Source: Escherichia phage phi458. Taken from it: a stretch of DNA of 44,850 nt. The notes below the pieces were generated by a model. It saw nothing but the letters and a program-made list of their open reading frames with translations, ran no database searches and was not told the DNA's origin. Position numbers and translations under genes: made by a program. This document shows, one piece after another, positions 1 through 44,850 of the stretch (positions within the stretch are counted from its first letter, which is position 1; the number at the start of each line of letters is the position of its first letter). The stretch lies in the sequence record OP434518; one strand, written 5' to 3'.

Positions 1-46
1 ATTCGTAATGCGAAGGTCGTAGGTTCGACTCCTATTATCGGCACCA
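1..46 (+). tRNA. thrW: tRNA-Thr (anticodon CGT), 3' portion only; 5' half lies left of the window
   Basis: Anticodon loop TTCGTAA, T-arm GGTTCGACTCC, acceptor 3' strand and CCA ending at 46; recognised as the thrW-type sequence from memory. Confidence 0.7.
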
Positions 47-48
47 TT
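1..48 (+). repeat. attL core (48-bp direct repeat, copy 1)
   Basis: Positions 1-48 are identical to 44268-44315; the sequence is the 3' part of a tRNA from the anticodon loop to CCA. Confidence 0.9.
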
Positions 49-60
49 TAAATCAATAAG

Positions 61-1224
61 TTACACATCATTAGTACCTTCCTTATTTTTTGACTGGGAC
101 AAATTTGGGACCGATGGGTTCAGGATCGAGTCTATTTGCCGTGCGTGTTCGGTAAGGTGATTAGGTGCAAGGTGAGCATATCGACGAACCATTTCGATAG
201 ACTCCCAGCCTCCCATTTCCTGTAACACTGACAACGGGACTCCGGCTTGAACCAGCCAACTTGCCCAGGTGTGTCTCAAGTCGTGAAATCTGAAATCATC
301 AATACCAGCCCGTCTCAGCGCCGCTTTCCAGGCTGTGTTTGCGTCATACCGCATCTTCCTTACTGTTGGCGCTTTCGTTCCGTCTGGTTTGGTACAGCTT
401 TCCTTGTACACAAATACCCAACGGTGATGATTCCCGATTTGTTTTTTCAATACGCGACATGCAGTATCATTCAGCGCAACGCCAATTGCGCGGTTTGATT
501 TACTCTCTTCCGGGTTTATCCATGCCACCCGGCGCTGCATATCTATTTGTTGCCATTCAAGGTTGATGATGTTCGAGCGTCTTAAGCCTGTTGCCAGTGC
601 AAATTCAACAACAGACTTTAATGGCTCCGGACATTCATCAATCAGCCTTTGTGCTTCATGGGGCTCCAGCCAGCGGATCCGTTTATTCTTTGGTTGAGGC
701 ACTTTAATAATTGGTGCCTTATCCAGCATTTTCCATTCACGCTCTGCGGCTCTTAGTAGGGCCTTTATAAATGAAAGATGCGTAGCCTTCGTTGCAACGG
801 ACGCTGGTTTTGGCGTGTATTCTGGAACAGGTTTCCCTTTTTTTCTGCATGCTTCTGCTCTGAGTTTCCAGTTTTCCTCATGACGCCGGTTCGTCATTTT
901 CTGCATTGCTGAATAAATTTTTGATTCAGTAATGTCTCTTAGTTGCATCCCTGCGAAATGTTGAAGCCAGAATCCGATCCGGCTTTTGTCATCGTCCAGT
1001 GATTTTTTATGTGCTTTCTCTTCAAGCCACCTGACACACGCTTCCTCGAACGTCATATCAGGTATTTCACCAAGTTTGCTGACCCGCCATGCTTCAGCCT
1101 TTAGCTTGTCATGGAGCTCTGTCGCCTGCCTTTTGTCCTTTGTTCCAAGAGACTGTTTAAATCTTTTACCGTTCGGCAATGTGAAACTGGCGTACCATAT
1201 TTCACTTCTGCGGAAGAGTGACAT
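61..1224 (-). CDS. int: Tyrosine-recombinase integrase
   Basis: 387-aa ORF beside attL; C-terminal catalytic motifs HDLRHTWAS and RRYAHL typical of phage integrases. Confidence 0.9.
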
Positions 1225-1451
1225 TTTCTTTCCTCTGTTATGCCATCACCCGCGCTCACCTTGATAGTATGCAGCGGAGACTGAAGTGCCGCAATGCAGG
1301 CTTGTCGCGTTGTGAGGTAAGGAGATTTTGGTTTAGTGGGGTCTTTGCGTGTTGCCTGTAGGCGGCCTGTTCGTATCCAGTTGGTAGCGGTAGGTCTGGA
1401 TATCTTGAGAAACTGACAGGCCTCATCGAGTGTGAGGCTGTATGATTCCAT
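1101..1451 (-). CDS. xis: Excisionase-like HTH protein (overlaps int start)
   Basis: Internal ATG at 1451 with GAGGT RBS; N-terminus [26 protein letters not shown] is an AlpA/Xis-type HTH; sits just upstream of int. Start and length uncertain. Confidence 0.55.
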
Positions 1452-1701
1452 GGTTACCTCTGCTTTTTGAACGCATGTCACGTAACTTCTTAATGTGTTC
1501 TGCCGTTTCGATCTCTTCTGCTATCCGATCTGCATCAGCTTTATTCACAGGTTCAAAGTCATGATTAAAGCGGAACATGCTGGCGATACATGTTCTGCCT
1601 TTTCGGATGTAGTGAACTTTGTTGTGGGTAGAACGCAGGATTTTGCAGGGAGTGCCGTGGTGGTCGACGTACCAGGTGTTAGGCAAAATGATTCTGAACA
1701 T
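1423..1701 (-). CDS. Hypothetical small phage protein
   Basis: 92-aa ORF in the int-proximal accessory region, same strand as int/xis; no motif recognised. Confidence 0.4.
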   Translation of the reverse strand: MFRIILPNTWYVDHHGTPCKILRSTHNKVHYIRKGRTCIASMFRFNHDFEPVNKADADRIAEEIETAEHIKKLRDMRSKSRGNHGIIQPHTR

Positions 1702-1748
1702 TTTTACACCTCAGTTGGACGATGTTGAAATTTGCTGCTTTGAGGCCA

Positions 1749-1967
1749 TCACAGTCCCCATTGTTTGTTCTTAAGTTCGATCTCCTCCTGGCAACTTGCA
1801 CAAGTCCGACAACCCTGAACGGCCAGGCGTCTTCGTTCATCTATCGGATCGCCACACTCACAACAATGAGTGGCAGATATAGCCTGGTGGTTCAGACGAC
1901 GCATTTTTATTGCTGTATTGCGCTGTAATTCTTCGATTTCTGATGCTGAATCAATGATGTCTGCCAT
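1749..1967 (-). CDS. TraR/DksA-family C4 zinc-finger protein
   Basis: 72 aa with CCECGDPIDERRR...CRTCASC, a four-cysteine spacing typical of phage TraR-like proteins. Confidence 0.6.
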   Translation of the reverse strand: MADIIDSASEIEELQRNTAIKMRRLNHQAISATHCCECGDPIDERRRLAVQGCRTCASCQEEIELKNKQWGL

Positions 1968-2281
1968 CTTCCATTAATCTCTGAATTGTTGGTTAATACG
2001 CTTGAGGGTGAATGCGAATAATAAAAAAGGAGCCTGTAGCTCCCTGATGATTTTGCTTTTCATGTTCATCGCTCCTTAAAGATGCCGTTTAACATGCCGA
2101 TCGCCAGGCTTAAATGAGTCGGTGTGAATCCCTCAGCGTTACCGTTTCGCGGTGCTTCTTCAGTACGCTACGGCAAATGTTATTGATGCTCCTGTCTGGT
2201 GACAGCCTTCGGGCTTGTATTATGTATAAGTTCTGATAAAAGCCTCCGATATATTAAATTTAAATAACGAAATTCATCTTC

Positions 2282-2920
2282 TTGATAAGTTGTGATAGCA
2301 TCATTAAAAGTTTCAGTTCGTTGAGCAGGGATTACATGGTAAATCAGCAACAGCAACAGCAACAGATTAACGAAAATCTAAAAATTGAGGCAATCCGTTG
2401 GTATCAGAAGCTGCAGGAGATTACTTATCTTGAAGCAGGACAACACATGCGGGCTTTAAATCAGCTCATGTGGCAAATCCCTAGTTTCGTAATTGCTGTC
2501 AATGGTGGGTTGTGGTATGCAACAACACTGGCAAATGAAAGTTCCCTATGGATTATCTTTGCAGTGTTAGCATTGTTTGATTTCACAACAATGATTACAC
2601 TTTATCGCTTAAGGTCTTTAATTGGTTCGAAAATAGCACTACAAAAAAACATTGAAGACCCTTCAAAAAACTATATTTTAAATGAAATTACTAGAGACGC
2701 TGGATTTAAATTGCCCTCTAGCTATGATAATAAGGAAACTGGTTACATAGTAGTGTCGTGCTGGGCAATAATGCTTATTGTTTGCTTCTTTGTTAATATT
2801 GCTGGGGTATGTCATCCAAACTTGTTTTCAAAAGACATTTCACATAATACATACAAAGCAACAATTAAAAATATTGAGTCAGGATTATTTATCGAAGCAA
2901 AATCAGGATTATCAAAGTGA
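2282..2920 (+). CDS. Hypothetical integral membrane protein with poly-Gln tract (start may be ATG 2336)
   Basis: Three hydrophobic helices (IPSFVIAVNGGLWYATTL, LWIIFAVLALFDFTTMITL, YIVVSCWAIMLIVCFFVNIAGV); visibly AT-rich; stop overlaps the next gene's start. Confidence 0.6.
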   Translation: MISCDSIIKSFSSLSRDYMVNQQQQQQQINENLKIEAIRWYQKLQEITYLEAGQHMRALNQLMWQIPSFVIAVNGGLWYATTLANESSLWIIFAVLALFDFTTMITLYRLRSLIGSKIALQKNIEDPSKNYILNEITRDAGFKLPSSYDNKETGYIVVSCWAIMLIVCFFVNIAGVCHPNLFSKDISHNTYKATIKNIESGLFIEAKSGLSK

Positions 2921-3519
2921 CTTCGTGGAAGTTTTATGACAATAATGCTGATCGCTTATTTGCCGATTATATATCACTTGATTTTTACTCTATCTTTCAG
3001 GATGTTGAAGAGTTTATTTTACAATCTAAGGGTGTCTCTTTGGATGTCGGTTCAGGTTCCGGCCGTGATGCTGCTGCGTTAGATGAATTAGGTTATAAAG
3101 TAATAGCTGTTGAACCAAGTGAAAAGATGCGAAATTTGGCATCTTCATATTATAAATCTAACCATATTATATGGTTAGATGATTCATTGCCTTTTCTTCA
3201 TAGTGTTAAAGCAATGAATCTAAAGTTCGACCTTATTTTAGTCAGTGCTGTATGGATGCATCTTTCAAAAAAAGAGCAAAAAATCTCACTAGAGACGCTA
3301 ACTGATCTTTTAACATTGAATGGGAGAATGATAATTACATTGCGCTTGGGACCTCCCGAACCAGATAGAAACATTAACGTTGTTAATACTGAGGAACTTC
3401 TTGAGTTAGCGTCTCAGTTAGGTCTGAAAACATTGCGAGTTACGTCAATAAATAAAGATAGTTTTCAACGTAACCAGATAACTTGGCAGAAAGTTGTATT
3501 ATCAAAAAATAATGAGTAA
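2917..3519 (+). CDS. Class I SAM-dependent methyltransferase (GTG start, GTGA overlap with upstream ORF)
   Basis: Motif I LDVGSGSGRDA followed by an acidic residue after a beta-strand (VIAVEPS); 200 aa; AT-rich codon usage like the upstream membrane gene. Confidence 0.65.
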   Translation: MTSWKFYDNNADRLFADYISLDFYSIFQDVEEFILQSKGVSLDVGSGSGRDAAALDELGYKVIAVEPSEKMRNLASSYYKSNHIIWLDDSLPFLHSVKAMNLKFDLILVSAVWMHLSKKEQKISLETLTDLLTLNGRMIITLRLGPPEPDRNINVVNTEELLELASQLGLKTLRVTSINKDSFQRNQITWQKVVLSKNNE

Positions 3520-3530
3520 ATAACTTAGTA

Positions 3531-4775
3531 TTATTCGCACAGACCGTAGCGTGAAGAGCAAACCTCTATATCGAGACTTGCTTTTACAAGATCGTAGACC
3601 TTGCCACCGCGCCCTGTTTTTGCCCACTCTACGACTTCATAAACACCCGGAGAATTAAGATCTCCACGAGGACCATAAAATCCTGACCAGTCGATGTGTT
3701 GCACATCAGGTTTTAGCCCAAAAAGTTGAATATTTCGACCAAGTGGCAGATTGAACTGTTTCATCCAGCGTTGGCTTATCTCTCCTACGCTCATCCAGTG
3801 TACCCATCTACTAGCAAGGCGTACCTTCAACTCCCATTGTTTGTGCTTTTTGATGTGCTCTGGCCAGCGCGCAGCCGTCTCTGCAATTTCCTCTTTGTTG
3901 CATAGCACGCAATTCATGCAGCCAACACGAGACGCACCTTGCATATAAAGTGGATTTGGCTTAATTCCGAAATATTTGTGAACTGCGAATACGTCCTCAG
4001 CCGTCCATTTGTGGAGCGGCAGGAAGTTGTAGAGAAAATCGGCGTCGCGCATATCGCGGGAAAACCTCTCATATCCAGCGCGCTTAGAGGACTCATCCGC
4101 GCGAACACCAGACCATTGTACGATAACATCGCCAGCATCAAGGAGCGGCTTTATGGCTGCGTCGAAAGCTATCTGAATTTTCAGTTCGTCTGTACAGAAT
4201 CGGTCGCGCAGCATAGGGAACTTGCCATGCAGAAGGGAGCAATCCAAAAAGCTATTACCGGATGGGTGCATAACGGAAAGCGCAGCATCAAGAGCAGTTT
4301 CGAACTCAATTCCCCAGCGTTCTGCTGTGCGCTTCCAGGCTTGCCCGAATTTGGTGTCAGAACGTGCGAGGGAAGGCATGACTATGCCACGGTATGCTCC
4401 CATGCGGATCATCTGTCGTTTAGACCAGTTTTTTTGCAGATAAATTCGTCGTTTGGCAAAATCTTCTTCAGTGTAAATCCGCTTCACAACCTGCACAGGG
4501 CTACAACCGATCTGCTCATGAATGCTCCTGGCGAATTCGACAGTTAGATTATGCTCATTATCCGTGTCTGCCATAACAGCATGTACCTGTTTGCCGAATA
4601 ATGTGTGCGCCACTGCGAGTGTGGCAGTGCTGTCTTTTCCTGCTGAATAATTCACGATTATCTTATGATCATTAGGGATGCGAAATTCATTTATATATCT
4701 GTTGTAGGACTCTTCTATTTCGCGAATTTTCTTGCTGATGTCTGTTGGGACAATAATTATTGCTGCCTCGTTCAT
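3531..4775 (-). CDS. PAPS-reductase/DndC-family PP-loop ATP pyrophosphatase-like protein
   Basis: PP-loop-like NYSAGKDST near the N-terminus; Cys cluster CMNCVLC; 414 aa; in the pL operon where lambda carries orf61/ea8.5/ea22. Confidence 0.6.
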   Translation of the reverse strand: MNEAAIIIVPTDISKKIREIEESYNRYINEFRIPNDHKIIVNYSAGKDSTATLAVAHTLFGKQVHAVMADTDNEHNLTVEFARSIHEQIGCSPVQVVKRIYTEEDFAKRRIYLQKNWSKRQMIRMGAYRGIVMPSLARSDTKFGQAWKRTAERWGIEFETALDAALSVMHPSGNSFLDCSLLHGKFPMLRDRFCTDELKIQIAFDAAIKPLLDAGDVIVQWSGVRADESSKRAGYERFSRDMRDADFLYNFLPLHKWTAEDVFAVHKYFGIKPNPLYMQGASRVGCMNCVLCNKEEIAETAARWPEHIKKHKQWELKVRLASRWVHWMSVGEISQRWMKQFNLPLGRNIQLFGLKPDVQHIDWSGFYGPRGDLNSPGVYEVVEWAKTGRGGKVYDLVKASLDIEVCSSRYGLCE

Positions 4776-4936
4776 ACCGCCTCCCGTTTATTATTTATCT
4801 CCTCAGCCAGCCGCTGTGCTTTCAGGGGATTTCGGATAACAGAAAGGCCGGGAAATACCCAGCCTCGCTTTGTAACGGAGTAGACGAAAGTGATCGTGCC
4901 TACCCGGATATTATCGTGAGGATGCTTCATCGCCAT
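4772..4936 (-). CDS. Small early-left ORF (lambda orf60a-like), 54 aa
   Basis: Hand translation [13 protein letters not shown]...[11 protein letters not shown]; start overlaps the exo stop and stop overlaps the next start (ATGA); not in the ORF track because it is under 60 aa. Confidence 0.45.
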
Positions 4937-5607
4937 TGCTCCCCAAATGCAAAACCAATTTCAGCCAGTGCCTCGTCCATTTTTTCGATGAACTCCGGCA
5001 CCATCTCGTCAAAACTCGCCATGTAATTTTCATCCCGCTCAACCACGACATAATGCAGGCCTTCACGCTTCATTCGTGGGTCATAGTTGGCAAAGTACCA
5101 GGCATCTTTTCGCGTCACCCACATGCTGTACTGCACCTGGGCCATGTAAGCCGACTTTATGGCCTCGAAACCACCGAGCCGGAATTTCATGAAATCCCGG
5201 GAGGTAAACGGGCATTTCAGTTCAAGGCCGTTGCCGTCACTGCATAAACCATCGGGAGAGCAGGCGGTGCGCATACTTTCGTCGCGATAGATGATCGGGG
5301 ATTCAGTAACATTCACGCCGGAAGTGAACTCAAAGAGGGCTCTGGCGTCGTTCTCGTACTGTTTTCCCCAGGCCAGCGCCTTAGCGTTAACTTCCGGAGC
5401 CACACCGGTGCAAACCTCGGCAAGCAGGGTGTGGAAGTAGGACATTTTCATGTCAGGCCATTTCTTTCCGGAGCGGGGTTTTGCTATCACATTGTGAACT
5501 TCTGAAGCGGTGATGACGCCGAGCCGTAATTTGTGCCACGCATCATCCCCCTGTTCGACAGCTCTCACGTCGATCCCGGTACGCTGCAGGATAATGTCCG
5601 GTGTCAT
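4927..5607 (-). CDS. exo: Lambda exonuclease (Red-alpha)
   Basis: 226 aa, near-identical to lambda Exo as recalled ([26 protein letters not shown]...). Confidence 0.95.
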
Positions 5608-6389
5608 GCAGCCACCTTCTGTTCAGAGGCTTTCTGTTTCAGGAATCCAAGAGCTTTCACTGCTTCGGCCTGTGTCAGTTCTGACGATGCGCGAATGTCG
5701 CGGCGAAATATCTGGGAACAGAGCGGCAATAAGTCGTCATCCCATGTTTTATCCAGGGCGATCAGCAGAGTGTTAATCTCCTGCATGGTTTCATCGTTAA
5801 CCGGAGTGATGTCGCGTTCCGGCTGACGTTCTGCAGTGTATGCGGTATTTTCGACAATGCGCTCGGCTTCATCCTTGTCATAGATACCCGCAAATCCGAA
5901 GGCCAGACGGGCACACTGAATCATGGCTTTATGCCGTAACATCCGTTTGGGATGCGACTGCCACGGTCCGGTGATTTCTCTGCCTTCGCGGGTTTTGAAT
6001 GGTTCGCGGCGGCATTCATCCATCCACTCGGTAACGCAGATCGGATGATTACGGTCCTTGCGGTAAATCCGGCATGTACAGGATTCATTGTCCTGCTCAA
6101 AGTCCATGCCATCAAACTGCTGGTTTTCATTGATGATGCGGGACCAGCCATCAACGCCCACCACCGGAACGATGCCATTCTGCTTATCAGGAAAGGCGTA
6201 AATTTCTTTCGTCCACGGATTAAGGCCGTACTGGTTGGCAACGATCAGTAATGCGATGAACTGCGCATCGCTGGCATCACCTTTAAATGCCGTCTGGCGA
6301 AGAGTGGTGATCAGTTCCTGTGGGTCGACAGAATCCATGCCGACACGTTCAGCCAGCTTCCCAGCCAGCGTTGCGAGTGCTGTACTCAT
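5604..6389 (-). CDS. bet: Red-beta single-strand annealing protein
   Basis: 261 aa matching lambda Bet ([48 protein letters not shown]...). Confidence 0.95.
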
Positions 6390-6394
6390 CCGTT

Positions 6395-6811
6395 TTATAC
6401 CTCTGAATCAATATCAACCTGGTGGTGAGCAATGGTTTCAACCATGTACCGGATGTGTTCTGCCATGCGCTCCTGAAACTCAACATCGTCATCAAACGCA
6501 CGGGTAATGGCTTTTTTGCTGGCCCCGTGGCGTTGCAAATGATCGATGCATAGCGATTCAAACAGGTGCTGGGGCAGGCCTTTTTCCATGTCGTCTGCCA
6601 GTTCTGCCTCTTTCTCTTCACGGGCGATCTGCTGGTAGTGACGCGCCCAGCTCTGAGCCTCAAGACGATCCTGAATGTAATAAGCGTTCATGGCTGAACT
6701 CCTGAAATAGCTGTGAAAATATCGTCCGCGAAATGCCGGGCTGATTAGGAAAACAGGGAAGGGGGGTAGTGAATGCTTTTGCTTGATCTCAGTTTCAGTA
6801 TTAATATCCAT
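6395..6811 (-). CDS. gam: Gam, RecBCD inhibitor
   Basis: 138 aa matching lambda Gam ([15 protein letters not shown]...). Confidence 0.95.
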
Positions 6812-6909
6812 TTTTTATAAGCGTCGACGGCCTCACGAAACATCTTTTCATCGCCAATAAAAGTGGCGATAGTGAATTTAGTCTGGATAGCCATAAGTGT
6901 TTGATCCAT
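6745..6909 (-). CDS. kil: Kil host-killing protein
   Basis: Internal start [40 protein letters not shown] matches lambda Kil; overlaps the cIII end and gam start as in lambda. Confidence 0.8.
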
Positions 6910-7042
6910 TTTTTGGGACTCCTGGCTGATTAAGTATGTCGATAAGGCGTTTCCATCCGTCACGTAATTTACGGGTGATTCGTTCAAGTAAAGATTCGGA
7001 AGGGCAGCCAGCAACAGGCCACCCTGCAATGGCATATTGCAT
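6878..7042 (-). CDS. cIII: CIII, FtsH inhibitor
   Basis: Hand-translated 54-aa [57 protein letters not shown], recalled as lambda CIII. Confidence 0.85.
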   Translation of the reverse strand: MQYAIAGWPVAGCPSESLLERITRKLRDGWKRLIDILNQPGVPKNGSNTYGYPD

Positions 7043-7114
7043 GGTGTGCTCCTTATTTATACATAACGAAAAACGCCTCGAGTGAAGCGTTATTGGTATG
7101 CGGTAACGCCGCGC

Positions 7115-7483
7115 TCAGGCGGCTTTGATAGTCATATCATCTGGATCAAATATTCCTGATGTATCGATATCGGTAATTCTTATTCCTTCGCTACCATCCA
7201 TTGGAGGCCATCCTTCCTGACCATTTCCATCATTCCAGTCGAACTCACACACAACACCATATGCATTTAAGTCGCTTGAAATTGCTATAAGCAGAGCATG
7301 TTGCGCCAGCATGATTAATACAGCATTTAATACAGAGCCGTGTTTATTGAGTCGGTATTCAGAGTCTGACCAGAAATTATTAATCTGGTGAAGTTTTTCC
7401 TCTGTCATTACGTCATGGTCGATTTCAATTTCTATTGATGCTTTCCAGTCGTAATCAATGATGTATTTTTTGATGTTTGACAT
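7115..7483 (-). CDS. ea10: Ea10 early-left protein
   Basis: 122 aa matching lambda Ea10 (MSNIKKYIIDYDWKASIEIEIDHDVMTEEKLHQINNFW...). Confidence 0.85.
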   Translation of the reverse strand: MSNIKKYIIDYDWKASIEIEIDHDVMTEEKLHQINNFWSDSEYRLNKHGSVLNAVLIMLAQHALLIAISSDLNAYGVVCEFDWNDGNGQEGWPPMDGSEGIRITDIDTSGIFDPDDMTIKAA

Positions 7484-7686
7484 CTATTCATATCCTCATA
7501 GATAAAAAATCGCCCTCACACTGGAGGGCAAAGAAGATTTCCAATAATCAGAACAAGTCGGCTCCTGTTTAGTTACGAGCGACATTGCTCCGTGTATTCA
7601 CTCGTTGGAATGAATACACAGTGCAGTGTTTATTCTGTTATTTATGCCAAAAATAAAGGCCACTATCAGGCAGCTTTGTTGTTCTG

Positions 7687-7866
7687 TTAACCAAGTTCTC
7701 TGGCAATCATTGCCGTCGTTCGTATTGCCCATTTATCGACATATTTCCCATCTTCCATTACAGGAAACATTTCTTCAGGCTTAACCATGCATTCCGATTG
7801 CAGCTTGCATCCATTGCATCGCTTGAATTGTCCACACCATTGATTTTTATCAATAGTCGTAGTCAT
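7687..7866 (-). CDS. ral: Ral restriction-alleviation protein
   Basis: Hand-translated MTTTIDKNQWCGQFKRCNGCKLQSECMVKPEEMFPVMEDGKYVDKWAIRTTAMIARELG; under the ORF-track size cutoff. Confidence 0.8.
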   Translation of the reverse strand: MTTTIDKNQWCGQFKRCNGCKLQSECMVKPEEMFPVMEDGKYVDKWAIRTTAMIARELG

Positions 7867-8136
7867 ACGGATAGTCCTGGTATTGTTCCATCACATCCTG
7901 AGGATGCTCTTCGAACTCTTCAAATTCTTCTTCCATATATCACCTCAAATAAGTTGTTTGCTGCGAAAGTAAATACGCTTAAGTTACCTGTTATTTATCC
8001 CACCAAGTTCCGTATCTATCTATCCAGTTACACCAATCATCGACACTCCATTTTGTTGTGTCGCATTTTGGCAACTGGCATGAATATCTACCTTCTTTGT
8101 AAAGTCGGCGTTTGACTTTCTTGAGCATGGCTCACC

Positions 8137-8469
8137 TCAATCGTAATAACCTGGAATTGATTTTCCGCGTTGCTTCTGGCGGCCTGAGCAAGTCACACCC
8201 ATTTCACAGCGTGGCTTGCTGTACCATGTGCGCTGATTCTTGCGCTCAATACGTTGCAGGTTGCTTTCAATCTGTTCGTGGTATTCAGCCAGCACCGTAA
8301 GGTCTATCGGATTCAGTGCGCTTTCTACTCGTGATTTCGGTTTGCGATTCAGCGAGAGAATAGGGCGGTTAACTGGTTTTGCGCTTACCCCAACCAACAG
8401 GGGATTTGCTGCTTTCCATTGAGCCTGTTTCTCTGCGCGACGTTCGCGGCGGCGTGCTTGTGCATCCAT
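8137..8469 (-). CDS. N: N transcription antiterminator
   Basis: Internal start MDAQARRRERRAEKQAQWKAANPLLVGVSAKPVNRPILSL... matches lambda N with its arginine-rich motif; C-terminus diverges. Confidence 0.85.
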   Translation of the reverse strand: MDAQARRRERRAEKQAQWKAANPLLVGVSAKPVNRPILSLNRKPKSRVESALNPIDLTVLAEYHEQIESNLQRIERKNQRTWYSKPRCEMGVTCSGRQKQRGKSIPGYYD

Positions 8470-8579
8470 CTGGATTCTCCTGTCAGTTAGCTTTGAGTAA
8501 CGCGCCGTGATGCTTATCTCCACGGTTGCTGTCTTGCAGCTGCATTTCGCGCTACTCAAAGCCTTCTGCTTTGAATGCT

Positions 8580-8610
8580 GCCCTTCTTCAGGGCTAAATT
8601 TTTAAGAGCC
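8580..8610 (-). promoter_or_regulatory. nutL (boxA GGCTCTTAA, boxB GCCCTGAAGAAGGGC)
   Basis: On the minus strand boxA-like CTCTTAA precedes the lambda-type boxB hairpin, between pL and N. Confidence 0.8.
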
Positions 8611-8642
8611 TCACCTTCAATGGTGGTCAGTGCGTCCTGCTG

Positions 8643-8679
8643 ATGGCTAAATAGTACGATTTGTACTTTATCGAGTCAA
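8643..8679 (-). promoter_or_regulatory. pL-like promoter with overlapping operator palindrome
   Basis: Minus strand TTGACT-N17-TACTAT; palindrome AGTACgatttGTACT (8653-8667) overlaps the -10 and is unlike lambda OL. Confidence 0.6.
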
Positions 8680-8750
8680 TACAAAATGTTCTAAATATAA
8701 TTAGTTTTTTATAACGCTTTGTATTTAATGGGTTTATATTTTGGAAAAAG

Positions 8751-8775
8751 AAAACCCGGCGCTGAGGCCGGGTTT
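8751..8775 (-). terminator. Intrinsic terminator after the 348-aa immunity-region gene
   Basis: Hairpin CCCGGC-gctgag-GCCGGG flanked by an A-run on one side and T-run on the other. Confidence 0.6.
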
Positions 8776-8783
8776 GGAGTGCA

Positions 8784-9830
8784 TCACTCTGGTTCGCTGG
8801 GGAATATATTTATCAATTGCCCTGTTGAAATGTGCCCATTTTCTACAACCTCTAGGTATGAAATTTCAACAGTTGATTCTTTGGCTACAGCATTCAAAAA
8901 CTCAAGAAGCTCATCAGTAGATGTTATGTCGGCTGAGGTTTTTATGGTGAAAGATTCACCATTTGAAACCCTTATGACGTCAATATTTATGTCCTGATTT
9001 GTTTCTCCCGAGCGACGAACGCCCGTGACATAAAAGTTATCTCTTCTAGTTTCCTTTTTTCGATCAATTGATTGTCTTTGGTTTAAGGTATTTAACTGTT
9101 CTCTATTTACCACTCTCTGACCAATTGTTACCCTCTCAACTGACGAGTCTTGAGCAAGCTTTTTAAGCAACTTGCTTTTACCATCCTCGCCGTGAGCCAG
9201 AACCTCTCTGCTAATGTTTGTTTGACCGCTAATCAACAACTTGAGCACATTGTCTTGTGCTTCGTTTACCGCTTTGGTGCTTTTTTCCACCAATTGCACC
9301 TGAGAATCTTGGTCATGTCGCTGTGTTTCGTAGTACTCATTGATCCACTTATAGCCTACCGTGCTGGCAGCTAAGACGATAGCGGCGACGGCGCATAGTG
9401 CTTGCCTTCCTGTCATTTTGCCTATCGCTTGAGTAAACACTGTCACCACTCCGTTTACAATCGGATCTGAGTCACCATCCGCTTGGCTTGAGCCTTCGCT
9501 TATTCGGTAGACAATATCCAGCAAACCTTTCTCTGCATCTTTTAGCTTCTGCCGATTATGAGTGCTGTGACTGACTACCGTAAATGCTTTTTGTATTTCA
9601 TGCGTAAGCTCTGCCATACCAAAAAGCATTGACGCAGTCAATGAAGAATTATATCTATTTGGATCGCCTTTTACATTAATATTGATCTTTGGCCATCCAC
9701 TGAAAACTACGTTAGGGAATGTGAAGTCGCTTGAGTCGATATCCTTCCTTCCGAGCATTTCTGTTACAAAAGATACAAAGTCGTCTTCTGACTTGATAAC
9801 ATATTGCGCAGGTTGATCAATCGCTGACAT
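8784..9830 (-). CDS. Unrecognised 348-aa protein with central transmembrane segment, in the rexAB position
   Basis: Starts 25 bp after the cI stop on the same strand with an AAGGA RBS; hydrophobic segment ALCAVAAIVLAASTVGYKWI mid-protein; charged, coiled-coil-like C-terminal half; no family recognised. Confidence 0.75.
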   Translation of the reverse strand: MSAIDQPAQYVIKSEDDFVSFVTEMLGRKDIDSSDFTFPNVVFSGWPKININVKGDPNRYNSSLTASMLFGMAELTHEIQKAFTVVSHSTHNRQKLKDAEKGLLDIVYRISEGSSQADGDSDPIVNGVVTVFTQAIGKMTGRQALCAVAAIVLAASTVGYKWINEYYETQRHDQDSQVQLVEKSTKAVNEAQDNVLKLLISGQTNISREVLAHGEDGKSKLLKKLAQDSSVERVTIGQRVVNREQLNTLNQRQSIDRKKETRRDNFYVTGVRRSGETNQDINIDVIRVSNGESFTIKTSADITSTDELLEFLNAVAKESTVEISYLEVVENGHISTGQLINIFPSEPE

Positions 9831-9855
9831 TCTTAATCCTTAACATCCATTCCTA

Positions 9856-10515
9856 TCACCCAAACGTCTCTTCTGGCCACTGGCTGGCGATAACTTTCCC
9901 TACAACGGAACAGCTATCATTGCATGGGATCATTGGATATTGCGGGTTTAGTGGTTGTAGGAACACCTGACCGCTATCCCTGATCAGTTTCTTGAAGGTA
10001 AACTCGTCACCACCAAGTCTGGCTATGCAGAAATCACCTGGCTCAACAGCCTGCTCAGGGTCAACGAGAATTAACATCCCGTCAGGAAAGCTTGGCTTGG
10101 ATCCTGTTGGTGCGGTCATGGAATTACCTTCAACTTCAAGCCAAAACGCACAATCACTGGCTTTTTTGGTTGTGCTGACCCATCTCTCCGCATCACCTTT
10201 GGTAAAGGTTCTAAGCTCAGGCGAGAACATCCCGGCCTGAACATGAGAAAAAACAGGGTACTCATATTGTTTTTTAACGGGGGCAGATGAGTATTCGCCA
10301 ACAGGTGAAAATGTACCGTCGTGGTTGAATGAGACGTTATCAATACCAAGGTATTTAAACACCACACCAATCTCGTCAAGAGATGGATGACGAGATCCGC
10401 GCAACCAGTGACCAATTCCACCCTGCGTCATACCAAGCTCTTCAGCCAACTTCTCTTGAGTTATGCCGAGCTCTTTCATTCTGGATCTAGCCAGTTCATA
10501 CCATTTCATTTTCAT
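9856..10515 (-). CDS. cI: CI-type repressor (novel HTH N-domain, lambda-type LexA-like C-domain)
   Basis: C-terminal ~130 aa from [15 protein letters not shown] to the end match lambda CI as recalled; N-terminal [25 protein letters not shown] is different. Start chosen at MKMKWYEL; the ORF extends to 10590. Confidence 0.85.
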
Positions 10516-10626
10516 ATCCTTATTATTACGCTCTGTACTAAAACCATCCATGCACAAGATGTATTTTTTGTTTGCATTCCAAAAGTACATATCGTATTAT
10601 TGTCTCATGGTTACTATGGAGGGCAT
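10516..10626. promoter_or_regulatory. OR/pR/pRM divergent control region
   Basis: Between divergent cI and cro; candidate pR TTGCAT-N17-TATTAT; repeated AGTAC..GTA half-sites resemble the pL palindrome. Confidence 0.55.
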
Positions 10627-10842
10627 ATGAGCAACCTACGAAAATATCGAGAGTCACTGAATATCTCTCAAACAACACTTGCTAAGGCGGTTGGATGCAC
10701 ACAGGGAGCTATTGGGCATTGGGAATCTGGTCGTCGCTTCCCAGACCTTAAAACATGCCGCGCTCTTGTTGCATGCCTAAACAAGTTAGGCGCAAAAGTC
10801 AGTCTTGATGACGTGTTCCCTCCGGAACACAAAGCCGCTTAA
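10627..10842 (+). CDS. cro: Cro-like HTH repressor (non-lambda)
   Basis: 71 aa, MSNLRKYRESLNISQTTLAKAVGCTQGAIGHWESG; GGAGGG RBS; divergent from cI. Confidence 0.8.
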   Translation: MSNLRKYRESLNISQTTLAKAVGCTQGAIGHWESGRRFPDLKTCRALVACLNKLGAKVSLDDVFPPEHKAA

Positions 10843-10850
10843 GACATTCC

Positions 10851-10882
10851 CGCTCTTACACATTCCAGCCCTGAAAAAGGGC
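10851..10882 (+). promoter_or_regulatory. nutR (boxA CGCTCTTAC, boxB GCCCTGAAAAAGGGC)
   Basis: Lambda-type boxA and boxB hairpin between cro and cII. Confidence 0.85.
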
Positions 10883-10961
10883 ATCAAATTAAACCACACC
10901 TATGGTGTATGCATTTATTTGCATACATTCAATCAATTGTTATCTAAGGAAATACTTACAT

Positions 10962-11255
10962 ATGGTTCGTGCAAACAAACGCAACGAGGCTCTACGAATC
11001 GAGAGTGCGTTGCTTAACAAAATCGCAATGCTTGGAACTGAGAAGACAGCGGAAGCTGTGGGAGTTGATAAGTCGCAGATCAGCAGGTGGAAGAGGGACT
11101 GGATTCCAAAGTTCTCAATGCTGCTTGCTGTTCTTGAATGGGGGGTCGTTGACGACGACATGGCTCGATTGGCGCGACAAGTTGCTGCGATTCTCACCAA
11201 TAAAAAACGCCCGGCGGCAACCGAGCGTTCTGAACAAATCCAGATGGAGTTCTGA
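10962..11255 (+). CDS. cII: CII transcriptional activator
   Basis: MVRANKRNEALRIESALLNKIAMLGTEKTAEAVGVDKSQISRWKRDWIPKF... matches lambda CII; the ORF-track N-terminal extension is rejected. Confidence 0.95.
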   Translation: MVRANKRNEALRIESALLNKIAMLGTEKTAEAVGVDKSQISRWKRDWIPKFSMLLAVLEWGVVDDDMARLARQVAAILTNKKRPAATERSEQIQMEF

Positions 11256-11277
11256 GGTCATTACTGGATCTATCAAC
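11199..11277 (-). ncRNA. oop: oop antisense RNA
   Basis: Minus strand reads GTTGATAGATCCAGTAATGACC...GTTGCCGCCGGGCGTTTTTTATT, matching lambda oop with its terminator, antisense to the cII 3' end. Confidence 0.8.
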
Positions 11278-11287
11278 AGGAGTCATT

Positions 11288-12187
11288 ATGACAAATACAG
11301 CAAAAATACTCAACTTCGGCAGAGGTAACTTTGCCGGACAGGAGCGTAATGTGGCAGATCTCGATGATGGTTACGCCAGACTATCAAATATGCTGCTTGA
11401 GGCTTATTCGGGCGCAGATCTGACCAAGCGACAGTTTAAAGTGCTGCTTGCCATTCTGCGTAAAACCTATGGGTGGAATAAACCAATGGACAGAATCACC
11501 GATTCTCAACTTAGCGAGATTACAAAGTTACCTGTCAAACGGTGCAATGAAGCCAAGTTAGAACTCGTCAGAATGAATATTATCAAGCAGCAAGGCGGCA
11601 TGTTTGGACCAAACAAAAACATCTCAGAATGGTGTATCCCTCAAAACGAGGGAAAATCCCCTAAAACGAGGGATAAAACATCCCTCAAATTGGGGGATTG
11701 CTATCCCTCAAAACAGGGGGACACAAAAGACACTATTACAAAAGAAAAAAGAAAAGATTATTCGTCCGAGAATTCTGGCGAATCCTCTGACCAGCCAGAA
11801 AACGATCTTTCTGTGGTTAAACCGGATGCTGCAATTCAGAGCGGCAGCAAGTGGGGAACAGCAGAAGACCTGACCGCCGCAGAGTGGATGTTTGACATGG
11901 TGAAGACCATCGCGCCATCAGCCAGAAAACCGAATTTTGCTGGGTGGGCTAACGATATCCGCCTGATGCGTGAACGTGACGGACGTAACCACCGCGATAT
12001 GTGTGTGCTTTTCCGCTGGGCCTGCCAGGACAACTTCTGGTCCGGTAACGTGCTGAGTCCGGCCAAACTCCGCGACAAGTGGACCCAGCTCGAAATCAAC
12101 CGTAACAAGCAACAGGCAGGCGTGACAGCCAGCAAACCAAAACTCGACCTGACAAACACTGACTGGATTTACGGGGTGGATTTATGA
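11288..12187 (+). CDS. O: Replication initiator O
   Basis: 299 aa matching lambda O; contains the iteron array. Confidence 0.95.
   Translation: MTNTAKILNFGRGNFAGQERNVADLDDGYARLSNMLLEAYSGADLTKRQFKVLLAILRKTYGWNKPMDRITDSQLSEITKLPVKRCNEAKLELVRMNIIKQQGGMFGPNKNISEWCIPQNEGKSPKTRDKTSLKLGDCYPSKQGDTKDTITKEKRKDYSSENSGESSDQPENDLSVVKPDAAIQSGSKWGTAEDLTAAEWMFDMVKTIAPSARKPNFAGWANDIRLMRERDGRNHRDMCVLFRWACQDNFWSGNVLSPAKLRDKWTQLEINRNKQQAGVTASKPKLDLTNTDWIYGVDL
11636..11765 (+). other. Replication origin (four iterons plus AT-rich region) inside O
   Basis: Four tandem ~18-bp repeats of the TCCCTCAAAACGAGGGA type followed by an A-rich stretch. Confidence 0.85.
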
Positions 12188-12885
12188 AAAACATCGCCGC
12201 ACAGATGGTTAACTTTGACCGTGAGCAGATGCGTCGGATCGCCAACAACATGCCGGAACAGTACGACGAAAAGCCGCAGGTACAACAGGTAGCGCAGATC
12301 ATCAATGGTGTGTTCAGCCAGTTACTGGCAACTTTCCCGGCGAGCCTGGCTAACCGGGACCAGAACGAACTGAACGAAATCCGCCGCCAGTGGGTGCTGG
12401 CTTTCCGGGAAAACGGGATCACCACAATGGAACAGGTTAACGCAGGAATGCGCGTAGCCCGTCGGCAGAATCGACCATTTCTGCCATCACCCGGGCAGTT
12501 TGTTGCATGGTGCCGGGAAGAAGCATCCGTTATCGCCGGACTGCCAAACGTCAGCGAGCTGGTTGATATGGTTTACGAGTATTGCCGGAAGCGAGGCCTG
12601 TATCCGGATGCGGAGTCTTATCCGTGGAAATCAAACGCGCACTACTGGCTGGTTACCAACCTGTATCAGAACATGCGGGCCAATGCGCTTACTGATGCGG
12701 AATTACGCCGTAAGGCCGCAGATGAGCTTGTCCATATGACTGCGAGAATTAACCATGGTGAGGCGATCCCTGAACCAGTAAAACAACTTCCTGTCATGGG
12801 CGGTAGACCTCTAAATCGTGCACAGGCTCTGGCGAAGATCGCAGAAATCAAAGCTAAGTTCGGACTGAAAGGAGCAAGTGTATGA
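12184..12885 (+). CDS. P: Replication protein P (DnaB loader)
   Basis: 233 aa matching lambda P. Confidence 0.95.
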   Translation: MKNIAAQMVNFDREQMRRIANNMPEQYDEKPQVQQVAQIINGVFSQLLATFPASLANRDQNELNEIRRQWVLAFRENGITTMEQVNAGMRVARRQNRPFLPSPGQFVAWCREEASVIAGLPNVSELVDMVYEYCRKRGLYPDAESYPWKSNAHYWLVTNLYQNMRANALTDAELRRKAADELVHMTARINHGEAIPEPVKQLPVMGGRPLNRAQALAKIAEIKAKFGLKGASV

Positions 12886-13172
12886 CGGGCAAAGAGGCAA
12901 TTATTCATTACCTGGGGACGCATAATAGCTTCTGTGCGCCGGACGTTGCCGCGCTAACAGGCGCAACAGTAACCAGCATAAATCAGGCCGCGGCTAAAAT
13001 GGCACGGGCAGGTCTTCTGGTTATCGAAGGTAAGGTCTGGCGAACGGTGTATTACCGGTTTGCTACCAGGGAAGAACGGGAAGGAAAGATGAGCACGAAC
13101 CTGATTTTTAAGGAGTGTCGCCAGAGTGCCGCGATGAAACGGGTATTGGCGGTATATGGAGTTAAAAGATGA
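12882..13172 (+). CDS. ren: Ren
   Basis: 96 aa matching lambda Ren. Confidence 0.85.
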   Translation: MTGKEAIIHYLGTHNSFCAPDVAALTGATVTSINQAAAKMARAGLLVIEGKVWRTVYYRFATREEREGKMSTNLIFKECRQSAAMKRVLAVYGVKR

Positions 13173-13197
13173 CCATCTACATCACTGAGCTAATAAC

Positions 13198-13228
13198 AGG
13201 CCTGCTGGTAATCGCAGGCCTTTTTATT
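13198..13228 (+). terminator. tR2-like intrinsic terminator before the nin region
   Basis: Hairpin AGGCCTGC-tggtaatc-GCAGGCCT followed by a T-run. Confidence 0.6.
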
Positions 13229-13245
13229 TGGGGGAGAGGGAAGTC

Positions 13246-13686
13246 ATGAAAAAACTAACCTTTGAAATTCGATCTCCAGCACATCAGCAAAACGCTATTC
13301 ACGCGGTACAGCAAATTCTTCCAGACCCAACCAAACCAATCGTAGTAACCATTCAGGAACGCAACCGCAGCTTAGACCAGAATCGAAAGCTTTGGGCTTG
13401 CCTTGGTGACGTCTCTCGTCAGGTTGAATGGCATGGTCGCTGGCTGGATGCAGAAAGCTGGAAGTGTGTGTTTACCGCAGCATTAAAGCAGCAGGATGTT
13501 GTTCCTAACCTTGCCGGGAATGGCTTTGTGGTAATAGGCCAGTCAACCAGCAGGATGCGTGTAAGCGAATTTGCGGAGCTATTAGAGCTTATACAGGCAT
13601 TCGGTACAGAGCGTGGCGTTAAGTGGTCGGACGAAGCGCGACTGGCTCTCGAATGGAAAGCGCGATGGGGAGACAGGGCGGCATGA
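13246..13686 (+). CDS. ninB: NinB (Orf recombination mediator)
   Basis: [55 protein letters not shown]... matches lambda NinB; GGGAGAGGG RBS. Confidence 0.9.
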
Positions 13687-13865
13687 GACGACAGCGACGA
13701 AGTATCACCGACATCATCTGCGAAAACTGCAAATACCTTCCAACGAAACGCTCCAGAAATAAACGCAAGCCAATCCCAAAAGAATCTGACGTAAAAACCT
13801 TCAACTACACGGCTCACCTGTGGGATATCCGGTGGCTAAGACATCGTGCGAGGAATACAAGGTGA
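13683..13865 (+). CDS. ninE: NinE
   Basis: [52 protein letters not shown] matches lambda NinE; ATGA overlap with ninB. ninC and ninD are absent. Confidence 0.85.
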
Positions 13866-14032
13866 TTGACCCAAATCGAAGTTACGAACAAGAAAGCGTC
13901 GAGCGGGCTTTAACGTGCGCTAATTGCGGTCAGAAGCTGCATGTGCTGGAAGTTCACGTGTGTGAGTACTGCTGTGCAGAGCTGATGAGCGATTCGAATA
14001 GCTCGATGCACGAGGAAGAAGACGATGGCTAA
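13862..14032 (+). CDS. ninF: NinF (GTG start inferred)
   Basis: [44 protein letters not shown] matches lambda NinF; the track ORF starts at 13820. Confidence 0.75.
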
Positions 14033-14636
14033 ACCAGCGCGAAGACGATGTAAAAACGATGAATGTCGGGAATGGTTTCACCCTGCATTCGCCAATCAGT
14101 GGTGGTGCTCTCCAGAGTGTGGAACCAAGATAGCACTCGAACGACGAAGCAAAGAACGCGAAAAAGCGGAAAAGGCAGCAGAGAAGAAACGACGACGAGA
14201 GGAGCAGAAACAGAAAGATAAACTTAAGATTCGAAAACTCGCCTTAAAGCCCCGCAGTTACTGGATTAAACAAGCCCAACAAGCCGTAAATGCCTTCATC
14301 AGAGAAAGAGACCGCGACTTACCATGTATCTCGTGCGGAACGCTCACGTCTGCTCAGTGGGATGCCGGGCATTACCGGACAACTGCTGCGGCGCCTCAAC
14401 TCCGATTTGATGAACGCAATATTCACAAGCAATGCGTGGTGTGCAACCAGCACAAAAGCGGAAATCTCGTTCCGTATCGCGTCGAACTGATTAACCGCAT
14501 CGGGCAGGAAGCAGTAGACGAAATCGAATCAAACCATAACCGCCATCGCTGGACTGTCGAAGAGTGCAGGGCCATCAAGGCGGAGTATCAACAGAAACTT
14601 AAAAAACTGCGAAACAGCAGAAGTGAGGCTGCATGA
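14025..14636 (+). CDS. ninG: NinG (Rap-like recombination endonuclease)
   Basis: 203 aa matching lambda NinG. Confidence 0.9.
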
Positions 14637-15304
14637 ATATCTACGAAAGAATTGATGGCAGCAAATACCGAAATATTTGGGTAGTTGGCGATCTGCACGG
14701 ATGCTACACGAACCTGATGAACAAACTGGATACGATTGGATTCGACAACAAAAAAGACCTGCTTATCTCGGTGGGCGATTTGGTTGATCGTGGTGCAGAG
14801 AACGTTGAATGCCTGGAATTAATCACATTCCCCTGGTTCAGAGCTGTACGTGGAAACCATGAGCAAATGATGATTGATGGCTTATCAGAGCGTGGAAACG
14901 TTAATCACTGGCTGCTTAATGGCGGTGGCTGGTTCTTTAATCTCGATTACGACAAAGAAATTCTGGCTAAAGCTCTTGCCCATAAAGCAGAAGAACTTCC
15001 GTTAATCATCGAACTGGTGAGTAAAGGTAAAAAATATGTCATCTGCCACGCCGATTATCCTTGTGACGAATACAAATTTGGAAAGCCAGTTGATCATCAG
15101 CAGGTAATCTGGAACCGCGAACGAATCAGCAACTCACAAGACGGGATCGTTAAAGAAATTAAAGGCGCGGACACGTTTATCTTTGGTCATACGCCAGCAG
15201 TGAAACCACTCAAATTTGCCAACCAGATGTATATCGATACTGGGGCAGTGTTCTGCGGAAATCTCACATTGATTCAGGTACAGGGAGAAGGCGCGTGGGC
15301 ATAA
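14633..15304 (+). CDS. ninI: NinI Ser/Thr protein phosphatase
   Basis: Metallophosphatase motifs GDLHG, GDLVDRG, GNHE; matches lambda orf221. ninH is absent. Confidence 0.9.
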
Positions 15305-15783
15305 GAGAACTAAACCTCACCAAAGAACAGCATGAGTGGCTGAATGGCTGGCTTGAACTGTGGGGCGCATGGGTTTATTCAGGTCGTCTGGAAAAGCGCA
15401 TGAGCAGCGTAATAGCGAAGTTCATGGAGAGCGTAGAGCCGGGAAGAGTTATGACAAGGCCAATGTGTAATGATGATGATGGAATGTTGATTTCTCAGGT
15501 CGTCGATTCCGTCATGTACATTGACAAGAAAGCCTTTGGAATCCTCCTCAGCTACTACGCTCATGGCTCTTCCAAGCACGCCATTGCATCTTACTATCAT
15601 CGCGTCGCAAGACCTCGCAAGATGTTATGCCGTGGCGGCGGGCGCATTCAAAAACCATCGCTCGCAACCTGTCGACGGGAAGTTGACGAAATCCTTAATG
15701 CCTCGTTGTTTATGATTTACCCGGTTCTGGATAGTGCGTTTAAAAATCGGAAACGTGTAGAGAAAATTAAACATGTAGCATAG
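15295..15783 (+). CDS. Q: Late-gene antiterminator Q (non-lambda type)
   Basis: 162-aa ORF in the Q position after nin, followed by a promoter and terminator hairpin; sequence unlike lambda Q; lies next to a phage-21-type lysis cassette. Confidence 0.7.
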
Positions 15784-15789
15784 AACGTG

Positions 15790-15870
15790 TTGACATCATT
15801 GAGCAAATGAGCAACACTATTGGCATAAGCTGCCGTTAGTGACTCTTAAGTTGCAACGGTGGCTTTTTTT
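15790..15870 (+). promoter_or_regulatory. Candidate pR' promoter and tR' terminator
   Basis: TTGACA at 15790-15795; hairpin CCGTT...AACGG followed by TTTTTTT around 15830-15870. Confidence 0.5.
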
Positions 15871-15874
15871 ATTT

Positions 15875-15949
15875 GGGTCAGTCGCATAAAGGTCATTACG
15901 GAAGGCTGTTAACCTTCTTATCGTGGTTCGAGTCCACGCTGTCCCGCCA
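15875..15949 (+). tRNA. tRNA-like element with GTT (Asn-type) anticodon arm and degenerate D-arm; possible pseudo-tRNA
   Basis: Good anticodon stem GAAGG/CCTTC with loop CTGTTAA, T-arm CGTGG-TTCGAGT-CCACG, acceptor GGGTCAG/CTGTCCC with one mismatch, CCA end; D-stem pairs poorly. Confidence 0.4.
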
Positions 15950-15954
15950 AATAT

Positions 15955-16030
15955 GCTGGTTTAGCTCCAATGGTAGAGCAGTCGCCTTGTAAGCGAATGG
16001 GTAGCGGTTCAAGTCCGTTAACCAGCACCA
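15955..16030 (+). tRNA. Phage tRNA, anticodon TGT by hand folding (Thr-type)
   Basis: 76 nt; perfect 7-bp acceptor stem GCTGGTT/AACCAGC, D-stem GCTC/GAGC, anticodon loop CTTGTAA, T-loop TTCAAGT, CCA end. Confidence 0.7.
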
Positions 16031-16148
16031 TAACTGAGCCGTAGCCACTGGCTATCCTGAACTCATCAGTGATAGTTATGCCGCGGCCTTCTTTTTTCCC
16101 CTTCCCAATATAAGAACTACGCAATCCGTTACTTGCGGAGGCGTTGCT

Positions 16149-16364
16149 ATGAAATCAATGGACAAAATCTCTACTGGCATTGCCTACGGAACATCCGCTG
16201 GTAGTGCGGGATACTGGTTTTTACAGTGGTTGGATCAGGTCAGTCCGTCACAGTGGGCTGCAATTGGTGTGCTGGGAAGTCTAGTTCTGGGCTTTTTGAC
16301 TTATCTGACAAATCTGTACTTCAAAATCAGAGAAGACAGAAGAAAGGCTGCGAGAGGTGAATAA
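16149..16364 (+). CDS. S: Phage-21-type pinholin S (dual start MKSMDK)
   Basis: 71 aa [71 protein letters not shown], recalled as S21. Confidence 0.9.
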
Positions 16365-16861
16365 TGCCTCCGTCATTACGAAAAGCTGTTGCAGCTGCTA
16401 TTGGTGGCGGGGCTATTGCTATAGCATCAGTGTTAATCACTGGTCCAGGTGGTAACGATGGTCTGGAAGGTGTCAGCTACATACCATACAAAGATATCGT
16501 TGGCGTATGGACTGTATGTCACGGACACACCGGAAAAGACATCATGCTAGGTAAAACGTATACCGAAGCAGAATGCAAAGCCCTCCTGAATAAAGACCTT
16601 GCCACGGTCGCCAGACAAATTAACCCGTACATCAAAGTCGATATACCGGAAACAACGCGCGGCGCTCTTTACTCGTTCGTCTACAACGTGGGTGCTGGCA
16701 ATTTCAGAACATCGACGCTTCTTCGCAAAATCAACCAGGGCGATATCAAAGGCGCATGTGACCAGCTACGTCGCTGGACATACGCTGGCGGTAAGCAATG
16801 GAAAGGCCTGATGACTCGTCGTGAGATTGAGCGTGAAGTCTGTTTGTGGGGGCAACAATGA
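16364..16861 (+). CDS. R: SAR endolysin (lysozyme with N-terminal signal-anchor-release domain)
   Basis: 165 aa; N-terminal Gly/Ala-rich weakly hydrophobic segment [20 protein letters not shown]; lysozyme core; start overlaps the S stop. Confidence 0.9.
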
Positions 16862-17325
16862 GCAGAGTAACCGCGATTATCTCCGCTCTGGTTATCTGCA
16901 TCATCGTCTGCCTGTCGTGGGCGGTCAATCATTACCGTGATAACGCCATCGCCTACAAAGAACAGCGTGATAAAAAAGTCAGTGAGCTGAAGCAGGCGAC
17001 CGCCACCATCGCTGACATGCAGCAGCGTCAGCGTGATGTTGCTGCGATCGATGCAAAATACACGAAGGAGTTAGCCGATGCGAAAACTGAAAATGAAACT
17101 CTGCGCGCTGATGTTGCCGCTGGTCGTAAGCGCCTGCGGGTCAATGCCAGTTGCTCCGCAGCCGTGCGTGAAGCCACCGGACCCACCAGCATGGATAATG
17201 CAACCAGCCCCCGACTGGCAGACACCGCTGAACGGGATTATTTCACCCTCAGAGAACGGTTGATGACGATGCAGAAGCAACTGGAAGGGGCGCAGGAATA
17301 TATCCGCACCCAGCGCATTAAGTAG
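16858..17325 (+). CDS. Rz: Rz i-spanin
   Basis: [34 protein letters not shown]... with N-terminal TM and coiled coil; ATGA overlap with R. Confidence 0.85.
17078..17263 (+). CDS. Rz1: Rz1 o-spanin lipoprotein, embedded in Rz
   Basis: 61 aa, lipobox LVVSAC, proline-rich, wholly inside Rz in another frame. Confidence 0.85.
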
Positions 17326-17346
17326 CTGGAGAAAAAACACGAATCT

Positions 17347-17709
17347 GTGGTTTTTACTGAGCGCGGTGTACACGGTGGAACATATGGCGGGAAGTTTGTT
17401 GCTTATGATTATGCAGCATGGCTAAACCCCGGATTTAAATATGCAGCCTATAAAGTCCTGGATGACTACTTCACCGGAGAACTTCAGCATCGCAACAGCT
17501 TAAGTGCGCAGCTCAATATGAAGTGTCATGAGTTTGATCAGAAAAAAGATATGGCGAGCTTCTGTGGACAAGGGCTGGCGGCATGGCGCTATACGAAGCC
17601 AGTGTTGGTCGCTGAGATTAACTCCCTGGCTAACCAGCTGCAGATAACGATCCCCGGGCTGTCCGGTATTTGCCGGTATGAAATTACCGGAAGGCGCGGT
17701 CGTTACTGA
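17347..17709 (+). CDS. Hypothetical protein between lysis cassette and cos
   Basis: 120-aa ORF; function not determinable from sequence. Confidence 0.4.
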   Translation: MVFTERGVHGGTYGGKFVAYDYAAWLNPGFKYAAYKVLDDYFTGELQHRNSLSAQLNMKCHEFDQKKDMASFCGQGLAAWRYTKPVLVAEINSLANQLQITIPGLSGICRYEITGRRGRY

Positions 17710-17929
17710 GTAACAGCAGGCATTACAGCAGCCCTTCACTGAGGGGCTGCGATAATGTGAGGAATAAAAAACCGGCAGGGGAAATCCATTGAAGATTTGC
17801 CGGTGGCAAAAGATGGCCATGCTTTTAACCTTAGTAGCAGAGTTACGGAGTTCAACAACGACCGTCGCCGTTATCTTGCTGAAAGGCGTTTCAATGATTT
17901 TCATCAATTTATTCATCAGCAATGGTGAT

Positions 17930-18160
17930 AATCACTCTCATTTTGGCGGGTCCTTCCGGTGGGGTGGCCTGCCACGGGGCGGGAGCGTCGCGGAAAAAGG
18001 CTAGTTTTTGAAATTTCATTCGTCATCACCACCACTGTAATAGATTGATATTACAGTGGTTTTATTTTTATGGTGTCGATTTTGATTGTTTTTTGTTCAT
18101 CACTAACACCGTTTGCCTAAAGTTGTTCGCAAGATGCATGTTTAAAACATTCTGGAGCGG
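17930..18160 (+). other. Putative cos region upstream of small terminase
   Basis: GC-rich GGGGCGGGAGCGTCGCGG resembles the lambda cosN context GGGCGGCGACCTCGCGG; followed by AT-rich segments and TTCGTCAT like lambda cosB. Confidence 0.45.
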
Positions 18161-18162
18161 GT

Positions 18163-18657
18163 ATGGATCGAGAGTTAAAAAATCTGACGCTGAATATCAG
18201 TCAACTGGCGGCACTGTCAGGTGTACATCGCCAGACTGCTGCGGCAAGGCTGCAAAATCTACCCGTTGCAGGGGGGCATGAAAGCAACCTCAAGCTTTAT
18301 CGGGTGGTTGATATTGTGTCGGCATTTCTGGCATTGCCACCGCCGGTTGCAGAAGGCGAAATGGACGCGCATGAGCGCAAAGCCTGGTATCAGTCTGAAC
18401 GTGAGCGTCTTAAGTTCGAACAGGAAACGGCACAACTCATTCCGGCCAGTGATGTCAGACGGGAGTTTGCCATCTGGGCAAAAGCGGTCGTGCAGGTGCT
18501 GGAGACATTACCGGATATTCTGGAACGTGACTGCGGTCTGCAGCCTGCCGCTGTGAGCCGTGTTCAGTCCATTATTGATGATCTGCGCGATCAGATAGCC
18601 CTGCGGGTGACTGAAGCAGGTGCGGATGATGAGGAGGAATTACAGCAGGAGGAGTAA
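18163..18657 (+). CDS. Terminase small subunit (Nu1-like)
   Basis: 164 aa with N-terminal HTH LTLNISQLAALSGVHRQTAAARL; directly upstream of and overlapping the large terminase. Confidence 0.75.
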   Translation: MDRELKNLTLNISQLAALSGVHRQTAAARLQNLPVAGGHESNLKLYRVVDIVSAFLALPPPVAEGEMDAHERKAWYQSERERLKFEQETAQLIPASDVRREFAIWAKAVVQVLETLPDILERDCGLQPAAVSRVQSIIDDLRDQIALRVTEAGADDEEELQQEE

Positions 18658-20759
18658 TGCTGAATCAGGAAACCGCAAAGGCAGCACGAACCGATTCAGG
18701 TTATATCCTTCGCGCACCGAGACGAATGCGGGTTGCTGATGCCGTTGCTCAGTATATGCGGGTGCCCATGGGGGCAGGGAACTCAGTCCCGTGGGATCCG
18801 CTGGTGGCACCGTATGTTATTGAGCCGATGAACTGCCTGGCCTCGCGTGAATACGACGCAGTGATATTTGTTGGCCCGGCACGAACCGGCAAGACTATCG
18901 GCCTGATTGACGGCTGGGTGATTTACAACGTGATTTGCGATCCTGCTGATATGCTGATCATTCAGATGACGGAGGAAAAAGCCCGCGAACACTCCAAAAA
19001 ACGACTCGCCAGAACGTTTCGCGTCAGCCCGGAAGTGGTCAGTCGCCTGAGTCCGAACAAAAATGACAACAACGTTTATGACAGAACATTCCTTGCTGGT
19101 AACTACCTGAAAATCGGCTGGCCGTCAGTCAATATCATGTCCTCATCAGATTATAAATGCGTCGCGCTGACGGATTATGACCGTTTTCCGGAAGATATTG
19201 ATGGCGAGGGGGATGCTTTCTCTCTTGCCTCAAAACGTACCACCACATTTATGTCCAGCGGTATGACGCTGGTGGAGAGTTCCCCCGGCAGGGATGTGAA
19301 GGATGTGAAATGGCGACGGACTTCACCGCATGAGGCTCCACCAACCACGGGGATCCTGTCGCTCTATAACCGTGGTGATCGCCGTCGCTGGTACTGGCCC
19401 TGTCCACACTGTGGTGAGTATTTTCAGCCCTGCGGCGATGTGGTTGCTGGTTTCCGTGATATTGCCGATCCCGTGCTGGCAAGTGAGGCGGCTTATATTC
19501 AGTGTCCTTCCTGTTCAGGACGGATTATGCCTGAACAAAAACGTGAGCTGAACGGACGTGGGGTCTGGTTGCGGGATGGTGAATCCATCAATGCGGATGG
19601 CAGTCGTTATGGTGATCCCCGACGCTCACGTATTGCGTCATTCTGGATGGAGGGTCCGGCAGCTGCTTACCAGACACTCTCGCAACTCGTTTACAAACTG
19701 CTTACTGCAGAACAGGAATACGAGACAACCGGAAGTGAAGAAACACTCAAGACGGTTATCAATACCGACTGGGGATTACCTTATCTTCCCCGCGCCAGCA
19801 TGGAGCAACGAAAAAGTGAACTGCTTGAGCAGCGGGCAGAGCCAGTTCCTTCCCGCAGTGTGCCGGATGGCGTTAATTTCCTTGTGGCGACAGTGGATGT
19901 GCAGGCGGGACGTCATCGCCGTTTTGTGGTTCAGGTAACGGGCTATGGCAGCCGTGGCGAACGCTGGATTATTGATCGTTACAACATCACGCAGTCATTG
20001 CGCGGTGACAGCGACGGGGAGAGCCAGCGAATTGATCCGGCCAGCTATCCGGAAGACTGGGATGTCCTGCTGACGGATGTTTTTCATAAAAGCTGGCCGC
20101 TGGCCTCCGATCCTTCTCAACAAATGCGACTGATGGCAATGGCGGTGGACTCCGGCGGTGAAGACGGGGTCACTGATAATGCCTATAAATTCTGGCGTCG
20201 TTGCCGTCGTGATGGCCTTGGTAAACGTATTTACCTGTTTAAGGGCGACAGCATCCGGCGCGCAAAACTGATCACCCGTACATTCCCTGATAACACCGGA
20301 CGAACGGGCCGACGGGCGCAGGCCGCAGGTGATGTGCCGCTCTGGCTTCTTCAGACGGATGCACTGAAAGACCGGGTGAATAACGCGTTATGGCGTGACT
20401 CGCCAGGTCCCGGCTATGTGCATTTCCCTGACTGGCTGGGGAGCTGGTTTTACGACGAACTGACGTATGAAGAGCGGAGCAGTGACGGGAAATGGAGTAA
20501 GCCGGGTCGCGGTGCCAACGAAGCTTTTGACCTGATGGTGTATGCCGAGGCTCTGGTCATTCTGCATGGATACGAAAAGATCCGCTGGCCGGATGCACCG
20601 GAGTGGGCGAGCCGGGAAACCTGGCTGGAGTGTGTCCAGGACAGTACCGAACCGTCATCCTCACCGGAACCGGTATCCACGCCTGTTAAAAAACAAAAAC
20701 GGAAGAAAACAGTAACTGACGATGTTAACCCCTGGCTGACTTCCGGAGGATGGTTATGA
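18657..20759 (+). CDS. Terminase large subunit (gpA-like)
   Basis: 700 aa; Walker A VGPARTGKT; position and size as lambda A. Confidence 0.85.
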   Translation: MLNQETAKAARTDSGYILRAPRRMRVADAVAQYMRVPMGAGNSVPWDPLVAPYVIEPMNCLASREYDAVIFVGPARTGKTIGLIDGWVIYNVICDPADMLIIQMTEEKAREHSKKRLARTFRVSPEVVSRLSPNKNDNNVYDRTFLAGNYLKIGWPSVNIMSSSDYKCVALTDYDRFPEDIDGEGDAFSLASKRTTTFMSSGMTLVESSPGRDVKDVKWRRTSPHEAPPTTGILSLYNRGDRRRWYWPCPHCGEYFQPCGDVVAGFRDIADPVLASEAAYIQCPSCSGRIMPEQKRELNGRGVWLRDGESINADGSRYGDPRRSRIASFWMEGPAAAYQTLSQLVYKLLTAEQEYETTGSEETLKTVINTDWGLPYLPRASMEQRKSELLEQRAEPVPSRSVPDGVNFLVATVDVQAGRHRRFVVQVTGYGSRGERWIIDRYNITQSLRGDSDGESQRIDPASYPEDWDVLLTDVFHKSWPLASDPSQQMRLMAMAVDSGGEDGVTDNAYKFWRRCRRDGLGKRIYLFKGDSIRRAKLITRTFPDNTGRTGRRAQAAGDVPLWLLQTDALKDRVNNALWRDSPGPGYVHFPDWLGSWFYDELTYEERSSDGKWSKPGRGANEAFDLMVYAEALVILHGYEKIRWPDAPEWASRETWLECVQDSTEPSSSPEPVSTPVKKQKRKKTVTDDVNPWLTSGGWL

Positions 20760-20968
20760 ACCAGAATGATATCGAAGCCATGATTCAGCGTTATATGGAA
20801 GCTGAAATGGCGGTGCTGGACGGAAAATCCGTCACCTTTAATGGTCAGCAGATGACCATGGAAAACTTATCTGAGATCCGGCAGGGACGGCAGGAGTGGG
20901 AGCGCCGCCTTGCGGCTCTGATTACACGACGACGGGGGCATCCCGGGTACCGGCTGGCGAGGTTCTGA
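20756..20968 (+). CDS. gpW-like head-tail joining protein
   Basis: Small ORF with ATGA overlap to terminase; C-terminal RRRGHPGY resembles the lambda W C-terminus. Confidence 0.6.
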   Translation: MNQNDIEAMIQRYMEAEMAVLDGKSVTFNGQQMTMENLSEIRQGRQEWERRLAALITRRRGHPGYRLARF

Positions 20969-22476
20969 TGGCAATTCTTGATGATGTGATTGGCGTTTTT
21001 TCACCTGGATGGAAAGCGGCAAGGCTGCGTTCCCGTGCGGTGATCCAGGCTTATGAAGCCGTAAAAACGACGCGGACACACAAAGCCCGACGGGAGAACC
21101 GAACTGCCGACCAGCTAAGCCAGTACGGGGCCGTGTCGTTACGTGAGCAGGCCCGTTACCTTGATAACAACCACGATCTGGTTATTGGTGTATTTGACAA
21201 GCTGGAAGAACGGGTGGTGGGGAAAAACGGGATTATTGTCGAGCCACATCCGGTATTACGCAATGGGGCCATTGCCCGTGATCTGGCAGCGGAGATTCGC
21301 ACCCGATGGAGTGAATGGTCTGTCAGCCCGGAAGTCACCGGGCAGTTTACCCGTCCGATGCTGGAACGTCTGATGCTGCGTACCTGGCTGCGCGATGGTG
21401 AGGTGTTTGTCCAGATGGTTTCCGGGCGCATAAACAGCCTGACGCCTTCTGCCGGTGTTCATTTCTGGCTGGAGGCGCTCGAGCCAGACTTTATTCCCAT
21501 GACCAGTGATGAGAGCAACAGGCTGAATCAGGGCGTGTTTGTTGATGACTGGGGGCGTCCCGAAAAATATCTGGTGTATAAAAGCCGTCCCGTATCCGGA
21601 CGGCAGATGGAAACCAAAGAAGTGGATGCAGAGCGAATGCTGCATCTTAAATTTGTTCGCCGTCTGCACCAGATGCGCGGGACGTCTTTGTTGTCCGGTG
21701 TGCTGATCCGCCTCAGTGCCCTGAAAGATTATGAAGATTATGAGCTGACTGCAGCAAGGATCGCCGCTGCTCTGGGGATGTACATCCGCAAAGGCGACGG
21801 GCAGAGCTATGAACCGGATGGTAATGGCAGCAAGGATAAGGAACGCGAGCTTACCATTCAGCCAGGCATTATTTACGACGATCTGAAACCCGGCGAAGAA
21901 ATCGGAATGGTGAAGTCGGATCGCCCCAATCCTAACCTTGAAACTTTTCGTAATGGTCAGTTGCGTGCCGTGGCGGCGGGCAGTCGTCTGAGTTTTTCCA
22001 GTACAGCGCGCAACTATAACGGCACTTACAGCGCCCAGCGTCAGGAGCTGGTTGAATCTACTGATGGCTACCTGATCCTGCAGGACTGGTTTATTGGTGC
22101 CGTCACCCGCCCGATGTATCGTGCATGGCTGAAACAGGCTGTGGCATCCGGTGTTATCAGGCTACCCCGCGATCTTGACCGTTCTTCACTGTATACCGCG
22201 GTGTATTCCGGACCAGTGATGCCGTGGATTGACCCTGTTAAGGAGGCTGAGGCCTGGAAAATCCAGATTCGTGGTGGAGCGGCGACAGAATCAGACTGGG
22301 TACGTGCAGGTGGTCGTAATCCGGATGATGTCAAACGTCGGCGCAAGGCCGAAATTGATGAAAACCGCAAGCTGGATCTGGTATTTGATACCGATCCGGC
22401 CAGTGATAAAGGAGGCAGCAGTGCCGCAACGAAACGACAGGAGCCGCAGCACACCGACGACCAGTCCGAAGAATAA
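20968..22476 (+). CDS. Portal protein (start at ATG overlapping the W stop)
   Basis: About 500 aa between terminase and head protease; the ORF-track 5' extension from 20896 overlaps W and is rejected. Confidence 0.8.
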   Translation: MAILDDVIGVFSPGWKAARLRSRAVIQAYEAVKTTRTHKARRENRTADQLSQYGAVSLREQARYLDNNHDLVIGVFDKLEERVVGKNGIIVEPHPVLRNGAIARDLAAEIRTRWSEWSVSPEVTGQFTRPMLERLMLRTWLRDGEVFVQMVSGRINSLTPSAGVHFWLEALEPDFIPMTSDESNRLNQGVFVDDWGRPEKYLVYKSRPVSGRQMETKEVDAERMLHLKFVRRLHQMRGTSLLSGVLIRLSALKDYEDYELTAARIAAALGMYIRKGDGQSYEPDGNGSKDKERELTIQPGIIYDDLKPGEEIGMVKSDRPNPNLETFRNGQLRAVAAGSRLSFSSTARNYNGTYSAQRQELVESTDGYLILQDWFIGAVTRPMYRAWLKQAVASGVIRLPRDLDRSSLYTAVYSGPVMPWIDPVKEAEAWKIQIRGGAATESDWVRAGGRNPDDVKRRRKAEIDENRKLDLVFDTDPASDKGGSSAATKRQEPQHTDDQSEE

Positions 22477-24448
22477 TTCCTGGTTCAGGATGCAGGCTGG
22501 TCACCAGAGTGACGCGGATATTTATATTTATGACGAGATTGGTTTCTGGGGTGTTACAGCGAAGCAGTTTATCAGTGATCTGAATGCACTGGGCGATATC
22601 ACCCACATTAATCTCCATATTAATTCACCGGGTGGCGATGTCTTTGAAGGCATCGCCATTTTTAATGCGCTGAAAACACATGGTGCGTCCATTACCGTTT
22701 ATGTCGACGGTGTGGCGGCGTCAATGGCGTCGGTCATTGCGATGGTGGGAAACCCGGTCATTATGCCGGAAAACACCTTCATGATGATTCATAAACCATT
22801 TGGCTTTACGGGCGGTGATGCGGAGGACATGCGCACCTATGCCGACCTGCTCGATAAGGTTGAGGCGGTTCTGTTACCCGCTTATGCACAGAAAACCGGG
22901 AAAACCACCGATGAAATTGCTGCCATGCTGGCGGATGAGACCTGGATGTCCGGTGCCGAATGTCTGGCACAGGGATTTGCTGATCAGGTGACGCCAGCCG
23001 TTAAGGCAATGGCATGTATTCAGTCAAAACGTACAGAGGAATTTAAAAAGATGCCGGAATCCATTCGAAACATGATTACTCCGCCACGCAACAGTGCTCC
23101 ACGCGTACAGGATGATGAACCTGCAGCCTCCCGGACGCCAGTGCAGGCAGCAGCACCCGTGGTGGATGAAAACAGTATCCGTGCGCAGGTACTGGCAGAG
23201 CAAAAAGCGCGTGTAAACGGTATTAATGATCTGTTTGCCATGTTTGGCGGGCGTTATCAGACGCTGCAGGCTCAGTGTCTTGCCGATCCTGAATGTTCGC
23301 TGGAGCAGGCCCGCGAAAAGCTGTTGAACGAGATGGGGCGCGAGTCCACGCCATCCAATAAAAATACCCCGGCTCATATTTATGCCGGAAACGGTAATTT
23401 TGTGGGGGACGGGATCCGCCAGGCGCTGATGGCGCGTGCCGGATTTGAAAAAACCGAACGTGATAATGTCTACAACGGGATGACCCTGCGTGAATATGCC
23501 CGTATGTCACTGACTGAACGGGGTATTGGGGTTTCCAGTTATAACCCGATGCAGATGGTCGGTGCGGCGTTCACACACAGTACGTCTGACTTCGGTAATA
23601 TTCTGCTGGATGTTGCGAACAAAGCCATTCTGCAGGGCTGGGAAGATGCCCCTGAAACCTATGAACAGTGGACGCGGAAAGGTCAGTTGTCTGATTTTAA
23701 AATTGCCCATCGTGTGGGTATGGGGGGCTTCAGTGCTCTGCGTCAGGTGCGTGAAGGGGCGGAATATAAATACGTCACCACCGGAGATAAACAGGCCACT
23801 ATTGCACTGGCGACCTATGGCGAGCTGTTCAGTATCACCCGTCAGGCCATTATCAATGATGATCTGAATATGCTGACCGATGTCCCGATGAAACTGGGCC
23901 GTGCGGCGAAATCCACTATTGCCGATCTGGTTTATGCCATTCTGACGTCTAACCCGAAAATCTCCACAGATAATGTAAGTCTGTTCGATAAAGCGAAACA
24001 TGCAAACGTACTGGAGAGCGCTGCAATGGACGTGGCATCGCTGGATAAAGCCCGCCAGTTGATGCGCGTTCAGAAAGAGGGGGAGCGTCATCTGAATATT
24101 CGTCCTGCGTTCGTACTGGTACCGACGGCGATGGAGTCTGTTGCTAACCAGGTCATTCGCTCCTCAAGTGTCAAGGGGGCTGACATTAACGCCGGTATTA
24201 TTAACCCGGTGAAAGATTTTGCGACCGTTATTGCAGAGCCTCGTCTTGATGATAACAGCCAGACCACCTTCTACCTGGCTGCGTCAAAAGGCTCCGATAC
24301 GATTGAAGTGGCTTATCTCAACGGTGTGGATACGCCATATATTGATCAGATGGAGGGCTTCAGTGTGGATGGCGTGACAACGAAAGTGCGTATTGACGCC
24401 GGTGTCGCGCCAGTTGATCACCGCGGTCTGGTGAAATGTACGGCGTAA
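22421..24448 (+). CDS. Fused ClpP-family prohead protease / scaffold-like linker / HK97-fold major capsid protein
   Basis: Single uninterrupted frame; GTG at 22421 preceded by AAAGGAGG; N-terminal protease region (IYIYDEIGFWGV...INSPGGDVFEGIAIFNALK...MASVIAMVG); coiled linker; C-terminal ~330-aa capsid-like domain. Confidence 0.7.
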   Translation: MPQRNDRSRSTPTTSPKNNSWFRMQAGHQSDADIYIYDEIGFWGVTAKQFISDLNALGDITHINLHINSPGGDVFEGIAIFNALKTHGASITVYVDGVAASMASVIAMVGNPVIMPENTFMMIHKPFGFTGGDAEDMRTYADLLDKVEAVLLPAYAQKTGKTTDEIAAMLADETWMSGAECLAQGFADQVTPAVKAMACIQSKRTEEFKKMPESIRNMITPPRNSAPRVQDDEPAASRTPVQAAAPVVDENSIRAQVLAEQKARVNGINDLFAMFGGRYQTLQAQCLADPECSLEQAREKLLNEMGRESTPSNKNTPAHIYAGNGNFVGDGIRQALMARAGFEKTERDNVYNGMTLREYARMSLTERGIGVSSYNPMQMVGAAFTHSTSDFGNILLDVANKAILQGWEDAPETYEQWTRKGQLSDFKIAHRVGMGGFSALRQVREGAEYKYVTTGDKQATIALATYGELFSITRQAIINDDLNMLTDVPMKLGRAAKSTIADLVYAILTSNPKISTDNVSLFDKAKHANVLESAAMDVASLDKARQLMRVQKEGERHLNIRPAFVLVPTAMESVANQVIRSSSVKGADINAGIINPVKDFATVIAEPRLDDNSQTTFYLAASKGSDTIEVAYLNGVDTPYIDQMEGFSVDGVTTKVRIDAGVAPVDHRGLVKCTA

Positions 24449-24471
24449 ACGTCGCAGACAACAACTCTGAT

Positions 24472-24491
24472 GGCCCGTAAGGGCTTTTTTT
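24472..24491 (+). terminator. Intrinsic terminator after the capsid gene
   Basis: GCCC-gtaa-GGGC followed by TTTTTTT. Confidence 0.6.
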
Positions 24492-24534
24492 GTACCTGAA
24501 ATCAGCCCCTGAACGGGGCTGTGCGGAGACAGTT

Positions 24535-24858
24535 ATGGCAAAGAATTTTGTAGAAGAAGGAAAAACGGTGGCGATTGTTGCCAGTGCAGCCATCAGCAGC
24601 GGAGACCTGGTGCAGGTGGGTGATGTTTTTGCGGTGGCGCTGACCGATATTCCACAGGGTGAAACAGGCGACGGCCTGACCGAAGGTGTGTTTATGCTGC
24701 CTAAGCTGAAAACGGATGACATGAAAACGGGTAAGAAGGTTTATCTGAAGTCCGGAAAAGTTCAGCTGACTAACAGCGGCTCTGATCCGCTGGTCGGGGT
24801 TGTCTGGGCAGATGCCGGAACCAGTGCAGAAGAAGTGCCGGTAAAACTCAATGTCTGA
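24535..24858 (+). CDS. Small head-associated protein (possible decoration protein)
   Basis: 108 aa from ATG 24535 with GGAGA RBS; Gly/Val-rich; directly after the capsid gene. Confidence 0.55.
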   Translation: MAKNFVEEGKTVAIVASAAISSGDLVQVGDVFAVALTDIPQGETGDGLTEGVFMLPKLKTDDMKTGKKVYLKSGKVQLTNSGSDPLVGVVWADAGTSAEEVPVKLNV

Positions 24859-25126
24859 TCCCTTTTCCCGGCTGGCAGCGCGTATGGATGCTATCACGGT
24901 CAGAAAGATGGGAAAGACAGCCTCGATTAATGATGTCGATATGACTGTGATCCCGGGAGAAACACTGGCAGAGCTGAATGCTCTGTCCGGACCTGCGGTC
25001 TCTCTGGTGGTGTTTTCTTCGGGATACCGCCCACGGCGCGGTGATCGCGTTGTTTATGACGGACAACAATGGACGGTCACACGGCATGAACGCTTTAACG
25101 GTAAGCCAATGATCTTTATTGAGTAA
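24851..25126 (+). CDS. Head-tail connector/adaptor protein (putative)
   Basis: 91-aa ORF between head and tail modules; assignment by position. Confidence 0.5.
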   Translation: MSDPFSRLAARMDAITVRKMGKTASINDVDMTVIPGETLAELNALSGPAVSLVVFSSGYRPRRGDRVVYDGQQWTVTRHERFNGKPMIFIE

Positions 25127-25137
25127 AGAGGTGTGGG

Positions 25138-25716
25138 ATGAAGGGGCTTGAGAATGCCATCCGCAATCTGAACAGCCTTGATACCCGTATGGTGCCACAG
25201 GCCAGCGCATGGGCGATAAACCGTGTGGCACAGAAAGCGGTCTCGGTTGCCACCCGGCAGGTTGCCGGGAATACCGTTGCGGGAGATAACCAGGTGAAAG
25301 GGATCCCCCTGAAACTGGTACGTCAGCGTGTCCGGGTGTTTAAAGCCAGTCCGTCAGGAAAAATGACGGCCAGGATCCGCGTTAACCGGGGCAATCTGCC
25401 TGCCATTAAGCTGGGGACAGCCCGGGTCAGACTGGCCCGGCGTGGTGGAAAACTGCAGTACCGTGGCAGTGTGCTGAAGGTGGGTAAATATCTTTTCCGG
25501 GATGCGTTTATTCAGCAACTGGCGAATGGTCGCTGGCATGTGATGCGGCGTATTGATGGCAAAAATCGTTACCCCATTGATGTGGTGAAAATCCCGCTGT
25601 CCGGACCGCTGACACAGACATTTGAAGATGCCCGCGACCGCATCATTGCTGCGGAAATGCCGAAACAGCTGGGGTATGCACTGAAACAACAACTGAGGTT
25701 ATGGCTGACCCGATGA
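25138..25716 (+). CDS. Z: Tail completion protein Z
   Basis: 192 aa, same length and position as lambda Z, followed by U and V homologues. Confidence 0.7.
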   Translation: MKGLENAIRNLNSLDTRMVPQASAWAINRVAQKAVSVATRQVAGNTVAGDNQVKGIPLKLVRQRVRVFKASPSGKMTARIRVNRGNLPAIKLGTARVRLARRGGKLQYRGSVLKVGKYLFRDAFIQQLANGRWHVMRRIDGKNRYPIDVVKIPLSGPLTQTFEDARDRIIAAEMPKQLGYALKQQLRLWLTR

Positions 25717-26114
25717 ACCGACATACACAAATCCGCCAGGTCGTACTGGCACGCCTTCGGGAACAGTGTGGAGACAGCGCCACGTTTTTTGACGGGCTTC
25801 CGGCATTTGTTGATGCGCAGGAACTGCCTGCCGTGGCGGTGTGGCTGAGTGATGCTCAGTACACCGGAAAAATGACGGATGAAGATGACTGGCAGGCTGT
25901 TCTGCATATTGCTGTCTTCATCCGGGCACAGGCACCGGATTCAGAGCTGGATATGTGGATGGAGAGCACCATTTTCCCGGCCCTGAATGATGTACCAGCA
26001 CTTTCCGGACTCATCGACACCCTGATCCCACTCGGTTTTAACTATCAACGTGATAATGAGATGGCCACCTGGGCGATGGCGGAAATCACGTACCAGATCA
26101 CGTACACGAATTAA
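25701..26114 (+). CDS. U: Tail terminator protein U
   Basis: Similar to lambda U: ATFFDG...PAVAVWL...YTG, HI.VF..AQ.PDSELD.WMES. Confidence 0.8.
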   Translation: MADPMNRHTQIRQVVLARLREQCGDSATFFDGLPAFVDAQELPAVAVWLSDAQYTGKMTDEDDWQAVLHIAVFIRAQAPDSELDMWMESTIFPALNDVPALSGLIDTLIPLGFNYQRDNEMATWAMAEITYQITYTN

Positions 26115-26124
26115 GGAGGTGGTA

Positions 26125-26868
26125 ATGACCACACCAAATCCACTGGCAAAAACGAAAGGTGCGGGAACGACGTTCTGGATGTATACCGGCAAGGGCGATG
26201 CGTTTGCGAACCCTTTATCGGACACTGACTGGCTGCGTCTTGCGATGGTGAAGGATCTGCAACCTGGCGAAATGACCGCTGATGCAGAAGATGACACTTA
26301 TCTCGATGATGAAGATGCAGACTGGAAAACGACAACCCAGGGGCAGAAATCAGTCGGTGATACTTCGGCGACGCTGGCCTGGCGTCCGGGGGACAGCGGG
26401 CAGAAAAAACTGGTTCAGTTGTTCGACTCCGGTGAAGTCTGCGCTTTTCGTATCAAATATCCCAACGGTACTGTTGATGTTTTCCGTGGCTGGCTGAGTT
26501 CACTGGGTAAAACCATTGCCTCAAAAGACGTGATGACCCGCACAGTGAAAATCAGCGGTGTGGGGCGTCCGTATCTGGCAGAGGAAGGCACTGAAATCGT
26601 GGGCGTTACCGGGCTGACGGTGGCACCGGCATCTGCCAGTGTAAAAGTGGGAGCAACCACCACGCTGACCTTTACAGTAAAACCTGACGGAGCCAGTGAC
26701 AAAGCGATCAGTGTGCATTCGACAGATCCACAGACTGCCACGGTGACCCTGAACGGGCTTGTGGCCACGGTGAAAGGCGTGAAGCAGGGCAGTGTCAGCA
26801 TTGTGGGCATGACTTCTGACGGCGATTTTGTGGCAGTGGCTACGGTGGCTGTCAGCGCCGCAGGTTAA
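26125..26868 (+). CDS. V: Major tail protein V
   Basis: MTTPNPLAKTKGAGTTFWMYTG... closely resembles lambda V; strong AAGGAGGTGG RBS; terminator follows. Confidence 0.9.
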   Translation: MTTPNPLAKTKGAGTTFWMYTGKGDAFANPLSDTDWLRLAMVKDLQPGEMTADAEDDTYLDDEDADWKTTTQGQKSVGDTSATLAWRPGDSGQKKLVQLFDSGEVCAFRIKYPNGTVDVFRGWLSSLGKTIASKDVMTRTVKISGVGRPYLAEEGTEIVGVTGLTVAPASASVKVGATTTLTFTVKPDGASDKAISVHSTDPQTATVTLNGLVATVKGVKQGSVSIVGMTSDGDFVAVATVAVSAAG

Positions 26869-26889
26869 CAGGACGATACTCATCATTTG

Positions 26890-26913
26890 CCCCGGTTATC
26901 CGGGGCTTTTTTG
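26890..26913 (+). terminator. Intrinsic terminator after V
   Basis: CCCCGG-ttat-CCGGGG followed by CTTTTTT. Confidence 0.6.
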
Positions 26914-26925
26914 CAGGTGGAGAAC

Positions 26926-27315
26926 ATGATGTTTCTGAAACAGGGCACGTTTAATTATGAAAAGCAGTCCGTGGTGCTCAGTGAGCTGTCCGGGCTGCAG
27001 AGAATTGAATATCTGGCGTTTGTTCAGCAGCGAACGGCAAAGTTTGATGCCGAAGAGGGAGAACTGCCGGAGGCTGAACGACAGATTGCTTTTCTACGGA
27101 TGGGGATGGATATCAATGCCTGGCTGGTTTCCCGCTCACTGTGGAATGCGGAACAGTCTCAGGATGTTGAGACGCTTTGCGCATCCGTTATTACAACATG
27201 GTCGTATGATGCCCTGGGAGCGGGGGCGGAGATGGTTCTGTCGCTGAGCGGTATGGGAGCCATTGAGAATGCCGGGGATTTGGAGCATGAGGTGCTGACG
27301 CCGGAAAAGTCCTGA
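26926..27315 (+). CDS. G: Tail assembly chaperone G
   Basis: MMFLKQGTFNYEKQSVVLSELSGLQRIEYLAF... resembles lambda G; ATG start chosen over the track's TTG. Confidence 0.85.
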   Translation: MMFLKQGTFNYEKQSVVLSELSGLQRIEYLAFVQQRTAKFDAEEGELPEAERQIAFLRMGMDINAWLVSRSLWNAEQSQDVETLCASVITTWSYDALGAGAEMVLSLSGMGAIENAGDLEHEVLTPEKS

Positions 27316-27653
27316 CGCGGGAAATGCAGTTTGTCATGCGGCTTGCCCGGGAGTTCAGGCGGGCAGACTGGCGGCGGATGCTGTCGGAAATGTCGGCCAC
27401 TGAGCTTGGTGAGTGGGGCGATTATTTCCGGATGCAGAGCTTCAGTGATGTGTGGATGGATGCGCAGTTTGCCTCGCTGAAGGCATTGATCGTGAGAATG
27501 GTGTCCGGCAGCAGTGATGCTGCGGTGGCTGATTTCAGCCTTTTACCGGAAGAGAACGGGATACCGGAGCGAACGGACGAAGAACTGATGCATCTTGGGG
27601 AAGGTATTTCCGGAGGTGTGCGTTATGGACCAGATAGCCAACCTGGTCATTGA
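27303..27653 (+). CDS. T: T portion of the G-T tail assembly chaperone, reached by -1 programmed frameshift
   Basis: The -1 frame is open from the G 3' end; slip-prone GGAAAAG at 27303-27309 just before the G stop; product continues ...REMQFVMRLAREF. Confidence 0.7.
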   Translation, partial: GKVLTREMQFVMRLAREFRRADWRRMLSEMSATELGEWGDYFRMQSFSDVWMDAQFASLKALIVRMVSGSSDAAVADFSLLPEENGIPERTDEELMHLGEGISGGVRYGPDSQPGH

Positions 27654-30600
27654 TTTGGGGATTGATGCGGCAGAGTTTAAAAATGAAATTCCCCGTATCA
27701 AAAACCTTCTGAATGGTGCAGCCAGCGATGCAGAACGGTCTTCTGCCCGTATGCAGCGTTTTATGGAGCGTCAGACTCAGGCCGCCCGGCAGACAACGCA
27801 GGCGGCTTCTTCGGCTGCAACAGCCGCATCCGTCCATGCGCAGACGGTGGAGAAGAACGCACAGGCTCATGAACGCATGGCCCGCGAGGTGGAGAAAACC
27901 CGCCAGCGCATGGAGGCGCTGAGCCAGAAAATGCGCGAGGAACAGGCGCAGGCCATGGCTCTGGCGGAGGCTCAGGATAAAGCGGCTGCTGCGTTTTATC
28001 GTCAGATTGACAGTGTGAAACAGGCCAGTGCGGGGCTGCAGGAATTACAGCGTATTCAGCAGCAGATCCGACAGGCCAGAAACAGTGGCGGGATTGGTCA
28101 GCAGGATTATCTGGCGCTGATTTCTGAGGTTACTGCGAAAACCCGTGTTCTTACACAGGCTGAGGAAGAGGCTACCCGACAGAAAGTGGCGTTTATCCGT
28201 CAGCTTAAAGAGCAGGCAACCCGCCAGAATCTTTCATCTTCTGAGTTGCTTCGTGCCAAGGCAGCCCAGCTGGGGGTAAGCAGTGCTGCAGAAGTGTATA
28301 TCCGCAAAATGGAGCAGGCAGGAAAAGCCACGCATTCGCTGGGTCTGAAAAGTGCAGCAGCCCGCCAGGAGATAGGCGTTCTGATAGGTGAACTGGCCCG
28401 CGGCAATTTAGGGGCGCTGAGGGGATCCGGGATAACGCTGGCTAACCGTGCCGGATGGATAGACACACTGATGTCACCGAAAGGCATGATGCTTGGCGGG
28501 GTTATTGGCGGTATTGCCGCGGCCGTCTATGGTCTAGGTAAAGCCTGGTATGACGGTCAGAAGGAGGGGGAAGAATTTAACCGCCAGTTGTCGCTGACGG
28601 GGCATTATGCCGGAGTCACTGCCGGGCAGCTGTGGACGCTCAGTCGTGCTATTTCCGGGAATGGTATCACGCAACATGCTGCAGCCGGTGCGTTGGCGCA
28701 GGTGGTGGGGAGTGGTGCATTTCGTGGAAACGATATCGGTATGGTGGCGAGAGCTGCCGCACAGATGGAGCGATCGGTTGGCCAGTCGGTCAGCGATACC
28801 ATAAATCAGTTTAAGCGGCTGAAGGATGATCCTGTAAATGCCGCGAAGGCTCTGGACAATGAGCTGCATTTTCTTACTGCCACTCAGCTTGAGCAGATAC
28901 GTGTCCTTGGGGATCAGGGACGGTCCAGTGATGCTGCACGGATAGCCATGTCTGCACTGGCAGAGGAAACCGGTCGGCGTACTGCGGATATTGATAATAA
29001 CCTCAATGCGCTTGGCAGTACGCTGAAGTATCTGTCTGATTTGTGGAGTCGTTTCTGGGATGCGGCCATGAATATTGGTCGTGAAGACTCGCTGGATGAA
29101 CAGATTACCGCTTTACAGGAGAAAGTGTCGCGGGCGAAAAGACTCCCCTGGACGGCATCATCTTCTCAGGTTGAATACGATCAGCAGCGTCTTAACGATC
29201 TTCAGGAGAAAAAACGCCAGAAGGATTTGCAGGATGCAAAAGAGCAGGCAGAGCGGAATTATCAGGAGCAACAGAAACGACGTAATGCTGAAAATGCTGC
29301 ACTGAACCGGATGAATGAAACGGAAGCAGCACGACATCAGCGTGAAATTGCGCGTATTAATGCCATGCAGTACGCCGACCAGGCTGTCAGGGATGCGGCG
29401 ATACAACGTGAAAATGAACGTTACGAGAAAGCCCTGGCATCCGGTAAGAAAAAAACACGCGAAACCCGTAATGATGAGGCCACCCGGTTATTGCTGCAGT
29501 ACAGTCAGCAACAGGCACAGGTGGAAGGACAGATTGCTGCTGCAAGACAGTCAGCAGGCATTGCCACTGAAAAGATGACAGAAGCGCATAAACAGCTTCT
29601 GGCTCTGCAGCAGCGCATCAGCGATCTGGACGGGAAAAAACTGACGGCAGATGAAAAGAGTGTGCTGGCCCGTAAAGATGAACTGATTCAGGCACTGACG
29701 CTGCTGGATGTAAAACAGCAGGAGCTTCAGAAACAAACGGCACTCAACGATCTGAAGAAAAAAACAATTCAGCTGACCAGTCAACTGGCTGAAGAAGAGC
29801 GCGCTCAGCGTCAGCAACATGACCTGGATATCGCCACGGTGGGTATGGGTGATCAGCAGCGGCAGCGATATCAGGTACAACTGAGTCTTCGCCAGAAATA
29901 CCAGCAACAGCTGGAGCAGTTGAGGCGGGATAGTGAGCAGAAAGGGACATATAACACGGATGACTACAGAAAGGCCGAGCAGGCGCTGACGGAGAGCCTG
30001 AACCGACAACTGAATGAGAATCGCCGTTACTGGCAACAGCTTGAAGTTGTGCAGGGTAACTGGAAAAACGGTGCCATGCGTGCATTTCAGGATTTTACCG
30101 TGGATGCAGACAATACGGCAGGCACTGCTGAGCAGATGCTTACAGCGGCATTTAACAGTGCAGGTAATGCACTGGCAACCTTCTGTACCACCGGAAAACT
30201 GAACTTCAAATCTTTTACCGCCTCGCTCCTTTCTGATCTGGCAAAAATCATGGCCCAGATGTCCATGATGCAGGCAGTTAAGGGGATTGGTTCGGCGTTT
30301 GGCTGGGGGAGTGCAGCAACTGCCAGTGTGACGCCCAATGCTGATGGTGGTGTTTATCAGTCTGCTGATTTGAGTCGTTACAGTGGCACGGTGGTTAACC
30401 GTCCGACGTTTTTTGCTTTTGCAAAAGGTGCAGGTGTGATGGGGGAAGCTGGGCCTGAAGCCATTCTGCCTCTGCGTCGTGGTGCTGACGGTAAGCTGGG
30501 GGTTGTGGCGGATATTGGTGGTTCAGGTATGGCGATGTTTGCCCCGCAGTACAACATTGAGATCAATAACGATGGCACGAACGGGCAGATAGGTCCGGCT

Positions 30601-30699
30601 GCCCTGAAGGTGGTTTATGACCTCGGGAAAAAAGCAGCAGCGGACTTTATGCAACAGCAGTCCCGTGATGGTGGTCTGTTCTCCGGAGGTGGACGATGA
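27625..30699 (+). CDS. H: Tail tape measure protein H
   Basis: About 1000 aa, coiled-coil rich; N- and C-termini (INNDGTNGQIGPAALKVVYDL...DGGLFSGGGR) resemble lambda H. Confidence 0.9.
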   Translation: MDQIANLVIDLGIDAAEFKNEIPRIKNLLNGAASDAERSSARMQRFMERQTQAARQTTQAASSAATAASVHAQTVEKNAQAHERMAREVEKTRQRMEALSQKMREEQAQAMALAEAQDKAAAAFYRQIDSVKQASAGLQELQRIQQQIRQARNSGGIGQQDYLALISEVTAKTRVLTQAEEEATRQKVAFIRQLKEQATRQNLSSSELLRAKAAQLGVSSAAEVYIRKMEQAGKATHSLGLKSAAARQEIGVLIGELARGNLGALRGSGITLANRAGWIDTLMSPKGMMLGGVIGGIAAAVYGLGKAWYDGQKEGEEFNRQLSLTGHYAGVTAGQLWTLSRAISGNGITQHAAAGALAQVVGSGAFRGNDIGMVARAAAQMERSVGQSVSDTINQFKRLKDDPVNAAKALDNELHFLTATQLEQIRVLGDQGRSSDAARIAMSALAEETGRRTADIDNNLNALGSTLKYLSDLWSRFWDAAMNIGREDSLDEQITALQEKVSRAKRLPWTASSSQVEYDQQRLNDLQEKKRQKDLQDAKEQAERNYQEQQKRRNAENAALNRMNETEAARHQREIARINAMQYADQAVRDAAIQRENERYEKALASGKKKTRETRNDEATRLLLQYSQQQAQVEGQIAAARQSAGIATEKMTEAHKQLLALQQRISDLDGKKLTADEKSVLARKDELIQALTLLDVKQQELQKQTALNDLKKKTIQLTSQLAEEERAQRQQHDLDIATVGMGDQQRQRYQVQLSLRQKYQQQLEQLRRDSEQKGTYNTDDYRKAEQALTESLNRQLNENRRYWQQLEVVQGNWKNGAMRAFQDFTVDADNTAGTAEQMLTAAFNSAGNALATFCTTGKLNFKSFTASLLSDLAKIMAQMSMMQAVKGIGSAFGWGSAATASVTPNADGGVYQSADLSRYSGTVVNRPTFFAFAKGAGVMGEAGPEAILPLRRGADGKLGVVADIGGSGMAMFAPQYNIEINNDGTNGQIGPAALKVVYDLGKKAAADFMQQQSRDGGLFSGGGR

Positions 30700-31025
30700 A
30701 AACCTTCCGCTGGAAAGTGAAACCCGGTATGGATGTGGCTTCGGCCCCTTCCGTAAGAAAGGTGCGCTTTGGTGATGGCTATTCCCAGCGAGCGCCTGCC
30801 GGGCTGAATGCCGACCTGAAAACGTACAGCGTGACGCTTTCTGTTCCCCGTTGGGAGGCCACGGCGCTTGAGTCGTTTCTGGCTGAGCACGGGGGCTGGA
30901 AATCCTTTCTGTGGACGCCGCCTTATGAGTGGCGGCAGATAAAGGTGACCTGCGCAAAATGGTCGTCGCGTGTCAGTATGCTGCGTGTTGAGTTCAGCGC
31001 AGAGTTTGAACAGGTGGTGAACTGA
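30696..31025 (+). CDS. M: Tail tip protein M
   Basis: 109 aa, lambda M length and position. Confidence 0.85.
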   Translation: MKTFRWKVKPGMDVASAPSVRKVRFGDGYSQRAPAGLNADLKTYSVTLSVPRWEATALESFLAEHGGWKSFLWTPPYEWRQIKVTCAKWSSRVSMLRVEFSAEFEQVVN

Positions 31026-31723
31026 TGCAGGATATCCGGCAGGAAACACTGAATGAATGCACCCGTGCGGAGCAGTCGGCCAGCGTGGTGCTCTGGGAAA
31101 TCGACCTGACAGAGGTCGGTGGAGAACGTTATTTTTTCTGTAATGAGCTGAACGAAAAAGGTGAGCCGGTCACCTGGCAGGGGCGACAGTATCAGCCGTA
31201 TCCCATTCAGGGGAGTGGTTTTGAACTGAATGGCAAAGGCACCAGTACGCGCCCCACGCTGACGGTTTCTAACCTGTACGGTATGGTCACCGGGATGGCG
31301 GAAGATCTGCAGAGTCTGGTCGGCGGAACGGTGGTCCGGCGTAAGGTTTACGCCCGTTTTCTGGATGCGGTGAACTTCGTTAACGGAAACAGTGACGCCG
31401 ATCCGGAGCAGGAGGTGATCAGCCGCTGGCGCATCGAGCAGTGCAGCGAACTGAGCGCGGTGAGTGCCTCCTTTGTACTGTCCACGCCGACGGAAACAGA
31501 TGGCGCTGTTTTTCCGGGACGTATCATGCTGGCCAACACCTGCACCTGGACCTATCGCGGCGATGAGTGCGGTTATCACGGTCCGGCGGTCGCGGATGAA
31601 TATGACCAGACAACGTCCGATATCACGAAGGATAAATGCAGCAAATGCCTGAGTGGCTGTAAGTTCCGCAATAATGTCGGCAACTTTGGCGGCTTCCTTT
31701 CCATTAACAAACTTTCGCAGTAA
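31025..31723 (+). CDS. L: Tail tip protein L
   Basis: 232 aa, MQDIRQETLNECTRAEQSASVVLWEIDL... matches lambda L. Confidence 0.9.
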   Translation: MQDIRQETLNECTRAEQSASVVLWEIDLTEVGGERYFFCNELNEKGEPVTWQGRQYQPYPIQGSGFELNGKGTSTRPTLTVSNLYGMVTGMAEDLQSLVGGTVVRRKVYARFLDAVNFVNGNSDADPEQEVISRWRIEQCSELSAVSASFVLSTPTETDGAVFPGRIMLANTCTWTYRGDECGYHGPAVADEYDQTTSDITKDKCSKCLSGCKFRNNVGNFGGFLSINKLSQ

Positions 31724-31728
31724 ATCCC

Positions 31729-32472
31729 ATGACAGAGACAGAATCAGCGATTCTGGCGCACGCCCGGCGATGTGCGCCAGCGGAGTCGTGCGGCTTCGTG
31801 GTGAGAACGCCGGACGGGGAAAGATATTTTCCCTGCGTGAATATCTCCGGTGAGCCGGAGGCGTATTTCCGGATGTCGCCGGAGGACTGGCTGCGGGCAG
31901 AGATGCAGGGTGAGATTGTGGCGCTGGTCCACAGCCACCCAGGTGGTCTGCCCTGGCTGAGTGAGGCTGACCGGCGGCTGCAGGTGCAGAGTGATTTGCC
32001 GTGGTGGCTGGTCTGCCGGGGGACGATTCATAAGTTCCGCTGTGTGCCGCATCTCACCGGGCGGCGCTTTGAACACGGGGTGACGGACTGTTACACGCTA
32101 TTCCGGGATGCTTATCATCTGGCGGGGATTGAGATGCCGGATTTTCATCGCGAGGATGACTGGTGGCGTCACGGTCAGAATCTCTATCTGGATAATCTGG
32201 AGGCCACAGGGCTGTATCAGGTGCCGTTGTCATCAGCACAACCGGGCGATGTGCTGCTGTGCTGTTTTGGTTCATCGGTGCCGAATCATGCCGCCATTTA
32301 CTGTGGTGATGGCGAGCTGCTGCACCATATTCCTGAACAACTGAGCAAACGAGAGAGGTATACCGACAAATGGCAGCGACGCACACACTCCCTCTGGCGT
32401 CACCGGGCATGGCACGCATCTGCCTTTACGGGGATTTACAACGATTTGGCCGCCGCATCGACCTTCGTGTGA
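31729..32472 (+). CDS. K: Tail tip assembly protein K
   Basis: Conserved Cys/His pattern; position as lambda K. Confidence 0.8.
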   Translation: MTETESAILAHARRCAPAESCGFVVRTPDGERYFPCVNISGEPEAYFRMSPEDWLRAEMQGEIVALVHSHPGGLPWLSEADRRLQVQSDLPWWLVCRGTIHKFRCVPHLTGRRFEHGVTDCYTLFRDAYHLAGIEMPDFHREDDWWRHGQNLYLDNLEATGLYQVPLSSAQPGDVLLCCFGSSVPNHAAIYCGDGELLHHIPEQLSKRERYTDKWQRRTHSLWRHRAWHASAFTGIYNDLAAASTFV

Positions 32473-33041
32473 AAACGGGGGCTGAAGCCATCCGGGCGCT
32501 GGCCACACAGCTCCCGGCGTTTCGTCAGAAACTGAGCGACGGCTGGTATCAGGTACGGATTGCCGGGCAGGATGTCAGCACGTCCGGATTAACGGCGCAG
32601 TTACATGAGGCCCTGCCTGATGGCGCTGTGATTCATATTGTTCCCAGAGTCGCCGGGGCCAAGTCAGGTGGCGTATTCCAGATTGTTCTGGGGGCTGCCG
32701 CCATTGCCGGATCATTCTTTACTGCCGGAGCCACCCTTGCAGCATGGGGGGCAGCCATTGGGGCCGGTGGTATGACCGGCATCCTGTTTTCTCTCGGTGC
32801 CAGTATGGTGCTTGGCGGTGTGGCCCAGATGCTGGCCCCTAAACCCAGAACTCTCCGTACACAGACAACGGATAACGGTAAGCAGAACACGTATTTCTCG
32901 TCACTGGACAACATGGTTGCCCAGGGCAATGTTCTGCCTGTTCTGTACGGTGAAATGCGCGTGGGGTCACGTGTTGTCTCTCAGGAGATTAGCACGGCAG
33001 ACGAGGGGGACGGTGGTCAGGTTGTGGTGATTGGTCGTTGA
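32370..33041 (+). CDS. I: Tail tip assembly protein I
   Basis: 223 aa, overlaps the K 3' end as in lambda; Gly/Ala-rich hydrophobic C-terminus. Confidence 0.85.
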   Translation: MAATHTLPLASPGMARICLYGDLQRFGRRIDLRVKTGAEAIRALATQLPAFRQKLSDGWYQVRIAGQDVSTSGLTAQLHEALPDGAVIHIVPRVAGAKSGGVFQIVLGAAAIAGSFFTAGATLAAWGAAIGAGGMTGILFSLGASMVLGGVAQMLAPKPRTLRTQTTDNGKQNTYFSSLDNMVAQGNVLPVLYGEMRVGSRVVSQEISTADEGDGGQVVVIGR

Positions 33042-33058
33042 TGAAAAACGTTTTATGT

Positions 33059-33083
33059 GAAACCGCCTCAGGGCGGTTTTGTC
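33059..33083 (+). terminator. Hairpin and T-run between I and J
   Basis: AACCGCC-tcag-GGCGGTT followed by TTGTCGTTT. Confidence 0.45.
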
Positions 33084-33101
33084 GTTTCTGGAGCGAGAGG
33101 A

Positions 33102-36100
33102 ATGGGTAAAGGCAGCAGTAAGGGGCATACCCCGCGCGAAGCGAAGGACAACCTGAAATCATCCCAGATGCTGAGCGTGATAGACGCCATCAGCGAAGGG
33201 CCGGTTGAAGGTCCGGTGGATGGATTAAAAAGCGTGCTGCTGAACAGTACACCGGTGCTGGACAGTGAGGGGAATACCAACATCTCCGGTGTCACGGTGG
33301 TGTTCCGTGCCGGTGAGCAGGAGCAGACACCGCCGGAGGGGTTTGAATCCTCCGGCTCCGAGACGGTGCTGGGTACGGAAGTGAAATATGACACGCCGAT
33401 CACCCGCACCATTACGTCTGCAAACATCGACCGTCTGCGCTTTACCTTCGGTGTGCAGGCACTGGTGGAAACCACCTCAAAGGGGGACCGGAATCCATCG
33501 GAAGTCCGCCTGCTGGTTCAGATACAACGTAACGGTGGCTGGGTGACGGAAAAGGACATCACCATTAAGGGCAAAACCACCTCGCAGTATCTGGCCTCGG
33601 TGGTGGTGGATAACCTGCCGCCGCGCCCGTTCAGTATCCGGATGCGCAGAATGACGCCGGACAGCACCACAGACCAGTTGCAGAACAAAACGCTCTGGTC
33701 GTCATACACCGAAATTATCGATGTGAAACAGGGCTACCCGAACACGGCACTGGTCGGCGTACAGGTGGATTCGGAGCAGTTCGGCAGCCAGCAGGTGAGC
33801 CGTAATTATCATCTTCGCGGGCGCATTCTGCAGGTGCCGTCGAACTATAACCCGCAGACGCGACAATACAGCGGTATTTGGGACGGAACGTTAAAACCAG
33901 CATACAGCAACAACATGGCCTGGTGTCTGTGGGATATGCTGACCCACCCGCGCTACGGCATGGGGAAACGTCTTGGTGCGGCAGATGTGGATAAATGGGC
34001 GCTGTATGTCATCGGCCAGTACTGCGACCAGTCAGTGCCGGACGGTTTTGGCGGCACGGAGCCGCGCATCACCTGTAATGCGTACCTGACCACACAGCGC
34101 AAGGCGTGGGATGTGCTCAGTGATTTCTGCTCGGCGATGCGCTGTATGCCGGTATGGAACGGGCAGACGCTGACGTTCGTGCAGGACCGACCGTCGGATA
34201 AGGTGTGGACCTATAACCGCAGTAATGTGGTGATGCCGGATGATGGCGCGCCGTTCCGCTACAGCTTCAGCGCCCTGAAGGACCGCCATAATGCCGTTGA
34301 GGTGAACTGGATTGACCCGGATAACGGCTGGGAGACGGCGACAGAGCTTGTGGAGGACACGCAGGCCATTGCCCGTTACGGTCGTAACGTCACGAAGATG
34401 GATGCTTTTGGCTGTACCAGCCGGGGGCAGGCACACCGCGCCGGGCTGTGGCTGATTAAAACGGAGCTGCTGGAAACGCAGACCGTGGACTTCAGCGTGG
34501 GCACAGAAGGGCTTCGCCATGTACCGGGCGATGTCATTGAAATCTGCGATGATGACTATGCGGGCATCAGCACCGGTGGGCGCGTGCTGGCGGTGAACAG
34601 CCAGACGCGGACACTGACGCTCGACCGTGAAATCACGCTGCCAGCCTCCGGCACCACGCTGATAAGTCTGGTTGACGGGCAGGGGAGTCCGGTCAGCGTG
34701 GAGGTTCAGTCCGTCACCGACGGCGTGAAGGTAAAAGTGAGCCGGGTTCCTGACGGTGTTGCTGAATACAGCGTGTGGGGGCTGAAGCTGCCGACGCTGC
34801 GCCAGCGCCTGTTCCGCTGCGTGAGTATCCGTGAGAACGACGACGGCACGTATGCCATCACTGCCGTGCAGCATGTGCCGGAGAAAGAGGCCATCGTGGA
34901 TAACGGGGCGCACTTTGACGGTGACCAGAGCGGCACGGTGAATGGTGTCACGCCGCCAGCAGTGCAGCATCTGACCGCCGAAGTCACTGCAGACAGCGGG
35001 GAATATCAGGTGCTGGCGCGATGGGACACGCCGAAGGTGGTGAAGGGTGTGAGCTTTATGCTTCGCCTGACTGTGGCAGCAGACGACGGCAGTGAGCGGC
35101 TGGTCAGCACGGCCCGGACGACGGAAACCACATACCGCTTCACGCAACTGGCGCCAGGGAACTACAGGCTGACAGTCCGGGCGGTAAATGCGTGGGGGCA
35201 GCAGGGCGATCCGGCATCGGTATCGTTCCGGATTGCCGCACCGGCAGCACCGTCGCGGATTGAGCTGACGCCGGGCTATTTTCAGATAACCGCAACGCCG
35301 CATCTTGCCGTTTATGATCCGACGGTACAGTTTGAGTTCTGGTTCTCGGAAAAGCGGATTGCGGATATCAGGCAGGTTGAAACCACAGCCCGCTATCTTG
35401 GTACGGCGCTGTACTGGATAGCTGCCAGTATCAATATCAAACCGGGCCATGATTATTACTTTTATATCCGCAGTGTGAACACCGTTGGCAAATCGGCATT
35501 CGTGGAGGCTGTTGGTCAGCCGAGTGATGATGCATCCGGTTATCTGGATTTTTTCAAAGGCGAGATAGGGAAAACCCATCTGGCTCAGGAGCTGTGGACG
35601 CAGATTGATAACGGTCAGCTTGCGCCTGACCTGGCTGAAATCAGGACGTCCATTACGGATGTCAGCAATGAAATCACGCAGACCGTCAATAAGAAACTGG
35701 AAGACCAGAGTGCGGCAATTCAGCAGATACAGAAGGTTCAGGTTGATACAAATAATAACCTGAACAGCATGTGGGCTGTGAAGCTGCAGCAGATGCAGGA
35801 CGGACGCCTTTATATCGCGGGTATTGGTGCCGGTATTGAGAACACCCCTGACGGCATGCAGAGTCAGGTGCTGCTGGCGGCGGACAGGATTGCGATGGTT
35901 AATCCTGCGAATGGCAACACAAAACCGATGTTTGTTGGTCAGGGCGATCAGATATTCATGAACGACGTGTTCCTGAAACGCCTGACGGCCCCCACCATTA
36001 CCAGCGGTGGAAATCCACCGGCATTTTCCCTGACACCGGACGGAAAGCTGACCGCTAAAAATGCGGATATCAGTGGCAGTGTGAATGCGAACGCCGGGAC

Positions 36101-36599
36101 GCTCAACAATGTCACGGTAAATGAAAACTGTACGATTAAGGGCATGCTGGAGGCGACTCAGGTCAGAGGTGACTTCGTTAAAGCTGTATCCAAATCATTT
36201 CCGAAACAGGCTGGTACGTGGGGTAACACGGAAACACCAAACGGGACGGTTACAGTCACCATCAGCGATGATCATAACTTTGACCGTCAGATTATTATTC
36301 CGCCCATTATCTTTAACGGAATAGCGTATAGCGATCCGGGAAGTGGTAATAACCCGGGAGGTACAAGATACACGGGTTATGGTTTTGAAGTTCGCAAAAA
36401 CGGTGTATTAATCGCATCCAGAGAAACTAAAGGGGCCATTCCCGGTAGCTACAGTGCGGTTATTGATATGCCGAGTGGCAGGGGAAGCGTCACTCTGGAG
36501 TTTAAGGTTTTCCATAAAGGCAATCAGCGGGCAGGTAATATCACCGACTGTACGGTGATTGTGACCAAAAAAGCCGCTTCCGGCATCAGTATTCGTTGA
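33102..36599 (+). CDS. J: Central tail fibre / tip attachment protein J
   Basis: Starts [20 protein letters not shown] as lambda J; about 1165 aa; C-terminal ~150 aa not recognised as lambda. Confidence 0.9.
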
Positions 36600-36668
36600 A
36601 ATTGTTATAACCCATATAAGGGCACCAGAAATGGTGCCTTTTTTATTGCAGAAAAGCGAGAGGTAATT

Positions 36669-37268
36669 ATGCGTAAACTTTATGCCGCCATTTTTTCCGC
36701 AGCCATTTGTCTGGCCGTATCCGGTGCGCCTGCATGGGCATCTGAACATCAGTCCACGCTGAGCGCGGGGTATCTTCATGCCTCGACGAACGTTCCCGGC
36801 AGCGATGATCTGAACGGGATTAACGTGAAATACCGTTATGAGTTTACGGACACACTGGGGATGGTGACGTCATTCAGCTATGCAGGAGACAAGAATCGCC
36901 AGCTGACCCATTACAGCGATACCCGCTGGCATGAAGATTCCGTTCGTAACCGCTGGTTCAGCGTGATGGCGGGGCCGTCTGTGCGCGTGAATGAATGGTT
37001 CAGCGCGTATGCGATGGCGGGTGTGGCTTACAGCCGTGTGTCGACTTTCTCCGGGGATTATCTCCGCGTAACTGACAACAAGGGGAAAACGCACGACGTG
37101 CTGACCGGAAGTGATGACGGTCGCCACAGCAACACGTCTCTGGCGTGGGGAGCTGGCGTGCAGTTTAACCCGACCGAATCCGTGGCCATTGATATTGCTT
37201 ATGAAGGCTCCGGCAGTGGCGACTGGCGCACTGACGGTTTCATCATGGGTGTCGGTTATAAATTCTGA
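36669..37268 (+). CDS. lom: Lom outer-membrane protein (Ail/Lom family)
   Basis: Signal peptide MRKLYAAIFSAAICLAVSGAPAWA; beta-barrel pattern ending GVGYKF; position after J as in lambda. Confidence 0.85.
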   Translation: MRKLYAAIFSAAICLAVSGAPAWASEHQSTLSAGYLHASTNVPGSDDLNGINVKYRYEFTDTLGMVTSFSYAGDKNRQLTHYSDTRWHEDSVRNRWFSVMAGPSVRVNEWFSAYAMAGVAYSRVSTFSGDYLRVTDNKGKTHDVLTGSDDGRHSNTSLAWGAGVQFNPTESVAIDIAYEGSGSGDWRTDGFIMGVGYKF

Positions 37269-37326
37269 TTAGCCAGGTAACACAGTGTTATGACAGCCCG
37301 CCGGTTCAGGCGGGCTTTTTTGTGGG

Positions 37327-40194
37327 GTGAATATGGCAGTAAAGATTTCAGGTGTACTGAAAGACGGCACAGGAAAACCGGTACAGAACTGCACAATCCA
37401 GCTGAAAGCAAAACGTAACAGCACCACGGTGGTGGTGAACACGCTGGCCTCAGAAAATCCGGATGAAGCCGGGCGTTACAGCATGGACGTTGAGTACGGT
37501 CAGTACAGCGTTATTCTGTTGGTGGAAGGATTCCCGCCGTCACATGCCGGGACCATCACCGTGTATGAAGATTCCCGACCCGGTACGCTGAATGATTTTC
37601 TCGGTGCCATGACGGAGGATGATGCCCGTCCGGAGGCACTGCGCCGTTTTGAGCTGATGGTGGAAGAGGTGGCGCGTAACGCGTCCGCGGTGGCACAGAA
37701 CACGGCAGCCGCGAAGAAGTCAGCCAGTGATGCCAGCACATCAGCCCGTGAGGCGGCAACCCATGCGACTGATGCTGCAGGCTCAGCACGCGCAGCCAGC
37801 ACGTCAGCCGGACAGGCCGCGTCGTCGGCTCAGTCAGCGACTTCCAGCGCAGGAACGGCATCAACAAAGGCCACTGAAGCATCAAAAAGTGCTGCCGCTG
37901 CAGAGTCCTCAAAAAGCGCGGCAGCTACCAGTGCCAGTGCCGCGAAAACGTCAGAAACGAATGCTGCAGCGTCACAACAATCAGCAGCCACTTCTGCATC
38001 CACCGCGACTACGAAAGCGTCAGAAGCTGCCACCTCAGCCCGGGATGCGGCGGCTTCAAAAGAGGCGGCAAAATCATCAGAAACGAACGCCTCCACAAGC
38101 GCCAGCAGCGCAGCTTCCTCGGCAACGGCGACAGCAAATTCTGCGAAGGCGGCAAAAACGTCCGAGACGAACGCCAAGGCTTCTGAAACGGCAGCGGGAC
38201 AGAGTGCCTCAGCTGCGGCAGGCTCAAAAACAGCGGCTGCGTCGTCTGCCAGTGCCGCGTCAACAAGTGCCGGGCAGGCCTCAGCCAGTGCCACCGCCGC
38301 CGGAAAATCGGCAGAAAGTGCTGCGTCGTCCGCTTCAACAGCCACAACGAAGGCTGGCGAAGCCGCTGTACAGGCCAGCGCAGCAGCGAGGTCTGCTTCC
38401 GCAGCGAAGACATCCGAAACGAATGCGAAAGCGTCGGAAACCCGTGCAGAATCCTCAAAAACGGCAGCCGCATCGTCCGCCAGTTCGGCAGCGTCATCGG
38501 CATCATCTGCGTCTGCTTCAAAAGATGAGGCGACCAGACAGGCGTCAGCAGCGAAGGGCAGCGCCACGACGGCATCCACGAAAGCAACAGAGGCGGCAGG
38601 CAGTGCGACGGCAGCATCTCAGAGCAAAACTGCTGCTGAATCCGCTGCGACCCGTGCGGAAGCTGCTGCTGATCGTGCTGAAGAGATTGCCGGTGCAGTT
38701 GCGATGGAAGACGCAAGCCTTACAACTAAAGGTGTTGTGAAACTTAGCAGTGCTGTTGATAGCACCAGTGAATCGCTGGCCGCAACGCCAAAAGCAGTTA
38801 AAGCAGCCAATGACAATGCGAATAGCAGGGTGCCATCTAACCGAAAAGTTAACGGAAAAGCACTGACTGCGGATATAACATTAACGCCGAAAGATATTGG
38901 TACTTTAAATTCAGTAACGATGTCTTTCTCTGGCGGGGCTGGGTGGTTCAAACTGGCTACGGTTACCATGCCACAAGCGAGTTCCATCGTTTACATCGCA
39001 TTGATTGGTGGCGCTGGTTACAACGTCGGTTCCCCACATCAGGCAGGCATTTCAGAACTGGTTCTACGAGCAGGCAATGGAAACCCCAAAGGAATTACCG
39101 GGGCTTTGTGGAAGCGTACAGCCGTCGGATTAACGAATTTCGCCTGGATCAACACATCCGGCGATACATATGATATTTACGTTGAGATTGGCAATTATGC
39201 GACTCGTGTAAATATCCATTGGGATTGTACTGCAAATGCGACAGTTTCTATTTATACATCGCCAACATATTCAGCGAGTAAGCCTTCCAGCGTTACCGAT
39301 GGTGTTGTTTATACGATGTATAGCACACATCAGAAACCGACGCCGTTAGATATTGGAGCACTGCCAACAACCGGAGGAACAGTTTCAGGTCCGTTGTCTG
39401 TTACAGGTGGATTAACTGGTTCATTGAATGGTAATGCAAGTACAGCCACGAAATTGCAGACGGCAAGATCTATCGGTGGAGTTGTTTTCGACGGTTCTGC
39501 AAATATTAACCTTCCAGGTGTAAACACTACGGGTAATCAGAACACCACTGGTAATGCTGCAACTGCCACAAAACTACAGACTGCACGGAATATCAACGGC
39601 GTTCCGTTTGACGGCACGAAGGATATTACGCTTACGCCTAAAGATCTGGATGCCTACAGCAAAAGCGAAGTACAGAGCGCACTGGCGGGCAAACAACCGC
39701 TGGACAATACGCTGACTAATTTGAGTGGAAAGGATGTAGCTGGTCTTCTCGCATACCTTCAATTGGGAGAAGCGGCAAAACGTAATGTCGGAACCGGTAA
39801 TAATCAACTCCCGGACATGTCCGCATTTGGTATGTCGCGAAACGGACAAACTGCCTGGGATATTCTCCCAAATGGTATGATTCGACAGGTTGGTACTGTG
39901 ACACTGACGCCTGTTGGTAATTTCAACGCAATTACTCTTGGTGGAGTGCTGTACTACACCCATTACTACAGGGTTAATTTCCCCAGACAATTCCCAAATG
40001 CACAAATAGCAACGCTGGCAACACTAGCGAGTTACAGCTTTTCGACCCAGTCATCAATGGCTGGGAAATCACTGGCAACGCATCGCGATACTGATTCTGG
40101 CACTGACGTATCAAGAACGCGATTCACTGTGTCGTATACGACACCCAATCTCGGCGAAATTCCGACTTTGCATTTTGAAGCAATAGGATACTAA
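37327..40194 (+). CDS. stf: Side tail fibre protein with long Ala/Ser/Thr-rich repeat region
   Basis: N-terminus MAVKISGVLKDGTGKPVQNCTIQLKA... matches lambda Stf; about 340 residues of ASxSAxxA-type repeats; divergent C-terminal receptor-binding part. Confidence 0.85.
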   Translation: MNMAVKISGVLKDGTGKPVQNCTIQLKAKRNSTTVVVNTLASENPDEAGRYSMDVEYGQYSVILLVEGFPPSHAGTITVYEDSRPGTLNDFLGAMTEDDARPEALRRFELMVEEVARNASAVAQNTAAAKKSASDASTSAREAATHATDAAGSARAASTSAGQAASSAQSATSSAGTASTKATEASKSAAAAESSKSAAATSASAAKTSETNAAASQQSAATSASTATTKASEAATSARDAAASKEAAKSSETNASTSASSAASSATATANSAKAAKTSETNAKASETAAGQSASAAAGSKTAAASSASAASTSAGQASASATAAGKSAESAASSASTATTKAGEAAVQASAAARSASAAKTSETNAKASETRAESSKTAAASSASSAASSASSASASKDEATRQASAAKGSATTASTKATEAAGSATAASQSKTAAESAATRAEAAADRAEEIAGAVAMEDASLTTKGVVKLSSAVDSTSESLAATPKAVKAANDNANSRVPSNRKVNGKALTADITLTPKDIGTLNSVTMSFSGGAGWFKLATVTMPQASSIVYIALIGGAGYNVGSPHQAGISELVLRAGNGNPKGITGALWKRTAVGLTNFAWINTSGDTYDIYVEIGNYATRVNIHWDCTANATVSIYTSPTYSASKPSSVTDGVVYTMYSTHQKPTPLDIGALPTTGGTVSGPLSVTGGLTGSLNGNASTATKLQTARSIGGVVFDGSANINLPGVNTTGNQNTTGNAATATKLQTARNINGVPFDGTKDITLTPKDLDAYSKSEVQSALAGKQPLDNTLTNLSGKDVAGLLAYLQLGEAAKRNVGTGNNQLPDMSAFGMSRNGQTAWDILPNGMIRQVGTVTLTPVGNFNAITLGGVLYYTHYYRVNFPRQFPNAQIATLATLASYSFSTQSSMAGKSLATHRDTDSGTDVSRTRFTVSYTTPNLGEIPTLHFEAIGY

Positions 40195-40196
40195 AT

Positions 40197-40430
40197 ATGG
40201 AGAATATGTATTTCAGCCCAACGACCGTTGGTTTTTATGTTTCTGAACAAGAGCGACCTGATGATGCGGTTGAAGTCTCGCCAGAGGTGGAGGCATTTTT
40301 GAGGGAGTGTGTTATCTGGGGAGCGGATACATTTAACGTAGAGCGAGATGCAGCAACGGTGACATATCCAACAGAACTGCTTGAATATGTCACCACCTAC
40401 AACGCCCCCGTTAAATATCCTGCGGATTGA
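40197..40430 (+). CDS. Hypothetical 77-aa protein after stf (possible remnant of a tail-fibre chaperone)
   Basis: ORF starts 3 nt after the stf stop; its 3' end overlaps the convergent tfa. Confidence 0.35.
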   Translation: MENMYFSPTTVGFYVSEQERPDDAVEVSPEVEAFLRECVIWGADTFNVERDAATVTYPTELLEYVTTYNAPVKYPAD

Positions 40431-40821
40431 CAGGCCATACGGGTTTTGCTGTATCAACGCGCATCAGCAAGACCCGGTATTTTTTCCATTCAGATAACGC
40501 GGCGGTTTCTTCTGCCGTCGCGATTTCCGCATCAAAAGCATCCTGTCTCCAGGCTATTTCCTTATCAGCCATAGAACGCAATACCGTTCTTTTCTGTTCA
40601 GCCTGAATAATCTGTTGTTCAGCGGAGAGTGGCGGGATATCAATCCACGCAGGATTACCATTTTTATCAGCCCCCAGCGTTTTGCCTTGTGGCGCTACGC
40701 CTGTGTAAATTGCCATTGTTTCATCATCAACATCAACGCCATTTTCAGGCCATGAACCGGCGCTGATATATACCTCTTTTAGTGCTTTCGGATAGAAAGA
40801 GCCTTTATAAAATTTATTCAT
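40411..40821 (-). CDS. tfa: Tail fibre assembly protein, opposite orientation to stf
   Basis: C-terminal motif EIATAEETAALSEWKKYRVLLMRVDT matches the conserved Tfa C-terminus (lambda Tfa ...EAWKKYRVLLNRVDT); start at MNKFYKGSFYP. Confidence 0.8.
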   Translation of the reverse strand: MNKFYKGSFYPKALKEVYISAGSWPENGVDVDDETMAIYTGVAPQGKTLGADKNGNPAWIDIPPLSAEQQIIQAEQKRTVLRSMADKEIAWRQDAFDAEIATAEETAALSEWKKYRVLLMRVDTAKPVWPVNPQDI

Positions 40822-40872
40822 TCTTAATACCCCAGCGCGATAAAACAACAATCTTCGGTGCCCTCTCCGGAT

Positions 40873-40881
40873 GGCGACCAG
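40873..40881. repeat. 9-bp target-site duplication GGCGACCAG, left copy
   Basis: Identical 9-mer immediately flanks both outer IS1 ends (second copy 41731-41739). Confidence 0.75.
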
Positions 40882-40962
40882 GGTGATGCTGCCAACTTAC
40901 TGATTTAGTGTATGATGGTGTTTTTGAGGTGCTCCAGTGGCTTCTGTTTCTATCAGCTGTCC
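40882..40962 (+). mobile_element. 81-bp IS1 left-end fragment (canonical IRL), tandem to the full IS1
   Basis: GGTGATGCTGCCAACTTACTGATTTAGTGTATGATGGTG... ends at CAGCTGTCC and is immediately followed by a second IS1 left end. Confidence 0.8.
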
Positions 40963-41017
40963 GGTAATGCTGCCAACTTACTGATTTAGTGTATGATGGT
41001 GATTTTAAGGTGCTTGC

Positions 41018-41293
41018 GTGGCTTCCATTTCCATCAGATGTCCTTCCTGCTCCGCTACTGAAGGCGTGGTGCGTAACGGCAAAAGCACTGCCGGACATCA
41101 GCGCTATCTCTGCTCTCATTGCCGTAAAACATGGCAACTACAGTTCACTTACACCGCCTCTCAACCCGGTACGCACCAGAAAATCATTGATATGGCCATG
41201 AATGGCGTTGGATGTCGCGCCAGTGCACGCATTATGGGCGTTGGCCTCAACACGGTTTTACGTCACTTAAAAAACTCAGGCCGCAGTCGGTAA
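41018..41293 (+). CDS. insA: IS1 InsA
   Basis: 91 aa [43 protein letters not shown]... zinc-finger/HTH. Confidence 0.9.
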
Positions 41294-41715
41294 CCTCGCG
41301 CATACAACCGGGCAGTGATGTGATTGTCTGCGCGGAAATGGACGAACAGTGGGGCTACGTCGGTGCTAAATCACGTCAGCGCTGGCTGTTTTACGCGTAT
41401 GACAGGATACGGAGGACAGTTGTGGCGCACGTTTTCGGTGAACGCACTCTGGCCACACTGGCGCGTCTTCTGAGCCTGCTGTCGGCCTTTGAGGTCGTGG
41501 TATGGATGACGGATGGCTGGCCGCTGTATGAATCCCGCCTGAAGGGAAAGCTGCACGTTATCAGCAAGCGTTACACTCAGCGCATTGAGCGACATAATCT
41601 GAATCTGAGACAACATCTGGCAAGGCTGGGACGGAAGTTACTGTCGTTCTCAAAATCGGTGGAGCTGCATGACAAAGTCATCGGGCATTATCTGAACATA
41701 AAACACTATCAGTAA
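41212..41715 (+). CDS. insB: IS1 InsB frame (transposase made as InsAB' by -1 frameshift)
   Basis: 167-aa frame overlapping the insA 3' end; TTAAAAAAC slippery motif present. Confidence 0.85.
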
Positions 41716-42146
41716 GTTGGAGTCATTACCGGCGACCAGTTCTGAATACTGATATGCGTTCTGCTGGCAATACGCACATTCATCGCGGCATTGTAGCCAG
41801 ATGTTCCACGGTTTCCGGTCGCAAATAAGCCTGCATAGGGAAAAGCAAATGGTAAGGCATATCCAGCATCAGCTCCCTTTTGTGTTGCCACCGTTCCCCA
41901 CTGCAACATAAGTTTCACCGGGTTTCCTGTCGTCGCAATGCATGGAATGTAGATGTAGCCATTCCCTGACATCATTGACCTGAAGCTGTCTAAATCCAGT
42001 AACTTCGAGGCATTATCTGCTCCAACATCTCGTGTTGCGGCGGTCCCTAACTGGAGCGCATTTCGGAAGGCTGATACATCAGAAATATCAGCTCCATTAG
42101 CCGATTTCTGCATAGCTCCGGAGGCTTTATTTATCGTTTCTCCCAA
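41709..42146 (-). pseudogene. Inverted alternative tail-fibre C-terminal segment (stf'), 3' end disrupted by IS1
   Basis: Minus-strand Gly/Thr/Ala-rich fibre-tip-like ORF that runs 21 nt into the IS1 right end before stopping; sits between the inverted tfa and the invertase remnant. Confidence 0.5.
41731..41739. repeat. 9-bp target-site duplication GGCGACCAG, right copy
   Basis: Same 9-mer as 40873-40881, directly after the IS1 right end. Confidence 0.75.
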
Positions 42147-42222
42147 ACCAACCTTTCAAATATTTTTCTGAATCAGGTGATATTTCGCCTCTTCTCCTGT
42201 TTTTACAACAGGAGAAGCACTC

Positions 42223-42424
42223 ATGATTTACGGGTATGTTCGTGTATCAACAAATCATCAGGATACAGAGTTGCAACGTCTTGCACTTGAGTCAGCTGGC
42301 TGTGAGCGAATTTATGAAGAATATGCCAGTGGCAGAACAGCTAATCGCCCTGTGTTAAAGGAATTAATTACGGTGATGAAAAGTGGAGATGAGTTGATTG
42401 TCTGGAAACTGGACCGGCTGGGAT
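42223..42424 (+). pseudogene. pin: Truncated serine-recombinase DNA invertase (Pin/Gin/Hin family), N-terminal ~67 codons
   Basis: MIYGYVRVSTNHQDTELQRLALESAGCERIYEEYASGRTANRPVLKELITVMKSGDELIVWKLDRLG includes the catalytic-serine motif, then diverges and stops after 92 codons. Confidence 0.75.
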
Positions 42425-42734
42425 TATATAAAACCGCAGACACGTCGTATGCAAGAACTTGCTGCGGCTGGATGGTGGACTTTAGTGCGAGTATTGAATG
42501 ATTTCCATCTATTATAGATTTTACCGTATTTCGGCATGAATGAAACTGAATATCCTCCCACCGACCCTCCATGACTTTACACCACTGTCTCTGGGGCTGC
42601 TATGTGCCAGTAGAGGACGTTGCTAGTGTCAGCCTATGTTAATCAACAGGGAGCAGGTCACACTGTCGTCTCAGAATACCTAGCGCATAGGTCACACGAA
42701 CTTCCAACTGTATTGCTTGTTTTCGTGGCTAAGC

Positions 42735-43889
42735 CTATTTTTGTTGATGATACCAATGCAACATCATCCGGAGCTTCAATAGAGTTGTACTGTCATCATC
42801 CTCAGAACAAAAATTGTATCGCCCGCCTGAATATTCATTTAACTTGTCCAAGTAAAAGCCACCCATTGGGTCATATCTATCAGAGTGGAGCCAAGTAAAC
42901 ATTTTCTGAAGAACGTAATGCAGGGCATTTTTCGGAAGTGTTGAAATCAACACGCCATGCTTAGTTGCTAAATCCTCAATATTCATTTCCTGAAGATTAT
43001 ATCTAATCTCTACTGCAATTGGATGTAGTTTACTTAAAAATACGTCAGCTTCATCCTTGAGATGTGCCTCTTTAACATTCCCCTCGAACAACTTTATTAA
43101 CTCTTCCACTTCCATTCGGTAATAATCGTTATCACCTCGCACCGCAACTTCTGAAAGAAGCAACTTTAACTCAGCATGAATGTTATCAGTAGACGGTATA
43201 ATCTGTTTGGATAGGGTGCTGTAATGTTTTATACGGATTGCTATTACGGAACCCTTTAGGCTTGTTAGATATTTATACCTATCTTCAATATATGTAATTA
43301 GCTCATCGAATTTAATGCCGAAAATAACATCATCTTTCCCTGGCGTGTTGTTGTAAAGGCTTATAGTGAAATCATTTTCATTGAAAGCATGAAAATGAGG
43401 CCAGCTTGCAAACAGTCGCTCACCATCACTATTTTTAAGATTTGTAGGGTGAGCACCAAAGATAGCTCGAATACTCTTAAAGTATGCGTCATCATCCTCA
43501 TGTGAAAGATAGGGCGTTTTATTCTTAAAGACATTCGTTGATTTCTTGAAAGGCCACCTCGCTAACTTATCATCACTCTCAATGATGCGGTGAAGCTGCT
43601 GCAACGCCTCCACAGCAATATCAATAGATGATATAAGGGAGTAAACCTGCATGGCCTTGACATCAATATCTTCCGACAGCTCAGGGAAGTTCATCAGATT
43701 GCGAACAGAAACGCTTATCCAATCCATGCACGAACAGATAGGGCTGAACTGGTTTTTACCATTTCTGTTTATGAAGTAGCTGTAAGCAAACTCCCCTTCA
43801 TTAACCACATCTCGAAAATCAGTTATTAAAGTATCATCAATAGTTACACCAAAATCTGCCTTGGTCATCTTCATGGAAATCACTTTCAA
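42735..43889 (-). CDS. Unrecognised 384-aa cargo protein near attR
   Basis: Long clean ORF in a visibly AT-rich block between the invertase remnant and attR; no motif recognised. Confidence 0.7.
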   Translation of the reverse strand: MKVISMKMTKADFGVTIDDTLITDFRDVVNEGEFAYSYFINRNGKNQFSPICSCMDWISVSVRNLMNFPELSEDIDVKAMQVYSLISSIDIAVEALQQLHRIIESDDKLARWPFKKSTNVFKNKTPYLSHEDDDAYFKSIRAIFGAHPTNLKNSDGERLFASWPHFHAFNENDFTISLYNNTPGKDDVIFGIKFDELITYIEDRYKYLTSLKGSVIAIRIKHYSTLSKQIIPSTDNIHAELKLLLSEVAVRGDNDYYRMEVEELIKLFEGNVKEAHLKDEADVFLSKLHPIAVEIRYNLQEMNIEDLATKHGVLISTLPKNALHYVLQKMFTWLHSDRYDPMGGFYLDKLNEYSGGRYNFCSEDDDSTTLLKLRMMLHWYHQQK

Positions 43890-44267
43890 ATCAGCACACT
43901 TAGAGGTTGATTGTGACCGTTATCATAGGCAAAAACAATTCAGTAGGTTGACCAGCCCTCCCCATAACTCAAAATTGCTCGATTTAAGTATGCATTCCAA
44001 CTTCCGCTCCTCGCTCATAACAGACATTCACTACAGTTATGGTAGAAGGTATGCATGCTGGGTGGGGAAAGTATGAAGGAAAAGAAGGCTGCTGTGTCGT
44101 TTGACATCACTGCAATCTTCTTATTGGTTATGCGGGTCGTAGTGGGACAAAACTGAGACACATAAGGCCTAGCAATGGCTTGCAAGGCTTTACATGTTTT
44201 GATGTGGTGGGACTTGTGAGCGCAGTGTTGATGGGGTAATGCTTTGAATTAGAAGCGGATTCTTATA

Positions 44268-44315
44268 ATTCGTAATGCGAAGGTCGTAGGTTCGACTCCT
44301 ATTATCGGCACCATT
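44268..44315 (+). repeat. attR core (48-bp direct repeat, copy 2)
   Basis: Identical to 1-48; upstream sequence is not tRNA-like, so this is only the duplicated tRNA 3' segment. Confidence 0.9.
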
Positions 44316-44439
44316 AAAATCAAAGAGTTACCCCATATTTAAATACACCACGTTTCCTCCTGTGCCGTATTTGTGCCATTGTAACCTTGGCAATTCATCA
44401 AAATACTGTTCTGACATCAGGCAGTGCAGGTGCAGACAT

Positions 44440-44850
44440 TTAAGCCAATTGCTGCCGCCATTCTTTGACGTAGTCAATCAGGGCGCGGAGCTTTGGTGCA
44501 ATATTGCGACGCTGTGGGAAATACAGATAGAAGCCCGGAAATTGTGGAAGAAAGTCATCAAGCAGCGATACAAGCTTACCGCTTTCAATATATGGCCTGA
44601 AAGTTTCCTGAGTGGCAATTGTTATTCCTCCGCCGGCAAGAGCCAGCCTCAACATCAGACGCAGATCATTAGTCGTAATCTGCGGTTCAATCGCAAGGTC
44701 GAAAGTTCTCCCGTTTTCTTCAAATGGCCAGCGATAAGGCGCAACCTCCGGGGACTGACGCCAGCCGATACACTTATGGGTATTTCCCCCGGAGGCGAGA
44801 AAGCGCTCTCCACGCCCGGCCGCAAGGATCAGGACGACGGGGGCAGGCAT
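44440..44850 (-). CDS. Host LysR-type regulator, 3' portion; upstream part probably beyond the window
   Basis: C-terminal region ends ...PKLRALIDYVKEWRQQLA, typical of a LysR effector-binding domain; ORF runs to the window edge. Confidence 0.5.
   Translation of the reverse strand: MPAPVVLILAAGRGERFLASGGNTHKCIGWRQSPEVAPYRWPFEENGRTFDLAIEPQITTNDLRLMLRLALAGGGITIATQETFRPYIESGKLVSLLDDFLPQFPGFYLYFPQRRNIAPKLRALIDYVKEWRQQLA

What the first reader, a model, noticed from the sequence alone, without database searches (positions are those of the whole stretch)
2180..3519. AT-rich convergent block: 3-TM membrane protein translationally coupled to a SAM methyltransferase
The two + strand genes lie between the int-proximal small genes and the leftward pL operon, read against both. 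They are visibly AT-rich and overlap by GTGA, so they form their own unit. The methyltransferase has a Rossmann motif I (LDVGSGSG) but I see none of the conserved motifs expected of a DNA methyltransferase, so its target may be a small molecule or protein. The pairing with a small membrane protein is unexplained.
Basis: partly seen in the sequence, partly recalled or inferred. Interest (0 to 1): 0.6.

Follow-up and report, generated by a model that had tools for sequence, protein, structure and literature searches.

The report
Membrane methyltransferase tied to DNA-sulfur systems
The two genes encode the two halves of a membrane-anchored methyltransferase that travels with the neighbouring phage PAPS reductase and, in other bacteria, sits beside the genes that put sulfur into the DNA backbone, a link I found described in no database or paper searched.

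Summary
An AT-rich (about 35% GC) + strand pair reads against the int/xis and pL genes: a 194-aa three-helix membrane protein (2336-2920) and a 200-aa class I SAM methyltransferase (2917-3519), overlapping by GTGA.

The unit is larger than reported, and the pairing is explained.
- **Cassette:** compared with lambda-like phages, the inserted block is 2187-4763. It holds the pair plus the convergent PAPS reductase (3531-4775).
- **Co-occurrence:** 29 of 5,426 E. coli genomes carry the pair and 29 carry the reductase, adjacent in every record compared. In viral contigs, 18 of 19 with the pair have a PAPS reductase just downstream, convergent.
- **Fusion:** in other Proteobacteria the two proteins form one chain of about 350 aa (over 120 clusters). 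The window therefore holds a split membrane-anchored methyltransferase.
- **Neighbours:** of 50 metagenome loci with at least 6 kb of flank, 39 carry DNA-phosphorothioation genes (23 dnd, 11 ssp, 5 lone PAPS reductases), often in one operon.
- **Fold:** the catalytic domain resembles small-molecule methyltransferases and lacks DNA-methyltransferase motifs.

No Pfam, NCBIfam or PADLOC family, and no paper found, describes it. Best reading: an unrecognised accessory of DndC/SspD-type sulfur-insertion enzymes. The substrate is unknown; S-methylation of a sulfur species is my leading guess.

The parts
2187..4763 (.). Three-gene cassette that replaces about 350 bp (part of orf61, plus orf63) of the lambda-type exo-xis region
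   Evidence: blastn against phage PhiR47_2: homology covers window 1501-2186 and 4764-6200 only.
2066..2250 (-). Truncated remnant of the exo-xis gene cut by the left cassette junction (RefSeq: 'ZapA', frameshifted pseudogene)
   Evidence: RefSeq annotation of the identical E. coli locus. Homology to lambda-like phages ends at 2186.
2275..2335 (+). Upstream block conserved among the E. coli, Enterobacter and Serratia copies, with a TTGATA/TTGAGA hexamer and an AGGGA Shine-Dalgarno. Presumed promoter and leader, not demonstrated.
   Evidence: Alignment of upstream regions. The consensus scan found no canonical sigma-70 site here.
2336..2920 (+). Membrane subunit, 194 aa. N-terminal helix with invariant motif YLEAGQHxRxLNQLMWQ(I/V)PS...GGLWY running into TM1, then TM2, an R-x-R loop, TM3 and a variable tail.
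   Evidence: No Pfam, NCBIfam, PADLOC or PHROG family.
2345..2365 (+). In-frame (CAGCAA)n repeat encoding the N-terminal poly-Q. Copy number differs between E. coli copies (2.5, 3.5 or 4.5 units).
2917..2920 (+). GTGA overlap of the upstream stop codon and the methyltransferase start codon (translational coupling)
   Evidence: Read. A 4-nt overlap is also seen in homologous loci.
2917..3519 (+). Catalytic subunit, 200 aa, class I SAM-dependent methyltransferase. Carries motif I LDVGSGSGRD, then AVEPS, WLDDSLP, SAVWMH, TLRLGP and a C-terminal D..R....W; residues of each block are invariant across the fused family.
3520..3530 (.). 11-bp gap between the convergent stop codons. There is no room for a terminator, so transcripts from either side must run antisense into the other.
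   Evidence: Coordinates. Gaps of 11-30 bp in the Serratia, Enterobacter and most viral-contig copies.
3531..4775 (-). PAPS-reductase-family PP-loop protein, 414 aa, first gene of the pL-side operon in this block. PP-loop SAGKDS near aa 43 and a C-terminal GCMNCVLC cysteine cluster. Distant relative of SspD, BrxP and DndC.
   Evidence: Pfam PF01507 6.8e-21. PADLOC SspD 6e-19, BrxP 3.9e-16, DndC 5.8e-9. PHROG 424. BLASTP to a genuine SspD. Found in 29 E. coli genomes, as is the pair.

Best explanation
**What it is.** The two + strand genes encode a split, membrane-anchored class I SAM-dependent methyltransferase. The 194-aa protein is the three-helix membrane module. The 200-aa protein is the catalytic module that docks on it. 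Elsewhere the two are one polypeptide. Together with the convergent PAPS reductase (3531-4775) they form one three-gene cassette (2187-4763) inserted in the exo-xis region of this lambdoid prophage.

**What it belongs to.** The methyltransferase is a member of an unnamed family that accompanies PP-loop sulfur-insertion enzymes of the DndC/SspD/PAPS-reductase type. In bacteria it sits beside dnd and ssp DNA-phosphorothioation clusters. In phages it sits beside lone PAPS reductases, a gene class reported as an anti-Dnd counter-defence.

**How it probably works (inferred, not shown).** The enzyme is held at the inner membrane. It transfers a methyl group from SAM to a small nucleophile linked to the sulfur chemistry of its partner. 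The likeliest target is a sulfur species: sulfide or persulfide, a thiol or thiophosphate by-product, or the phosphorothioate sulfur itself. It does not methylate a DNA base. In the prophage the pair would be made from its own promoter while pL is repressed. The reductase would be made from pL after induction or infection.
For: **Shown.**
1. Cassette borders: 2187-4763 is the block inserted relative to phage PhiR47_2.
2. Co-occurrence in E. coli: the pair is in 29 of 5,426 genomes and this PAPS reductase is in 29 of 5,426. Coordinates abut in the records compared.
3. In viral contigs, 18 of 19 loci with the pair have a PAPS reductase immediately downstream and convergent. Reductase identity falls from 100% to 32% as the pair falls to about 40%. 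The same trio sits in Serratia and Enterobacter prophages with different integrases and recombination genes. A Salmonella island copy keeps a reductase remnant.
4. Fusion: 12 proteins of 331-391 aa read directly, and more than 120 clusters at E below 1e-127, carry the membrane module followed by the methyltransferase. The AlphaFold model of one has pLDDT 91.
5. All 17 genome loci found with the membrane module alone have a methyltransferase homologue directly downstream.
6. Phosphorothioation link: dndBCDE(A) lies next to the fused gene in Sphingobium and Mesorhizobium. dnd genes lie within 8 kb in 13 of the 22 non-enterobacterial loci held at that point, namely L013, L021-L026, L028-L031, L039 and L040. 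sspB, sspC and sspD lie divergent from the split pair in Methylotenera, with PADLOC E-values of 2.5e-107, 0 and 1.3e-116.
7. Census: of 50 metagenome loci with at least 6 kb of flank, 23 have dnd genes, 11 have ssp genes and 5 have a lone PAPS reductase. Several are co-operonic. In L053 and L097 the order is sspB-C-D then the fusion, with 12-bp gaps.
8. The catalytic domain's best solved-structure matches are small-molecule methyltransferases: toxoflavin N-MT, phosphoethanolamine MT, TehB-like, halide and arsenite MTs. There is no DNA-methyltransferase motif.

**From the literature.**
- Phage PAPS reductases are DndC/SspD homologues proposed as anti-defence genes (PMC13551039).
- A phage PAPS domain fused to a Dam methylase gave escape from a host Dnd system (bioRxiv 10.1101/2021.05.05.442762).
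Against: - No experiment bears on this family, and the substrate is unknown.
- The pair occurs without any PAPS reductase within 7 kb in Klebsiella-type prophages, where it sits in the nin region. It also occurs without phosphorothioation genes in some loci: L018-L020, L027 and 6 of 50 metagenome loci. The link is therefore not obligatory.
- In the prophage the pair and the reductase are convergent with no terminator between them, and their GC content differs (35% against about 49%). This could mean opposed rather than joint expression, and separate origins.
- With three membrane helices, the conserved N-terminal helix and the catalytic domain should lie on opposite faces. K+R counts place the N-terminus and the TM2-TM3 loop on the positive (cytoplasmic) side. 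That would put a SAM-dependent domain outside the cell, so the membrane model is incomplete.
- Dnd and Ssp clusters lie in defence islands, so part of the association could be island clustering.
- S-methylation is a chemical guess. The fold matches do not separate N-, O- and S-methylation.
Confidence: 0.68

Rival explanations
1. The pair is a stand-alone, lysogen-expressed anti-phage module of the abortive-infection or exclusion type. The three-helix protein is a membrane-damaging effector or an injection blocker. The methyltransferase domain is its sensor or regulator. Proximity to phosphorothioation genes reflects defence-island and phage hot-spot clustering.
For: - It is an AT-rich gene block on the opposite strand at two different prophage hot spots: the exo-xis region here, and the nin region in Klebsiella-type prophages next to NACHT and HATPase_c_3 genes.
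- The Salmonella copy lies beside AbiEii and an SBD-HNH gene. A Vibrio relative of the methyltransferase lies beside BrxR and Wadjet genes.
- The membrane module also occurs fused to a DEDDh exonuclease and to other domains. This modularity is typical of conflict systems.
Against: - Island clustering gives variable neighbours. It does not give 78% co-occurrence with one biochemical system, co-operonic placement after sspD or dndE, or 18 of 19 adjacency to a PAPS reductase in phages.
- The catalytic residues are strictly conserved. That argues for an enzyme rather than a degenerate sensor.
- No PADLOC model matches apart from a generic Rossmann hit.
Confidence: 0.15
2. It is a small-molecule detoxification or resistance enzyme carried as cargo, for example TehB/TPMT-like methylation of tellurite, selenite or xenobiotic thiols, with no functional tie to the reductase.
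For: Weak TehB hits in Pfam and NCBIfam. Structural neighbours include TehB-like, halide and arsenite methyltransferases.
Against: - All TehB and UbiG equivalog scores fall far below their cut-offs: 18-27 bits against 103-303.
- This reading does not explain the conserved membrane partner or the tight linkage to dnd, ssp and PAPS-reductase genes.
Confidence: 0.07
3. It is a lysogenic-conversion enzyme that methylates an envelope component, such as a lipid headgroup, lipid A or O-antigen intermediate, to change the cell surface and block superinfection.
For: It is membrane-anchored and lies near int, where serotype-converting phages carry such genes (own knowledge). Phosphoethanolamine methyltransferases are among the best fold matches.
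Against: - No glycosyltransferase, flippase or other envelope gene accompanies it in any locus examined.
- The family's conserved neighbours are DNA-modification genes.
- Fold matches are at 15-24% identity and are not specific.
Confidence: 0.05
4. It is an orphan DNA methyltransferase (MADS mad2-like) that protects phage or host DNA from restriction.
For: PADLOC mad2 hit at 7.4e-15 for the window protein and 9e-18 for a fused relative. In MADS, mad2 is the predicted DNA methylase.
Against: - The hit covers only the Rossmann core (profile positions 290-446 of 492).
- The MADS authors built their profile HMMs from HHpred alignments against PDB, so if PADLOC's mad2 model derives from them it is probably generic.
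- There is no (D/N/S)PP(Y/F/W) motif and no target-recognition domain. No DNA methyltransferase appears in the Pfam list or among the 50 best fold matches shown.
- A membrane anchor is not expected for a DNA base methylase.
- No other mad gene was seen near the pair among the ORFs and annotation checked.
Confidence: 0.03

Closest known systems
Phage-encoded PAPS reductases (DndC/SspD homologues) used against Dnd defence, e.g. the PAPS-Dam fusion p0018 of Vibrio crassostreae podoviruses (Piel et al.; bioRxiv 10.1101/2021.05.05.442762)
   Same: A phage carries a PAPS-reductase-fold gene in a variable early region, physically linked to a SAM-dependent methyltransferase.
   Different: There the methyltransferase is a Dam-type DNA adenine methylase fused to the PAPS domain. 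Here it is a small-molecule-type class I enzyme with its own membrane subunit, encoded on the opposite strand. The reductase is a separate 414-aa protein.
Dnd (dndABCDE) and Ssp (sspABCD) DNA phosphorothioation modules, and BREX type 4 BrxP
   Same: The family to which the window pair belongs lies next to, and often in the same operon as, these genes. The window's own neighbour has the same PP-loop fold as DndC, SspD and BrxP.
   Different: Around the pair the window shows no DndD/SspC-type ATPase, no DndE or SspB, and no cysteine desulfurase. tblastn with Dnd proteins from L039/L040 found only the PAPS reductase; Ssp proteins were not searched against the window. It is therefore not a Dnd or Ssp system. 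The membrane methyltransferase is not among the components the papers read here list for those systems.
TIGR04096 'DNA phosphorothioation-associated putative methyltransferase'
   Same: This is another uncharacterised SAM-methyltransferase family defined by its position next to dnd genes. It co-occurs with the membrane methyltransferase in many dnd loci.
   Different: It is a different protein: a core of about 480 aa in proteins of up to 857 aa, with no membrane module. The window methyltransferase does not match TIGR04096 at E up to 0.1. It is absent from the window.
TehB and thiopurine/thiol methyltransferases, including the membrane-anchored human thiol methyltransferases TMT1A/B (METTL7A/B), which methylate hydrogen sulfide and alkyl thiols (own knowledge)
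   Same: Class I Methyltransf_11-type fold. Weak TehB and TPMT profile hits. The analogy is a membrane-tethered enzyme acting on a small sulfur nucleophile.
   Different: No sequence-level membership: scores are far below cut-offs. The anchor here is a conserved three-helix module with its own invariant motif, not a simple hairpin. The substrate is untested.
Lambda exo-xis region accessory genes (orf61, orf63, ea22 and others)
   Same: Same genomic slot between xis and exo, which is known to be variable.
   Different: The cassette replaces orf61/orf63 with three unrelated genes, two of them on the opposite strand.

Membership tests
Class I SAM-dependent methyltransferase (Pfam Methyltransf_11/25/23/12) | Profile score above the curated gathering threshold | tested here: met
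   Scores of 38.9, 36.5, 33.2 and 33.6 bits against cut-offs of 21.2, 27, 27 and 30.
Class I SAM-dependent methyltransferase (Pfam Methyltransf_11/25/23/12) | Glycine-rich motif I, and an acidic residue at the end of strand 2 for SAM binding | tested here: met
   LDVGSGSGRD at aa 42-51 and AVEPS at aa 63-67. The G-x-G..RD residues of motif I are invariant and the P-S of AVEPS nearly invariant across 57 fused relatives.
DNA N6-adenine / N4-cytosine methyltransferase | Catalytic (D/N/S)PP(Y/F/W) motif after strand 4 | tested here: not met
   The equivalent position reads SAVWMH. The only PP in the protein is LGPPEP, after strand 5.
DNA N6-adenine / N4-cytosine methyltransferase | Target-recognition domain, or similarity to DNA methyltransferase families or structures | tested here: not met
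   The 200-aa protein is a bare Rossmann domain. No DNA methyltransferase family appears in Pfam, NCBIfam or PHROG output, or among the 50 best Foldseek PDB matches shown.
TehB tellurite-resistance methyltransferase | NCBIfam equivalog score above cut-off | tested here: not met
   Scores of 24.1, 18.9 and 18.4 bits against cut-offs of 303, 218 and 219.5. Pfam TehB scores 23 against 20.4, but over only 85 residues of the Rossmann core.
MADS defence system (mad2 methylase) | Full-length match to mad2 | tested here: not met
   The match covers profile positions 290-446 of 492 only. The MADS authors built their profiles from HHpred/PDB alignments, so the PADLOC model may be generic.
MADS defence system (mad2 methylase) | Eight-gene mad operon around it | tested here: not met
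   The neighbours are prophage genes and a PAPS reductase. PADLOC gave no other mad hit for the three cassette proteins.
Dnd or Ssp DNA phosphorothioation system | PP-loop PAPS-reductase-fold sulfurtransferase (DndC or SspD) | tested here: inconclusive
   A PAPS_reduct protein is present. It matches SspD (6e-19), BrxP (3.9e-16) and DndC (5.8e-9) only over part of its length, and is 24% identical to a genuine SspD. It is a distant relative, not a member.
Dnd or Ssp DNA phosphorothioation system | Partner ATPase and DNA-binding or nicking proteins (DndD+DndE, or SspB+SspC) | tested here: not met
   tblastn of DndA-E against the whole window found only the reductase. Ssp proteins were not searched against the window. 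The flanking genes are DUF1317, exo, bet and gam.
Unnamed family: membrane-anchored methyltransferase associated with phosphorothioation genes (defined here) | Membrane module with the motif R-x-L-N-Q-x-M-W-Q-x-P ... G-G-L-W and R-x-R after TM2 | tested here: met
   Window residues R39, N42, M45, W46, Q47, P49, G57, G58, L59, W60, R91 and R93. The corresponding positions are invariant in 57 fused relatives.
Unnamed family: membrane-anchored methyltransferase associated with phosphorothioation genes (defined here) | Catalytic module with GxGxGRD, SAVWMH, (T)LRxGP and C-terminal D..R....W, encoded directly downstream of or fused to the membrane module | tested here: met
   All motifs are present in 2917-3519. 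Adjacency holds in 17 of 17 genome loci. Fusions.
Unnamed family: membrane-anchored methyltransferase associated with phosphorothioation genes (defined here) | A DndC/SspD/PAPS-reductase-fold gene nearby | tested here: met
   The reductase stop codon lies 11 bp from the methyltransferase stop codon. The same arrangement holds in 18 of 19 viral contigs.
Toxin-antitoxin / abortive-infection pair | One product toxic, the other neutralising; phage-triggered growth arrest | not testable with these tools
   Needs expression and infection experiments.

The most novel reading that the evidence does not exclude
The membrane-anchored methyltransferase performs a SAM-dependent step in phosphorothioate biology that has not been seen before. 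One form of this is S-methylation of the phosphorothioate sulfur in DNA, which would write a second mark or erase and destabilise the first. The other is S-methylation of the reactive sulfur that DndC/SspD-type enzymes handle. If so, phages carry a minimal two-enzyme kit (PAPS reductase plus methyltransferase) to manipulate sulfur-based host immunity. A side possibility raised by the charge distribution is that the catalytic domain faces the periplasm, which would be unprecedented for a SAM enzyme.
Probability: 0.22. Interest if true: 0.85.

Novelty: new variant of a known kind. Interest (0 to 1): 0.7.

Why it matters
DNA phosphorothioation is the only known natural modification of the DNA backbone. 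Its enzymology and its accessory and restriction partners are still being worked out.

A conserved enzyme that sits beside dnd and ssp clusters, and beside lone phage PAPS reductases, points to a missing biochemical step or safeguard tied to the sulfur-insertion enzyme they share. The papers I read on these neighbourhoods either do not mention it or dismiss adjacent methyltransferases as probably independent.

The prophage version is a three-gene cassette in an E. coli lambdoid phage. That makes it about the most tractable setting possible for testing what phage PAPS reductases do and why a methyltransferase accompanies them.

The work also gives a defining motif for an unannotated membrane domain, and shows that 'class I SAM-dependent methyltransferase' plus 'hypothetical protein' in RefSeq hides a two-subunit enzyme.

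Tried and rejected
- **Close relatives in sequenced phages.** Megablast of the block found only the 87-bp left flank. tblastn of the methyltransferase found 3 weak records. This reductase type is rare there too.
- **Known defence system.** PADLOC gave only the mad2 Rossmann hit. I rejected it as generic after reading how the MADS profiles were built.
- **Housekeeping family.** All NCBIfam equivalogs are far below cut-off. PDB sequence search gave only three weak structural-genomics hits.
- **Promoter and terminator.** The consensus scan found no promoter upstream of 2336 and no terminator after 3519. An alignment of upstream regions shows a conserved block but no clear -10. Expression in the lysogen therefore remains an inference.
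- **Fold search of the membrane subunit.** The afdb50 library was not available. I ran no further search on PDB for a pLDDT-74 helical bundle.
- **Exonuclease fusion context.** The only contig is 1.9 kb and shows just a HIT-family neighbour.
- **Literature.** Eight searches and eight papers turned up no description of this methyltransferase or its membrane partner. The library does not hold all journals, so absence is not proof.
- **Salmonella copy as a non-phage context.** Rejected, because it keeps a PAPS-reductase remnant and so derives from the phage cassette.
- **Subunit complex.** I could not model the complex of the two window proteins, or get model coordinates to inspect the active site or the interface.
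Full report
**1. What is in the sequence**

The window is a lambdoid prophage integrated at the argU tRNA site of E. coli. On the - strand it carries int (61-1224), small xis-side genes, a TraR-like gene (1749-1967), then exo, bet, gam and kil further right. Between them lie two + strand ORFs.

The first has a mechanical start at TTG 2282. RefSeq and the N-termini of homologues support ATG 2336, which gives 194 aa ending at 2920. The second starts at GTG 2917 and ends at 3519, giving 200 aa. Stop and start overlap as GTGA. A 4-nt overlap is also present in the Serratia, Enterobacter and Salmonella copies.

GC falls to 32-38% across 2250-3600, against 44-55% on either side.

**2. What the two proteins are**

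The 200-aa protein is a class I SAM-dependent methyltransferase. Four generic Pfam families score above their cut-offs. It reaches no curated equivalog: TehB, UbiG, CpaM and the rest all fall far below threshold. It has no close solved relative. It also lacks the (D/N/S)PP(Y/F/W) motif and any target-recognition domain of DNA methyltransferases.

The 194-aa protein matches no Pfam, NCBIfam, PADLOC or PHROG family. Its family is small: 62 clusters in the 90% database and 237 representatives at E up to 0.001 among 1.84 billion. It has three hydrophobic helices. An invariant polar and aromatic motif, YLEAGQHxRxLNQLMWQ(I/V)PS...GGLWY, sits where a long N-terminal helix enters the first of them, and R-x-R follows the second.

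**3. Why they are paired**

Among the distant relatives of the membrane protein are many proteins of 331-391 aa. In these the same three-helix module is followed by a methyltransferase domain carrying the motifs of the window enzyme: GxGxGRD, AVEPS, SAVWMH, TLRxGP and a C-terminal D..R....W.

A search with these fusions returned more than 120 clusters at E below 1e-127. They come from Mesorhizobium, Sphingobium, Sphingomonas, Paracoccaceae, Nostoc and metagenomes.

Conversely, all 17 genome loci retrieved with the membrane module alone have a methyltransferase homologue directly downstream on the same strand.

The window pair is therefore the split form of a single membrane-anchored enzyme. 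That the two proteins form a complex is inferred from this, not shown.

**4. The unit is three genes, not two**

- Against the lambda-like phage PhiR47_2, homology covers window 1501-2186 and 4764-6200. The 2,577 bp in between replace 350 bp of the exo-xis region, namely part of orf61 plus orf63.
- That block holds the pair and the convergent PAPS-reductase-family gene (3531-4775, - strand). The two stop codons are 11 bp apart.
- In 5,426 complete E. coli genomes the pair occurs in 29 and this reductase in 29. Coordinates abut in the records compared.
- In IMG/VR, 18 of 19 contigs with the pair carry a PAPS reductase immediately downstream and convergent. Reductase identity ranges from 100% down to 32% as the pair diverges to about 40%.
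- The trio recurs in Serratia and Enterobacter prophages that have different integrases and different recombination modules. A Salmonella island copy keeps a reductase fragment.

The exception is a group of Klebsiella-type prophages. There the pair sits in the nin region, again on the opposite strand, with no reductase within 7 kb.

**5. The link to DNA phosphorothioation**

- The fused gene lies divergent from dndB-C-D-E-(A) in Sphingobium and Mesorhizobium, next to an HNH gene.
- tblastn with those Dnd proteins found dnd genes within 8 kb in 13 of the 22 non-enterobacterial loci then in hand. These include a Moraxellaceae locus where dndBCDE runs straight into the split pair, and a Nostoc locus where the fusion is followed by dndBCDEA.
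- In Methylotenera the split pair is divergent from sspB, sspC and sspD, with PADLOC E-values of 2.5e-107, 0 and 1.3e-116. The layout of a roughly 300-aa ORF and a roughly 1,140-aa ORF upstream of the pair recurs in Chitinimonas. It recurs again in a metagenome contig that carries a DUF4007 gene next to a 1,134-aa gene.
- A scan of metagenome contigs with the fusion profile gave 80 loci. Of the 50 with at least 6 kb of flank, 23 carry dnd genes and 11 carry ssp genes. Three carry the phage-type reductase and 2 another PAPS-like gene. Five carry only the recurrent HNH or TIGR04096 partners, and 6 carry none of these.
- In L053 and L097 the order is sspB-C-D then the fusion, on one strand with 12-bp gaps. 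A convergent trio of PLD-like, MzaB-like and helicase genes follows.

For scale, 6.3% of gut-microbiome genomes carry dnd or ssp genes (PMC12914056 abstract). A random gene would lie within 10 kb of them far less than once in a thousand times (my estimate). Loose defence-island clustering does not produce this pattern.

The window's own reductase is a distant member of the same PP-loop clade, with PADLOC hits to SspD (6e-19), BrxP (3.9e-16) and DndC (5.8e-9). It is 24% identical to a genuine SspD across the conserved blocks.

**6. What is known**

Phage PAPS reductases have been noted as DndC/SspD homologues that cluster in variable phage regions and are candidate anti-defence genes (PMC13551039). 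In Vibrio crassostreae podoviruses, a gene pair that includes a PAPS domain fused to a Dam methylase gave escape from the host Dnd system (bioRxiv 10.1101/2021.05.05.442762).

A comprehensive survey of Dnd neighbourhoods lists nucleases and cytosine methylases but not this enzyme (PMC10853773). A 2026 survey of dndC and sspD neighbourhoods remarks only that adjacent methyltransferases 'may function independently' (PMC12914056).

NCBIfam does hold a 'DNA phosphorothioation-associated putative methyltransferase' (TIGR04096). That is a different, larger protein. It often co-occurs with the membrane methyltransferase in dnd loci and does not match the window enzyme.

I found no family model and no paper for the membrane methyltransferase itself. 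The literature library is incomplete, so this is absence of evidence.

**7. How it probably works**

The following points are shown:
- The gene structure, the cassette borders and the fusions.
- The co-localisation statistics.
- The conservation of a complete SAM-binding site and of further invariant residues. In fusion numbering these are W263, H265, R293, D330, R334 and W339, and all are matched in the window protein.
- Fold similarity to small-molecule methyltransferases at 15-24% identity: toxoflavin N-MT, phosphoethanolamine MT, TehB-like, cg3271, halide and arsenite MTs.

The following points are inferred:
- The enzyme sits at the inner membrane.
- It works on something connected with the PP-loop sulfurtransferase next to it, because that enzyme is the only element shared by the dnd, ssp and lone-reductase contexts.
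- The methyl acceptor is a sulfur nucleophile.

Candidate acceptors are sulfide or persulfide released by the pathway, thiophosphate or AMPS-type by-products, or the phosphorothioate sulfur itself. Two observations fit the by-product idea. First, HIT-family genes appear beside two family members: an HNH-HIT fusion in Mesorhizobium, and a HIT gene next to an exonuclease fused to the membrane module. HIT enzymes are known to desulfurise nucleoside phosphorothioates (own knowledge). Second, membrane-anchored thiol methyltransferases exist in animals (own knowledge). Both are analogies, not tests.

In the prophage, the pair would be expressed from its own upstream region while pL is off, and the reductase from pL. 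With 11 bp between the stop codons and no terminator, each transcript must run antisense into the other. I do not know whether this gives sequential or mutually exclusive expression.

**8. What does not fit**

- The pair can occur without a reductase or phosphorothioation genes.
- GC content differs between the pair (35%) and the reductase (about 49%).
- Three membrane helices put the N-terminal motif and the catalytic domain on opposite faces. Charge counts place the N-terminus and the TM2-TM3 loop on the positive side: 5.4 K+R in that loop against 0.7 in the TM1-TM2 loop. A SAM enzyme cannot plausibly work in the periplasm. Either the positive-inside rule is broken here or one helix does not span the membrane.
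- The membrane module is also found fused to a DEDDh exonuclease and to unknown domains. It is therefore a reusable module, not just this enzyme's anchor.

**9. Verdict**

The interpretation needs two changes. The membrane protein is the enzyme's own anchor subunit. The functional unit includes the PAPS reductase and belongs to the wider biology of DNA phosphorothioation.

I rate it a new variant of a known kind: a phage PAPS-reductase module, and more widely dnd/ssp modules, with a conserved and so far unrecognised membrane methyltransferase. The genomic link is strong. The mechanism is a hypothesis.

Noticed in passing
window 2345-2365: In-frame (CAGCAA)n repeat at the start of the membrane protein (poly-Q). 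E. coli and viral-contig copies differ only here, with 2.5, 3.5 or 4.5 units, which explains the 1345, 1351 and 1357 bp length classes.
   Followed up: partly
window 8784-9830 (- strand): A 348-aa ORF with no Pfam match lies between the cI-like repressor (9856-10590) and N (8137-8559). This is the slot where lambda has rexAB. The stretch is AT-rich (37-40% GC in 8550-9150). It is a candidate lysogen-expressed gene of unknown function.
   Followed up: partly
window 41212-41715 and 42735-43889: An IS1 transposase ORF lies near the right end of the window. A 384-aa - strand ORF with no Pfam match lies beyond it.
   Followed up: no
P0229 / L041:354-1358; P0262; P0233: The three-helix membrane module also occurs fused to a DEDDh (RNase T-type) exonuclease, with a HIT-family gene next door. 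It further occurs fused to an N-terminal domain of about 250 aa and to a C-terminal domain, neither with a Pfam match. It is a reusable membrane module.
   Followed up: partly
L013:2535-6727; L039:5992-7008; L040:8212-9264; many of L042-L121: In dnd loci the membrane methyltransferase is repeatedly accompanied by an HNH protein (once fused to a HIT domain). It is also accompanied by a large protein matching TIGR04096, 'DNA phosphorothioation-associated putative methyltransferase' (5.9e-161). Neither partner is present in the window.
   Followed up: partly
A1 / A3 alignments (membrane module): Topology puzzle. Charge counts put the N-terminal helix and the TM2-TM3 loop on the cytoplasmic side. 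With three spans, that places the SAM-dependent domain of the fused proteins outside the cell.
   Followed up: partly
L032-L037 (Klebsiella aerogenes-type prophages): The pair sits in the nin region between replication gene P and the Q antiterminator, divergent from an HTH_73 gene. In L032-L034 it lies next to NACHT and HATPase_c_3 genes. No PAPS reductase lies within 7 kb.
   Followed up: partly
L009-L012 (Salmonella enterica): A copy of the pair with a PAPS-reductase C-terminal remnant lies in an island with AbiEii/DUF6088, a ScoMcrA-type sulfur-binding-domain HNH nuclease (a phosphorothioate-sensing type) and a 1,686-aa DUF87 protein.
   Followed up: no
L053:11043-15328; L097:9295-13769; L049:5351-8143: Downstream of sspBCD plus the fusion lies a convergent trio (a pair in L049): a PLD-like protein (DrmC/ZacB-like), an MzaB-like protein and an SF2 helicase (PbeA-like). 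This may be an undescribed restriction partner of Ssp modification genes.
   Followed up: no
L028 (Nostoc sp. CHAB 5715): The fusion plus dndBCDEA locus has 51-54% GC, well above typical Nostoc genomes (own knowledge). This suggests recent transfer from Proteobacteria.
   Followed up: no

Follow-up and report, generated by a model that had tools for sequence, protein, structure and literature searches.

An intact PP-loop protein in the early-left operon of Escherichia phage phi458 is probably an iron-sulfur member of a large phage family related to DndC

Background

DndC is the sulfurtransferase of DNA phosphorothioation, and SspD and BrxP are the PAPS-reductase subunits of Ssp and BREX type 4, respectively. 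DndC and SspD require ATPase and DNA-recognition partners (DndD/E and SspB/C). IbrA and IbrB, which are PAPS-reductase-like and ParB-like, respectively, are co-activators of prophage gene expression, the CysH-type reductases carry ECGLH as their C-terminal catalytic tail, and anti-defence decoys are common among phages. In DndC, three cluster cysteines (Cys146, Cys280 and Cys283) are common with APS reductase (PMC12193691); this C...CxxC arrangement is reported to hold a [4Fe-4S] cluster and is accompanied by an additional cysteine pair (PMC12193691; PMC10853773). BrxP carries ferredoxin-like or Mog1p/PsbP-like extensions (PMC12839542). PAPS reductases occur in Aca-regulated anti-defence operons (PMC13551039), and a sensitive vibriophage into which two phage-specific genes had been moved, one of them coding for a PAPS-Dam fusion, was able to infect a Dnd host (Piel et al., bioRxiv 10.1101/2021.05.05.442762). 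In that work the PAPS domain, the fused Dam domain and the second gene were transferred jointly. A ParB-like protein targets or activates a phage thymine dioxygenase (PMC13229309). Apart from Piel et al., our literature searches yielded no experiments on a phage PAPS reductase that stands alone, and the PP-loop family is absent from the text of Silas et al. (bioRxiv 10.1101/2023.04.06.535777).

Temperate phages widely carry genes called "PAPS reductase", which are routinely mislabelled as sulfur metabolism. Here we analyse one of them in a window of 44,850 nucleotides (i.e. the whole stretch of phi458 DNA that was studied, record OP434518), together with the two genes that abut it.

Results

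The gene and its operon

The PP-loop gene (Table 1) is genuine and not a chance open reading frame, since a protein identical to its product heads a 93-member cluster, homologues with 70-85% identity are found across Enterobacteriaceae (E down to 1e-287), the Pfam model of the fold is passed (see below), and an AF2 model built from a 142-sequence alignment reaches a pLDDT of 91.9. The AF2 model built from 19 close homologues has a pLDDT of 66, with a C-terminus below 50.

Table 1. Position of the genes and motifs discussed in the text (window coordinates)
Feature	Coordinates	Strand	Basis or remark
PAPS-reductase-fold PP-loop protein gene, PHROG 424 family, 414 aa	3531..4775	-	ATG start
PP-loop ATP-binding motif S44-A-G-K-D-S-T50 (aa 44-50)	4626..4646	-	family consensus SGGKDS
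Cys194 in RFCTxELK motif, putative first [4Fe-4S] ligand	4194..4196	-	100% conserved
C286-M-N-C289-V-L-C292 (aa 286-292)	3900..3920	-	CxxC pair conserved, third Cys variable
C-terminal Cys pair C406-x6-C413, then terminal Glu	3537..3560	-	C406 96%, C413 97%
DUF1317 gene, lambda orf60a-like	4772..4936	-	Pfam DUF1317, 1.9e-33; ATGA overlap with PP-loop gene
exo, bet, gam (Red recombination)	4927..6811	-	ORFs and RefSeq annotation of identical E. coli prophage
Class I SAM-dependent methyltransferase, TehB/UbiG-like	2917..3519	+	Pfam Methyltransf_11/25/23
Membrane protein, 194 aa, at least two hydrophobic spans, N-terminal poly-Q	2336..2920	+	hydropathy, translation

The start codon, with a GGAGG Shine-Dalgarno sequence upstream, overlaps the stop codon of the DUF1317 gene, and the PP-loop gene is translationally coupled to the DUF1317-exo-bet-gam genes of pL. 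Because the order is N - ... - gam - bet - exo - DUF1317 - PP-loop gene, all on the minus strand, the gene belongs to the lambda early-left (pL) delayed-early operon, as the initial annotation had proposed. The proposal that it replaces part of lambda is also borne out: cultured lambdoid phages match positions 2000-5000 in the flanks only (14% coverage), and hence the PP-loop segment takes the place of the usual ea/orf region. A promoter and terminator scan of positions 1900-5000 scored no better than shuffled sequence.

Family assignment

The protein passes the Pfam model PF01507 (PAPS_reduct) with 75.5 bits against a gathering threshold of 22.5 (aa 39-290, profile positions 2-173 of 175), in agreement with the fold first suggested for it, and it matches PHROG 424 ("PAPS reductase") over its full length (aa 5-413, E 7.2e-66, 224 bits; PHROGs have no curated cut-off). 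By contrast, top homology to assimilatory CysH or CysD with intact sulfate-assimilation residues, which had been named in advance as the outcome that would count against a modification enzyme, is not borne out by the curated models: all of these stay far under their cut-offs, whether for CysH (TIGR00434, 35.1 versus 165.1; NF002537, 50.8 versus 154; TIGR02057, 23.7 versus 254.2), for Fe-S APS reductase (TIGR02055, 47.1 versus 235.3) or for CysD (NF003587, 13.9 versus 195). On these cut-offs and on the motifs described below, we reject the hypothesis of a sulfate-assimilation enzyme (CysH, CysD or APS reductase).

Membership of the DndC, SspD, BrxP or IbrA families is likewise rejected. The DndC equivalog TIGR03183 gives 32.2 against a cut-off of 290.4 and aligns with aa 187-275 only, and the PADLOC DndC profile gives a partial match (5.8e-9). 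The best matches in the defence library, SspD (6e-19) and BrxP (4e-16), cover the cysteine-bearing half of the protein (aa 183-328) and fall short of full length, with positions 74-211 of 277 in the SspD profile and 244-334 of 779 in that of BrxP. Pfam finds no DUF3440, the C-terminal domain of IbrA, in the protein at E values up to 0.1. Finally, the PADLOC scan of the 48 open reading frames of the window detects no Dnd, Ssp or BREX partner gene: the partial DndC match is the single Dnd hit, with no DndA, DndD or DndE, and SspB/DUF4007, SspA, SspC, PglZ and BrxL are all absent. The missed cut-offs, the lack of DUF3440 and the lack of partners place the protein outside DndC, SspD and IbrA, and this part of the initial annotation is not supported. 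The broader idea of a PP-loop enzyme related to DndC survives in the fold and, probably, in the cysteine pattern.

The best PDB sequence matches are CysH and APS reductase, and the BFVD viral fold library returns generic "PAPS reductase" models only, with low TM-scores. Only about 185-195 of the 414 residues can be superposed on any solved structure, so that the substrate-binding parts have no homology-based model.

Conserved residues

In an alignment of 126 divergent representative relatives, the conserved core consists of the PP-loop and five cysteines, C194, C286, C289, C406 and C413; this set, which is that of the wider phage clade, is complete in the phi458 protein (whose cysteines are C91, C179, C194, C286, C289, C292, C406 and C413). 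The PP-loop motif noticed at the outset is indeed present, with S44, G46, K47, D48 and S49 kept in 90-97% of the relatives, while residue 45, an alanine in phi458, is glycine in 90% of them. The loop reads SAGKDS where the aligned CysH of V. vulnificus has SSSFG. As for the cysteine cluster CMNCVLC, its first two cysteines are conserved (C286 in 100%, C289 in 98%), in line with the initial annotation, whereas C292 is found in just 21% of relatives. GCMNC aligns with GCEPC, the cluster-ligand CxxC of the Fe-S APS reductase 2goy. Three conserved cysteines (C194, C406 and C413) had not been listed before, and K199 is, like C194, conserved in 100% of the relatives. The C-terminal consensus is CxSxYGLCE, and the phi458 protein ends in SSRYGLCE. 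The ATP loop, K199 and the five cysteines are near-invariant although these relatives are just ~31-46% identical to the phi458 protein.

The protein appears to be an ATP pyrophosphatase with a PP-loop and the PAPS-reductase fold, and to be intact for catalysis. C194, C286 and C289 are invariant and reproduce the C...CxxC pattern of DndC Cys146/Cys280/Cys283, the CxxC being placed by alignment to APS reductase and compared with DndC by pattern, and a [4Fe-4S] cluster is most likely bound via these three residues. From its motif position and the description of DndC (PMC12193691), Cys194 would be the counterpart of DndC Cys146 and of the CC motif of APS reductase, and the family-specific C406/C413 tail may be a persulfide or relay site. 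Altogether, we assign the phi458 protein, which is intact, to a large phage-specific family of DndC-related, ATP-using and probably iron-sulfur enzymes.

Fusions and neighbours of the relatives

The wider family is large: a cut-off of E <= 1e-3 retains 2,927 cluster representatives and one of E <= 1e-30 retains 244, and in IMG/VR, 454 matched stretches of viral contigs encode relatives of the phi458 protein. In early phage operons, members occur as fusions with, or directly next to, DNA methyltransferases, ParB-like proteins and replication genes. In the fusion protein P0107, an MT-A70 domain is joined to a family domain at 54% identity; in P0125, inspection by eye suggests a DNA N6-adenine methyltransferase (NPPF motif) for the N-terminal domain, which has a weak, sub-threshold match to Pfam Methyltransf_23. 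If this reading by eye is accepted, the family has probably been fused twice independently to DNA N6-adenine methyltransferases. The P0125 domain was also considered as a homologue of the class I methyltransferase of the window (a Rosetta-stone link), and this was rejected (BLASTP E 0.81).

Among the 120 immediate neighbours at 62 dereplicated loci there are 12 methyltransferases (4 Dam, 3 MT-A70 and 5 class I), 8 gpA replicases, 2 ParB and 1 DndB. One methyltransferase appears among the 25 commonest families of a control of 112 genes located four positions off, and since single methyltransferases may hide below these 25, the enrichment carries no statistic and is indicative. When the labelled gene clusters up to two genes away are considered, about half of the dereplicated loci lack a methyltransferase. 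Distant relatives are flanked by C5-cytosine (Dcm-type) and Dam methyltransferase genes, and in Burkholderia phage phiE125 the order is DNA methyltransferase - family gene - ParB. A ParB-like partner, whose search had been recommended in the initial annotation, does adjoin homologues in several phages; in the window, on the other hand, tblastn of four ParB-like proteins encoded next to relatives detects no ParB homologue (all E > 0.1). In phage 186, the family member orf84 (CP84, 35% identity) is part of the early pR operon, where it is coupled to replication gene A, and is annotated as "not essential, unknown function".

The convergent pair

The methyltransferase gene is convergent with the PP-loop gene, 11 nt separating their stop codons, and its start codon is overlapped by 4 nt by the end of the membrane protein gene. 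The methyltransferase is of the TehB/UbiG-like class I and not a recognisable DNA methyltransferase, as far as its Pfam matches tell; the membrane protein, which accompanies it in every case seen, has no match in Pfam or PADLOC. Of 118 homologue loci, 21 have the methyltransferase, which is convergent and abutting in all of them, and the other 97 (~80%) lack it. E. coli, Klebsiella (where the trio sits in the nin region, another genome position), Enterobacter, Serratia and further lineages have the trio with the same convergent junction. Among homologues that are nearly identical, the slot downstream is occupied either by this pair or by an MT-A70 DNA methyltransferase. In a Salmonella defence island the pair has stayed intact next to a PP-loop gene reduced to a decayed remnant, and in a Citrobacter prophage it stands alone. 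The pair-linked genes are polyphyletic in the PAPS-protein tree, and the divergences of pair and PP-loop gene are uncorrelated. Being on the plus strand and convergent, the pair does not belong to the pL operon; it is autonomous, and its linkage to the PP-loop gene is recurrent, not obligatory.

Discussion

The explanation that we prefer, tentatively and at somewhat less than an even chance, is that the phi458 protein is a stand-alone, ATP- and Fe-S-dependent, DndC-like modifier of nucleic acid that acts early in the lytic cycle, probably in counter-defence. By analogy with DndC, SspD, TtuA and [4Fe-4S]-LarE, ATP would adenylate an oxygen on the nucleic-acid substrate, and sulfur, delivered by the host IscS via the C-terminal cysteines and a free iron of the cluster, would then displace the activated group; the flexible Cys406/Cys413 tail could pass this sulfur. 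The enzyme would be produced from pL straight after induction or infection, together with the Red recombination genes, a timing suggested by the coupling to the pL genes and by the early pR position of phage 186 orf84. The most likely target would be replicating phage DNA, which would be marked or protected; here the argument comes from the methyltransferase fusions and from the methyltransferase, ParB, DndB and gpA neighbours, although adjacency could partly stem from shared accessory-gene hotspots. The role would be counter-defence or anti-restriction, with phosphorothioate-dependent restriction of the Dnd/Ssp type as the most obvious target. The vibriophage transfer of Piel et al. and the PAPS reductases of Aca-regulated operons are possible precedents. 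Several points speak against this explanation: the phi458 gene itself is adjoined by no DNA methyltransferase or ParB, many loci of relatives lack a methyltransferase nearby, phage 186 orf84 is annotated as not essential, and the partners that DndC and SspD need are missing in the window, so that a lone polypeptide phosphorothioating DNA would have no precedent.

A bolder version, which we consider unlikely, is that of a minimal DNA sulfur-insertion enzyme made of a single polypeptide that, with ATP, an Fe-S cluster and the host IscS, would produce a phosphorothioate or a thio-base without DndD/E or SspB/C; the DNA methyltransferase or ParB-like protein fused or adjacent to it in some phages would then be a targeting or activating module.

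We think it rather unlikely that the protein instead thiolates or otherwise modifies a small molecule or RNA (e.g. tRNA of the host or phage), tuning translation or metabolism in the lytic cycle. TtuA, NcsA, TtcA and LarE, which are structurally similar to it, do act in this way, but family members are repeatedly fused to, or lie next to, DNA methyltransferases, ParB/DndB-like proteins and initiators of replication, which points elsewhere, and the HMM similarity to SspD, BrxP and DndC exceeds that to tRNA thiolases. That the protein works together with the methyltransferase and membrane protein as a three-gene system for modification or defence has only a small chance of being right. In its favour are the return of the trio in one convergent layout despite a methyltransferase identity of 44-71%, and the use of a single downstream slot by the pair or an MT-A70 gene. 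However, the pair lies on the opposite strand without a shared promoter, would be crossed antisense by pL transcription, differs in GC content (35%, with 34.8% for the methyltransferase, versus 47% for the PP-loop gene), is missing from most loci, persists beside a decayed gene or none, and shows no co-divergence; the three genes do not form an operon.

The ParB-like genes beside several homologues recall the IbrA/IbrB couple, and the protein might be a regulator of prophage or host expression and not an enzyme that protects the genome; we give this a slight chance, given that DUF3440 and a window ParB homologue are lacking and that the catalytic residues are strictly conserved. A chance at least as slight goes to a non-catalytic decoy titrating the host IscS or Dnd/Ssp components: resemblance to DndC and SspD without the partners of either would fit such a decoy, but the near-invariance of the ATP loop, K199 and the five cysteines indicates selection on catalysis. 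Least credible of all, in our opinion, is an auxiliary metabolic gene coding for a true PAPS/APS reductase that would boost sulfate assimilation. RefSeq and PHROG do give the name "phosphoadenosine phosphosulfate reductase" and the best PDB matches are of this kind; against it stand the scores of the four reductase models, the ATP-type SxGKDS loop and the YGLCE end in place of ECGLH, and the limited superposition on solved structures.

A vague annotation can now be addressed by defined experiments, thanks to the residue map (PP-loop, C194, C286, C289, C406, C413) and the partner pattern, and the phi458 copy lies in a lambda-type E. coli prophage, in an early operon open to easy genetic manipulation. 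If unaided DNA modification is true, it would give a simpler view of DNA phosphorothioation and account for the escape of temperate phages from Dnd/Ssp-type immunity; the single-polypeptide version, if true, would mean that sulfur can be put into DNA by a new route and that phages have a general answer to modification-dependent immunity. If DNA modification is false, the auxiliary-metabolic-gene label of the family should still be dropped.

Comparison with described systems

Compared with the Fe-S APS reductases (PDB 2goy, 4bwv, 7lhr), the phi458 protein has the single C194 instead of a CC pair, an intact ATP-type PP-loop and ~220 extra residues, and both CysH features, the ECGLH tail and a degenerate PP-loop, are absent from it. 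It resembles DndC as a predicted PAPS-reductase-fold PP-loop ATP pyrophosphatase, but is smaller (414 aa versus 540 aa for DndC of E. coli B7A, PMC12193691) and has no counterpart of the C-terminal, DndD-binding part; the extra pair of DndC (Cys262/Cys273) lies between the cluster ligands, whereas the phi458 protein has no cysteine between C194 and C286 and its extra conserved pair, C406/C413, is C-terminal. Pfam detects neither of the BrxP extensions (ferredoxin-like or Mog1p/PsbP-like). With IbrA/IbrB it has in common a PAPS-reductase-fold protein in prophage contexts and, in several relatives, ParB-like partners, although it lacks DUF3440 and the window lacks a ParB-like gene. The Vibrio phage PAPS-Dam, a PAPS-reductase domain with a DNA adenine methyltransferase, is analogous in domain make-up to P0107 and P0125, whereas the phi458 protein stands alone, with no DNA methyltransferase adjoining.

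The closest systems are the PHROG 424 members of phage 186 (orf84), phage phiE125 (gp57) and P2-like prophages, with 31-36% identity over aa 40-414 and the same PP-loop and five conserved cysteines. Those of phages 186 and phiE125 occupy, as in phi458, an early-operon place beside replication or recombination genes. The enterobacterial clade is distinguished from other PHROG 424 proteins by ~90 additional residues, with a helix at the N-terminus and insertions near aa 121-160 and 325-370, and the phi458 gene by its location in a lambdoid pL operon, whereas these relatives precede gpA or have a DNA methyltransferase on one side and ParB on the other. The phi458 gene is a new member of an already known phage family.

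Setting and distribution

The ATG of the PP-loop gene overlaps the stop codon of an upstream DUF1317 gene (ATGA) and is preceded by a GGAGG Shine-Dalgarno sequence. Since exo, bet, gam, more early genes and N also lie upstream on the same strand, this is a distal gene of a lambda-type pL delayed-early operon, and the early-left timing put forward in the initial annotation is borne out. E. coli 23CRST001 has a 100% identical copy of a 3-kb segment with the gene, in a prophage inserted at tRNA-Arg beside fimZ. Of the 5,426 E. coli genomes that are complete, 29 contain at least 80% of this segment; in cultured lambdoid phages the matches are confined to its flanks.

Coordinates of the features discussed (in the window, or in a collected homologue locus where an L-number is given)
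Feature	Position	Strand	Remarks
PP-loop gene	3531-4775	-	414-codon ORF
Membrane-protein gene	2336-2920	+	194 aa, N-terminal poly-Q run
Class I SAM methyltransferase gene	2917-3519	+	start codon overlaps end of membrane-protein gene by 4 nt
ZapA-like pseudogene	~2066-2250	-	between TraR/DksA-like gene and membrane-protein gene
DUF2528 protein gene	7115-7483	-	early-left region
348-aa ORF	8784-9830	-	between N and cI-like repressor, the position of lambda rexAB
Calcineurin-like Ser/Thr phosphatase gene (NinI-type)	14633-15304	+	nin region
DndB-family gene	L120:1063-2202	-	Pfam 3.7e-31; convergent, downstream slot
PP-loop gene remnant, Salmonella	L043-L045:5674-5953		aa 290-388, 47-61% identity; two pieces, convergent to pair
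Early-operon gene row, Aeromonas prophage	L002:4357-8094		DUF4406, Nmad5, 232-aa unknown protein, fusion P0107
Phage 186 orf84	L129:3462-4466		35% identical; early pR operon

Elsewhere in the window, the DUF2528 and phosphatase genes are ordinary lambdoid accessory genes, and the ZapA-like pseudogene is frameshifted according to the RefSeq annotation of an identical E. coli prophage (L001:8067-8251). The 348-aa ORF, without match in Pfam and PADLOC scans, is a possible gene for defence or exclusion, expressed from the prophage.

Family assignment and conserved residues

Against Pfam PAPS_reduct the protein scores 75.5 bits (cut-off 22.5), in a match interrupted by some 80 inserted residues; its match to PHROG 424 runs from end to end (E 7e-66). 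The superfamily named in the initial annotation is thus correct; membership of the narrower DndC, SspD or IbrA families is not supported. Every curated NCBIfam model tested leaves the protein far below its cut-off (CysH 35-51 bits against 154-165; APS reductase 47 against 235; DndC 32 against 290; CysD 14 against 195), the matches in a defence library are partial and all fall in aa 183-328 (SspD 6e-19, BrxP 4e-16, DndC 6e-9), no Dnd, Ssp or BREX partner turned up when 48 window ORFs were scanned with PADLOC, and the DUF3440 domain of IbrA was not detected in the protein. We therefore exclude it from the CysH, DndC, SspD, BrxP and IbrA families, and these results also weigh against two rival readings, a sulfur-metabolism gene and an IbrA-like regulator. 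When 1.84 billion cluster representatives were searched with a profile, 2,927 relatives passed E <= 1e-3 and 244 passed E <= 1e-30, and 454 matched stretches in IMG/VR encode one. The typical relative has about 320 aa; proteins of the enterobacterial clade are longer by an N-terminal helix and two inserts. The gene adds a new member to a phage family that is known but functionally unsolved.

Both motifs first noticed in the product, SAGKDST (aa 44-50) and CMNCVLC (aa 286-292), are present. Conservation was assessed in an alignment of 126 representatives and a second one of 142 sequences: the PP-loop (consensus SGGKDS), D70, T71, E74 and K199 are conserved, together with five Cys, C194 (100%), C286 (100%), C289 (98%), C406 (96%) and C413 (97%). 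The Cys cluster as originally described has to be redrawn, in that C286 and C289 stand, C292 (conserved in just 21% of relatives) drops out, and C194, C406 and C413 had been missed. In sequence alignments GCMNC falls on the GCEPC motif that provides cluster ligands in APS reductase 2goy. We consider it highly probable that the protein is no sulfate-assimilation enzyme but a PP-loop ATP pyrophosphatase that is active and has a Cys site of the Fe-S type.

Neighbours and fusions

The survey of neighbours covered 118 loci, each encoding a full-length homologue and drawn from species-representative genomes, IMG/VR or assemblies; ORF calls were crude, and the neighbour genes were clustered. Dereplication at 95% identity gave 62 groups, and 120 immediate neighbours were scanned against Pfam. 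These included gpA replicase (8), TraR-like (6), class I methyltransferase (5), Dam (D12; 4), MT-A70 (3), ParB HTH domain (2) and DndB (1) genes, all absent from the 25 commonest families listed for 112 control genes four positions away, a listing that makes the comparison indicative only; N6_N4 methyltransferase was seen once among the controls and is not listed among immediate neighbours. In alpha- and beta-proteobacterial prophages, C5-cytosine (Dcm-type) DNA methyltransferase or Dam genes adjoin distant relatives (31-34% identity).

Two independent methyltransferase fusions strengthen the link to DNA. P0107, from an Aeromonas prophage, joins MT-A70 to the PP-loop family domain (54% identity), and its gene row, in which DUF4406 is annotated as nucleoside deoxyribosyltransferase-like and Nmad5 as a nucleotide-modification-associated domain, looks like a larger DNA-modification cassette. 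The N-terminal domain of P0125 we read, with a weak Pfam match as sole support, as a putative NPPF-type DNA amino-methyltransferase. Relatives with a ParB-like partner, which the initial annotation had suggested looking for, do occur: Burkholderia phage phiE125 has gp56 (DNA methyltransferase), gp57 (PP-loop family) and gp58 (ParB-like) in order, and two genes upstream of a Serratia homologue there is a ParB-like gene whose product shares 48% identity with gp58. A phage DNA thymine dioxygenase activated by a ParB-like protein (PMC13229309) is a precedent for such partners of phage DNA-modifying enzymes. Finally, orf84 of phage 186 is translationally coupled to replication gene A, which resembles the coupling of the PP-loop gene in the window. 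The original GenBank record of the phage (U32222) labels the gene only 'Orf84'; RefSeq calls it PAPS reductase, 'unknown function; not essential', and remarks that replication protein A seems to be translated only if translation of orf84 runs to its end.

The convergent pair

The membrane-protein and methyltransferase genes had been proposed to form a three-gene modification system with the PP-loop gene. They are not members of its operon: the pair (2336-3519, +) runs against the surrounding phage genes, converges on the PP-loop gene with stop codons 11 nt apart, and has 35% GC against 47%. The membrane protein is without match in Pfam and PADLOC, and the methyltransferase is TehB/UbiG-like, not recognisable as a DNA methyltransferase. 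What speaks for the three-gene reading is that the pair accompanies the PP-loop gene at 21 of the 118 loci (7 of 62 groups), convergent and abutting every time, even in a Klebsiella prophage that has all three genes in its nin region. The pair is complete in a Salmonella defence island (L043-L045, with AbiEii/DUF6088 and an HNH gene), next to what is left of the PP-loop gene, a decayed 3' fragment, so the composite was once present there and the PP-loop gene has since been lost; the two pieces suggest a frameshift. Against an obligatory system stand that locus, the rarity of the association, and a Citrobacter prophage (L046-L048) where the pair occurs alone. Pair-linked genes are polyphyletic in the PP-loop protein tree, and of near-identical PP-loop genes some are followed by the pair and others, at the same place, by an MT-A70 gene. 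The position immediately after close homologues (L120, L074-L077, L007, L013-L015) is a swap site: it is occupied by an MT-A70 DNA methyltransferase in L074-L077, by the DndB-family gene in L120, by the pair in others and, in P2-like prophages, by gpA replicase. We read the pair as an autonomous moron, by which we mean a cassette of accessory genes that was inserted into a prophage and brings its own expression signals; this one has long been linked to the PP-loop gene and is not its obligatory partner. As a candidate for exclusion or defence, the pair would be expressed in the lysogen.

Interpretation

Our proposal, which we hold tentatively, is that the PP-loop enzyme would modify phage DNA during early lytic growth, that the modification would serve counter-defence, and that sulfur insertion would be its likeliest chemistry. 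We infer this from the fusions, the neighbours, the timing and one experimental precedent, the only experiment found in a literature search: a vibriophage became able to infect a Dnd-carrying host through two phage-specific genes, one of which encodes a PAPS-reductase-Dam fusion (Piel et al., bioRxiv 10.1101/2021.05.05.442762). PAPS reductases are also recorded in putative anti-defence operons under Aca regulation by a 2026 survey, which proposes that they modify DNA (PMC13551039). That the enzyme forms phosphorothioate or a thio-base truly on its own seems to us unlikely. Thiolation of RNA or of a small molecule, and action as a decoy, are rivals to modification of DNA, the substrate to which the fusions and neighbours point. 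A phage genomicist will find such a gene unsurprising; the genetically tractable E. coli prophage is a place to test what phage 'PAPS reductases' do.

The site can be compared with that of DndC. This PP-loop ATP pyrophosphatase is described as holding a 4Fe-4S centre on three Cys and as having, besides, a Cys dyad, a probable sulfur relay (PMC10853773); the three cluster Cys (Cys146, Cys280, Cys283) are common to DndC and APS reductase, and the further pair is DndC-specific (PMC12193691). The phage family likewise combines a PP-loop with C...CxxC and two more Cys, but this pair lies at the extreme C-terminus (CxSxYGLCE), whereas that of DndC lies between the ligands. Judged by these predicted sites, the phage family resembles DndC in its mode of action without belonging to the DndC family.

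Follow-up and report, generated by a model that had tools for sequence, protein, structure and literature searches.

In phage lambda, the position directly 3′ of the repressor gene cI is taken by rexA and rexB. Phage exclusion genes are classically found in the cI-N interval, most of whose cargo is uncharacterised. Published work treats this interval as a mosaic hotspot, with rexAB and bstA, both of them abortive-infection systems, among its contents (PMC8585504, citing Degnan 2007). The window analysed here, a stretch of 44,850 nucleotides from Escherichia phage phi458 (OP434518), is a lambda-like prophage with int, the Red genes, kil/cIII, N, an immunity region, lambda-type cII-O-P-ren, and genes for lysis, head and tail. 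Its cI-N interval holds one 348-aa open reading frame. How did this gene come to lie there, what kind of protein does it encode, and is that protein likely to act against other phages? The features of the interval are:

8137..8469, minus strand: lambda-type antiterminator N, left edge of the cI-N cargo slot (from sequence)
8651..8679, minus strand: pL-like promoter TTGACT-17-TACTAT, 5′ of N (from sequence)
8743..8775, minus strand: intrinsic terminator of the repressor operon, G+C-rich stem and T-run (also in an empty-slot phage)
8784..9830, minus strand: cargo gene, 348-aa reading frame, member of PHROG 6191 (list of reading frames, HMM and profile search)
9837..9841, minus strand: Shine-Dalgarno-like AAGGA, 6 nt 5′ of the ATG, at -11 to -7 (from sequence)
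9856..10551, minus strand: cI-type repressor of the LexA/S24 family, upstream gene of the presumed operon (from sequence)
10627..10842, plus strand: cro, divergent from cI (from sequence)

The reading frame starts with an ATG at 9830 and stops at 8784 on the minus strand. The start cannot be moved upstream in frame: past the previous stop, the first start codon is the one at 9830. The coordinates and the length of 348 aa given in an earlier note on this DNA stand. The same note had reported a 25-bp spacing from cI and a ribosome-binding site belonging to the gene itself; we indeed find a gap of 25 nt (9831-9855) between the repressor stop and the start, which reads ...TGATAGGAATGGATGTTAAGGATTAAGA-ATG and carries the AAGGA. 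No promoter-like site was reported in this gap, and the gene appears to use the cI promoters. On the other side, a terminator-like hairpin (8775..8752, minus strand; 9-bp stem with 6 G-C pairs, followed by TCTTTTTCC) lies 9 nt past the stop, and the pL-like promoter lies beyond it (8679..8651), just as the note had described a terminator ahead of pL. Since the gene is inside the repressor operon it should share the cI transcript of the lysogen, like rexAB in lambda, and it is from this operon geometry that we infer expression from the repressor promoter. The repressor is itself a chimera: the DNA-binding domain at its N terminus is distinct, whereas its C-terminal domain is almost identical to that of lambda cI.

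Comparison with close relatives shows that the gene is an insertion. In a megablast search of 50,697 phage records, both flanks were matched in Dewey, vB_EcoP-720R6, vB_EcoP-683R2 and Louie at 97-98% identity and in two pieces, the reading frame being left unmatched. Of the four, Dewey was inspected; its slot is empty, with 36 bp between the cI stop and the same terminator, and homology with the window breaks at window positions 8774 and 9862, which gives an insertion of 1.09 kb. As the terminator is also found in Dewey, it is the repressor operon's own, and the 1.09-kb gene was inserted between it and cI. Presence or absence between genes that adjoin in close relatives is one mark of a moron; another is a promoter and terminator of its own, and here the terminator belongs to the repressor operon. 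We propose that this gene is such a mobile cargo gene, lodged between the prophage repressor gene and the operon terminator.

The slot can also be filled differently. E. coli CFS3246 shares the flanks with the window at 98-99% identity, but its slot holds a different gene of nearly equal length, whose 345-aa product (allele B) is only ~20% identical to the window protein (allele A) and keeps the three-part layout described below. Together with the empty slot of Dewey, alleles A and B make at least three states of the slot behind one repressor type. Two phages whose cI is ~92% identical carry uncharacterised genes there, a pair encoding 283 aa and 163 aa in PhiR11_1 and a single 173-aa gene in phage 2851; none of these three proteins had a Pfam or PADLOC match. 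The relation to rexAB itself is seen in phage mEp332. Its cI is ~97% identical to lambda cI (the lambda sequence used as reference is supported by its alignment to a database protein over the full 237 aa), and 25 nt later starts a gene whose product is identical to allele B. mEp332 thus combines lambda immunity with a family member at the rexA-rexB position, in place of rexAB. The assignment to the rexAB slot made in the earlier note is supported by this replacement and by the position of the gene between cI and the terminator that directly trails cI in Dewey. The rexAB replacement and the swapped alleles furthermore allow an isogenic comparison, behind one repressor, of the empty slot, the two alleles and rexAB.

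It had been suggested that homologues should be sought next to unrelated repressors, and this is where many of them are. Among IMG/VR sequences, a 100% identical protein is encoded behind the window cI at six loci and behind a 48%-identical cI at a seventh, and a 99% identical copy lies behind a PhiR12_2-type cI at two loci, which makes at least three different repressors ahead of the window protein. At two more, the upstream cI matches the PhiR12_2 type (95% over 154 aa). The PhiR12_2-type cI is also paired with a third allele of 341 aa, ~21-25% identical to the window protein, and distant relatives stand behind further repressors at five loci. A cI-like gene lies directly upstream on the same strand at 18 of the 40 loci examined. 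The gene moves independently of immunity type.

Repressor operons are not the only sites. Copies adjoin int or icd at prophage ends (five loci), lie just past smpB-ssrA (six) or adjoin tail-fibre genes (nine), and one is found between homologues of Mu gp45 and gp46. The gene hence recurs in hotspots of defence and other cargo (cI-N, int, ssrA and tail fibres). Chromosomal singletons occur in Aeromonas and Enterobacter; one of those in Aeromonas sits between an RDD-family gene and degS/degQ, with no phage genes as neighbours. Across the loci examined there was no consistently adjacent partner or antitoxin gene. Small convergent reading frames downstream of the gene at several loci raised the possibility of a two-gene system. 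They form two families, one homologue matched DUF2767, and tblastn found none of them in the window, so that we take them to be neighbouring cargo. Of 5,426 complete E. coli genomes, 18, 18 and 5 carry the three E. coli alleles, in almost every case at ≥99% identity, a sporadic and clonal spread that is as expected for mobile cargo.

To what family, then, does the protein belong? The earlier note had recognised none. This holds for characterised families, since scans of Pfam, NCBIfam and PADLOC returned nothing usable for the window protein, the best Pfam scores being far under cut-off (FtsH ternary-system X3-analog, E 0.16; FtsH_ext, E 0.93). It does not hold in general, as residues 7-342 match positions 5-331 of the 338 of PHROG 6191, a family of unknown function, with E = 5.8e-36. 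When 1.84 billion cluster representatives were searched with a profile, 940 proteins were recovered at E ≤ 1e-3, nearly all of them 315-360 aa long, and 579 of these reached E ≤ 1e-10; we hence give the family size as at least 940 clusters at 50% identity, for E ≤ 1e-3. A second, word-indexed profile search added hardly any further members. The named members come from Gammaproteobacteria (Enterobacterales, Aeromonas, Vibrio/Photobacterium, Marinobacter and a Pasteurella phage) and are all labelled 'hypothetical'. A tblastn search with the window protein against the 50,697 phage records gave only 8 records, all of them family members. Judged from its sequences, the family is diverging rapidly at constant length and architecture, and per-domain identities among close relatives revealed no localised hypervariable patch.

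Profiles and structures yielded no structural or housekeeping match in Pfam, NCBIfam, PADLOC, PDB sequences or Foldseek, a match that would have spoken against the exclusion or abortive-infection function proposed earlier. Scans of 59 diverse relatives against Pfam, PADLOC and PDB sequences gave no consistent match, only scattered single-member matches in Pfam and PADLOC. The full-length profile produced only weak matches among PDB sequences and that of the N-terminal domain produced none, and a Foldseek search of BFVD returned only generic OB-fold matches (E ≥ 2e-3). A characterised family member was not found in our literature searches. As a cargo gene of the cI-N hotspot that the lysogen would express, it is of a known kind; the family, the fold of its N-terminal domain and its architecture have no description in the libraries and literature searched.

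An AlphaFold2 model built on an alignment of 24 sequences (mean pLDDT 65, with low confidence around aa 157-209), read together with hydropathy and the 59 relatives, divides the protein as follows:

9423..9830, minus strand: N-terminal domain, aa 1-136, acidic (net -6), presumed cytoplasmic, the best conserved part of the family
9330..9413, minus strand: predicted single transmembrane helix, aa ~140-167, rich in small residues (hydropathy, 59 relatives, model)
9069..9323, minus strand: helical 'stalk', aa ~170-254, variable, modelled with low confidence (AlphaFold2, relatives)
8796..9068, minus strand: C-terminal OB-fold β-barrel, aa ~255-345, acidic (net -7) (AlphaFold2 model)

The N-terminal domain carries the conserved motifs F-x-GWP, VKGxRYxSSLT and EGSS, and a conserved M-x-G-x-Q stands just before the predicted helix. 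The C-terminal ~90 residues are confidently modelled as an OB-type barrel (pLDDT 84-90), whose closest structural neighbours include the periplasmic metal chaperones SilF/CusF, the B subunits of AB5 toxins and YgiW-type stress proteins. The architecture proposed earlier was right about the N-terminal soluble domain and the central hydrophobic helix. The C-terminal half, which had been read as charged and coiled-coil-like, is more than that, being modelled as a helical stretch of low confidence that leads into a confident OB-type barrel.

As to orientation, we infer a single-pass inner-membrane topology with the N terminus in and the C terminus out, because the protein has no signal peptide and begins with a folded domain of 135 aa. 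The positive-inside rule leaves the orientation unsettled, with K+R on the two flanks of the helix of 2.27 vs 2.24; flank net charge alone leans towards N-in. The net charge of the OB domain is -7 in the window protein and -2.9 as the family mean. Such an acidic OB domain argues for the binding of a protein or ligand over that of nucleic acid, and together with the acidic N-terminal domain it disfavours a DNA-directed mechanism.

The closest comparison by position is with RexA and RexB, with which the gene shares its slot, its presumed transcription (3′ of cI and 5′ of the operon terminator and pL/N) and a membrane component, although there are two genes there and one here. RexB has four transmembrane helices. 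The window protein has a single hydrophobic segment only, and matched neither PF15968 nor the RexB model of PADLOC, nor PF15969 or its RexA model. As a positive control, the Pfam and PADLOC RexA/RexB models score the lambda proteins with E values of 1e-61 to 1e-110 (1e-97 and 9e-110 for RexA). We also compared the 59-sequence family profile directly, through hhalign, with lambda RexA and RexB and with SieA and SieB of P22. The hhalign probabilities were 0.2% for both Rex proteins, 0.5% for SieA (164 aa) and 1.4% for SieB (192 aa), and the last two aligned only over the hydrophobic helix. SieA/SieB, HK97 gp15 and T4 Imm/Sp are phage or prophage inner-membrane proteins that act at or just past DNA entry. 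They differ from the window protein in being much smaller and in lacking both a conserved cytoplasmic domain of 135 aa and an OB-fold, gp15 and Imm/Sp being set apart by description.

BstA offers another parallel. In the Salmonella prophage BTP1 it is encoded by one gene directly 3′ of the repressor, with its own terminator, and is strongly expressed in lysogens; bstA is found behind diverse repressors, and the protein is described as localising to phage DNA replication sites (PMC8585504). The window gene is likewise a single gene directly behind a prophage repressor, with diverse repressors in its family. It differs in its predicted membrane helix, and no BstA or KilA-N match was found with PADLOC and Pfam.

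SNIPE (PD-lambda-1) resembles it in build. This membrane-bound nuclease acts at genome injection, combines DUF4041 with a C-terminal GIY-YIG nuclease domain, and pairs a conserved effector with a variable adaptor thought to set phage specificity (PMC13190303). Both are single proteins with a single-pass inner-membrane layout and with one conserved and one fast-evolving module, which makes SNIPE a model for a membrane tether acting at the DNA entry site. The helix is however N-terminal in SNIPE and central here, where both soluble domains are acidic. Neither the window protein nor the 59 relatives have DUF4041 or GIY-YIG, PADLOC gave no SNIPE match, and we set aside a nucleic-acid-binding OB-fold with SNIPE-like, DNA-directed action on account of the acidic OB and N-terminal domains. 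A further candidate comes from GenBank, where homologues in PV340541 and PV340549-54 are labelled 'T2SS GspM containing protein'. The single-pass inner-membrane layout and the helical segment past the helix are alike; the Pfam T2SS-M model and the fold, a ferredoxin-like periplasmic domain in GspM/PilO-like proteins, lend the label no support. BstA, SNIPE and GspM are ruled out by absent HMM matches only, and RexA, RexB, SieA and SieB by direct comparison.

From this context we lean towards an anti-phage role of some kind, and regard the 348-aa protein as a good candidate for a new anti-phage protein. An envelope version of this role is favoured because of the cI-N hotspot, the conflict-type features of the gene and the two-sided membrane build. 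A place in the most highly transcribed lysogenic operon, recurrent cargo slots, and very fast divergence at constant architecture with allele replacement between near-identical flanks are typical of phage-phage conflict. The build joins a conserved module in the cytoplasm to a variable one in the periplasm, which suggests that the protein couples the two compartments. By analogy with SNIPE, the pattern of a conserved N-terminal domain and a variable C-terminal half may also be counted in favour.

The form that we propose, as a tentative choice, is a non-suicidal block at entry level that protects the lysogen. The acidic, conserved N-terminal domain, with a fold that has no known relative, would probably be cytoplasmic, and one transmembrane helix would lead to a variable stalk and an acidic OB-fold barrel that probably reach into the periplasm. 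Stalk and barrel may recognise or obstruct an incoming phage part (tail tip, tape-measure or ejection proteins) or, alternatively, the host's inner-membrane entry machinery, and the conserved cytoplasmic domain could supply a common effector, anchoring or oligomerising function. An anti-phage role would add to the known defences a widespread single-gene system at the level of the envelope, with a new effector or sensor fold. Whatever its role, this cargo gene of the cI-N interval is one of a very large family, which numbers at least 940 clusters (50% identity) in Enterobacterales, Aeromonas, Vibrionaceae, Marinobacter and Pasteurella. The family keeps the three-part membrane build throughout, has a conserved domain without known structural relatives, and includes ~20%-identical alleles that are exchanged between near-identical flanks.

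Several observations weigh against the entry-level reading. PADLOC matched no defence family to the window protein, and its matches among the 59 relatives were scattered over single members. The known entry-blocking exclusion proteins are small and have no conserved cytoplasmic domain of 135 aa. The three E. coli alleles are rare, the Aeromonas chromosomal singletons have no phage neighbours, and PADLOC gave no clear defence-island signal among the neighbours of two non-phage copies. Copies in the baseplate operons of Mu-like prophages would be expressed late in the lytic cycle, a misfit with a purely lysogen role. The topology, as seen above, is left unsettled by K+R, and the helix of the window protein is borderline and that of some relatives weak, a point to which we return.

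The rival that survives best, though unlikely, is that the protein has no part in defence and is an envelope protein of lysogenic conversion, carried in highly transcribed cargo slots like bor or lom. It would alter host physiology, for example stress tolerance, colonisation, or contact with a periplasmic or outer-membrane partner or with a ligand of the OB domain. The structural neighbours of the OB barrel named above are in line with it, as are the retention of the gene where prophages end and, as a singleton, on the chromosomes of Aeromonas and Enterobacter, and the lack of any match to a defence HMM. A widespread envelope protein of this kind would still have a role worth finding.

Abortive infection, which we consider doubtful, would see the membrane protein kill or arrest the infected cell. 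The sign of infection would be picked up on the periplasmic side or by the conserved cytoplasmic domain, and the small-residue helices would oligomerise into a lesion through which the membrane potential collapses, a single polypeptide doing the job of RexB or of the T4 holin T. The slot is indeed home to the abortive systems rexAB and bstA, and the Gly/Ala/Ser fraction of the helix (0.47 in the window protein; 0.32 as the family mean) favours helix-helix packing. The T4 holin T is a single-pass protein with a large periplasmic domain, a layout that resembles the one predicted here. However, neither RexB nor SieB nor any membrane effector of PADLOC resembles the protein, it has no consistently adjacent partner or antitoxin gene, and one helix of moderate hydrophobicity says little in favour of a pore.

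A further form of anti-phage action, which strikes us as rather improbable, is that of a new class of single-polypeptide, trans-envelope sensors. The fast-evolving periplasmic stalk and OB domain would detect the tail tip, the tape-measure protein or the ejection conduit of a phage on its way across the periplasm and signal through the helix to a conserved cytoplasmic effector of previously unseen fold, which might act after oligomerisation or release, for example.

In another reading the helix does not span the membrane. If the protein were soluble, with the helix buried or used for oligomerisation, all reasoning from topology would fail. The segment ALCAVAAIVLAASTVGY (aa 144-160) is borderline, with a Kyte-Doolittle value of 1.72 and a summed Hessa-scale ΔG of ~+0.7 kcal/mol; Kyte-Doolittle values fall to 0.9-1.4 in several relatives, and the model has low confidence in part of this region (aa 157-209). 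However, the position and length of the segment are kept in nearly all of the 59 diverse relatives, and their ΔG has a median of 0.45, with 73% under 1.5, whereas lambda cI, our soluble control, has +7.5 in its best window. Furthermore, the sole weak matches of the full-length profile among PDB sequences were membrane anchors, those of PBP5 and MotB, aligned on the hydrophobic segment. We consider a soluble protein very unlikely.

Least probable of all is a function in the prophage's own cycle (the lysis-lysogeny switch, or the timing of induction or lysis, as reported for RexA/RexB), to which co-transcription with cI and the copies inside late structural operons of Mu-like prophages would lend themselves, as would the modulation of the lambda bistable switch ascribed to RexA (as cited in PMC12894663), but the near-identical phage Dewey does without the gene, and the presence of an identical protein behind unrelated repressors, together with copies far from repressors and at non-phage chromosomal sites, argues against a tie to one regulatory circuit.

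The homologue records PV340541 and PV340549-54 have as hosts MG1655, ECOR13 and E. coli C, and a panel of lambda-related temperate phages on these same hosts is credited in the SNIPE paper to Brenes & Laub 2025 (PMC13190303). The shared hosts suggest that the records come from that study, and the panel study may already include a characterisation of these homologues.

The cI repressor of the window is a chimera, with an overall identity of 71% to lambda cI across 212 aa. The C-terminal domain, which serves cleavage and dimerisation, is almost the same as that of lambda, whereas the N-terminal DNA-binding domain differs. Because a lambda-like appearance is shared by cII, O, P and ren (as judged by eye) and the C-terminal domain of cI is so close to that of lambda, the exchange in this immunity region appears to have involved the specificity part only. 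Phages PhiR11_1 and 2851 encode a cI that is about 92% identical to that of the window and carry different unknown cargo behind it, in the cI-N slot (coordinates outside the window are local to each locus):

Window 9856-10551, minus strand, chimeric cI repressor
PhiR11_1 (locus L061) 1534-2914, 283-aa and 163-aa ORF pair in the slot behind cI
Phage 2851 (locus L062) 1976-2497, 173-aa ORF in the slot behind cI

The PhiR11_1 pair resembles RexA/RexB in size, and no RexA/RexB, Pfam or PADLOC match was found for it. Both the pair and the 173-aa ORF of phage 2851 are additional uncharacterised candidates of this hotspot.

In L028 (IMGVR_UViG_2713897197_000016, 3060-4108), a relative with 88% identity is broken into ORFs of 246 and 78 aa, apparently by a frameshift, and an additional 113-aa ORF lies between its cI and the split copy. 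The gene can therefore decay, and the slot is not limited to a single cargo gene. At several loci, small acidic ORFs of 68-96 aa lie directly downstream of family members, in convergent orientation:

L023 1807-2013, convergent, small acidic ORF
L030 5166-5372, convergent, small acidic ORF
L046 5082-5288, convergent, small acidic ORF
L028 4064-4354, convergent, small acidic ORF
L058 7055-7270, convergent, small acidic ORF with a precomputed Pfam match to DUF2767

BLAST comparison among the first four yielded two families, and a tblastn search of the window recovered no homologue. These ORFs are probably neighbouring cargo.

Family members are also found among tail genes and as chromosomal singletons:

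L052 5001-6044, same orientation as the late genes, family member between gp45 and gp46 homologues of a Mu-like baseplate operon
L045 4001-4984, family member among tail genes, in a placement that looks similar on crude ORF calls
L056 6001-7056, chromosomal singleton of Aeromonas sp. GCA_026399235.1

Copies placed as in L052 and L045 would be expressed in the lytic cycle, which sets them apart from the repressor-linked ones. The Aeromonas singletons have degS/degQ-like proteases on one side and an RDD-family gene on the other, and their surroundings are free of phage genes. In several Aeromonas strains the gene is represented only by fragments of 114-220 aa, which suggests decay. Proteases of the DegS type cleave single-pass anti-sigma factors; the closeness of the Aeromonas copies to such proteases may be a coincidence.

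Residues 215-325 of the window protein (stalk and OB region) gave two weak Pfam matches, both sub-threshold and non-significant: one, with E 0.16, to the FtsH ternary system domain X3-analog, and another, with E 0.93, to the extracellular domain of FtsH. Both domains belong to settings of membrane-associated conflict or to the periplasm.

Further genes lie towards the window ends:

2282-2920, plus strand, unknown 212-aa ORF in the int-end cluster
2917-3519, plus strand, 200-aa SAM methyltransferase (PADLOC 'mad2', 7e-15)
3531-4775, minus strand, 414-aa PAPS-reductase-domain protein near the int end
41212-41715, plus strand, IS1 transposase (Pfam E 1e-73)
42735-43889, minus strand, 384-aa ORF near the right end

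The PAPS-reductase-domain protein matches SspD (6e-19), BrxP (4e-16) and DndC (6e-9) in PADLOC and its gene adjoins that of the methyltransferase; jointly, the three genes of 2282-4775 are a possible module for DNA modification or defence. The 384-aa ORF occupies a typical cargo position and has no Pfam or PADLOC match. The IS1 transposase lies just past the tail-fibre assembly gene (40411-40851), and a possible consequence of this insertion at the right prophage end is the disruption of side-tail-fibre or cargo genes.

Follow-up and report, generated by a model that had tools for sequence, protein, structure and literature searches.

We analysed the immunity region in the prophage DNA of Escherichia phage phi458 (OP434518, 44,850 nt); this whole stretch is called the window, and all coordinates refer to it. 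The region holds a cI repressor gene, a divergent cro gene, three predicted operators between the two (OR) and three more at OL, a terminator (t_imm) and a gene for a 348-aa protein, all of them between nutL and nutR (Table 1).

Table 1. Features of the phi458 immunity region, with positions in the window
Feature	Position	Strand	Basis or remark
nutL region, boxB hairpin 8580-8594	8557..8645	-	96.6% lambda; left cassette boundary ~8645
Putative PL, TTGACT-17-TACTAT	8651..8679	-	Overlaps OL1 and OL2
OL1, TAGTACGATTTGTACTT	8652..8668		Perfect AGTAC-N5-GTACT
OL2, CAATACAAAATGTTCTA	8677..8693		AGTAC-N5-GTACT type
OL3, TATAACGCTTTGTATTT	8710..8726		AGTAC-N5-GTACT type
t_imm intrinsic terminator, end of cI operon	8752..8775	-	Hairpin; lambda match
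348-aa gene, function unknown (RefSeq hypothetical protein WP_001272876.1)	8784..9830	-	Between cI and t_imm; rexA/rexB slot of lambda
cI repressor gene	9856..10515	-	ORF call, Pfam and VT2-Sakai comparison
cI lambda-type C-terminal module, lambda residues 101-236 and stop	9856..10266	-	134/136 aa, 94.4% nt against lambda
cI N-terminal HTH_3 DNA-binding domain and linker, VT2-Sakai type	10267..10515	-	78/81 aa against VT2-Sakai cI
Putative PRM	10522..10550	-	VT2-Sakai annotation transferred via operator alignment
OR3, TATTACGCTCTGTACTA	10524..10540		Overlaps putative PRM -10; counterpart annotated in AP005153 and AP000422
OR2, ATGCACAAGATGTATTT	10550..10566		Adjoins putative PRM -35
Putative PR, TTTGCA-18-TATTAT (or TTGCAT-17-TATTAT)	10571..10600	+	Overlaps OR1; position as in VT2-Sakai annotation
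OR1, AAGTACATATCGTATTA	10583..10599		Overlaps PR spacer and -10
cro, 71 aa, HTH_3	10627..10842	+	Pfam; 71/71 against VT2-Sakai Cro
nutR, boxA CGCTCTTA, boxB GCCCTGAAAAAGGGC	10851..10882	+	Lambda identity resumes; right cassette boundary ~10849

The cI repressor and its operators

The longest open reading frame of cI covers 9856-10590 on the minus strand, a call that is over-extended because it crosses OR. The start is likely ATG 10515 (219 aa) or ATG 10509 (217 aa), the latter being the start annotated for VT2-Sakai cI. Pfam places an HTH_3 domain at residues 11-58 (E 8e-11), within the N-terminal 83 aa, and a Peptidase_S24 domain in the C-terminal part (E 9e-29). A structure-sequence match and a codon-by-codon comparison show that the protein equals lambda cI at 134 of 136 residues from Tyr101 to Gly236, the only differences being S139C and E217D (lambda numbering). 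Because the difference is confined to these two residues, the Ala111-Gly112 cleavage site, the Ser149/Lys192 dyad and the dimerisation and cooperativity surfaces are all those of lambda. The repressor is thereby of the self-cleaving LexA/lambda-cI (S24) type, with an HTH_3 domain and a Peptidase_S24 domain that carries the Ala-Gly site and the Ser/Lys dyad. An earlier note on this DNA, made from the letters alone, had called the C-terminal domain essentially lambda's, as it is; the residue which it placed before the shared stretch is Q and not E.

The likeness stops abruptly. The C-terminal module differs from lambda at 23 of 411 nucleotides, and only 2 of the 23 changes alter an amino acid. 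BLASTN against lambda aligns 9842-10266 at 93.6% and breaks off at 10266/10267, within a few bases, and finds nothing over the N-terminal part of cI, OR and cro until 10849. An alignment with lambda cI, which the earlier note had proposed for locating the junction, puts it at codon 100/101. At the protein level a relationship persists across the break, the helix-turn-helix sharing 12 of 26 residues with that of lambda (BLASTP E 1e-7) and the N-terminal domain matching the lambda structure 1lli by phmmer (E 7e-4). On these matches the domain is a distant homologue of lambda's with the same predicted fold. Thus the description of the N-terminal HTH, cro and operators as unrelated to lambda stands at the nucleotide level, where there is no similarity, and is slightly too strong for the protein.

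The six predicted 17-bp operators fit (T/A)A(G/A)TAC-N5-GTA(C/T)T(T/A), with AC at positions 5-6 in all 12 half-sites. They are unlike the lambda type, and are of the AGTAC..GTACT type that had been noticed from the sequence. The records of the Stx1 phage and of VT2-Sakai annotate operators, labelled "putative", at positions equivalent to all six. Allowing up to 2 mismatches, AGTAC-N5-GTACT is not enriched in the window as a whole (12 matches against 8.9 expected), although 4 of the 12 matches fall within the two short control regions. As the motif count is not enriched, support for the operators comes from clustering, positional equivalence and conservation. Compared with VT2-Sakai, 2 of 60 half-site positions are altered, against 38 of 105 elsewhere in OL and OR, the 105 including ~10 end-gap columns (Fisher P 4e-7). 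An inverted-repeat finder returned nothing useful in OR because the sites there are imperfect palindromes.

Measured from centre to centre, the OL sites lie 25 and 33 bp apart and the OR sites 26 and 33 bp, wider than the 20-24 bp of lambda. These spacings are unlike lambda's, and any pairing pattern for cooperativity is therefore tentative. PRM is predicted to start at or next to the first ATG of cI, which would make the cI mRNA nearly leaderless, as in lambda. Cro has no Pfam match to the lambda Cro family. It belongs to the HTH_3 class, is 35% identical to the N-terminal domain of cI, of which it is a paralogue, and does not have the lambda Cro fold; a Cro that is a repressor-domain paralogue is the layout of 434 and P22.

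Immunity type

Over cI-OR-cro, phi458 is 92.9% identical in nucleotides to the Stx1 phage and Stx2 phage II (Morioka V526), Nil2, 2851 and the PA series, and 97.8-98.2% identical to the isolates Dewey, Louie, vB_EcoP-683R2 and vB_EcoP-720R6. The N-terminal 83 residues of cI are 96.4% identical to those of VT2-Sakai (Sp5, the Stx2 phage of O157:H7 Sakai), and the three differences, at residues 45, 46 and 59, all lie outside TQGGIGHW, which we take to be the recognition helix. The DNA-binding domain (78 of 81 residues), Cro (71 of 71) and the three OL and three OR sites agree with the VT2-Sakai type. Likewise, the whole of cI is identical at 210 of 217 residues, with no difference in TQGGIGHW; the half-sites of the six operators are kept, and so is the layout OL ... 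cI-OR-cro. By sequence, the immunity of phi458 is the VT2-Sakai (Sp5) / Stx2 phage II / Stx1 phage / Nil2 / 2851 type, which is already known, and which corresponds to CI2c and Cro4 of Smith et al.

The earlier note had proposed a new immunity specificity on a lambda backbone. The VT2-Sakai type has instead been in GenBank for more than two decades with its six operators annotated, and it is published. A match to a well-known immunity type with a different operator consensus had been named as what would speak against the proposal; a well-known type was matched, but its operator consensus is the same as that inferred in the note. Of 5,426 complete E. coli genomes, 776 carry the specificity segment (10267-10842), at 802 places in all; the figure is biased upwards by a collection rich in O157:H7. 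The protein cluster that contains phi458 cI has 1,686 member sequences. Few lambdoid immunities are commoner than the VT2-Sakai type in sequenced E. coli.

Other types were considered. The lambda immunity was rejected since BLASTN gave no match to lambda OL (2592-2652 of the lambda stretch compared, L001), to OR or cro (4952-5242 of L001) or to the N-terminal half of cI. The 434 and P22 immunities were rejected on marginal phmmer matches against the PDB (434 repressor, E 0.27; P22 c2, E 0.37-0.47). Phage 21 and HK022 are absent among the N-terminal-domain matches listed. The nearest other N-terminal class, at ~54%, is that of epsilon34 and of the c2 repressors of the Salmonella phages g341c, SPN9CC and L/ST64T. 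It shows a modular pattern like that of phi458; at ~54% a different specificity is expected, and its hosts and phage types differ from those of phi458.

These relationships fit published comparisons. In Smith et al. 2012, the CI2a variant (lambda) and the CI2c variants are identical at the carboxy terminus, and the amino terminus of CI2c is unique, implying different DNA binding (PMC3430580). Villafane et al. 2008 described for epsilon34 a C-terminal domain ~80% lambda and an N-terminal domain ~50% identical to those of L, VT2-Sa and Nil2, and proposed the operator WTACRAWWTGTAT (PMC2629481). Llarena et al. 2022 defined a Clade I holding the Stx-phage CI proteins closest to lambda's, with 61% overall identity (PMC8951638); judged by overall identity to lambda cI, the phi458 type probably belongs there. 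As cited in PMC10742460, Fattah et al. 2000 found high C-terminal and low N-terminal homology between the CI proteins of VT2-Sa and lambda, and also cross-immunity between the two phages. Sedhom and Solomon 2023 reported that lambda CI binds VT2-Sa operators at the micromolar level (PMC10742460). From our comparisons, phi458 should be homoimmune with Stx phages of the VT2-Sakai type and should differ from lambda in operator specificity. If the cross-immunity cited from Fattah et al. is correct, "heteroimmune with lambda" is not strictly true. The literature searched gave no report of experiments on binding, immunity or cleavage for this repressor.

Differences from the Stx phages lie in the divergence of the cassette (~7% of nucleotides), in the gene between cI and t_imm, which is a different one (348 aa) in phi458, and in the backbone. 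That of phi458 resembles lambda's (N, cII, O, P and ren of lambda type; long tail), whereas the Stx phages are short-tailed, and no stx was seen in the compared parts of phi458. Dewey is closer, with a cI identical at 216 of 217 residues. Its group (Dewey, Louie, 683R2 and 720R6) is 97% identical over OL and the N region and has a lambda-like nutR and cII. Dewey lacks the gene between cI and t_imm, so that cI abuts t_imm, and its replication genes differ from those of phi458. Lambda cI itself (PDB 3bdn, 1f39 and 2ho0) shares residues 101-236 with phi458, and lambda has the same switch architecture of three operators per side.

Origin of the cassette and of the two-module repressor

Sequence close to that of lambda brackets the immunity region. 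To the right, the stretch 10849-13602, with cII, O, P and ren, has 98.5% identity, in agreement with the earlier note, which had called cII, O and P lambda-like; to the left, N and the region beyond it are 98.6-98.7% identical. BLASTN gave no lambda match at 8646-8746, 8775-9841 or 10267-10848, and the only lambda islands within the cassette are 28 nt at t_imm and the C-terminal module of cI. The cassette limits are the classical bounds of the imm434 and imm21 substitutions.

We read the region as a complete VT2-Sakai/Sp5 immunity cassette (OL, t_imm, accessory gene, cI, OR and cro) flanked by the nutL and nutR sites of a long-tailed E. coli prophage that otherwise resembles lambda, where it would form a lambda-style switch by homology (probability about 0.9). 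In such a bistable switch cI dimers would bind the 17-bp AGTAC-N5-GTACT operators through the HTH_3 domain, and would do so cooperatively through the C-terminal domain that is nearly identical to lambda's. The bound repressor would shut off PR via OR1 and PL via OL1 and OL2, and would regulate PRM via OR2 and OR3. Given the near-identity to the lambda module, RecA-stimulated self-cleavage at the Ala-Gly site by the Ser/Lys dyad is expected to inactivate cI and release repression, and Cro may compete with cI for the same operators.

The earlier note placed a recombination junction inside cI and held that it had produced the immunity on a lambda backbone. A recent crossover within the gene, between a lambda phage and a foreign phage, would create a new hybrid repressor with a new immunity; it is consistent with the abrupt breakpoint at 10266/10267 and with the lambda-like backbone found to the left and to the right of the immunity region. 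The C-terminal module, however, differs from lambda at 23 of 411 positions (94.4% identity), whereas the flank differs at 40 of 2754 (98.5%; Fisher P 1.4e-6). The other side of the module is bounded by DNA that is not lambda's (8775-9841, left of cI), and its closest relative is the Dewey/Louie/683R2/720R6 cassette (97.6-99.6%). As the module is more diverged than the flank and has non-lambda DNA next to it, it does not come from the phi458 backbone. Furthermore, the breakpoint at codon 100/101 lies at the same base in phi458, Dewey, the Stx1 phage and VT2-Sakai, and is therefore older than their divergence; 776 of 5,426 E. coli genomes carry the segment, and the type has already been described (PMC3430580). 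We consider a recent crossover inside cI extremely unlikely. According to these comparisons the C-terminal module most likely arrived with the cassette, as a block between nutL and nutR. The junction inside cI thus exists, but it is old, is common to all members compared and is not the origin of the phi458 immunity.

An exchange might be dispensed with altogether if the repressor had descended vertically, its DNA-binding domain changing fast under selection while purifying selection held the C-terminal domain. The surviving homology of the helix-turn-helix to lambda's (12 of 26) accords with such descent, and so does a partial co-variation of N- and C-terminal identities across the family (P0002-P0007). 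Selection on the protein, however, cannot keep silent sites in one half only, and the silent sites of the C-terminal part are near those of lambda (2 of 23 changes non-synonymous) while the DNA directly upstream is unalignable. The same C-terminal module is also found on at least four N-terminal classes, and the VT2-type N-terminal domain on distant C-terminal modules. Descent of this kind is very improbable.

The evidence for modularity comes from a survey of protein clusters built at 90% identity, limited to the 120 that match phi458 cI best. The C-terminal module is at least 79% identical to that of phi458 in 56 of them, and these 56 divide by N-terminal domain into VT2-type (7), epsilon34-like (13), lambda-type (12), HTH_19-type (16) and other (8, each below 60% to any representative). 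Conversely, the VT2-type N-terminal domain is joined to C-terminal modules 51-65% identical in 10 clusters, one a partial sequence. When representatives of four N-terminal classes are aligned, homology converges at Y-E-Y-P. The pattern suggests that the two-module cI reflects an old exchange at the linker (lambda Tyr101), with the module joined to at least four DNA-binding classes across the Enterobacteriaceae. In one E. coli repressor (P0103, 214 aa), which has an HTH_19-type N-terminal domain, identity to lambda in the C-terminal part begins only at about residue 141, the cleavage-site region having diverged; this points to a second recombination breakpoint within cI-type genes.

Which partner received the graft is a separate matter. 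Lambda may be the grafted one, the C-terminal module being native to the VT2-Sakai/epsilon34-like family and the lambda N-terminal domain and operators having been joined to it. VT2-type and epsilon34-like N-terminal domains do occur with this C-terminal clade in graded divergence (99/99, 85/85 and 52/83), and the C-terminal alleles of phi458/Dewey, VT2/Stx1 and lambda are roughly equidistant (91-94% of nucleotides). Yet there are 12 clusters that pair a lambda-type N-terminal domain with a C-terminal module of 82-87% identity. Both pairings are therefore old, and either partner may be the recombinant; lambda as the recipient is possible, though doubtful.

Many E. coli prophages are defective, and the cassette could be the decayed remnant of a cryptic prophage with no working switch. 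Nothing specific favours this, and cI, cro, the six operators, PR, PL, t_imm, nutL and nutR are all intact; Cro equals that of VT2-Sakai, and phage isolates whose genome records are complete carry a cassette 98% identical to this one. Decay is accordingly a highly improbable account. With a VT2-Sakai/Sp5 cassette on a lambda-like backbone, phi458 cI is a clean textbook case of modular repressor evolution, in which interchangeable DNA-binding domains meet a conserved cleavage/oligomerisation module at the linker and a whole nutL-to-nutR cassette moves between backbones. As a discovery its importance is low, the repressor type, the operators and the relation to lambda cI being already in GenBank and the literature.

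Co-resident repressors and accessory genes

The lambda-type C-terminal module of cI has 1,427 occurrences spread over 1,206 E. coli genomes, against 802 places in 776 genomes for the VT2-type N-terminal segment. It follows from the former count that ~200 genomes carry two or three copies of the module. By these counts the N-terminal type of phi458 is rarely duplicated, and repressors that share the module within one genome appear mostly to carry different DNA-binding domains. E. coli O157:H7 H2495 has two module places, and the one examined is a true lambda-type cI. This near-lambda cI (NZ_CP038342.1 4414619-4415332, 237 aa) lies with a lambda-type Cro and cII and adjoins a truncated integrase and a frameshifted replication gene. 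Co-residence of module-sharing repressors is evidently tolerated.

We tentatively suggest, as a possibility that we hold rather doubtful, that the repressors of heteroimmune co-resident prophages form mixed dimers or mixed cooperative tetramers. Such complexes could tie the switches of these prophages together, by way of partial cross-immunity, negative dominance or co-induction. They might explain the cross-immunity between lambda and VT2-Sa, as cited from Fattah et al., better than a weak affinity of lambda cI for foreign operators would. If repressors do interact in polylysogens such as O157:H7, this would matter for how stably Stx prophages are kept and how they are induced.

The 348-aa gene occupies the rexA/rexB slot of lambda and is therefore presumably expressed in the lysogen. 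Its product matched nothing in Pfam or PADLOC, and in PHROGs it hit one family alone, phrog_6191, whose function is unknown. Across Enterobacterales the protein has 56 homologues, all unnamed, which occupy other prophage accessory slots, by tail fibre/DinI or by the integrase. The AlphaFold model is poor (pLDDT 62.6, pTM 0.31), with a confident C-terminal beta-barrel; Foldseek against the PDB gave nothing under E 0.01, only small OB-like barrels matching the C-terminal part. The gene is no more than a candidate exclusion or defence gene. The 28-nt island at t_imm (8747-8774) matches, at 100%, the lambda sequence that directly follows rexB, and it is also present in Dewey. With non-lambda DNA on both sides, the island resembles a conserved joint between exchangeable modules.

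Outside the immunity region the backbone is mosaic, so that more separates the window from lambda than an exchanged immunity region. The left end (1-1772) resembles Shigella phage SfI in its integrase region, whereas the tail genes (within 25001-38600) resemble those of mEp460, Ayreon and cdtI phages at ~95-96%. In Stx phages, tRNA genes and stx are located downstream of Q and upstream of the holin gene. Two tRNA genes on the plus strand, tRNA-Asn (GTT, 15875-15949) and tRNA-Thr (TGT, 15955-16030), lie between the Q antiterminator gene and the holin gene of phi458.

Follow-up and report, generated by a model that had tools for sequence, protein, structure and literature searches.

The interval between the Q antiterminator gene and the lysis genes of the lambdoid prophage Escherichia phage phi458 (OP434518; the whole 44,850-bp stretch analyzed is here called the window) contains two adjacent tRNA genes, one for tRNA-Asn(GUU) and one for tRNA-Thr(UGU), and the pair is a mobile cassette of real tRNA genes that opens the late operon of this thrW-integrated element. 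Both are phage tRNA genes of a kind annotated before and represent no new kind of element: the pair has previously been annotated in phage 21, Sf6, SfI and BTP1 as well as in ~7% of complete E. coli genomes. With regard to function, the account that we consider probable is that both tRNAs are produced late and in a Q-dependent manner, that tRNA-Thr(UGU) replaces the host tRNA thrU when the latter is destroyed by the Old nuclease, and that tRNA-Asn(GUU) is functional, most likely in a similar role. The preliminary description of the locus, which had offered several interpretations of two tRNA-like elements, is partly supported by the present analysis.

Evidence for the identity of the two elements comes from independent predictors. 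Specifically, ARAGORN, when applied to the whole window, calls exactly two tRNA genes, Asn (gtt) at 15875-15949 and Thr (tgt) at 15955-16030, both on the plus strand; they are 75 and 76 nt in length, respectively, each with an encoded CCA, and the former with G73. Rfam agrees on these coordinates, scoring tRNA-Asn at 47.3 bits (E 3.9e-07) and tRNA-Thr at 61.5 bits (E 4.9e-11) against RF00005, the gathering score of which is 29. Above that score and independently called, both elements are classed as class I elongator tRNAs, and the acceptance of both by tRNA predictors bears out the initial reading of two tRNA genes between tR' and the holin gene with anticodons GTT and TGT. In homologs of both tRNAs the cloverleaf is upheld by compensatory changes, with the caveat that the D-stem of tRNA-Asn comprises only three pairs in its lineage and two in the window copy. 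The bases responsible for tertiary contacts (U8, A14, G18-G19, A21 and a T-loop UUCRA) are complete in tRNA-Asn, while tRNA-Thr possesses all but A14: its position 14 is C, and relatives show C, U or G but never A. With this C14 and a G27.A43 mismatch, the downstream gene, originally regarded as canonical, is genuine but departs from the norm. Likewise, of the good acceptor stem and CCA ascribed to the upstream element, the CCA is indeed encoded, but the acceptor stem is imperfect, containing a U4.U69 mismatch that is kept in the lambdoid subgroup. The identity elements read by the asparaginyl synthetase are G34, U35, U36 and G73, and those read by the threonyl synthetase are G1-C72, C2-G71, G35 and U36. 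Each phage tRNA appears, from its sequence, to carry the appropriate set: GUU never varies in tRNA-Asn, at least 90% of 37 variants of which have G73, and 19 of 19 tRNA-Thr variants carry G1-C72 and C2-G71.

The cassette lies within a recognizable late control region. Upstream is a phage-21-type Q antiterminator gene (15295..15783, plus strand), a 162-aa ORF that matches Pfam Phage_antitermQ (E 8.8e-25) and aligns with the Q of phage 21, followed by the late promoter pR' (15790..15825, plus strand), with a -35 element TTGACA at 15790-15795, Q-binding elements ATTGAGCA/AATGAGCA at 15798-15813 and a transcription start at ~15825. The positions of pR' and the Q-binding elements were carried over by colinear alignment from OL657228, the curated record of phage 21, and the sequence was also read directly. 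The intrinsic terminator tR' (15827..15874, plus strand), annotated as a terminator in phage 21 and Sf6, consists of a 17-bp interrupted hairpin and a U7AU3 tract, and its RNA folds with a dG of -20.2 kcal/mol and a z of -4.69 (0 of 200 shuffles as good). Neither pR' nor tR' was picked up by a simple scan for promoters and terminators; they were located by means of the phage 21 annotation and folding. The tRNA-Asn gene starts one base past the tR' U-tract and ~50 nt from the pR' start site, the latter placed by reference to the phage 21 annotation. On the 3' side of the tRNA pair, the late operon's earliest protein-coding gene specifies an S21-type pinholin (16149..16364, plus strand; Pfam Phage_holin_2_1, E 8.6e-36, the family of Bacteriophage P21 holin S; phage 21 annotation), and next to it is an endolysin (phage lysozyme) gene (16364..16861, plus strand; Pfam Phage_lysozyme, E 9.7e-46; phage 21 annotation), the phage 21 counterpart of which encodes a SAR endolysin. 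Elsewhere in the window, gam (6395..6811, minus strand; Pfam Gam, E 1.1e-64; tblastn versus lambda Gam) encodes an inhibitor of RecBCD, the product being 97.8% identical over 138 aa to lambda Gam.

This position fits Q-dependent late expression of both tRNAs. Without Q-modified RNA polymerase, transcription from pR' would end at tR', while with Q the tRNAs would form the first part of the late transcript, from which RNase P and 3'-end processing enzymes presumably cut out both molecules. The phage L paper leaves undecided whether such tRNAs are released from late mRNA, and a literature search for transcriptome evidence of their expression in BTP1 and other phages returned nothing usable. As regards timing, the tRNAs are late and gam is early, an observation that counts against a counter-defence view.

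The mobility of the cassette is evident from its surroundings. It sits behind three Q/pR' types, namely Q21 (the window and phage 21), a diverged Q (CP53 and MS 119-7) and a lambda-type Q (HK446), and abuts the terminator U-tract every time. In phage 21 (OL657228; tRNA-Asn is CPT_21_64 and tRNA-Thr is CPT_21_65), the order of the genes, the 5-nt length of the spacer and the position between tR' and the lysis genes are all as in the window, the differences being position 11 of tRNA-Asn, U in phage 21 versus C in the window, and one spacer base (15952). The nin and morphogenesis genes of the window belong to a mosaic other than that of phage 21, and its left side is nearest SfI. Sf6, SfI, BTP1 and HK446 carry the same tRNA pair; HK446 does so although it is described as encoding one tRNA, its tRNA-Asn being unannotated.

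Experimental studies bear directly on tRNA-Thr, the window copy of which is identical (76/76) to those of phage 21, Sf6 and HK446. Govande et al. (2025; PMC12445682) demonstrated protection against P2-OLD by tRNA-Thr21 (judged identical to the window gene from the sequence on record for the phage 21 genome), which also withstood cleavage in vitro, and ascribed this resistance to C28U/G42A in the CNG motif plus a shortened anticodon stem. In the same study, changing the CNG motif of tRNA-ThrU by itself gave no resistance, rescue required a UGU anticodon, and a nuclease-resistant "tRNA-Thr6" was also covered as acting against P2 Old. Similarly, the Thr(UGU) of HK446 has been reported to be a strong counter-defence (bioRxiv 10.64898/2026.07.10.737580), and in the rescue assays of both studies supplementary host tRNA-Thr protected weakly or not at all while the phage tRNA, supplied from plasmids, was protective. 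In the window, the anticodon stem of tRNA-Thr is GUCGC/GCGAA, in which the G27.A43 mismatch leaves 4 bp; positions 28-30 are UCG and 40-42 are CGA (that is, C28U/G42A), and paired CNG motifs are absent, as compared with CUG/CAG at these positions and a 5-bp anticodon stem in host thrU. It is because the anticodon stem lacks paired CNG motifs and is one base pair shorter that the phage tRNA would escape Old. Both features belong to the family as a whole, G27.A43 and U28-A42 being found in 19 of 19 distinct variants, in which the acceptor stem covaries and the stems are 94.7% paired with 4 pairs changed on both sides. Through its identity with the tested phage 21 and HK446 sequences, the window tRNA-Thr, which combines the UGU anticodon with CNG loss and a shortened stem, should likewise be protective and resistant to cleavage.

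The trigger of the nuclease is found in the same genome, as Gam activates P2 Old (PMC12445682; bioRxiv 10.64898/2026.07.10.737580). In a host harboring a P2 prophage, the Old Toprim nuclease would destroy thrU, the sole tRNA of E. coli MG1655 with a UGU anticodon, upon sensing inhibition of RecBCD by the phage's own Gam; tRNA-Thr(UGU) would then serve as a nuclease-resistant stand-in, as has been shown elsewhere for the identical sequence, and replacement of thrU would keep ACA codons readable. Viral Thr(UGU) alone gave no rescue of lambda or of recB cells (bioRxiv 10.64898/2026.07.10.737580), and a single tRNA is therefore an incomplete countermeasure.

An alternative that we regard as doubtful, though worth weighing, is that the tRNAs serve codon supply only, topping up the host pool for codons favored by the phage without any link to defence. 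A positional parallel is provided by Stx phage 933W, in which the ileZ-argN-argO tRNA genes lie downstream of pR' in the Q-to-lysis interval, as in the window; these have anticodons for rare Ile and Arg codons, are classically ascribed to codon supply and show no sequence kinship with the window tRNAs. Codon usage speaks for such a role in the case of threonine: ACA occurs in the window at 15.0 per 1000 codons, accounts for 23.5% of Thr codons and is ~2x commoner than the host figure of the SfI paper (host 7.1, SfI 17.3, both given as percentages in that paper, which also cites related ileX work), and thrU is the only host tRNA with this anticodon. For asparagine, the authors of the phage L study noted that AAC represents 24 of 25 Asn codons of the capsid gene. 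In the window, however, AAC is unbiased (20.8 per 1000; 47% of Asn codons overall and 50% in late genes), such that the comparison of anticodons with codon usage that had been proposed at the outset favors ACA but not AAC, and the SfI authors, too, saw no Asn codon bias and could assign tRNA-Asn no clear role. Moreover, codon supply leaves unexplained both the anticodon-stem mismatch and CNG loss in all 19 tRNA-Thr variants and the finding that surplus host tRNA-Thr protects little or not at all where the phage tRNA does.

The D-stem of tRNA-Asn in the window consists of G10-C25, C11.A24, A12-U23 and U13.U22 and is poorly paired, as had been recognized from the start, and this "degeneracy" has two parts, a conserved U13.U22 trait and a rare C11.A24 allele. 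The conserved part, an odd D-arm GUAU-AAAGGUNA-UUAC with U13.U22, is present in 114 of 119 tRNA-Asn copies that were collected by an anchor lying outside the D-arm. A U13.U22 D-arm is also found in T4-like virulent phages, and because these share the oddity it is a trait of the lineage and not decay. Across the lineage, the acceptor, anticodon and T stems show strong covariation, 13 of 21 pairs have changed on both sides, 91.5% of cells are paired versus 35-51% in slid controls, and the covariation score is 0.577 versus 0.06-0.16 in those controls; the anticodon loop CUGUUAA is conserved together with the anticodon and G73. We infer from these data that tRNA-Asn is a functional member of a phage-specific lineage; covarying stems and a D-arm so widely kept do not sustain the pseudogene suggestion. 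The tRNA array seen most often is Asn-Thr(UGU) (79 of 116), and tRNA-Lys never occurs in the lambdoid arrays of the Asn lineage that were surveyed. A scan of 596 Gb of genome contigs with an 18-nt D-arm pattern yielded mostly chance matches (~140 expected) and says little on taxonomic range, with a tRNA-Asn context in 9 of 106 matches. The possibility that the large-phage members of the lineage are T5-like was rejected, as megablast found nothing and the tRNA-Asn of T5 belongs to another lineage.

The second part of the D-arm anomaly is an allele of this prophage. The window tRNA-Asn is 74/75 identical to that of phage 21 and Sf6, the single difference being U11C at 15885, which replaces one of three D-stem pairs with C11.A24; among viral or genomic copies the C11 allele accounts for 1 of 116 and 1 of 119, and among E. 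coli genomes for 3 of 369. Such rarity is one of several points in favor of the proposal, unlikely in our judgment, that the tRNA-Asn of this prophage is a decaying, non-functional copy by virtue of U11C in an already weak D-stem. With this change, the D-stem is reduced to two Watson-Crick pairs that are not neighbors, at a cost of 8 Rfam bits (47.3 versus 55.3 for the phage 21 allele). In ViennaRNA predictions, D-stem pairs fall from a probability of 0.44 to one of 0.01 and the minimum-energy fold loses its cloverleaf form (pair probabilities alone were used, since full-cloverleaf energies with non-canonical pairs are not comparable to the minimum-energy fold), and further variants that break the D-stem are likewise singletons, suggesting that they are selected against. 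Weighing against decay, U11C is a lone substitution with no indel, the remaining stems and tertiary-contact bases are intact, and ARAGORN, Rfam and the NCBI annotation pipeline all still report tRNA-Asn. A C.A opposition can be tolerated with wobble-like geometry, and thermodynamic folding takes no account of modifications or tertiary contacts, considerations that likewise count against decay. Furthermore, the tR'-tRNA block that bears C11 recurs, nearly unchanged, in no fewer than three mosaic backgrounds (the window; CP53 and BS15R-A; MS 119-7), and because the block occurs in several such backgrounds the allele has persisted and recombined. The hallmarks of a pseudogene (truncation, indel, loss of anticodon loop or stems, a sub-threshold score) are absent from this full-length gene, which is one substitution from consensus. 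U11C probably weakens tRNA-Asn without making it a pseudogene, and the window copy may be impaired through this change.

If tRNA-Asn is functional, its most likely contribution would resemble that of tRNA-Thr. Host tRNA-Asn(GUU) is cleaved by P2 Old, with cleavage kinetics that have been compared with those of thrU, and it is also a secondary, biologically relevant target of AriB, the nuclease of PARIS. The two anticodons of the window correspond to two of the three AriB targets addressed by the tRNAs of T5 (PMC12409363). Relative to the host molecule, phage tRNA-Asn has C in place of U39, U in place of C41 and AAG/CUU in place of CGG/CCG, and its D-loop has A15 and A16 where host asnT has U16. 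On the 3' side of the anticodon, tRNA-Thr reads UAAGCG versus UAAUCA in the host and tRNA-Asn reads UAACCU versus UAAUCC, and the window D-loops CAAUGGUA and AAAGGUCA, compared with AGUAGGUA and AGUCGGUA in the host, have lost U16. Phage tRNA-Asn would therefore seem to lack the motifs by which AriB and P2 Old recognize host tRNA-Asn, and changes at U39 and/or 41 beside the 40|41 cut, with no U16 in the D-loop, are those expected of an AriB-evading molecule, as far as nucleotide sequence can tell. The T5 copies and both window tRNAs are alike in the replacement of U39, the change at position 41 and a D-loop without U16, though they belong to other lineages whose D-arms and stems differ. Arguing against evasion by tRNA-Asn are its full 5-bp anticodon stem and the retention of paired CNG (CAG/CUG) in its Klebsiella relatives. 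The primary AriB target, tRNA-Lys(UUU), is absent from the window, in which ARAGORN finds the two tRNA genes only; a resistant tRNA-Lys(UUU) is required for PARIS rescue, and because it is missing the window alone cannot neutralize B185-type PARIS. Replacement by tRNA-Asn of a secondary target of Old- or PARIS-type nucleases would nevertheless be the most likely counterpart to the role of tRNA-Thr. A bolder proposal, which we advance tentatively and think rather less likely than its negation, is that the lineage defined by U13.U22, A15-A16 and no U16/U17 is a dedicated nuclease-evading tRNA, its odd D-arm being part of the evasion determinant, and that lambdoid phages pair it with Thr(UGU), in some relatives Gly(UCC), as a minimal two-tRNA kit to withstand Toprim tRNases of the OLD family, P2 Old and PARIS-like systems among them.

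Two further readings fare far worse. That the Asn element is not a decoding tRNA but a tRNA-derived regulatory RNA, a processing signal or a secondary attachment site, as the preliminary description had allowed, is very improbable: the element does lie in the 5' leader, where cleavage by RNase P would free the pR'/tR' leader from late mRNA, and integration commonly targets tRNA genes, but the anticodon loop CUGUUAA, G73 and stem covariation match a decoding tRNA, the lineage also resides within large tRNA arrays of virulent phages where such a late leader is absent, the 44,850-bp window has no direct repeat matching either late tRNA, and the prophage att is instead the 3' segment of thrW, present at both 1-64 and 44268-44331, next to int (61-1224). 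Least credible of all is compensation for a host tRNA gene disrupted by integration, as suggested for HK446 (discussion of bioRxiv 10.64898/2026.07.10.737580) and prompted by integration in the threonine tRNA gene thrW, given that thrW is rebuilt upon integration (a 46-nt 3' segment is identical at 1-46 and 44268-44313), that its anticodon is CGU and that of the phage tRNA UGU, that phages integrating elsewhere, and phage genomes that are not integrated, also carry the cassette, and that a late, Q-dependent location is the wrong place for a gene serving the lysogen.

Taken together, the data make the pair a textbook-level annotation for late regions of the phage 21 type and a worked example of the recent idea that small temperate phages, too, use tRNAs for counter-defence. 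The tRNA-Thr(UGU) of the window matches to the letter the sequence that was demonstrated to replace the host tRNA lost to P2 Old in classic P2-lambda interference, and the same genome holds the Gam trigger. Its partner, tRNA-Asn, shows conservation and covariation and is nearly always found beside tRNA-Thr, and it has been overlooked in experimental work; if tRNA-Asn widens protection, it would help to explain why lone Thr tRNAs have given only partial rescue.

The window comprises a complete lambdoid prophage of approximately 44.3 kb integrated at thrW. A 64-nt direct repeat (1-64 and 44268-44331; 95% identical, with the first 46 nt identical between both prophage ends) corresponds to the 3' part of thrW, encoding tRNA-Thr(CGU), and together with a tyrosine integrase gene (61-1224, minus strand) identifies attL and attR at the same site as described for SfI and P22. 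The left half of the window is nearest to Shigella phage SfI and lambda, and encodes a YqaJ-domain protein, a RecT-family protein and the RecBCD inhibitor Gam (6395-6811, minus strand; 97.8% identical to lambda Gam), along with a lambda cIII thermoregulator element recognized by Rfam (6997-7055). Also located in the early-left region, beside the recombination genes, is a 414-aa ORF (3531-4775, minus strand) with a PAPS-reductase domain (Pfam PF01507, E 6.8e-21), a candidate equivalent of the 'queuine tRNA-ribosyltransferase' listed among the SfI RefSeq features in the matching region. In the right arm, two tandem 81-nt copies (88% identical; 40882-41043) match the terminal region of IS1, as judged from insA/insB and IS1 features annotated in phage records that match; an IS1 element, or what is left of one, with one end duplicated thus lies there.

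At the start of the late operon, a NinI-like phosphatase gene lies upstream of a phage-21-type Q gene (15295-15783), which is followed by pR' with two Q-binding elements, ATTGAGCA/AATGAGCA (15798-15813), and by the tR' hairpin (15827-15874; dG -20.2 kcal/mol, z -4.7). ARAGORN identifies exactly two tRNA genes in the window, both on the plus strand: tRNA-Asn with anticodon GTT (15875-15949; Rfam tRNA model 47.3 bits, E 3.9e-07) and, after a 5-nt gap, tRNA-Thr with anticodon TGT (15955-16030; 61.5 bits, E 4.9e-11), the gathering score of the Rfam model being 29. Downstream are the S21 pinholin (16149-16364) and then endolysin and spanin genes. The U-tract of tR' finishes one base ahead of G1 of tRNA-Asn, an architecture suggesting that transcription from pR' would reach the tRNAs only if Q suppresses tR'.

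Acceptance of both elements by ARAGORN and Rfam agrees with the coordinates, anticodons and encoded CCA ends proposed in the preliminary description, and the weak D-stem noted for tRNA-Asn (G10-C25, C11.A24, A12-U23, U13.U22) is likewise evident. The acceptor stem of tRNA-Asn, described as good, is encoded there, though with an overlooked U4.U69 mismatch (15878 and 15942); the lambdoid subgroup of the tRNA-Asn lineage retains this mismatch, the position is unpaired in 21 of the lineage's 37 distinct sequences, and other relatives display U-G, U-A or C-G. Similarly, the tRNA-Thr described as canonical is a real tRNA, but one with a G27.A43 mismatch atop the anticodon stem and a C at position 14 (15968) in place of the near-universal A14, where family variants carry C, U or G, never A.

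Both elements are ordinary, well-annotated phage tRNA genes that were already known. The region matches 91 phage records by megablast, with full-length identities of 97.6% to phage 21 and 96.8% to SfI; tRNA-Asn and tRNA-Thr are annotated at the same spot in Sf6, BTP1, SPN9CC, mEp506 and others, and the pair is explicitly described in the SfI, epsilon34 and phage L papers. It is present in 369 of 5,426 complete E. coli genomes. Among 116 genuine copies of the lineage tRNA-Asn in viral and genome collections, 79 occur as Asn-Thr(UGU), six as Asn-Phe-Thr with or without Arg or Gly, five as Asn-Gly(UCC) and seven alone, the remainder lying inside large tRNA arrays of big phages. The five Asn-Gly(UCC) copies are viral contigs in which Gly(UCC), one of the preferred targets of the P2 prophage nuclease Old (bioRxiv 10.64898/2026.07.10.737580), fills the second slot. 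The cassette is found behind at least three Q/pR'/tR' types (Q21 in the window, a diverged Q in E. coli CP53 and MS 119-7, and a lambda-type Q in HK446), each time touching the terminator U-tract. In Klebsiella phage 2b LV-2017, an Rfam match to the STnc100 sRNA (2008-2169; 80.4 bits) lies, like the tRNA genes of this phage, between Q and the lysis genes; no STnc100 match occurs in the window.

For tRNA-Thr, a mechanism has already been published for the identical sequence, as the window copy matches those of phage 21 and HK446 at 76 of 76 positions. Govande et al. (2025; PMC12445682) showed that classic P2-lambda interference acts through P2 Old, which is lethal because it cleaves host tRNA-ThrU(UGU) 3' of the C in the paired CNG motifs (positions 28-30 and 40-42), and that Thr(UGU) tRNAs supplied by phages make good this loss. 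The phage 21 version, 'tRNA-Thr21', protects cells and withstands cleavage in vitro; for this resistance, alteration of the CNG motif (C28U/G42A) must be combined with shortening of the anticodon stem. Additionally, HK446 Thr(UGU) brings plating of the Old-sensitive phages HK97, HK542 and Bas34 near wild-type, and failed to rescue lambda or recB cells (bioRxiv 10.64898/2026.07.10.737580). The resistance determinants are present in the window tRNA-Thr (stem GUCGC/GCGAA, G27.A43 unpaired, UCG at 28-30 and CGA at 40-42), whereas host thrU has a 5-bp stem, ACUGA/UCAGU, with CUG/CAG. The unpaired G27.A43 and the loss of CNG are found in 19 of 19 distinct tRNA-Thr family variants, in which the acceptor stem covaries at three pairs. 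Gam, a trigger of Old, is encoded by the same prophage, and tRNA-Thr would substitute for host thrU destroyed by Gam-triggered P2 Old.

Codon supply alone, in which the tRNAs top up the host pool, is a plausible alternative for tRNA-Thr: ACA is used at 15.0 per 1000 codons in the window against a host figure of 7.1 (SfI paper), which also implies that loss of thrU would hit the prophage hard. Such an explanation leaves the conserved stem mismatch of tRNA-Thr unaccounted for, and it does not extend to tRNA-Asn, since AAC constitutes 47-50% of Asn codons, showing no bias; the SfI authors reached the same conclusion.

The D-arm of tRNA-Asn, previously termed degenerate, is for the most part shared by its lineage and conserved there, with a single rare substitution added. 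The window copy differs from those of phage 21, Sf6, L and HK446 by one base, C for U at position 11 (15885), such that the lineage D-stem is G10-C25, U11-A24, A12-U23, U13.U22. This D-arm (GUAU-AAAGGUNA-UUAC, preceded by C9) is a trait and not decay: it is common to Klebsiella lambdoid phages and virulent Straboviridae (Mosigvirus G2285, Gualtarvirus PSTRCR_127), with C13-G22 replacing U.U in a Stephanstirmvirinae relative. In a collection anchored outside the D-arm, the D-stem is exact in 114 of 119 copies, loop position 20 alone varies freely, and each stem-breaking variant, U11C included, occurs once. Across the 37 distinct lineage sequences, 91.5% of cloverleaf cells are paired compared with 35-51% when partners are slid; both partners vary in 13 of the 21 pairs (covariation score 0.577 versus 0.06-0.16), and pairing in the anticodon stem is complete (100%). 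Because the D-arm served as bait for most of these sequences, its invariance among them is partly built in, and independent support is provided by the second scan, anchored outside the D-arm, and by BLAST-derived sequences. The GUU anticodon and G73, identity elements for E. coli AsnRS, are conserved across the lineage. A chimeric tRNA-Asn variant in two viral contig copies joins a lineage-like 5' two-thirds to an unpairable 3' T-stem and acceptor strand (…GGTTCGATTCCCGCTACCCGCTCCA) from another tRNA, suggesting that tRNA genes recombine at the conserved T-loop.

Whether U11C has abolished tRNA-Asn function in this prophage is a separate matter. U11C is a rare allele (3 of the 369 E. coli genomes with a match; 1 of 116 copies in the array census), and it takes the Rfam score from 55.3 down to 47.3 bits and the predicted D-stem pair probability from approximately 0.44 to 0.01. 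Nonetheless, the tR'-tRNA block carrying U11C is near-identical (one difference, 15826-16041) in prophages with heavily diverged Q/pR' that also differ in nin and lysis genes, indicating that the allele has persisted and moved via recombination. Pseudogenization of the Asn copy in this prophage is possible, though less likely than not. Compensation for a disrupted integration-site tRNA, proposed for HK446 (bioRxiv 10.64898/2026.07.10.737580), is contradicted here, as integration restores thrW, its anticodon (CGU) is not that of the phage tRNA-Thr (UGU), and the tRNA genes appear to be under late control. Earlier suggestions that the Asn element is a regulatory RNA or a secondary attachment site find no support, given stems that covary as a tRNA (37 sequences), arrays in big phages, and an att repeat that is thrW, at 1-64 and 44268-44331.

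A replacement or evasion role for tRNA-Asn, suggested by comparison of motifs, is possible but held tentatively. Host tRNA-Asn(GUU) is itself a substrate of P2 Old, although thrU is cleaved faster (Govande et al., 2025; PMC12445682). A second Toprim nuclease, PARIS AriB, has tRNA-Lys(UUU) as its primary target and host tRNA-Asn(GUU) as a secondary one, and cuts between 40 and 41, adjoining a U36-A-A-U39 motif. Cleavage of tRNA-Lys is lost with U39A and impaired by A41C or the D-loop change U16C, and rescue is complete only when resistant versions of the Lys, Thr and Asn tRNAs are all supplied (PMC12409363). Host asnT has UAAUCC, CGG/CCG and D-loop AGUCGGUA, whereas the window tRNA-Asn has UAACCU, AAG/CUU and D-loop AAAGGUCA; these motif positions therefore depart from the host sequence, a feature shared with the validated T5 tRNAs. 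Against such a role, tRNA-Asn has all 5 bp of its anticodon stem, and changing CNG by itself gave tRNA-ThrU no resistance; a Klebsiella tRNA-Asn allele retains CAG/CUG; Asn is absent from the preferred Old targets (bioRxiv 10.64898/2026.07.10.737580); and the pair has no accompanying tRNA-Lys. Moreover, phage and host tRNAs are identical at just 41 of 76 (Asn) and 50 of 76 (Thr) positions, differences so numerous that motif changes alone constitute weak evidence. AriB reportedly contacts the D-loop, and C14 of tRNA-Thr may matter in this regard or be merely tolerated.

HK446 (JQ086372) carries tRNA-Asn with the U11 allele (611-685) and tRNA-Thr (691-766) behind its lambda-type Q/pR'/tR'; both are detected by ARAGORN, neither is annotated in the GenBank record, and the phage is described as having one tRNA (bioRxiv 10.64898/2026.07.10.737580). 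The residual interest of the cassette lies in its tRNA-Asn partner, which, as in HK446, is often unannotated.

Follow-up and report, generated by a model that had tools for sequence, protein, structure and literature searches.

A head gene in which protease and coat protein are fused has been described in Gifsy-2 of Salmonella, and it appears as a 'tripartite capsid gene' in the title of Effantin et al. (2010, Virology 402:355; cited in PMC8538268). In the passages where later papers cite that study, it serves mostly for capsid geometry alone, and the protease/coat fusion is stated explicitly in one of them, PMC12315714. Comparable fusions of ~700 aa have been found in Paracoccus prophages (PMC6536676). 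The protease-scaffold-capsid fusion has thus already been described, with its own curated family, NF045540, and is not new.

Nested protease/scaffold genes have been published for lambda, HSV-1 and HFTV1. In lambda C/Nu3, Mu I/Z, HSV-1 UL26/UL26.5 and HFTV1 gp17/gp17.5, as in the gene examined here, the protease is N-terminal and the scaffold C-terminal in one frame. In the lambda C/Nu3 type, the protease enters the procapsid joined to the scaffold and the nested product begins at an internal in-frame start; the present gene would share both traits, its internal start being putative. The nested product there is scaffold alone, whereas here the frame continues through the capsid to position 24448. 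The proteases differ as well, lambda C belonging to an S49/SppA-type family and the phi458 protease to the ClpP (S14) type. In HK97, a separate gene encodes the protease (gp4), whereas here no stop separates protease from capsid. HK97 gp5 combines a helical N-terminal assembly domain with the HK97-fold capsid, as would a putative 465-aa product of the present gene; its delta domain is removed by the head protease, and the same logic is proposed for the 465-aa product. The Gifsy-2 study is said to have found a T=7 capsid decorated in the manner of lambda gpD.

Identity, domains and spread of the fusion gene

The gene lies in Escherichia phage phi458 (sequence record OP434518), and the window is the whole stretch of DNA that was analysed, 44,850 nucleotides. 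The fusion and its parts are as follows.

22421..24448, + strand: full fusion ORF, 675 aa plus stop, 73.5 kDa, matching NF045540
22481..23005, + strand: ClpP-type (S14) head maturation protease domain, ~residues 21-195 (Pfam CLP_protease; NF045542)
22721-22723, + strand: predicted catalytic Ser101, in AASMAS, from alignment to ClpP structures
22790-22792, + strand: predicted catalytic His124, in MIHKP, from alignment to ClpP structures
23099..23164, + strand: disordered Pro/Ala/Gln-rich spacer, residues 227-248 (pLDDT <50), gapped and length-variable in alignments
23168..23341, + strand: helical scaffold-like (delta-domain-like) segment, residues 250-307 (pLDDT 84-96)
23342..23398, + strand: low-confidence hinge, residues 308-326 (pLDDT 52-71), with indels in relatives
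23399..24445, + strand: major capsid protein region, ~residues 327-675, with the HK97-fold core from ~residue 375

In the ORF listing of the window, the stop-free frame spans TTG 22229 to TAA 24446-24448. Checking the frame revealed no in-frame stop codon within 22421-24448, in line with the original prediction of an unbroken ORF; its length of 676 codons holds if the stop is counted, the sense codons from GTG 22421 numbering 675. A ClpP-type protease, a linker and a capsid had been placed in this single frame, and the Pfam and NCBIfam domains do all fall within one ORF. With the NF045540 profile (cutoff 475) the protein reaches 985.1 bits, profile positions 2-651 of 652 covering residues 32-674. 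Conservation of the fusion, which the prediction had left to be checked, was found in 51 non-redundant uninterrupted relatives, the lowest identity being 31%. On comparative sequence evidence, protease, linker and capsid belong to a single gene, which is conserved in its fused form.

Of 5426 complete E. coli genomes, 2018 (~37%) carry the uninterrupted frame, as do 73 phage records. The fusion protein is >99% identical to those of phages cdtI and mEp460 and 72% identical to that of Fels-1, and the E. coli A14 prophage carries a 100%-identical copy. Plaque-forming phages with the fusion include cdtI, mEp460, Ayreon, Gifsy-2, Pseudomonas F10 and Pseudomonas MD8, and the 'major head protein' of a Microcystis phage is likewise a 666-aa fusion. 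Frameshifted database entries do exist (portal-fusion chimeras, PAN70 and L238) and might point to an artefact in which two separate genes were joined, either through faulty sequencing or assembly or because the prophage is decaying and was recently mutated. However, thousands of genomes share the same unbroken frame, plaque-forming phages have it too, it persists in relatives with as little as 31% identity, and a curated family exists for the fusion; the artefact explanation is already refuted by these comparative data, and its probability is practically nil. The PAN70 frameshift itself is uninformative, since it falls within the capsid domain, in a homopolymer at residue ~550. A programmed frameshift from the portal into the fusion frame, considered in view of 1159-aa database proteins, was rejected, the junctions being scattered over portal residues 448-510.

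Compared with Gifsy-2 (STM1034.3n), the protein shows 70% identity across 97% of its length and the same order of ClpP-type protease, 130-200-residue linker and HK97-fold capsid. The neighbours are also the same, with a lambda-type portal gene and overlapping start upstream and a DUF2190 decoration gene downstream. Sequence divergence and an N-terminal extension are the only differences, the annotated Gifsy-2 protein having 696 aa. The phi458 gene serves head assembly in a lambdoid prophage that belongs to the cdtI/mEp460 group. It is orthologous to the 'tripartite capsid gene' of Gifsy-2, and nothing in it departs from the Gifsy-2/NF045540 family.

The protease domain is matched by Pfam CLP_protease at residues 31-191 (E=4e-36) and by NF045542 Clp_rel_HeadMat at 216 bits against a cutoff of 120. 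An AlphaFold2 model of the full-length protein (mean pLDDT 86.9) places this domain above pLDDT 90, and in Foldseek searches with it ClpP matches dominate, with TM ~0.8 to ClpP chains. Likewise, among the 60 best of 107 matches in a sequence search of solved structures, ClpP chains only and no capsid structure were found. Cellular ClpP thus shares the fold and has Ser and His in the same motifs, whereas all ClpP equivalog models score far below cutoff (TIGR00493, 58.6 vs 308.6 bits). The N-terminal domain is a phage head maturation protease and not a ClpP orthologue. Ser101 and His124 are invariant across 50 diverse homologues and the 70%-identical Gifsy-2 gene was published as a fused protease/coat, both of which are consistent with the self-processing polyprotein proposed in the original prediction.

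The central linker, ~residues 196-326, is part disordered and part helical and has no Pfam match. Its description as coiled suits the two short helices at residues 203-219 (AlphaFold2) and the scaffold-like segment 250-307, where both AlphaFold2 models place helices at 250-273, 280-288 and 294-307; it does not suit the disordered stretch 227-248 or the low-confidence hinge 308-326. The hinge is a candidate maturation-cleavage zone. Further downstream, Pfam Phage_capsid_4 covers residues 375-672 (E=9e-55), accompanied by a weak Mu-like_gpT match. A second model, restricted to residues 211-675 (mean pLDDT 87.3), provided the HK97-fold matches, with Foldseek probability 1.0 to the HK97, D3, T5 and HFTV1 capsids and to encapsulins over 275-320 aligned columns.

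Start of the full-length product and the portal overlap

The 5' end of the fusion gene lies within the end of the portal gene, whose coordinates were taken over from the cdtI and PGAP annotations.

20968..22476, + strand: portal gene of the lambda gpB family (TIGR01539 portal_lambda, 453 bits; Pfam Phage_portal_2)
22408..22415, + strand: Shine-Dalgarno (SD) sequence AAAGGAGG for the full-length product, read from sequence
22421..22423, + strand: GTG start of the 675-aa protein, a codon shared by most relatives and replaced by ATG in several
22490..22492, + strand: ATG at which phage GenBank records begin the protein (652 aa), probably internal Met24

The portal stop is TAA 22474-22476, and the last 56 nt of the portal gene are shared with the start of the fusion gene. 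As had been predicted, a GTG with a strong ribosome-binding site sits inside this 3' end: AAAGGAGG is separated from GTG 22421 by a 5-nt spacer (CAGCA), and its duplex with the anti-SD is near perfect at -11.6 kcal/mol. In most enterobacterial relatives, the upstream SD is kept as AAAGGAG[GAC] with a 5-nt spacer. The exchange of GTG and ATG among relatives is typical of a start codon and so supports this role for position 22421, and the PGAP annotation of the E. coli A14 prophage also begins there.

The cdtI, mEp460 and Ayreon GenBank records instead begin at ATG 22490, which would give 652 aa and reduce the upstream GTG and SD to portal coding sequence. This ATG sits 13 nt past the portal stop, where translational coupling could reach it, and the conservation 5' of it is partly confounded by the overlapping portal frame. 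However, no SD precedes it, and 4 of 22 relatives have ATC, CTG, ATT or CTT here and so lack a start codon, while SD plus GTG or ATG upstream is conserved. In addition, in the codons 5' of it that lie outside the portal overlap, Ser-Trp-Phe/Tyr is kept at the protein level despite synonymous changes, Ser being encoded by both TCN and AGY. Distant homologues start at positions aligned with query residues 16-20, upstream of Met24, and the AlphaFold2 model shows residues 23-26 as a protease-domain strand. A start at ATG 22490 is accordingly very improbable; GTG 22421 is, on these sequence comparisons, the best-supported start, and the start codon in the phage records is probably 23 codons too late.

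A putative internal start at Met211

The original prediction had raised an internal restart as the alternative to a self-processing polyprotein and proposed a search for an internal ribosome-binding site and start before the capsid domain. A conserved candidate of this kind was found behind the protease.

23036..23041, + strand: putative internal Shine-Dalgarno GAGGAA, core AGGA at 23037-23040
23051..23053, + strand: putative internal start, in-frame ATG (Met211), just after the protease domain
23051..24448, + strand: nested ORF for scaffold-like linker plus capsid, putative product of 465 aa and 50.7 kDa

The Met211 ATG is present in all 22 gammaproteobacterial relatives, each with xAGGAx in front, and in 41 of 51 non-redundant relatives, all 41 with AGGA at -14..-11, although these counts ignore shared phylogeny and overstate the number of independent observations. 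The remaining 10 genes carry a strong SD and ATG 10-30 codons downstream, for instance TAAGGAGACTCAA-ATG and CAAGGAGGAACC-ATG, so that 50 of the 51 have an SD plus ATG within residues 205-242, against 2.1 such pairs per ~600 codons elsewhere. The Gifsy-2 equivalent reads GAGGAG, 9 nt and ATG-CCA. This pattern suggests that a conserved second start inside the fusion gene would make the scaffold-capsid part alone.

Alternatively, the gene may yield a single polyprotein without internal initiation, all ~415 subunits being made as the 73.5-kDa precursor whose N-terminal parts are then autoproteolysed; Met-Pro and the preceding E/K/Q-E/D-Phe would then be a protein motif, for example for docking or cleavage. 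Met at column 211 is rare in the broad family (7 of 133 cluster representatives) whereas Pro212 is 93% conserved, so a protein-level role of the motif is possible. Moreover, the internal SD, a short GAGG or AGGA, is far weaker than the upstream one (-6.0 vs -11.6 kcal/mol), its distance of 10-11 nt from the ATG is on the long side, and strongly structured RNA surrounds the candidate start in three distant genes. The abstract of the Gifsy-2 paper reportedly speaks of one composite gene and makes no mention of an internal start.

Against this alternative, the conserved unit is a run of RNA bases that crosses a codon boundary. Codon -5 is GAG, AAG or CAG and never xAA, so that its first base differs among relatives (E/K/Q), as does the third base of codon -4 (E/D); the AGGA bases are therefore conserved while the amino acids are not. 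At codon -5, the third-position G occurs in 39 of 39 genes, compared with 0.50 gene-wide, which is unique among 48 E/K/Q columns. Relatives that lack Met211 possess another SD and ATG close by. Furthermore, synonymous conservation outside the portal overlap peaks at 23018-23050, and the 60-nt stretch at the internal ATG is less structured than 98% (median value) of the same-sized stretches of its gene. We regard the single polyprotein as rather unlikely. The reading of the fusion as a nested gene pair, in which the scaffold-capsid protein would be the main building block and a full-length minority would carry the protease into the procapsid, has in our judgement a slightly better than even chance.

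Several other signals were considered and rejected. The SD-like signal ahead of Met137, within the protease domain, stems from Gly-Gly-Asp codons with free wobble bases, and in the phi458 sequence the SD-like bases abut the ATG, which is the wrong spacing, an example of how SD-like energies can come from coding constraints alone. Other internal ATG or GTG codons near residues 330-380 have an SD in just 6-8 of the 51 genes. A dnaX-like -1 slippery site (TTT AAA AAG) before ATG 23051 has an imperfect heptamer (T AAA AAG) and lacks conservation, TTT GAA AAG and similar sequences standing in its place in relatives.

Natural split relatives, with a separate capsid gene starting at Met211, were also sought, and no clean split was found. 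Gene callers start two defective copies exactly at Met-Pro, of which P0230 is truncated by its contig and P0166/L238 is frameshifted; L037 is an unrelated stand-alone protease locus. As no clean split relative was found, none of these candidates counts as evidence.

Proposed assembly and consequences for annotation

We propose that a Gifsy-2-type head gene yields two nested products that co-assemble, after which the protease removes itself, an explanation that we hold, as a whole, to be probable. Translation from GTG 22421 would give the 73.5-kDa protein with ClpP-type serine protease, scaffold-like linker and HK97-fold capsid. Ribosomes may also begin at ATG 23051 and produce a scaffold-capsid protein of 50.7 kDa, which would resemble HK97 gp5 and its delta domain. 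Contacts between their capsid domains would let the two products build a joint T=7 procapsid on the portal, the protease being brought inside by its covalent tether on the full-length copies. Once enclosed, it would cut off itself and the linker, probably within the hinge at ~308-326. The mature shell would expand as DNA is packaged, and trimers of the decoration protein encoded downstream would stabilise it. We infer, rather than observe, that the internal start is used, in what ratio the two products are made and where cleavage occurs.

If true, the internal start would explain how ~415 protease copies per head are avoided despite the protease-capsid fusion. Nested-gene control of protease:scaffold stoichiometry, as in lambda, Mu, herpesviruses and an archaeal virus, would extend to the Gifsy-2-type family. 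With lambda C/Nu3 and herpesvirus UL26/UL26.5 as the other two, this would be a third variant of the nested strategy, and its nest would span the capsid protein. The searchable literature contained no report of a nested pair in a Gifsy-2-type gene; the 2010 Gifsy-2 paper lay outside that search, so the idea is possibly known.

The fusion itself matters chiefly for annotation. Database names for the protein include 'Clp protease ClpP', 'head-tail preconnector protein Nu3', 'terminase protein', 'head maturation protease' and 'major capsid protein'. A correct name and the GTG start would aid annotation of a head module that roughly one E. coli genome in three contains and that is carried, among others, by Stx- and Cdt-converting phages.

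A promoter scan of 22200-24700 found none. Two features follow the fusion gene.

24472..24495, + strand: terminator-like hairpin with T-run directly 3' of the fusion gene, from a sequence scan
24535..24858, + strand: head decoration (cement) gene, DUF2190 (Pfam Phage_cement_2, E=2e-20)

The records of Ayreon and mEp460 list the hairpin as a terminator. The DUF2190 gene is annotated as head decoration in cdtI, and its presence downstream, a difference from HK97, suggests lambda-like cementing of the shell rather than chainmail crosslinks.

Domain organization and family of the fusion protein

In the ORF listing, the frame around window positions 22421-24448 (+) is open between TTG 22229 and the stop at 24446-24448, and Pfam places both CLP_protease (residues 31-191) and Phage_capsid_4 (residues 375-672) in one product. 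The single uninterrupted protease-to-capsid ORF of the original prediction is thereby borne out, as is its extent; its 676 codons, however, include the stop, because the product from GTG 22421 is 675 aa long. Modelled with AlphaFold2 from 50 diverse homologues (mean pLDDT 86.9), this product divides into the following segments.

Segments of the fusion protein in the AlphaFold2 model, numbered from GTG 22421
1-18, disordered
21-195, compact domain of alpha/beta type (pLDDT >90)
203-219, a pair of short helices
227-248, disordered spacer rich in Pro, Ala and Gln
250-307, three helices (pLDDT 84-96)
308-326, hinge, predicted with low confidence
327-675, C-terminal part, predicted well

The ClpP-type character of the N-terminal domain was confirmed by the Pfam match, by NF045542 ("head maturation protease, ClpP-related"; 216 bits) and by superposition on ClpP structures (target-normalised TM ~0.8); all cellular ClpP models score the protein far below their cutoffs. 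Alignment to ClpP identifies S101 (AASMAS) and H124 (MIHKP) as the catalytic Ser and His, and since neither varies among the 50 aligned sequences, an active protease is expected. The predicted capsid-like domain was likewise recovered. A second model, covering residues 211-675 (pLDDT 87.3), matches HK97-fold shells, among them HK97, D3, T5, HFTV1 and encapsulins, with a Foldseek probability of 1.0 over 275-320 aligned columns; the HK97-fold core is thus modelled to begin at about residue 375, with extra helices before it.

The whole protein matches NF045540, the NCBIfam family of Gifsy-2-type protease-scaffold-capsid fusions, from end to end (985 bits, cutoff 475). The DNA of the region is >99% identical to phages cdtI, mEp460, Ayreon and Tritos and 100% identical to an E. 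coli A14 prophage, in which precisely 22421-24448 carries the fusion name in the PGAP annotation. Copies covering at least 80% of the query occur in 2018 of 5426 complete E. coli genomes. Protein identity is ~76% to Stx-converting phages, 72% to Fels-1, 70% to Gifsy-2 and 56% to the Pseudomonas phages F10, MD8 and JBD68. Furthermore, an exhaustive HMMER search yielded >100 clusters (50% identity level) whose representatives, of 640-700 aa, span the whole query; on these sequence comparisons, the fusion is conserved among relatives and therefore old, widespread and already named. In Paracoccus, a third of the siphovirus prophages carry the same ClpP + gpT fusion, ~700 aa long (PMC6536676). The original observation is therefore real and its interpretation sound, and the fusion is of a kind already described and curated, which ranks it low as a discovery. 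In VT1-Sakai (Stx1 phage, AP000400.1; H20, H113), the match to the homologous gene is split in two, and an IS629 is annotated beneath it, so this prophage's head gene appears to be interrupted by the element.

Phage records call the same protein 'head-tail preconnector protein Nu3', 'head-tail preconnector protease C' or 'terminase protein'; 'head maturation protease', 'Major Capsid Protein', 'Clp protease ClpP' and 'hypothetical protein' are also in use. The misnaming is systematic across pipelines, and its correction is one useful outcome of this analysis.

Upstream start and portal overlap

The start of the fusion gene lies within the preceding gene.

Features at the upstream start
20968-22476, +, portal gene (TIGR01539 and Pfam Phage_portal_2 matches)
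22408-22415, +, Shine-Dalgarno sequence (SD) of the fusion gene, AAAGGAGG, read from the sequence; followed by the spacer CAGCA and GTG 22421-22423

The portal gene ends at TAA 22474-22476 and hence overlaps the fusion gene by 56 nt; a GTG with a strong ribosome-binding site inside the portal 3' end, as proposed, is indeed present, with AAAGGAGG and a 5-nt spacer before it. PGAP uses this GTG, whereas phage GenBank records start at ATG 22490 (652 aa). Comparative sequence data favour GTG 22421. In other genera, 25 full-length loci (52-76% identity) keep a GTG or ATG at the equivalent place, five bases after AAAGGAG(G); the codon at 22490 is ATC, CTG, ATT or CTT in 4 of 22 non-redundant relatives. 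In addition, the non-dual-coding codons between the portal stop and 22490 encode a conserved Ser-Trp-Phe/Tyr with varying wobble bases and Ser from both TCN and AGY, which points to protein-level selection in the fusion frame before 22490. Distant homologues align from query residues 16-20 onward, and residues 23-26 form a strand of the modelled protease domain. A start codon better supported than that of the phage records is a second useful outcome.

The fusion frame is also open for 192 nt upstream of the GTG, within the portal gene (22229-22420), so that any 1-nt indel in the portal 3' end yields a portal-protease-capsid 'protein' of ~1159 aa. About a dozen such entries exist in databases (P0006-P0017). 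A programmed shift from the portal into the fusion frame was rejected for them: their junctions differ, being scattered over portal residues 448-510, and the entries are therefore errors or pseudogenes arising from sporadic indels. At its other end, the portal frame extends up to GTG 20896 in the ORF listing, a codon that annotators do not use, and the gpW-like head-tail joining gene (20750-20968) shares its last base with the A of the portal ATG; such single-base overlaps are typical of translationally coupled genes.

A putative internal start in the linker

A nested pair of products, one from GTG 22421 and one from the in-frame ATG 23051 (Met211), is the best-supported reading of the sequence. 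A search for an internal ribosome-binding site and start before the capsid domain found a conserved candidate, in which the ATG (KK-M-PESIR) is invariant across the 25 loci, all gammaproteobacterial.

Feature at the internal start
23036-23041, putative internal SD GAGGAA; xAGGAx always precedes the ATG in the 25 loci

In a larger set of 51 non-redundant fusion genes from genome and IMG/VR loci (<90% mutual identity, 31-100% to the window), 41 have ATG at the Met211 column, and all 41 carry AGGA at -14 to -11. This AGGA crosses a codon boundary and never changes in these genes, while the bases flanking it do: the first base of codon -5 varies (GAG 32, AAG 4, CAG 3; Glu, Lys or Gln), and all four bases occur at the third position of codon -4 (Glu or Asp). 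The third position of codon -5 is G in 39/39, against a gene-wide frequency of 0.50, the sole 100%-G column among 48 Glu/Lys/Gln columns (those with such a codon in at least 35 sequences). The remaining 10 genes are the most distant (31-44% identity) and each carry, 10-30 codons deeper in the linker, a different in-frame ATG preceded by a good SD, for instance TAAGGAGACTCAA-ATG, AAGGAGAGCACCACT-ATG and CAAGGAGGAACC-ATG. Altogether, an SD+ATG site at or below -5.4 kcal/mol lies within aligned residues 205-242 in 50 of 51 genes, compared with 2.1 sites per ~600 codons elsewhere. Pairwise synonymous identity (22 sequences, 7-codon windows; mean 0.50, sd 0.10) gives its strongest signal at the portal overlap and its second at 23018-23050, directly upstream of the ATG (0.68-0.75). 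Gifsy-2 has GAGGAG, nine bases and ATG-CCA at the equivalent place. Furthermore, a median of 98% of same-gene stretches are more structured than the 60-nt stretch with the ATG at its centre, and 189 of 200 shuffles of the window's own stretch fold better.

The original prediction had offered a self-processing polyprotein or an internal restart. The conserved SD+ATG argues for the restart, but a pure polyprotein lacking any internal start, though rather unlikely, stays a serious rival, because the internal SD is weak (-6.0 vs -11.6 kcal/mol for the upstream SD) and distant (10-11 nt from the ATG), and because the residue conserved family-wide is Pro212, not Met211. No report of an internal start in a Gifsy-2-type fusion was found in the searchable literature; the Effantin et al. 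2010 paper, whose subject is reportedly the Gifsy-2 gene, may cover it. The conserved internal start is thus offered as a testable prediction, the third useful outcome.

Several other leads were discarded. Met137, in the protease domain, owes its SD-like energy to Gly-Gly-Asp codons with free wobble, and in the window no spacer separates the SD-like bases from the ATG. The dnaX-like slippery sequence ahead of ATG 23051 is imperfect and lacks conservation, PAN70 has its frameshift within the capsid domain, and 'split' relatives are truncated or frameshifted copies. One frameshifted copy (L238 2357-4332; GCA_000755365.1, contig BBMQ01000056.1) has an A9 homopolymer in the protease part and is broken again ahead of the linker; there the gene caller starts a 443-aa capsid part exactly at the Met211-equivalent Met-Pro, with AAGGAT upstream. 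Three distant IMG/VR loci (L154, L157, L173), unlike the other 48 genes, have RNA strongly structured around the linker SD+ATG (-19 to -22 kcal/mol per 60 nt), which may be chance or a regulatory hairpin.

Predicted products and late-operon neighbours

With nested starts, the gene would give a 73.5-kDa protease-scaffold-capsid product and a 50.7-kDa scaffold-capsid product, the latter following the same logic as HK97 gp5 and its delta domain. Through its capsid domain, the long product could co-assemble and thereby bring the protease into the procapsid, much as lambda C and herpesvirus UL26 use scaffold parts; nested protease/scaffold cases are summarised in a 2026 HFTV1 preprint. Next, the protease would cut itself away together with the linker, with the capsid-proximal cut, as a guess, in the variable, low-confidence hinge 308-326, and the shell would be decorated after cleavage. 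Use of the internal start, the product ratio and the cleavage sites are points that we infer.

Features downstream of the fusion gene
24472-24495, terminator-like hairpin, GGCCCGTAAGGGCT then seven T, 24 nt past the fusion stop and before the decoration gene
24535-24858, decoration protein gene (Phage_cement_2/DUF2190)

The hairpin is an annotated terminator in the Ayreon and mEp460 records, and its location within the late operon suggests that transcription stops there in part, which would set the dosage of head relative to tail genes. The small product of 24851-25126 is named 'DNA breaking-rejoining protein' by PGAP and minor tail protein or FII-like head-tail joining protein in phage records; the PGAP name looks wrong for a gene that follows the decoration gene.
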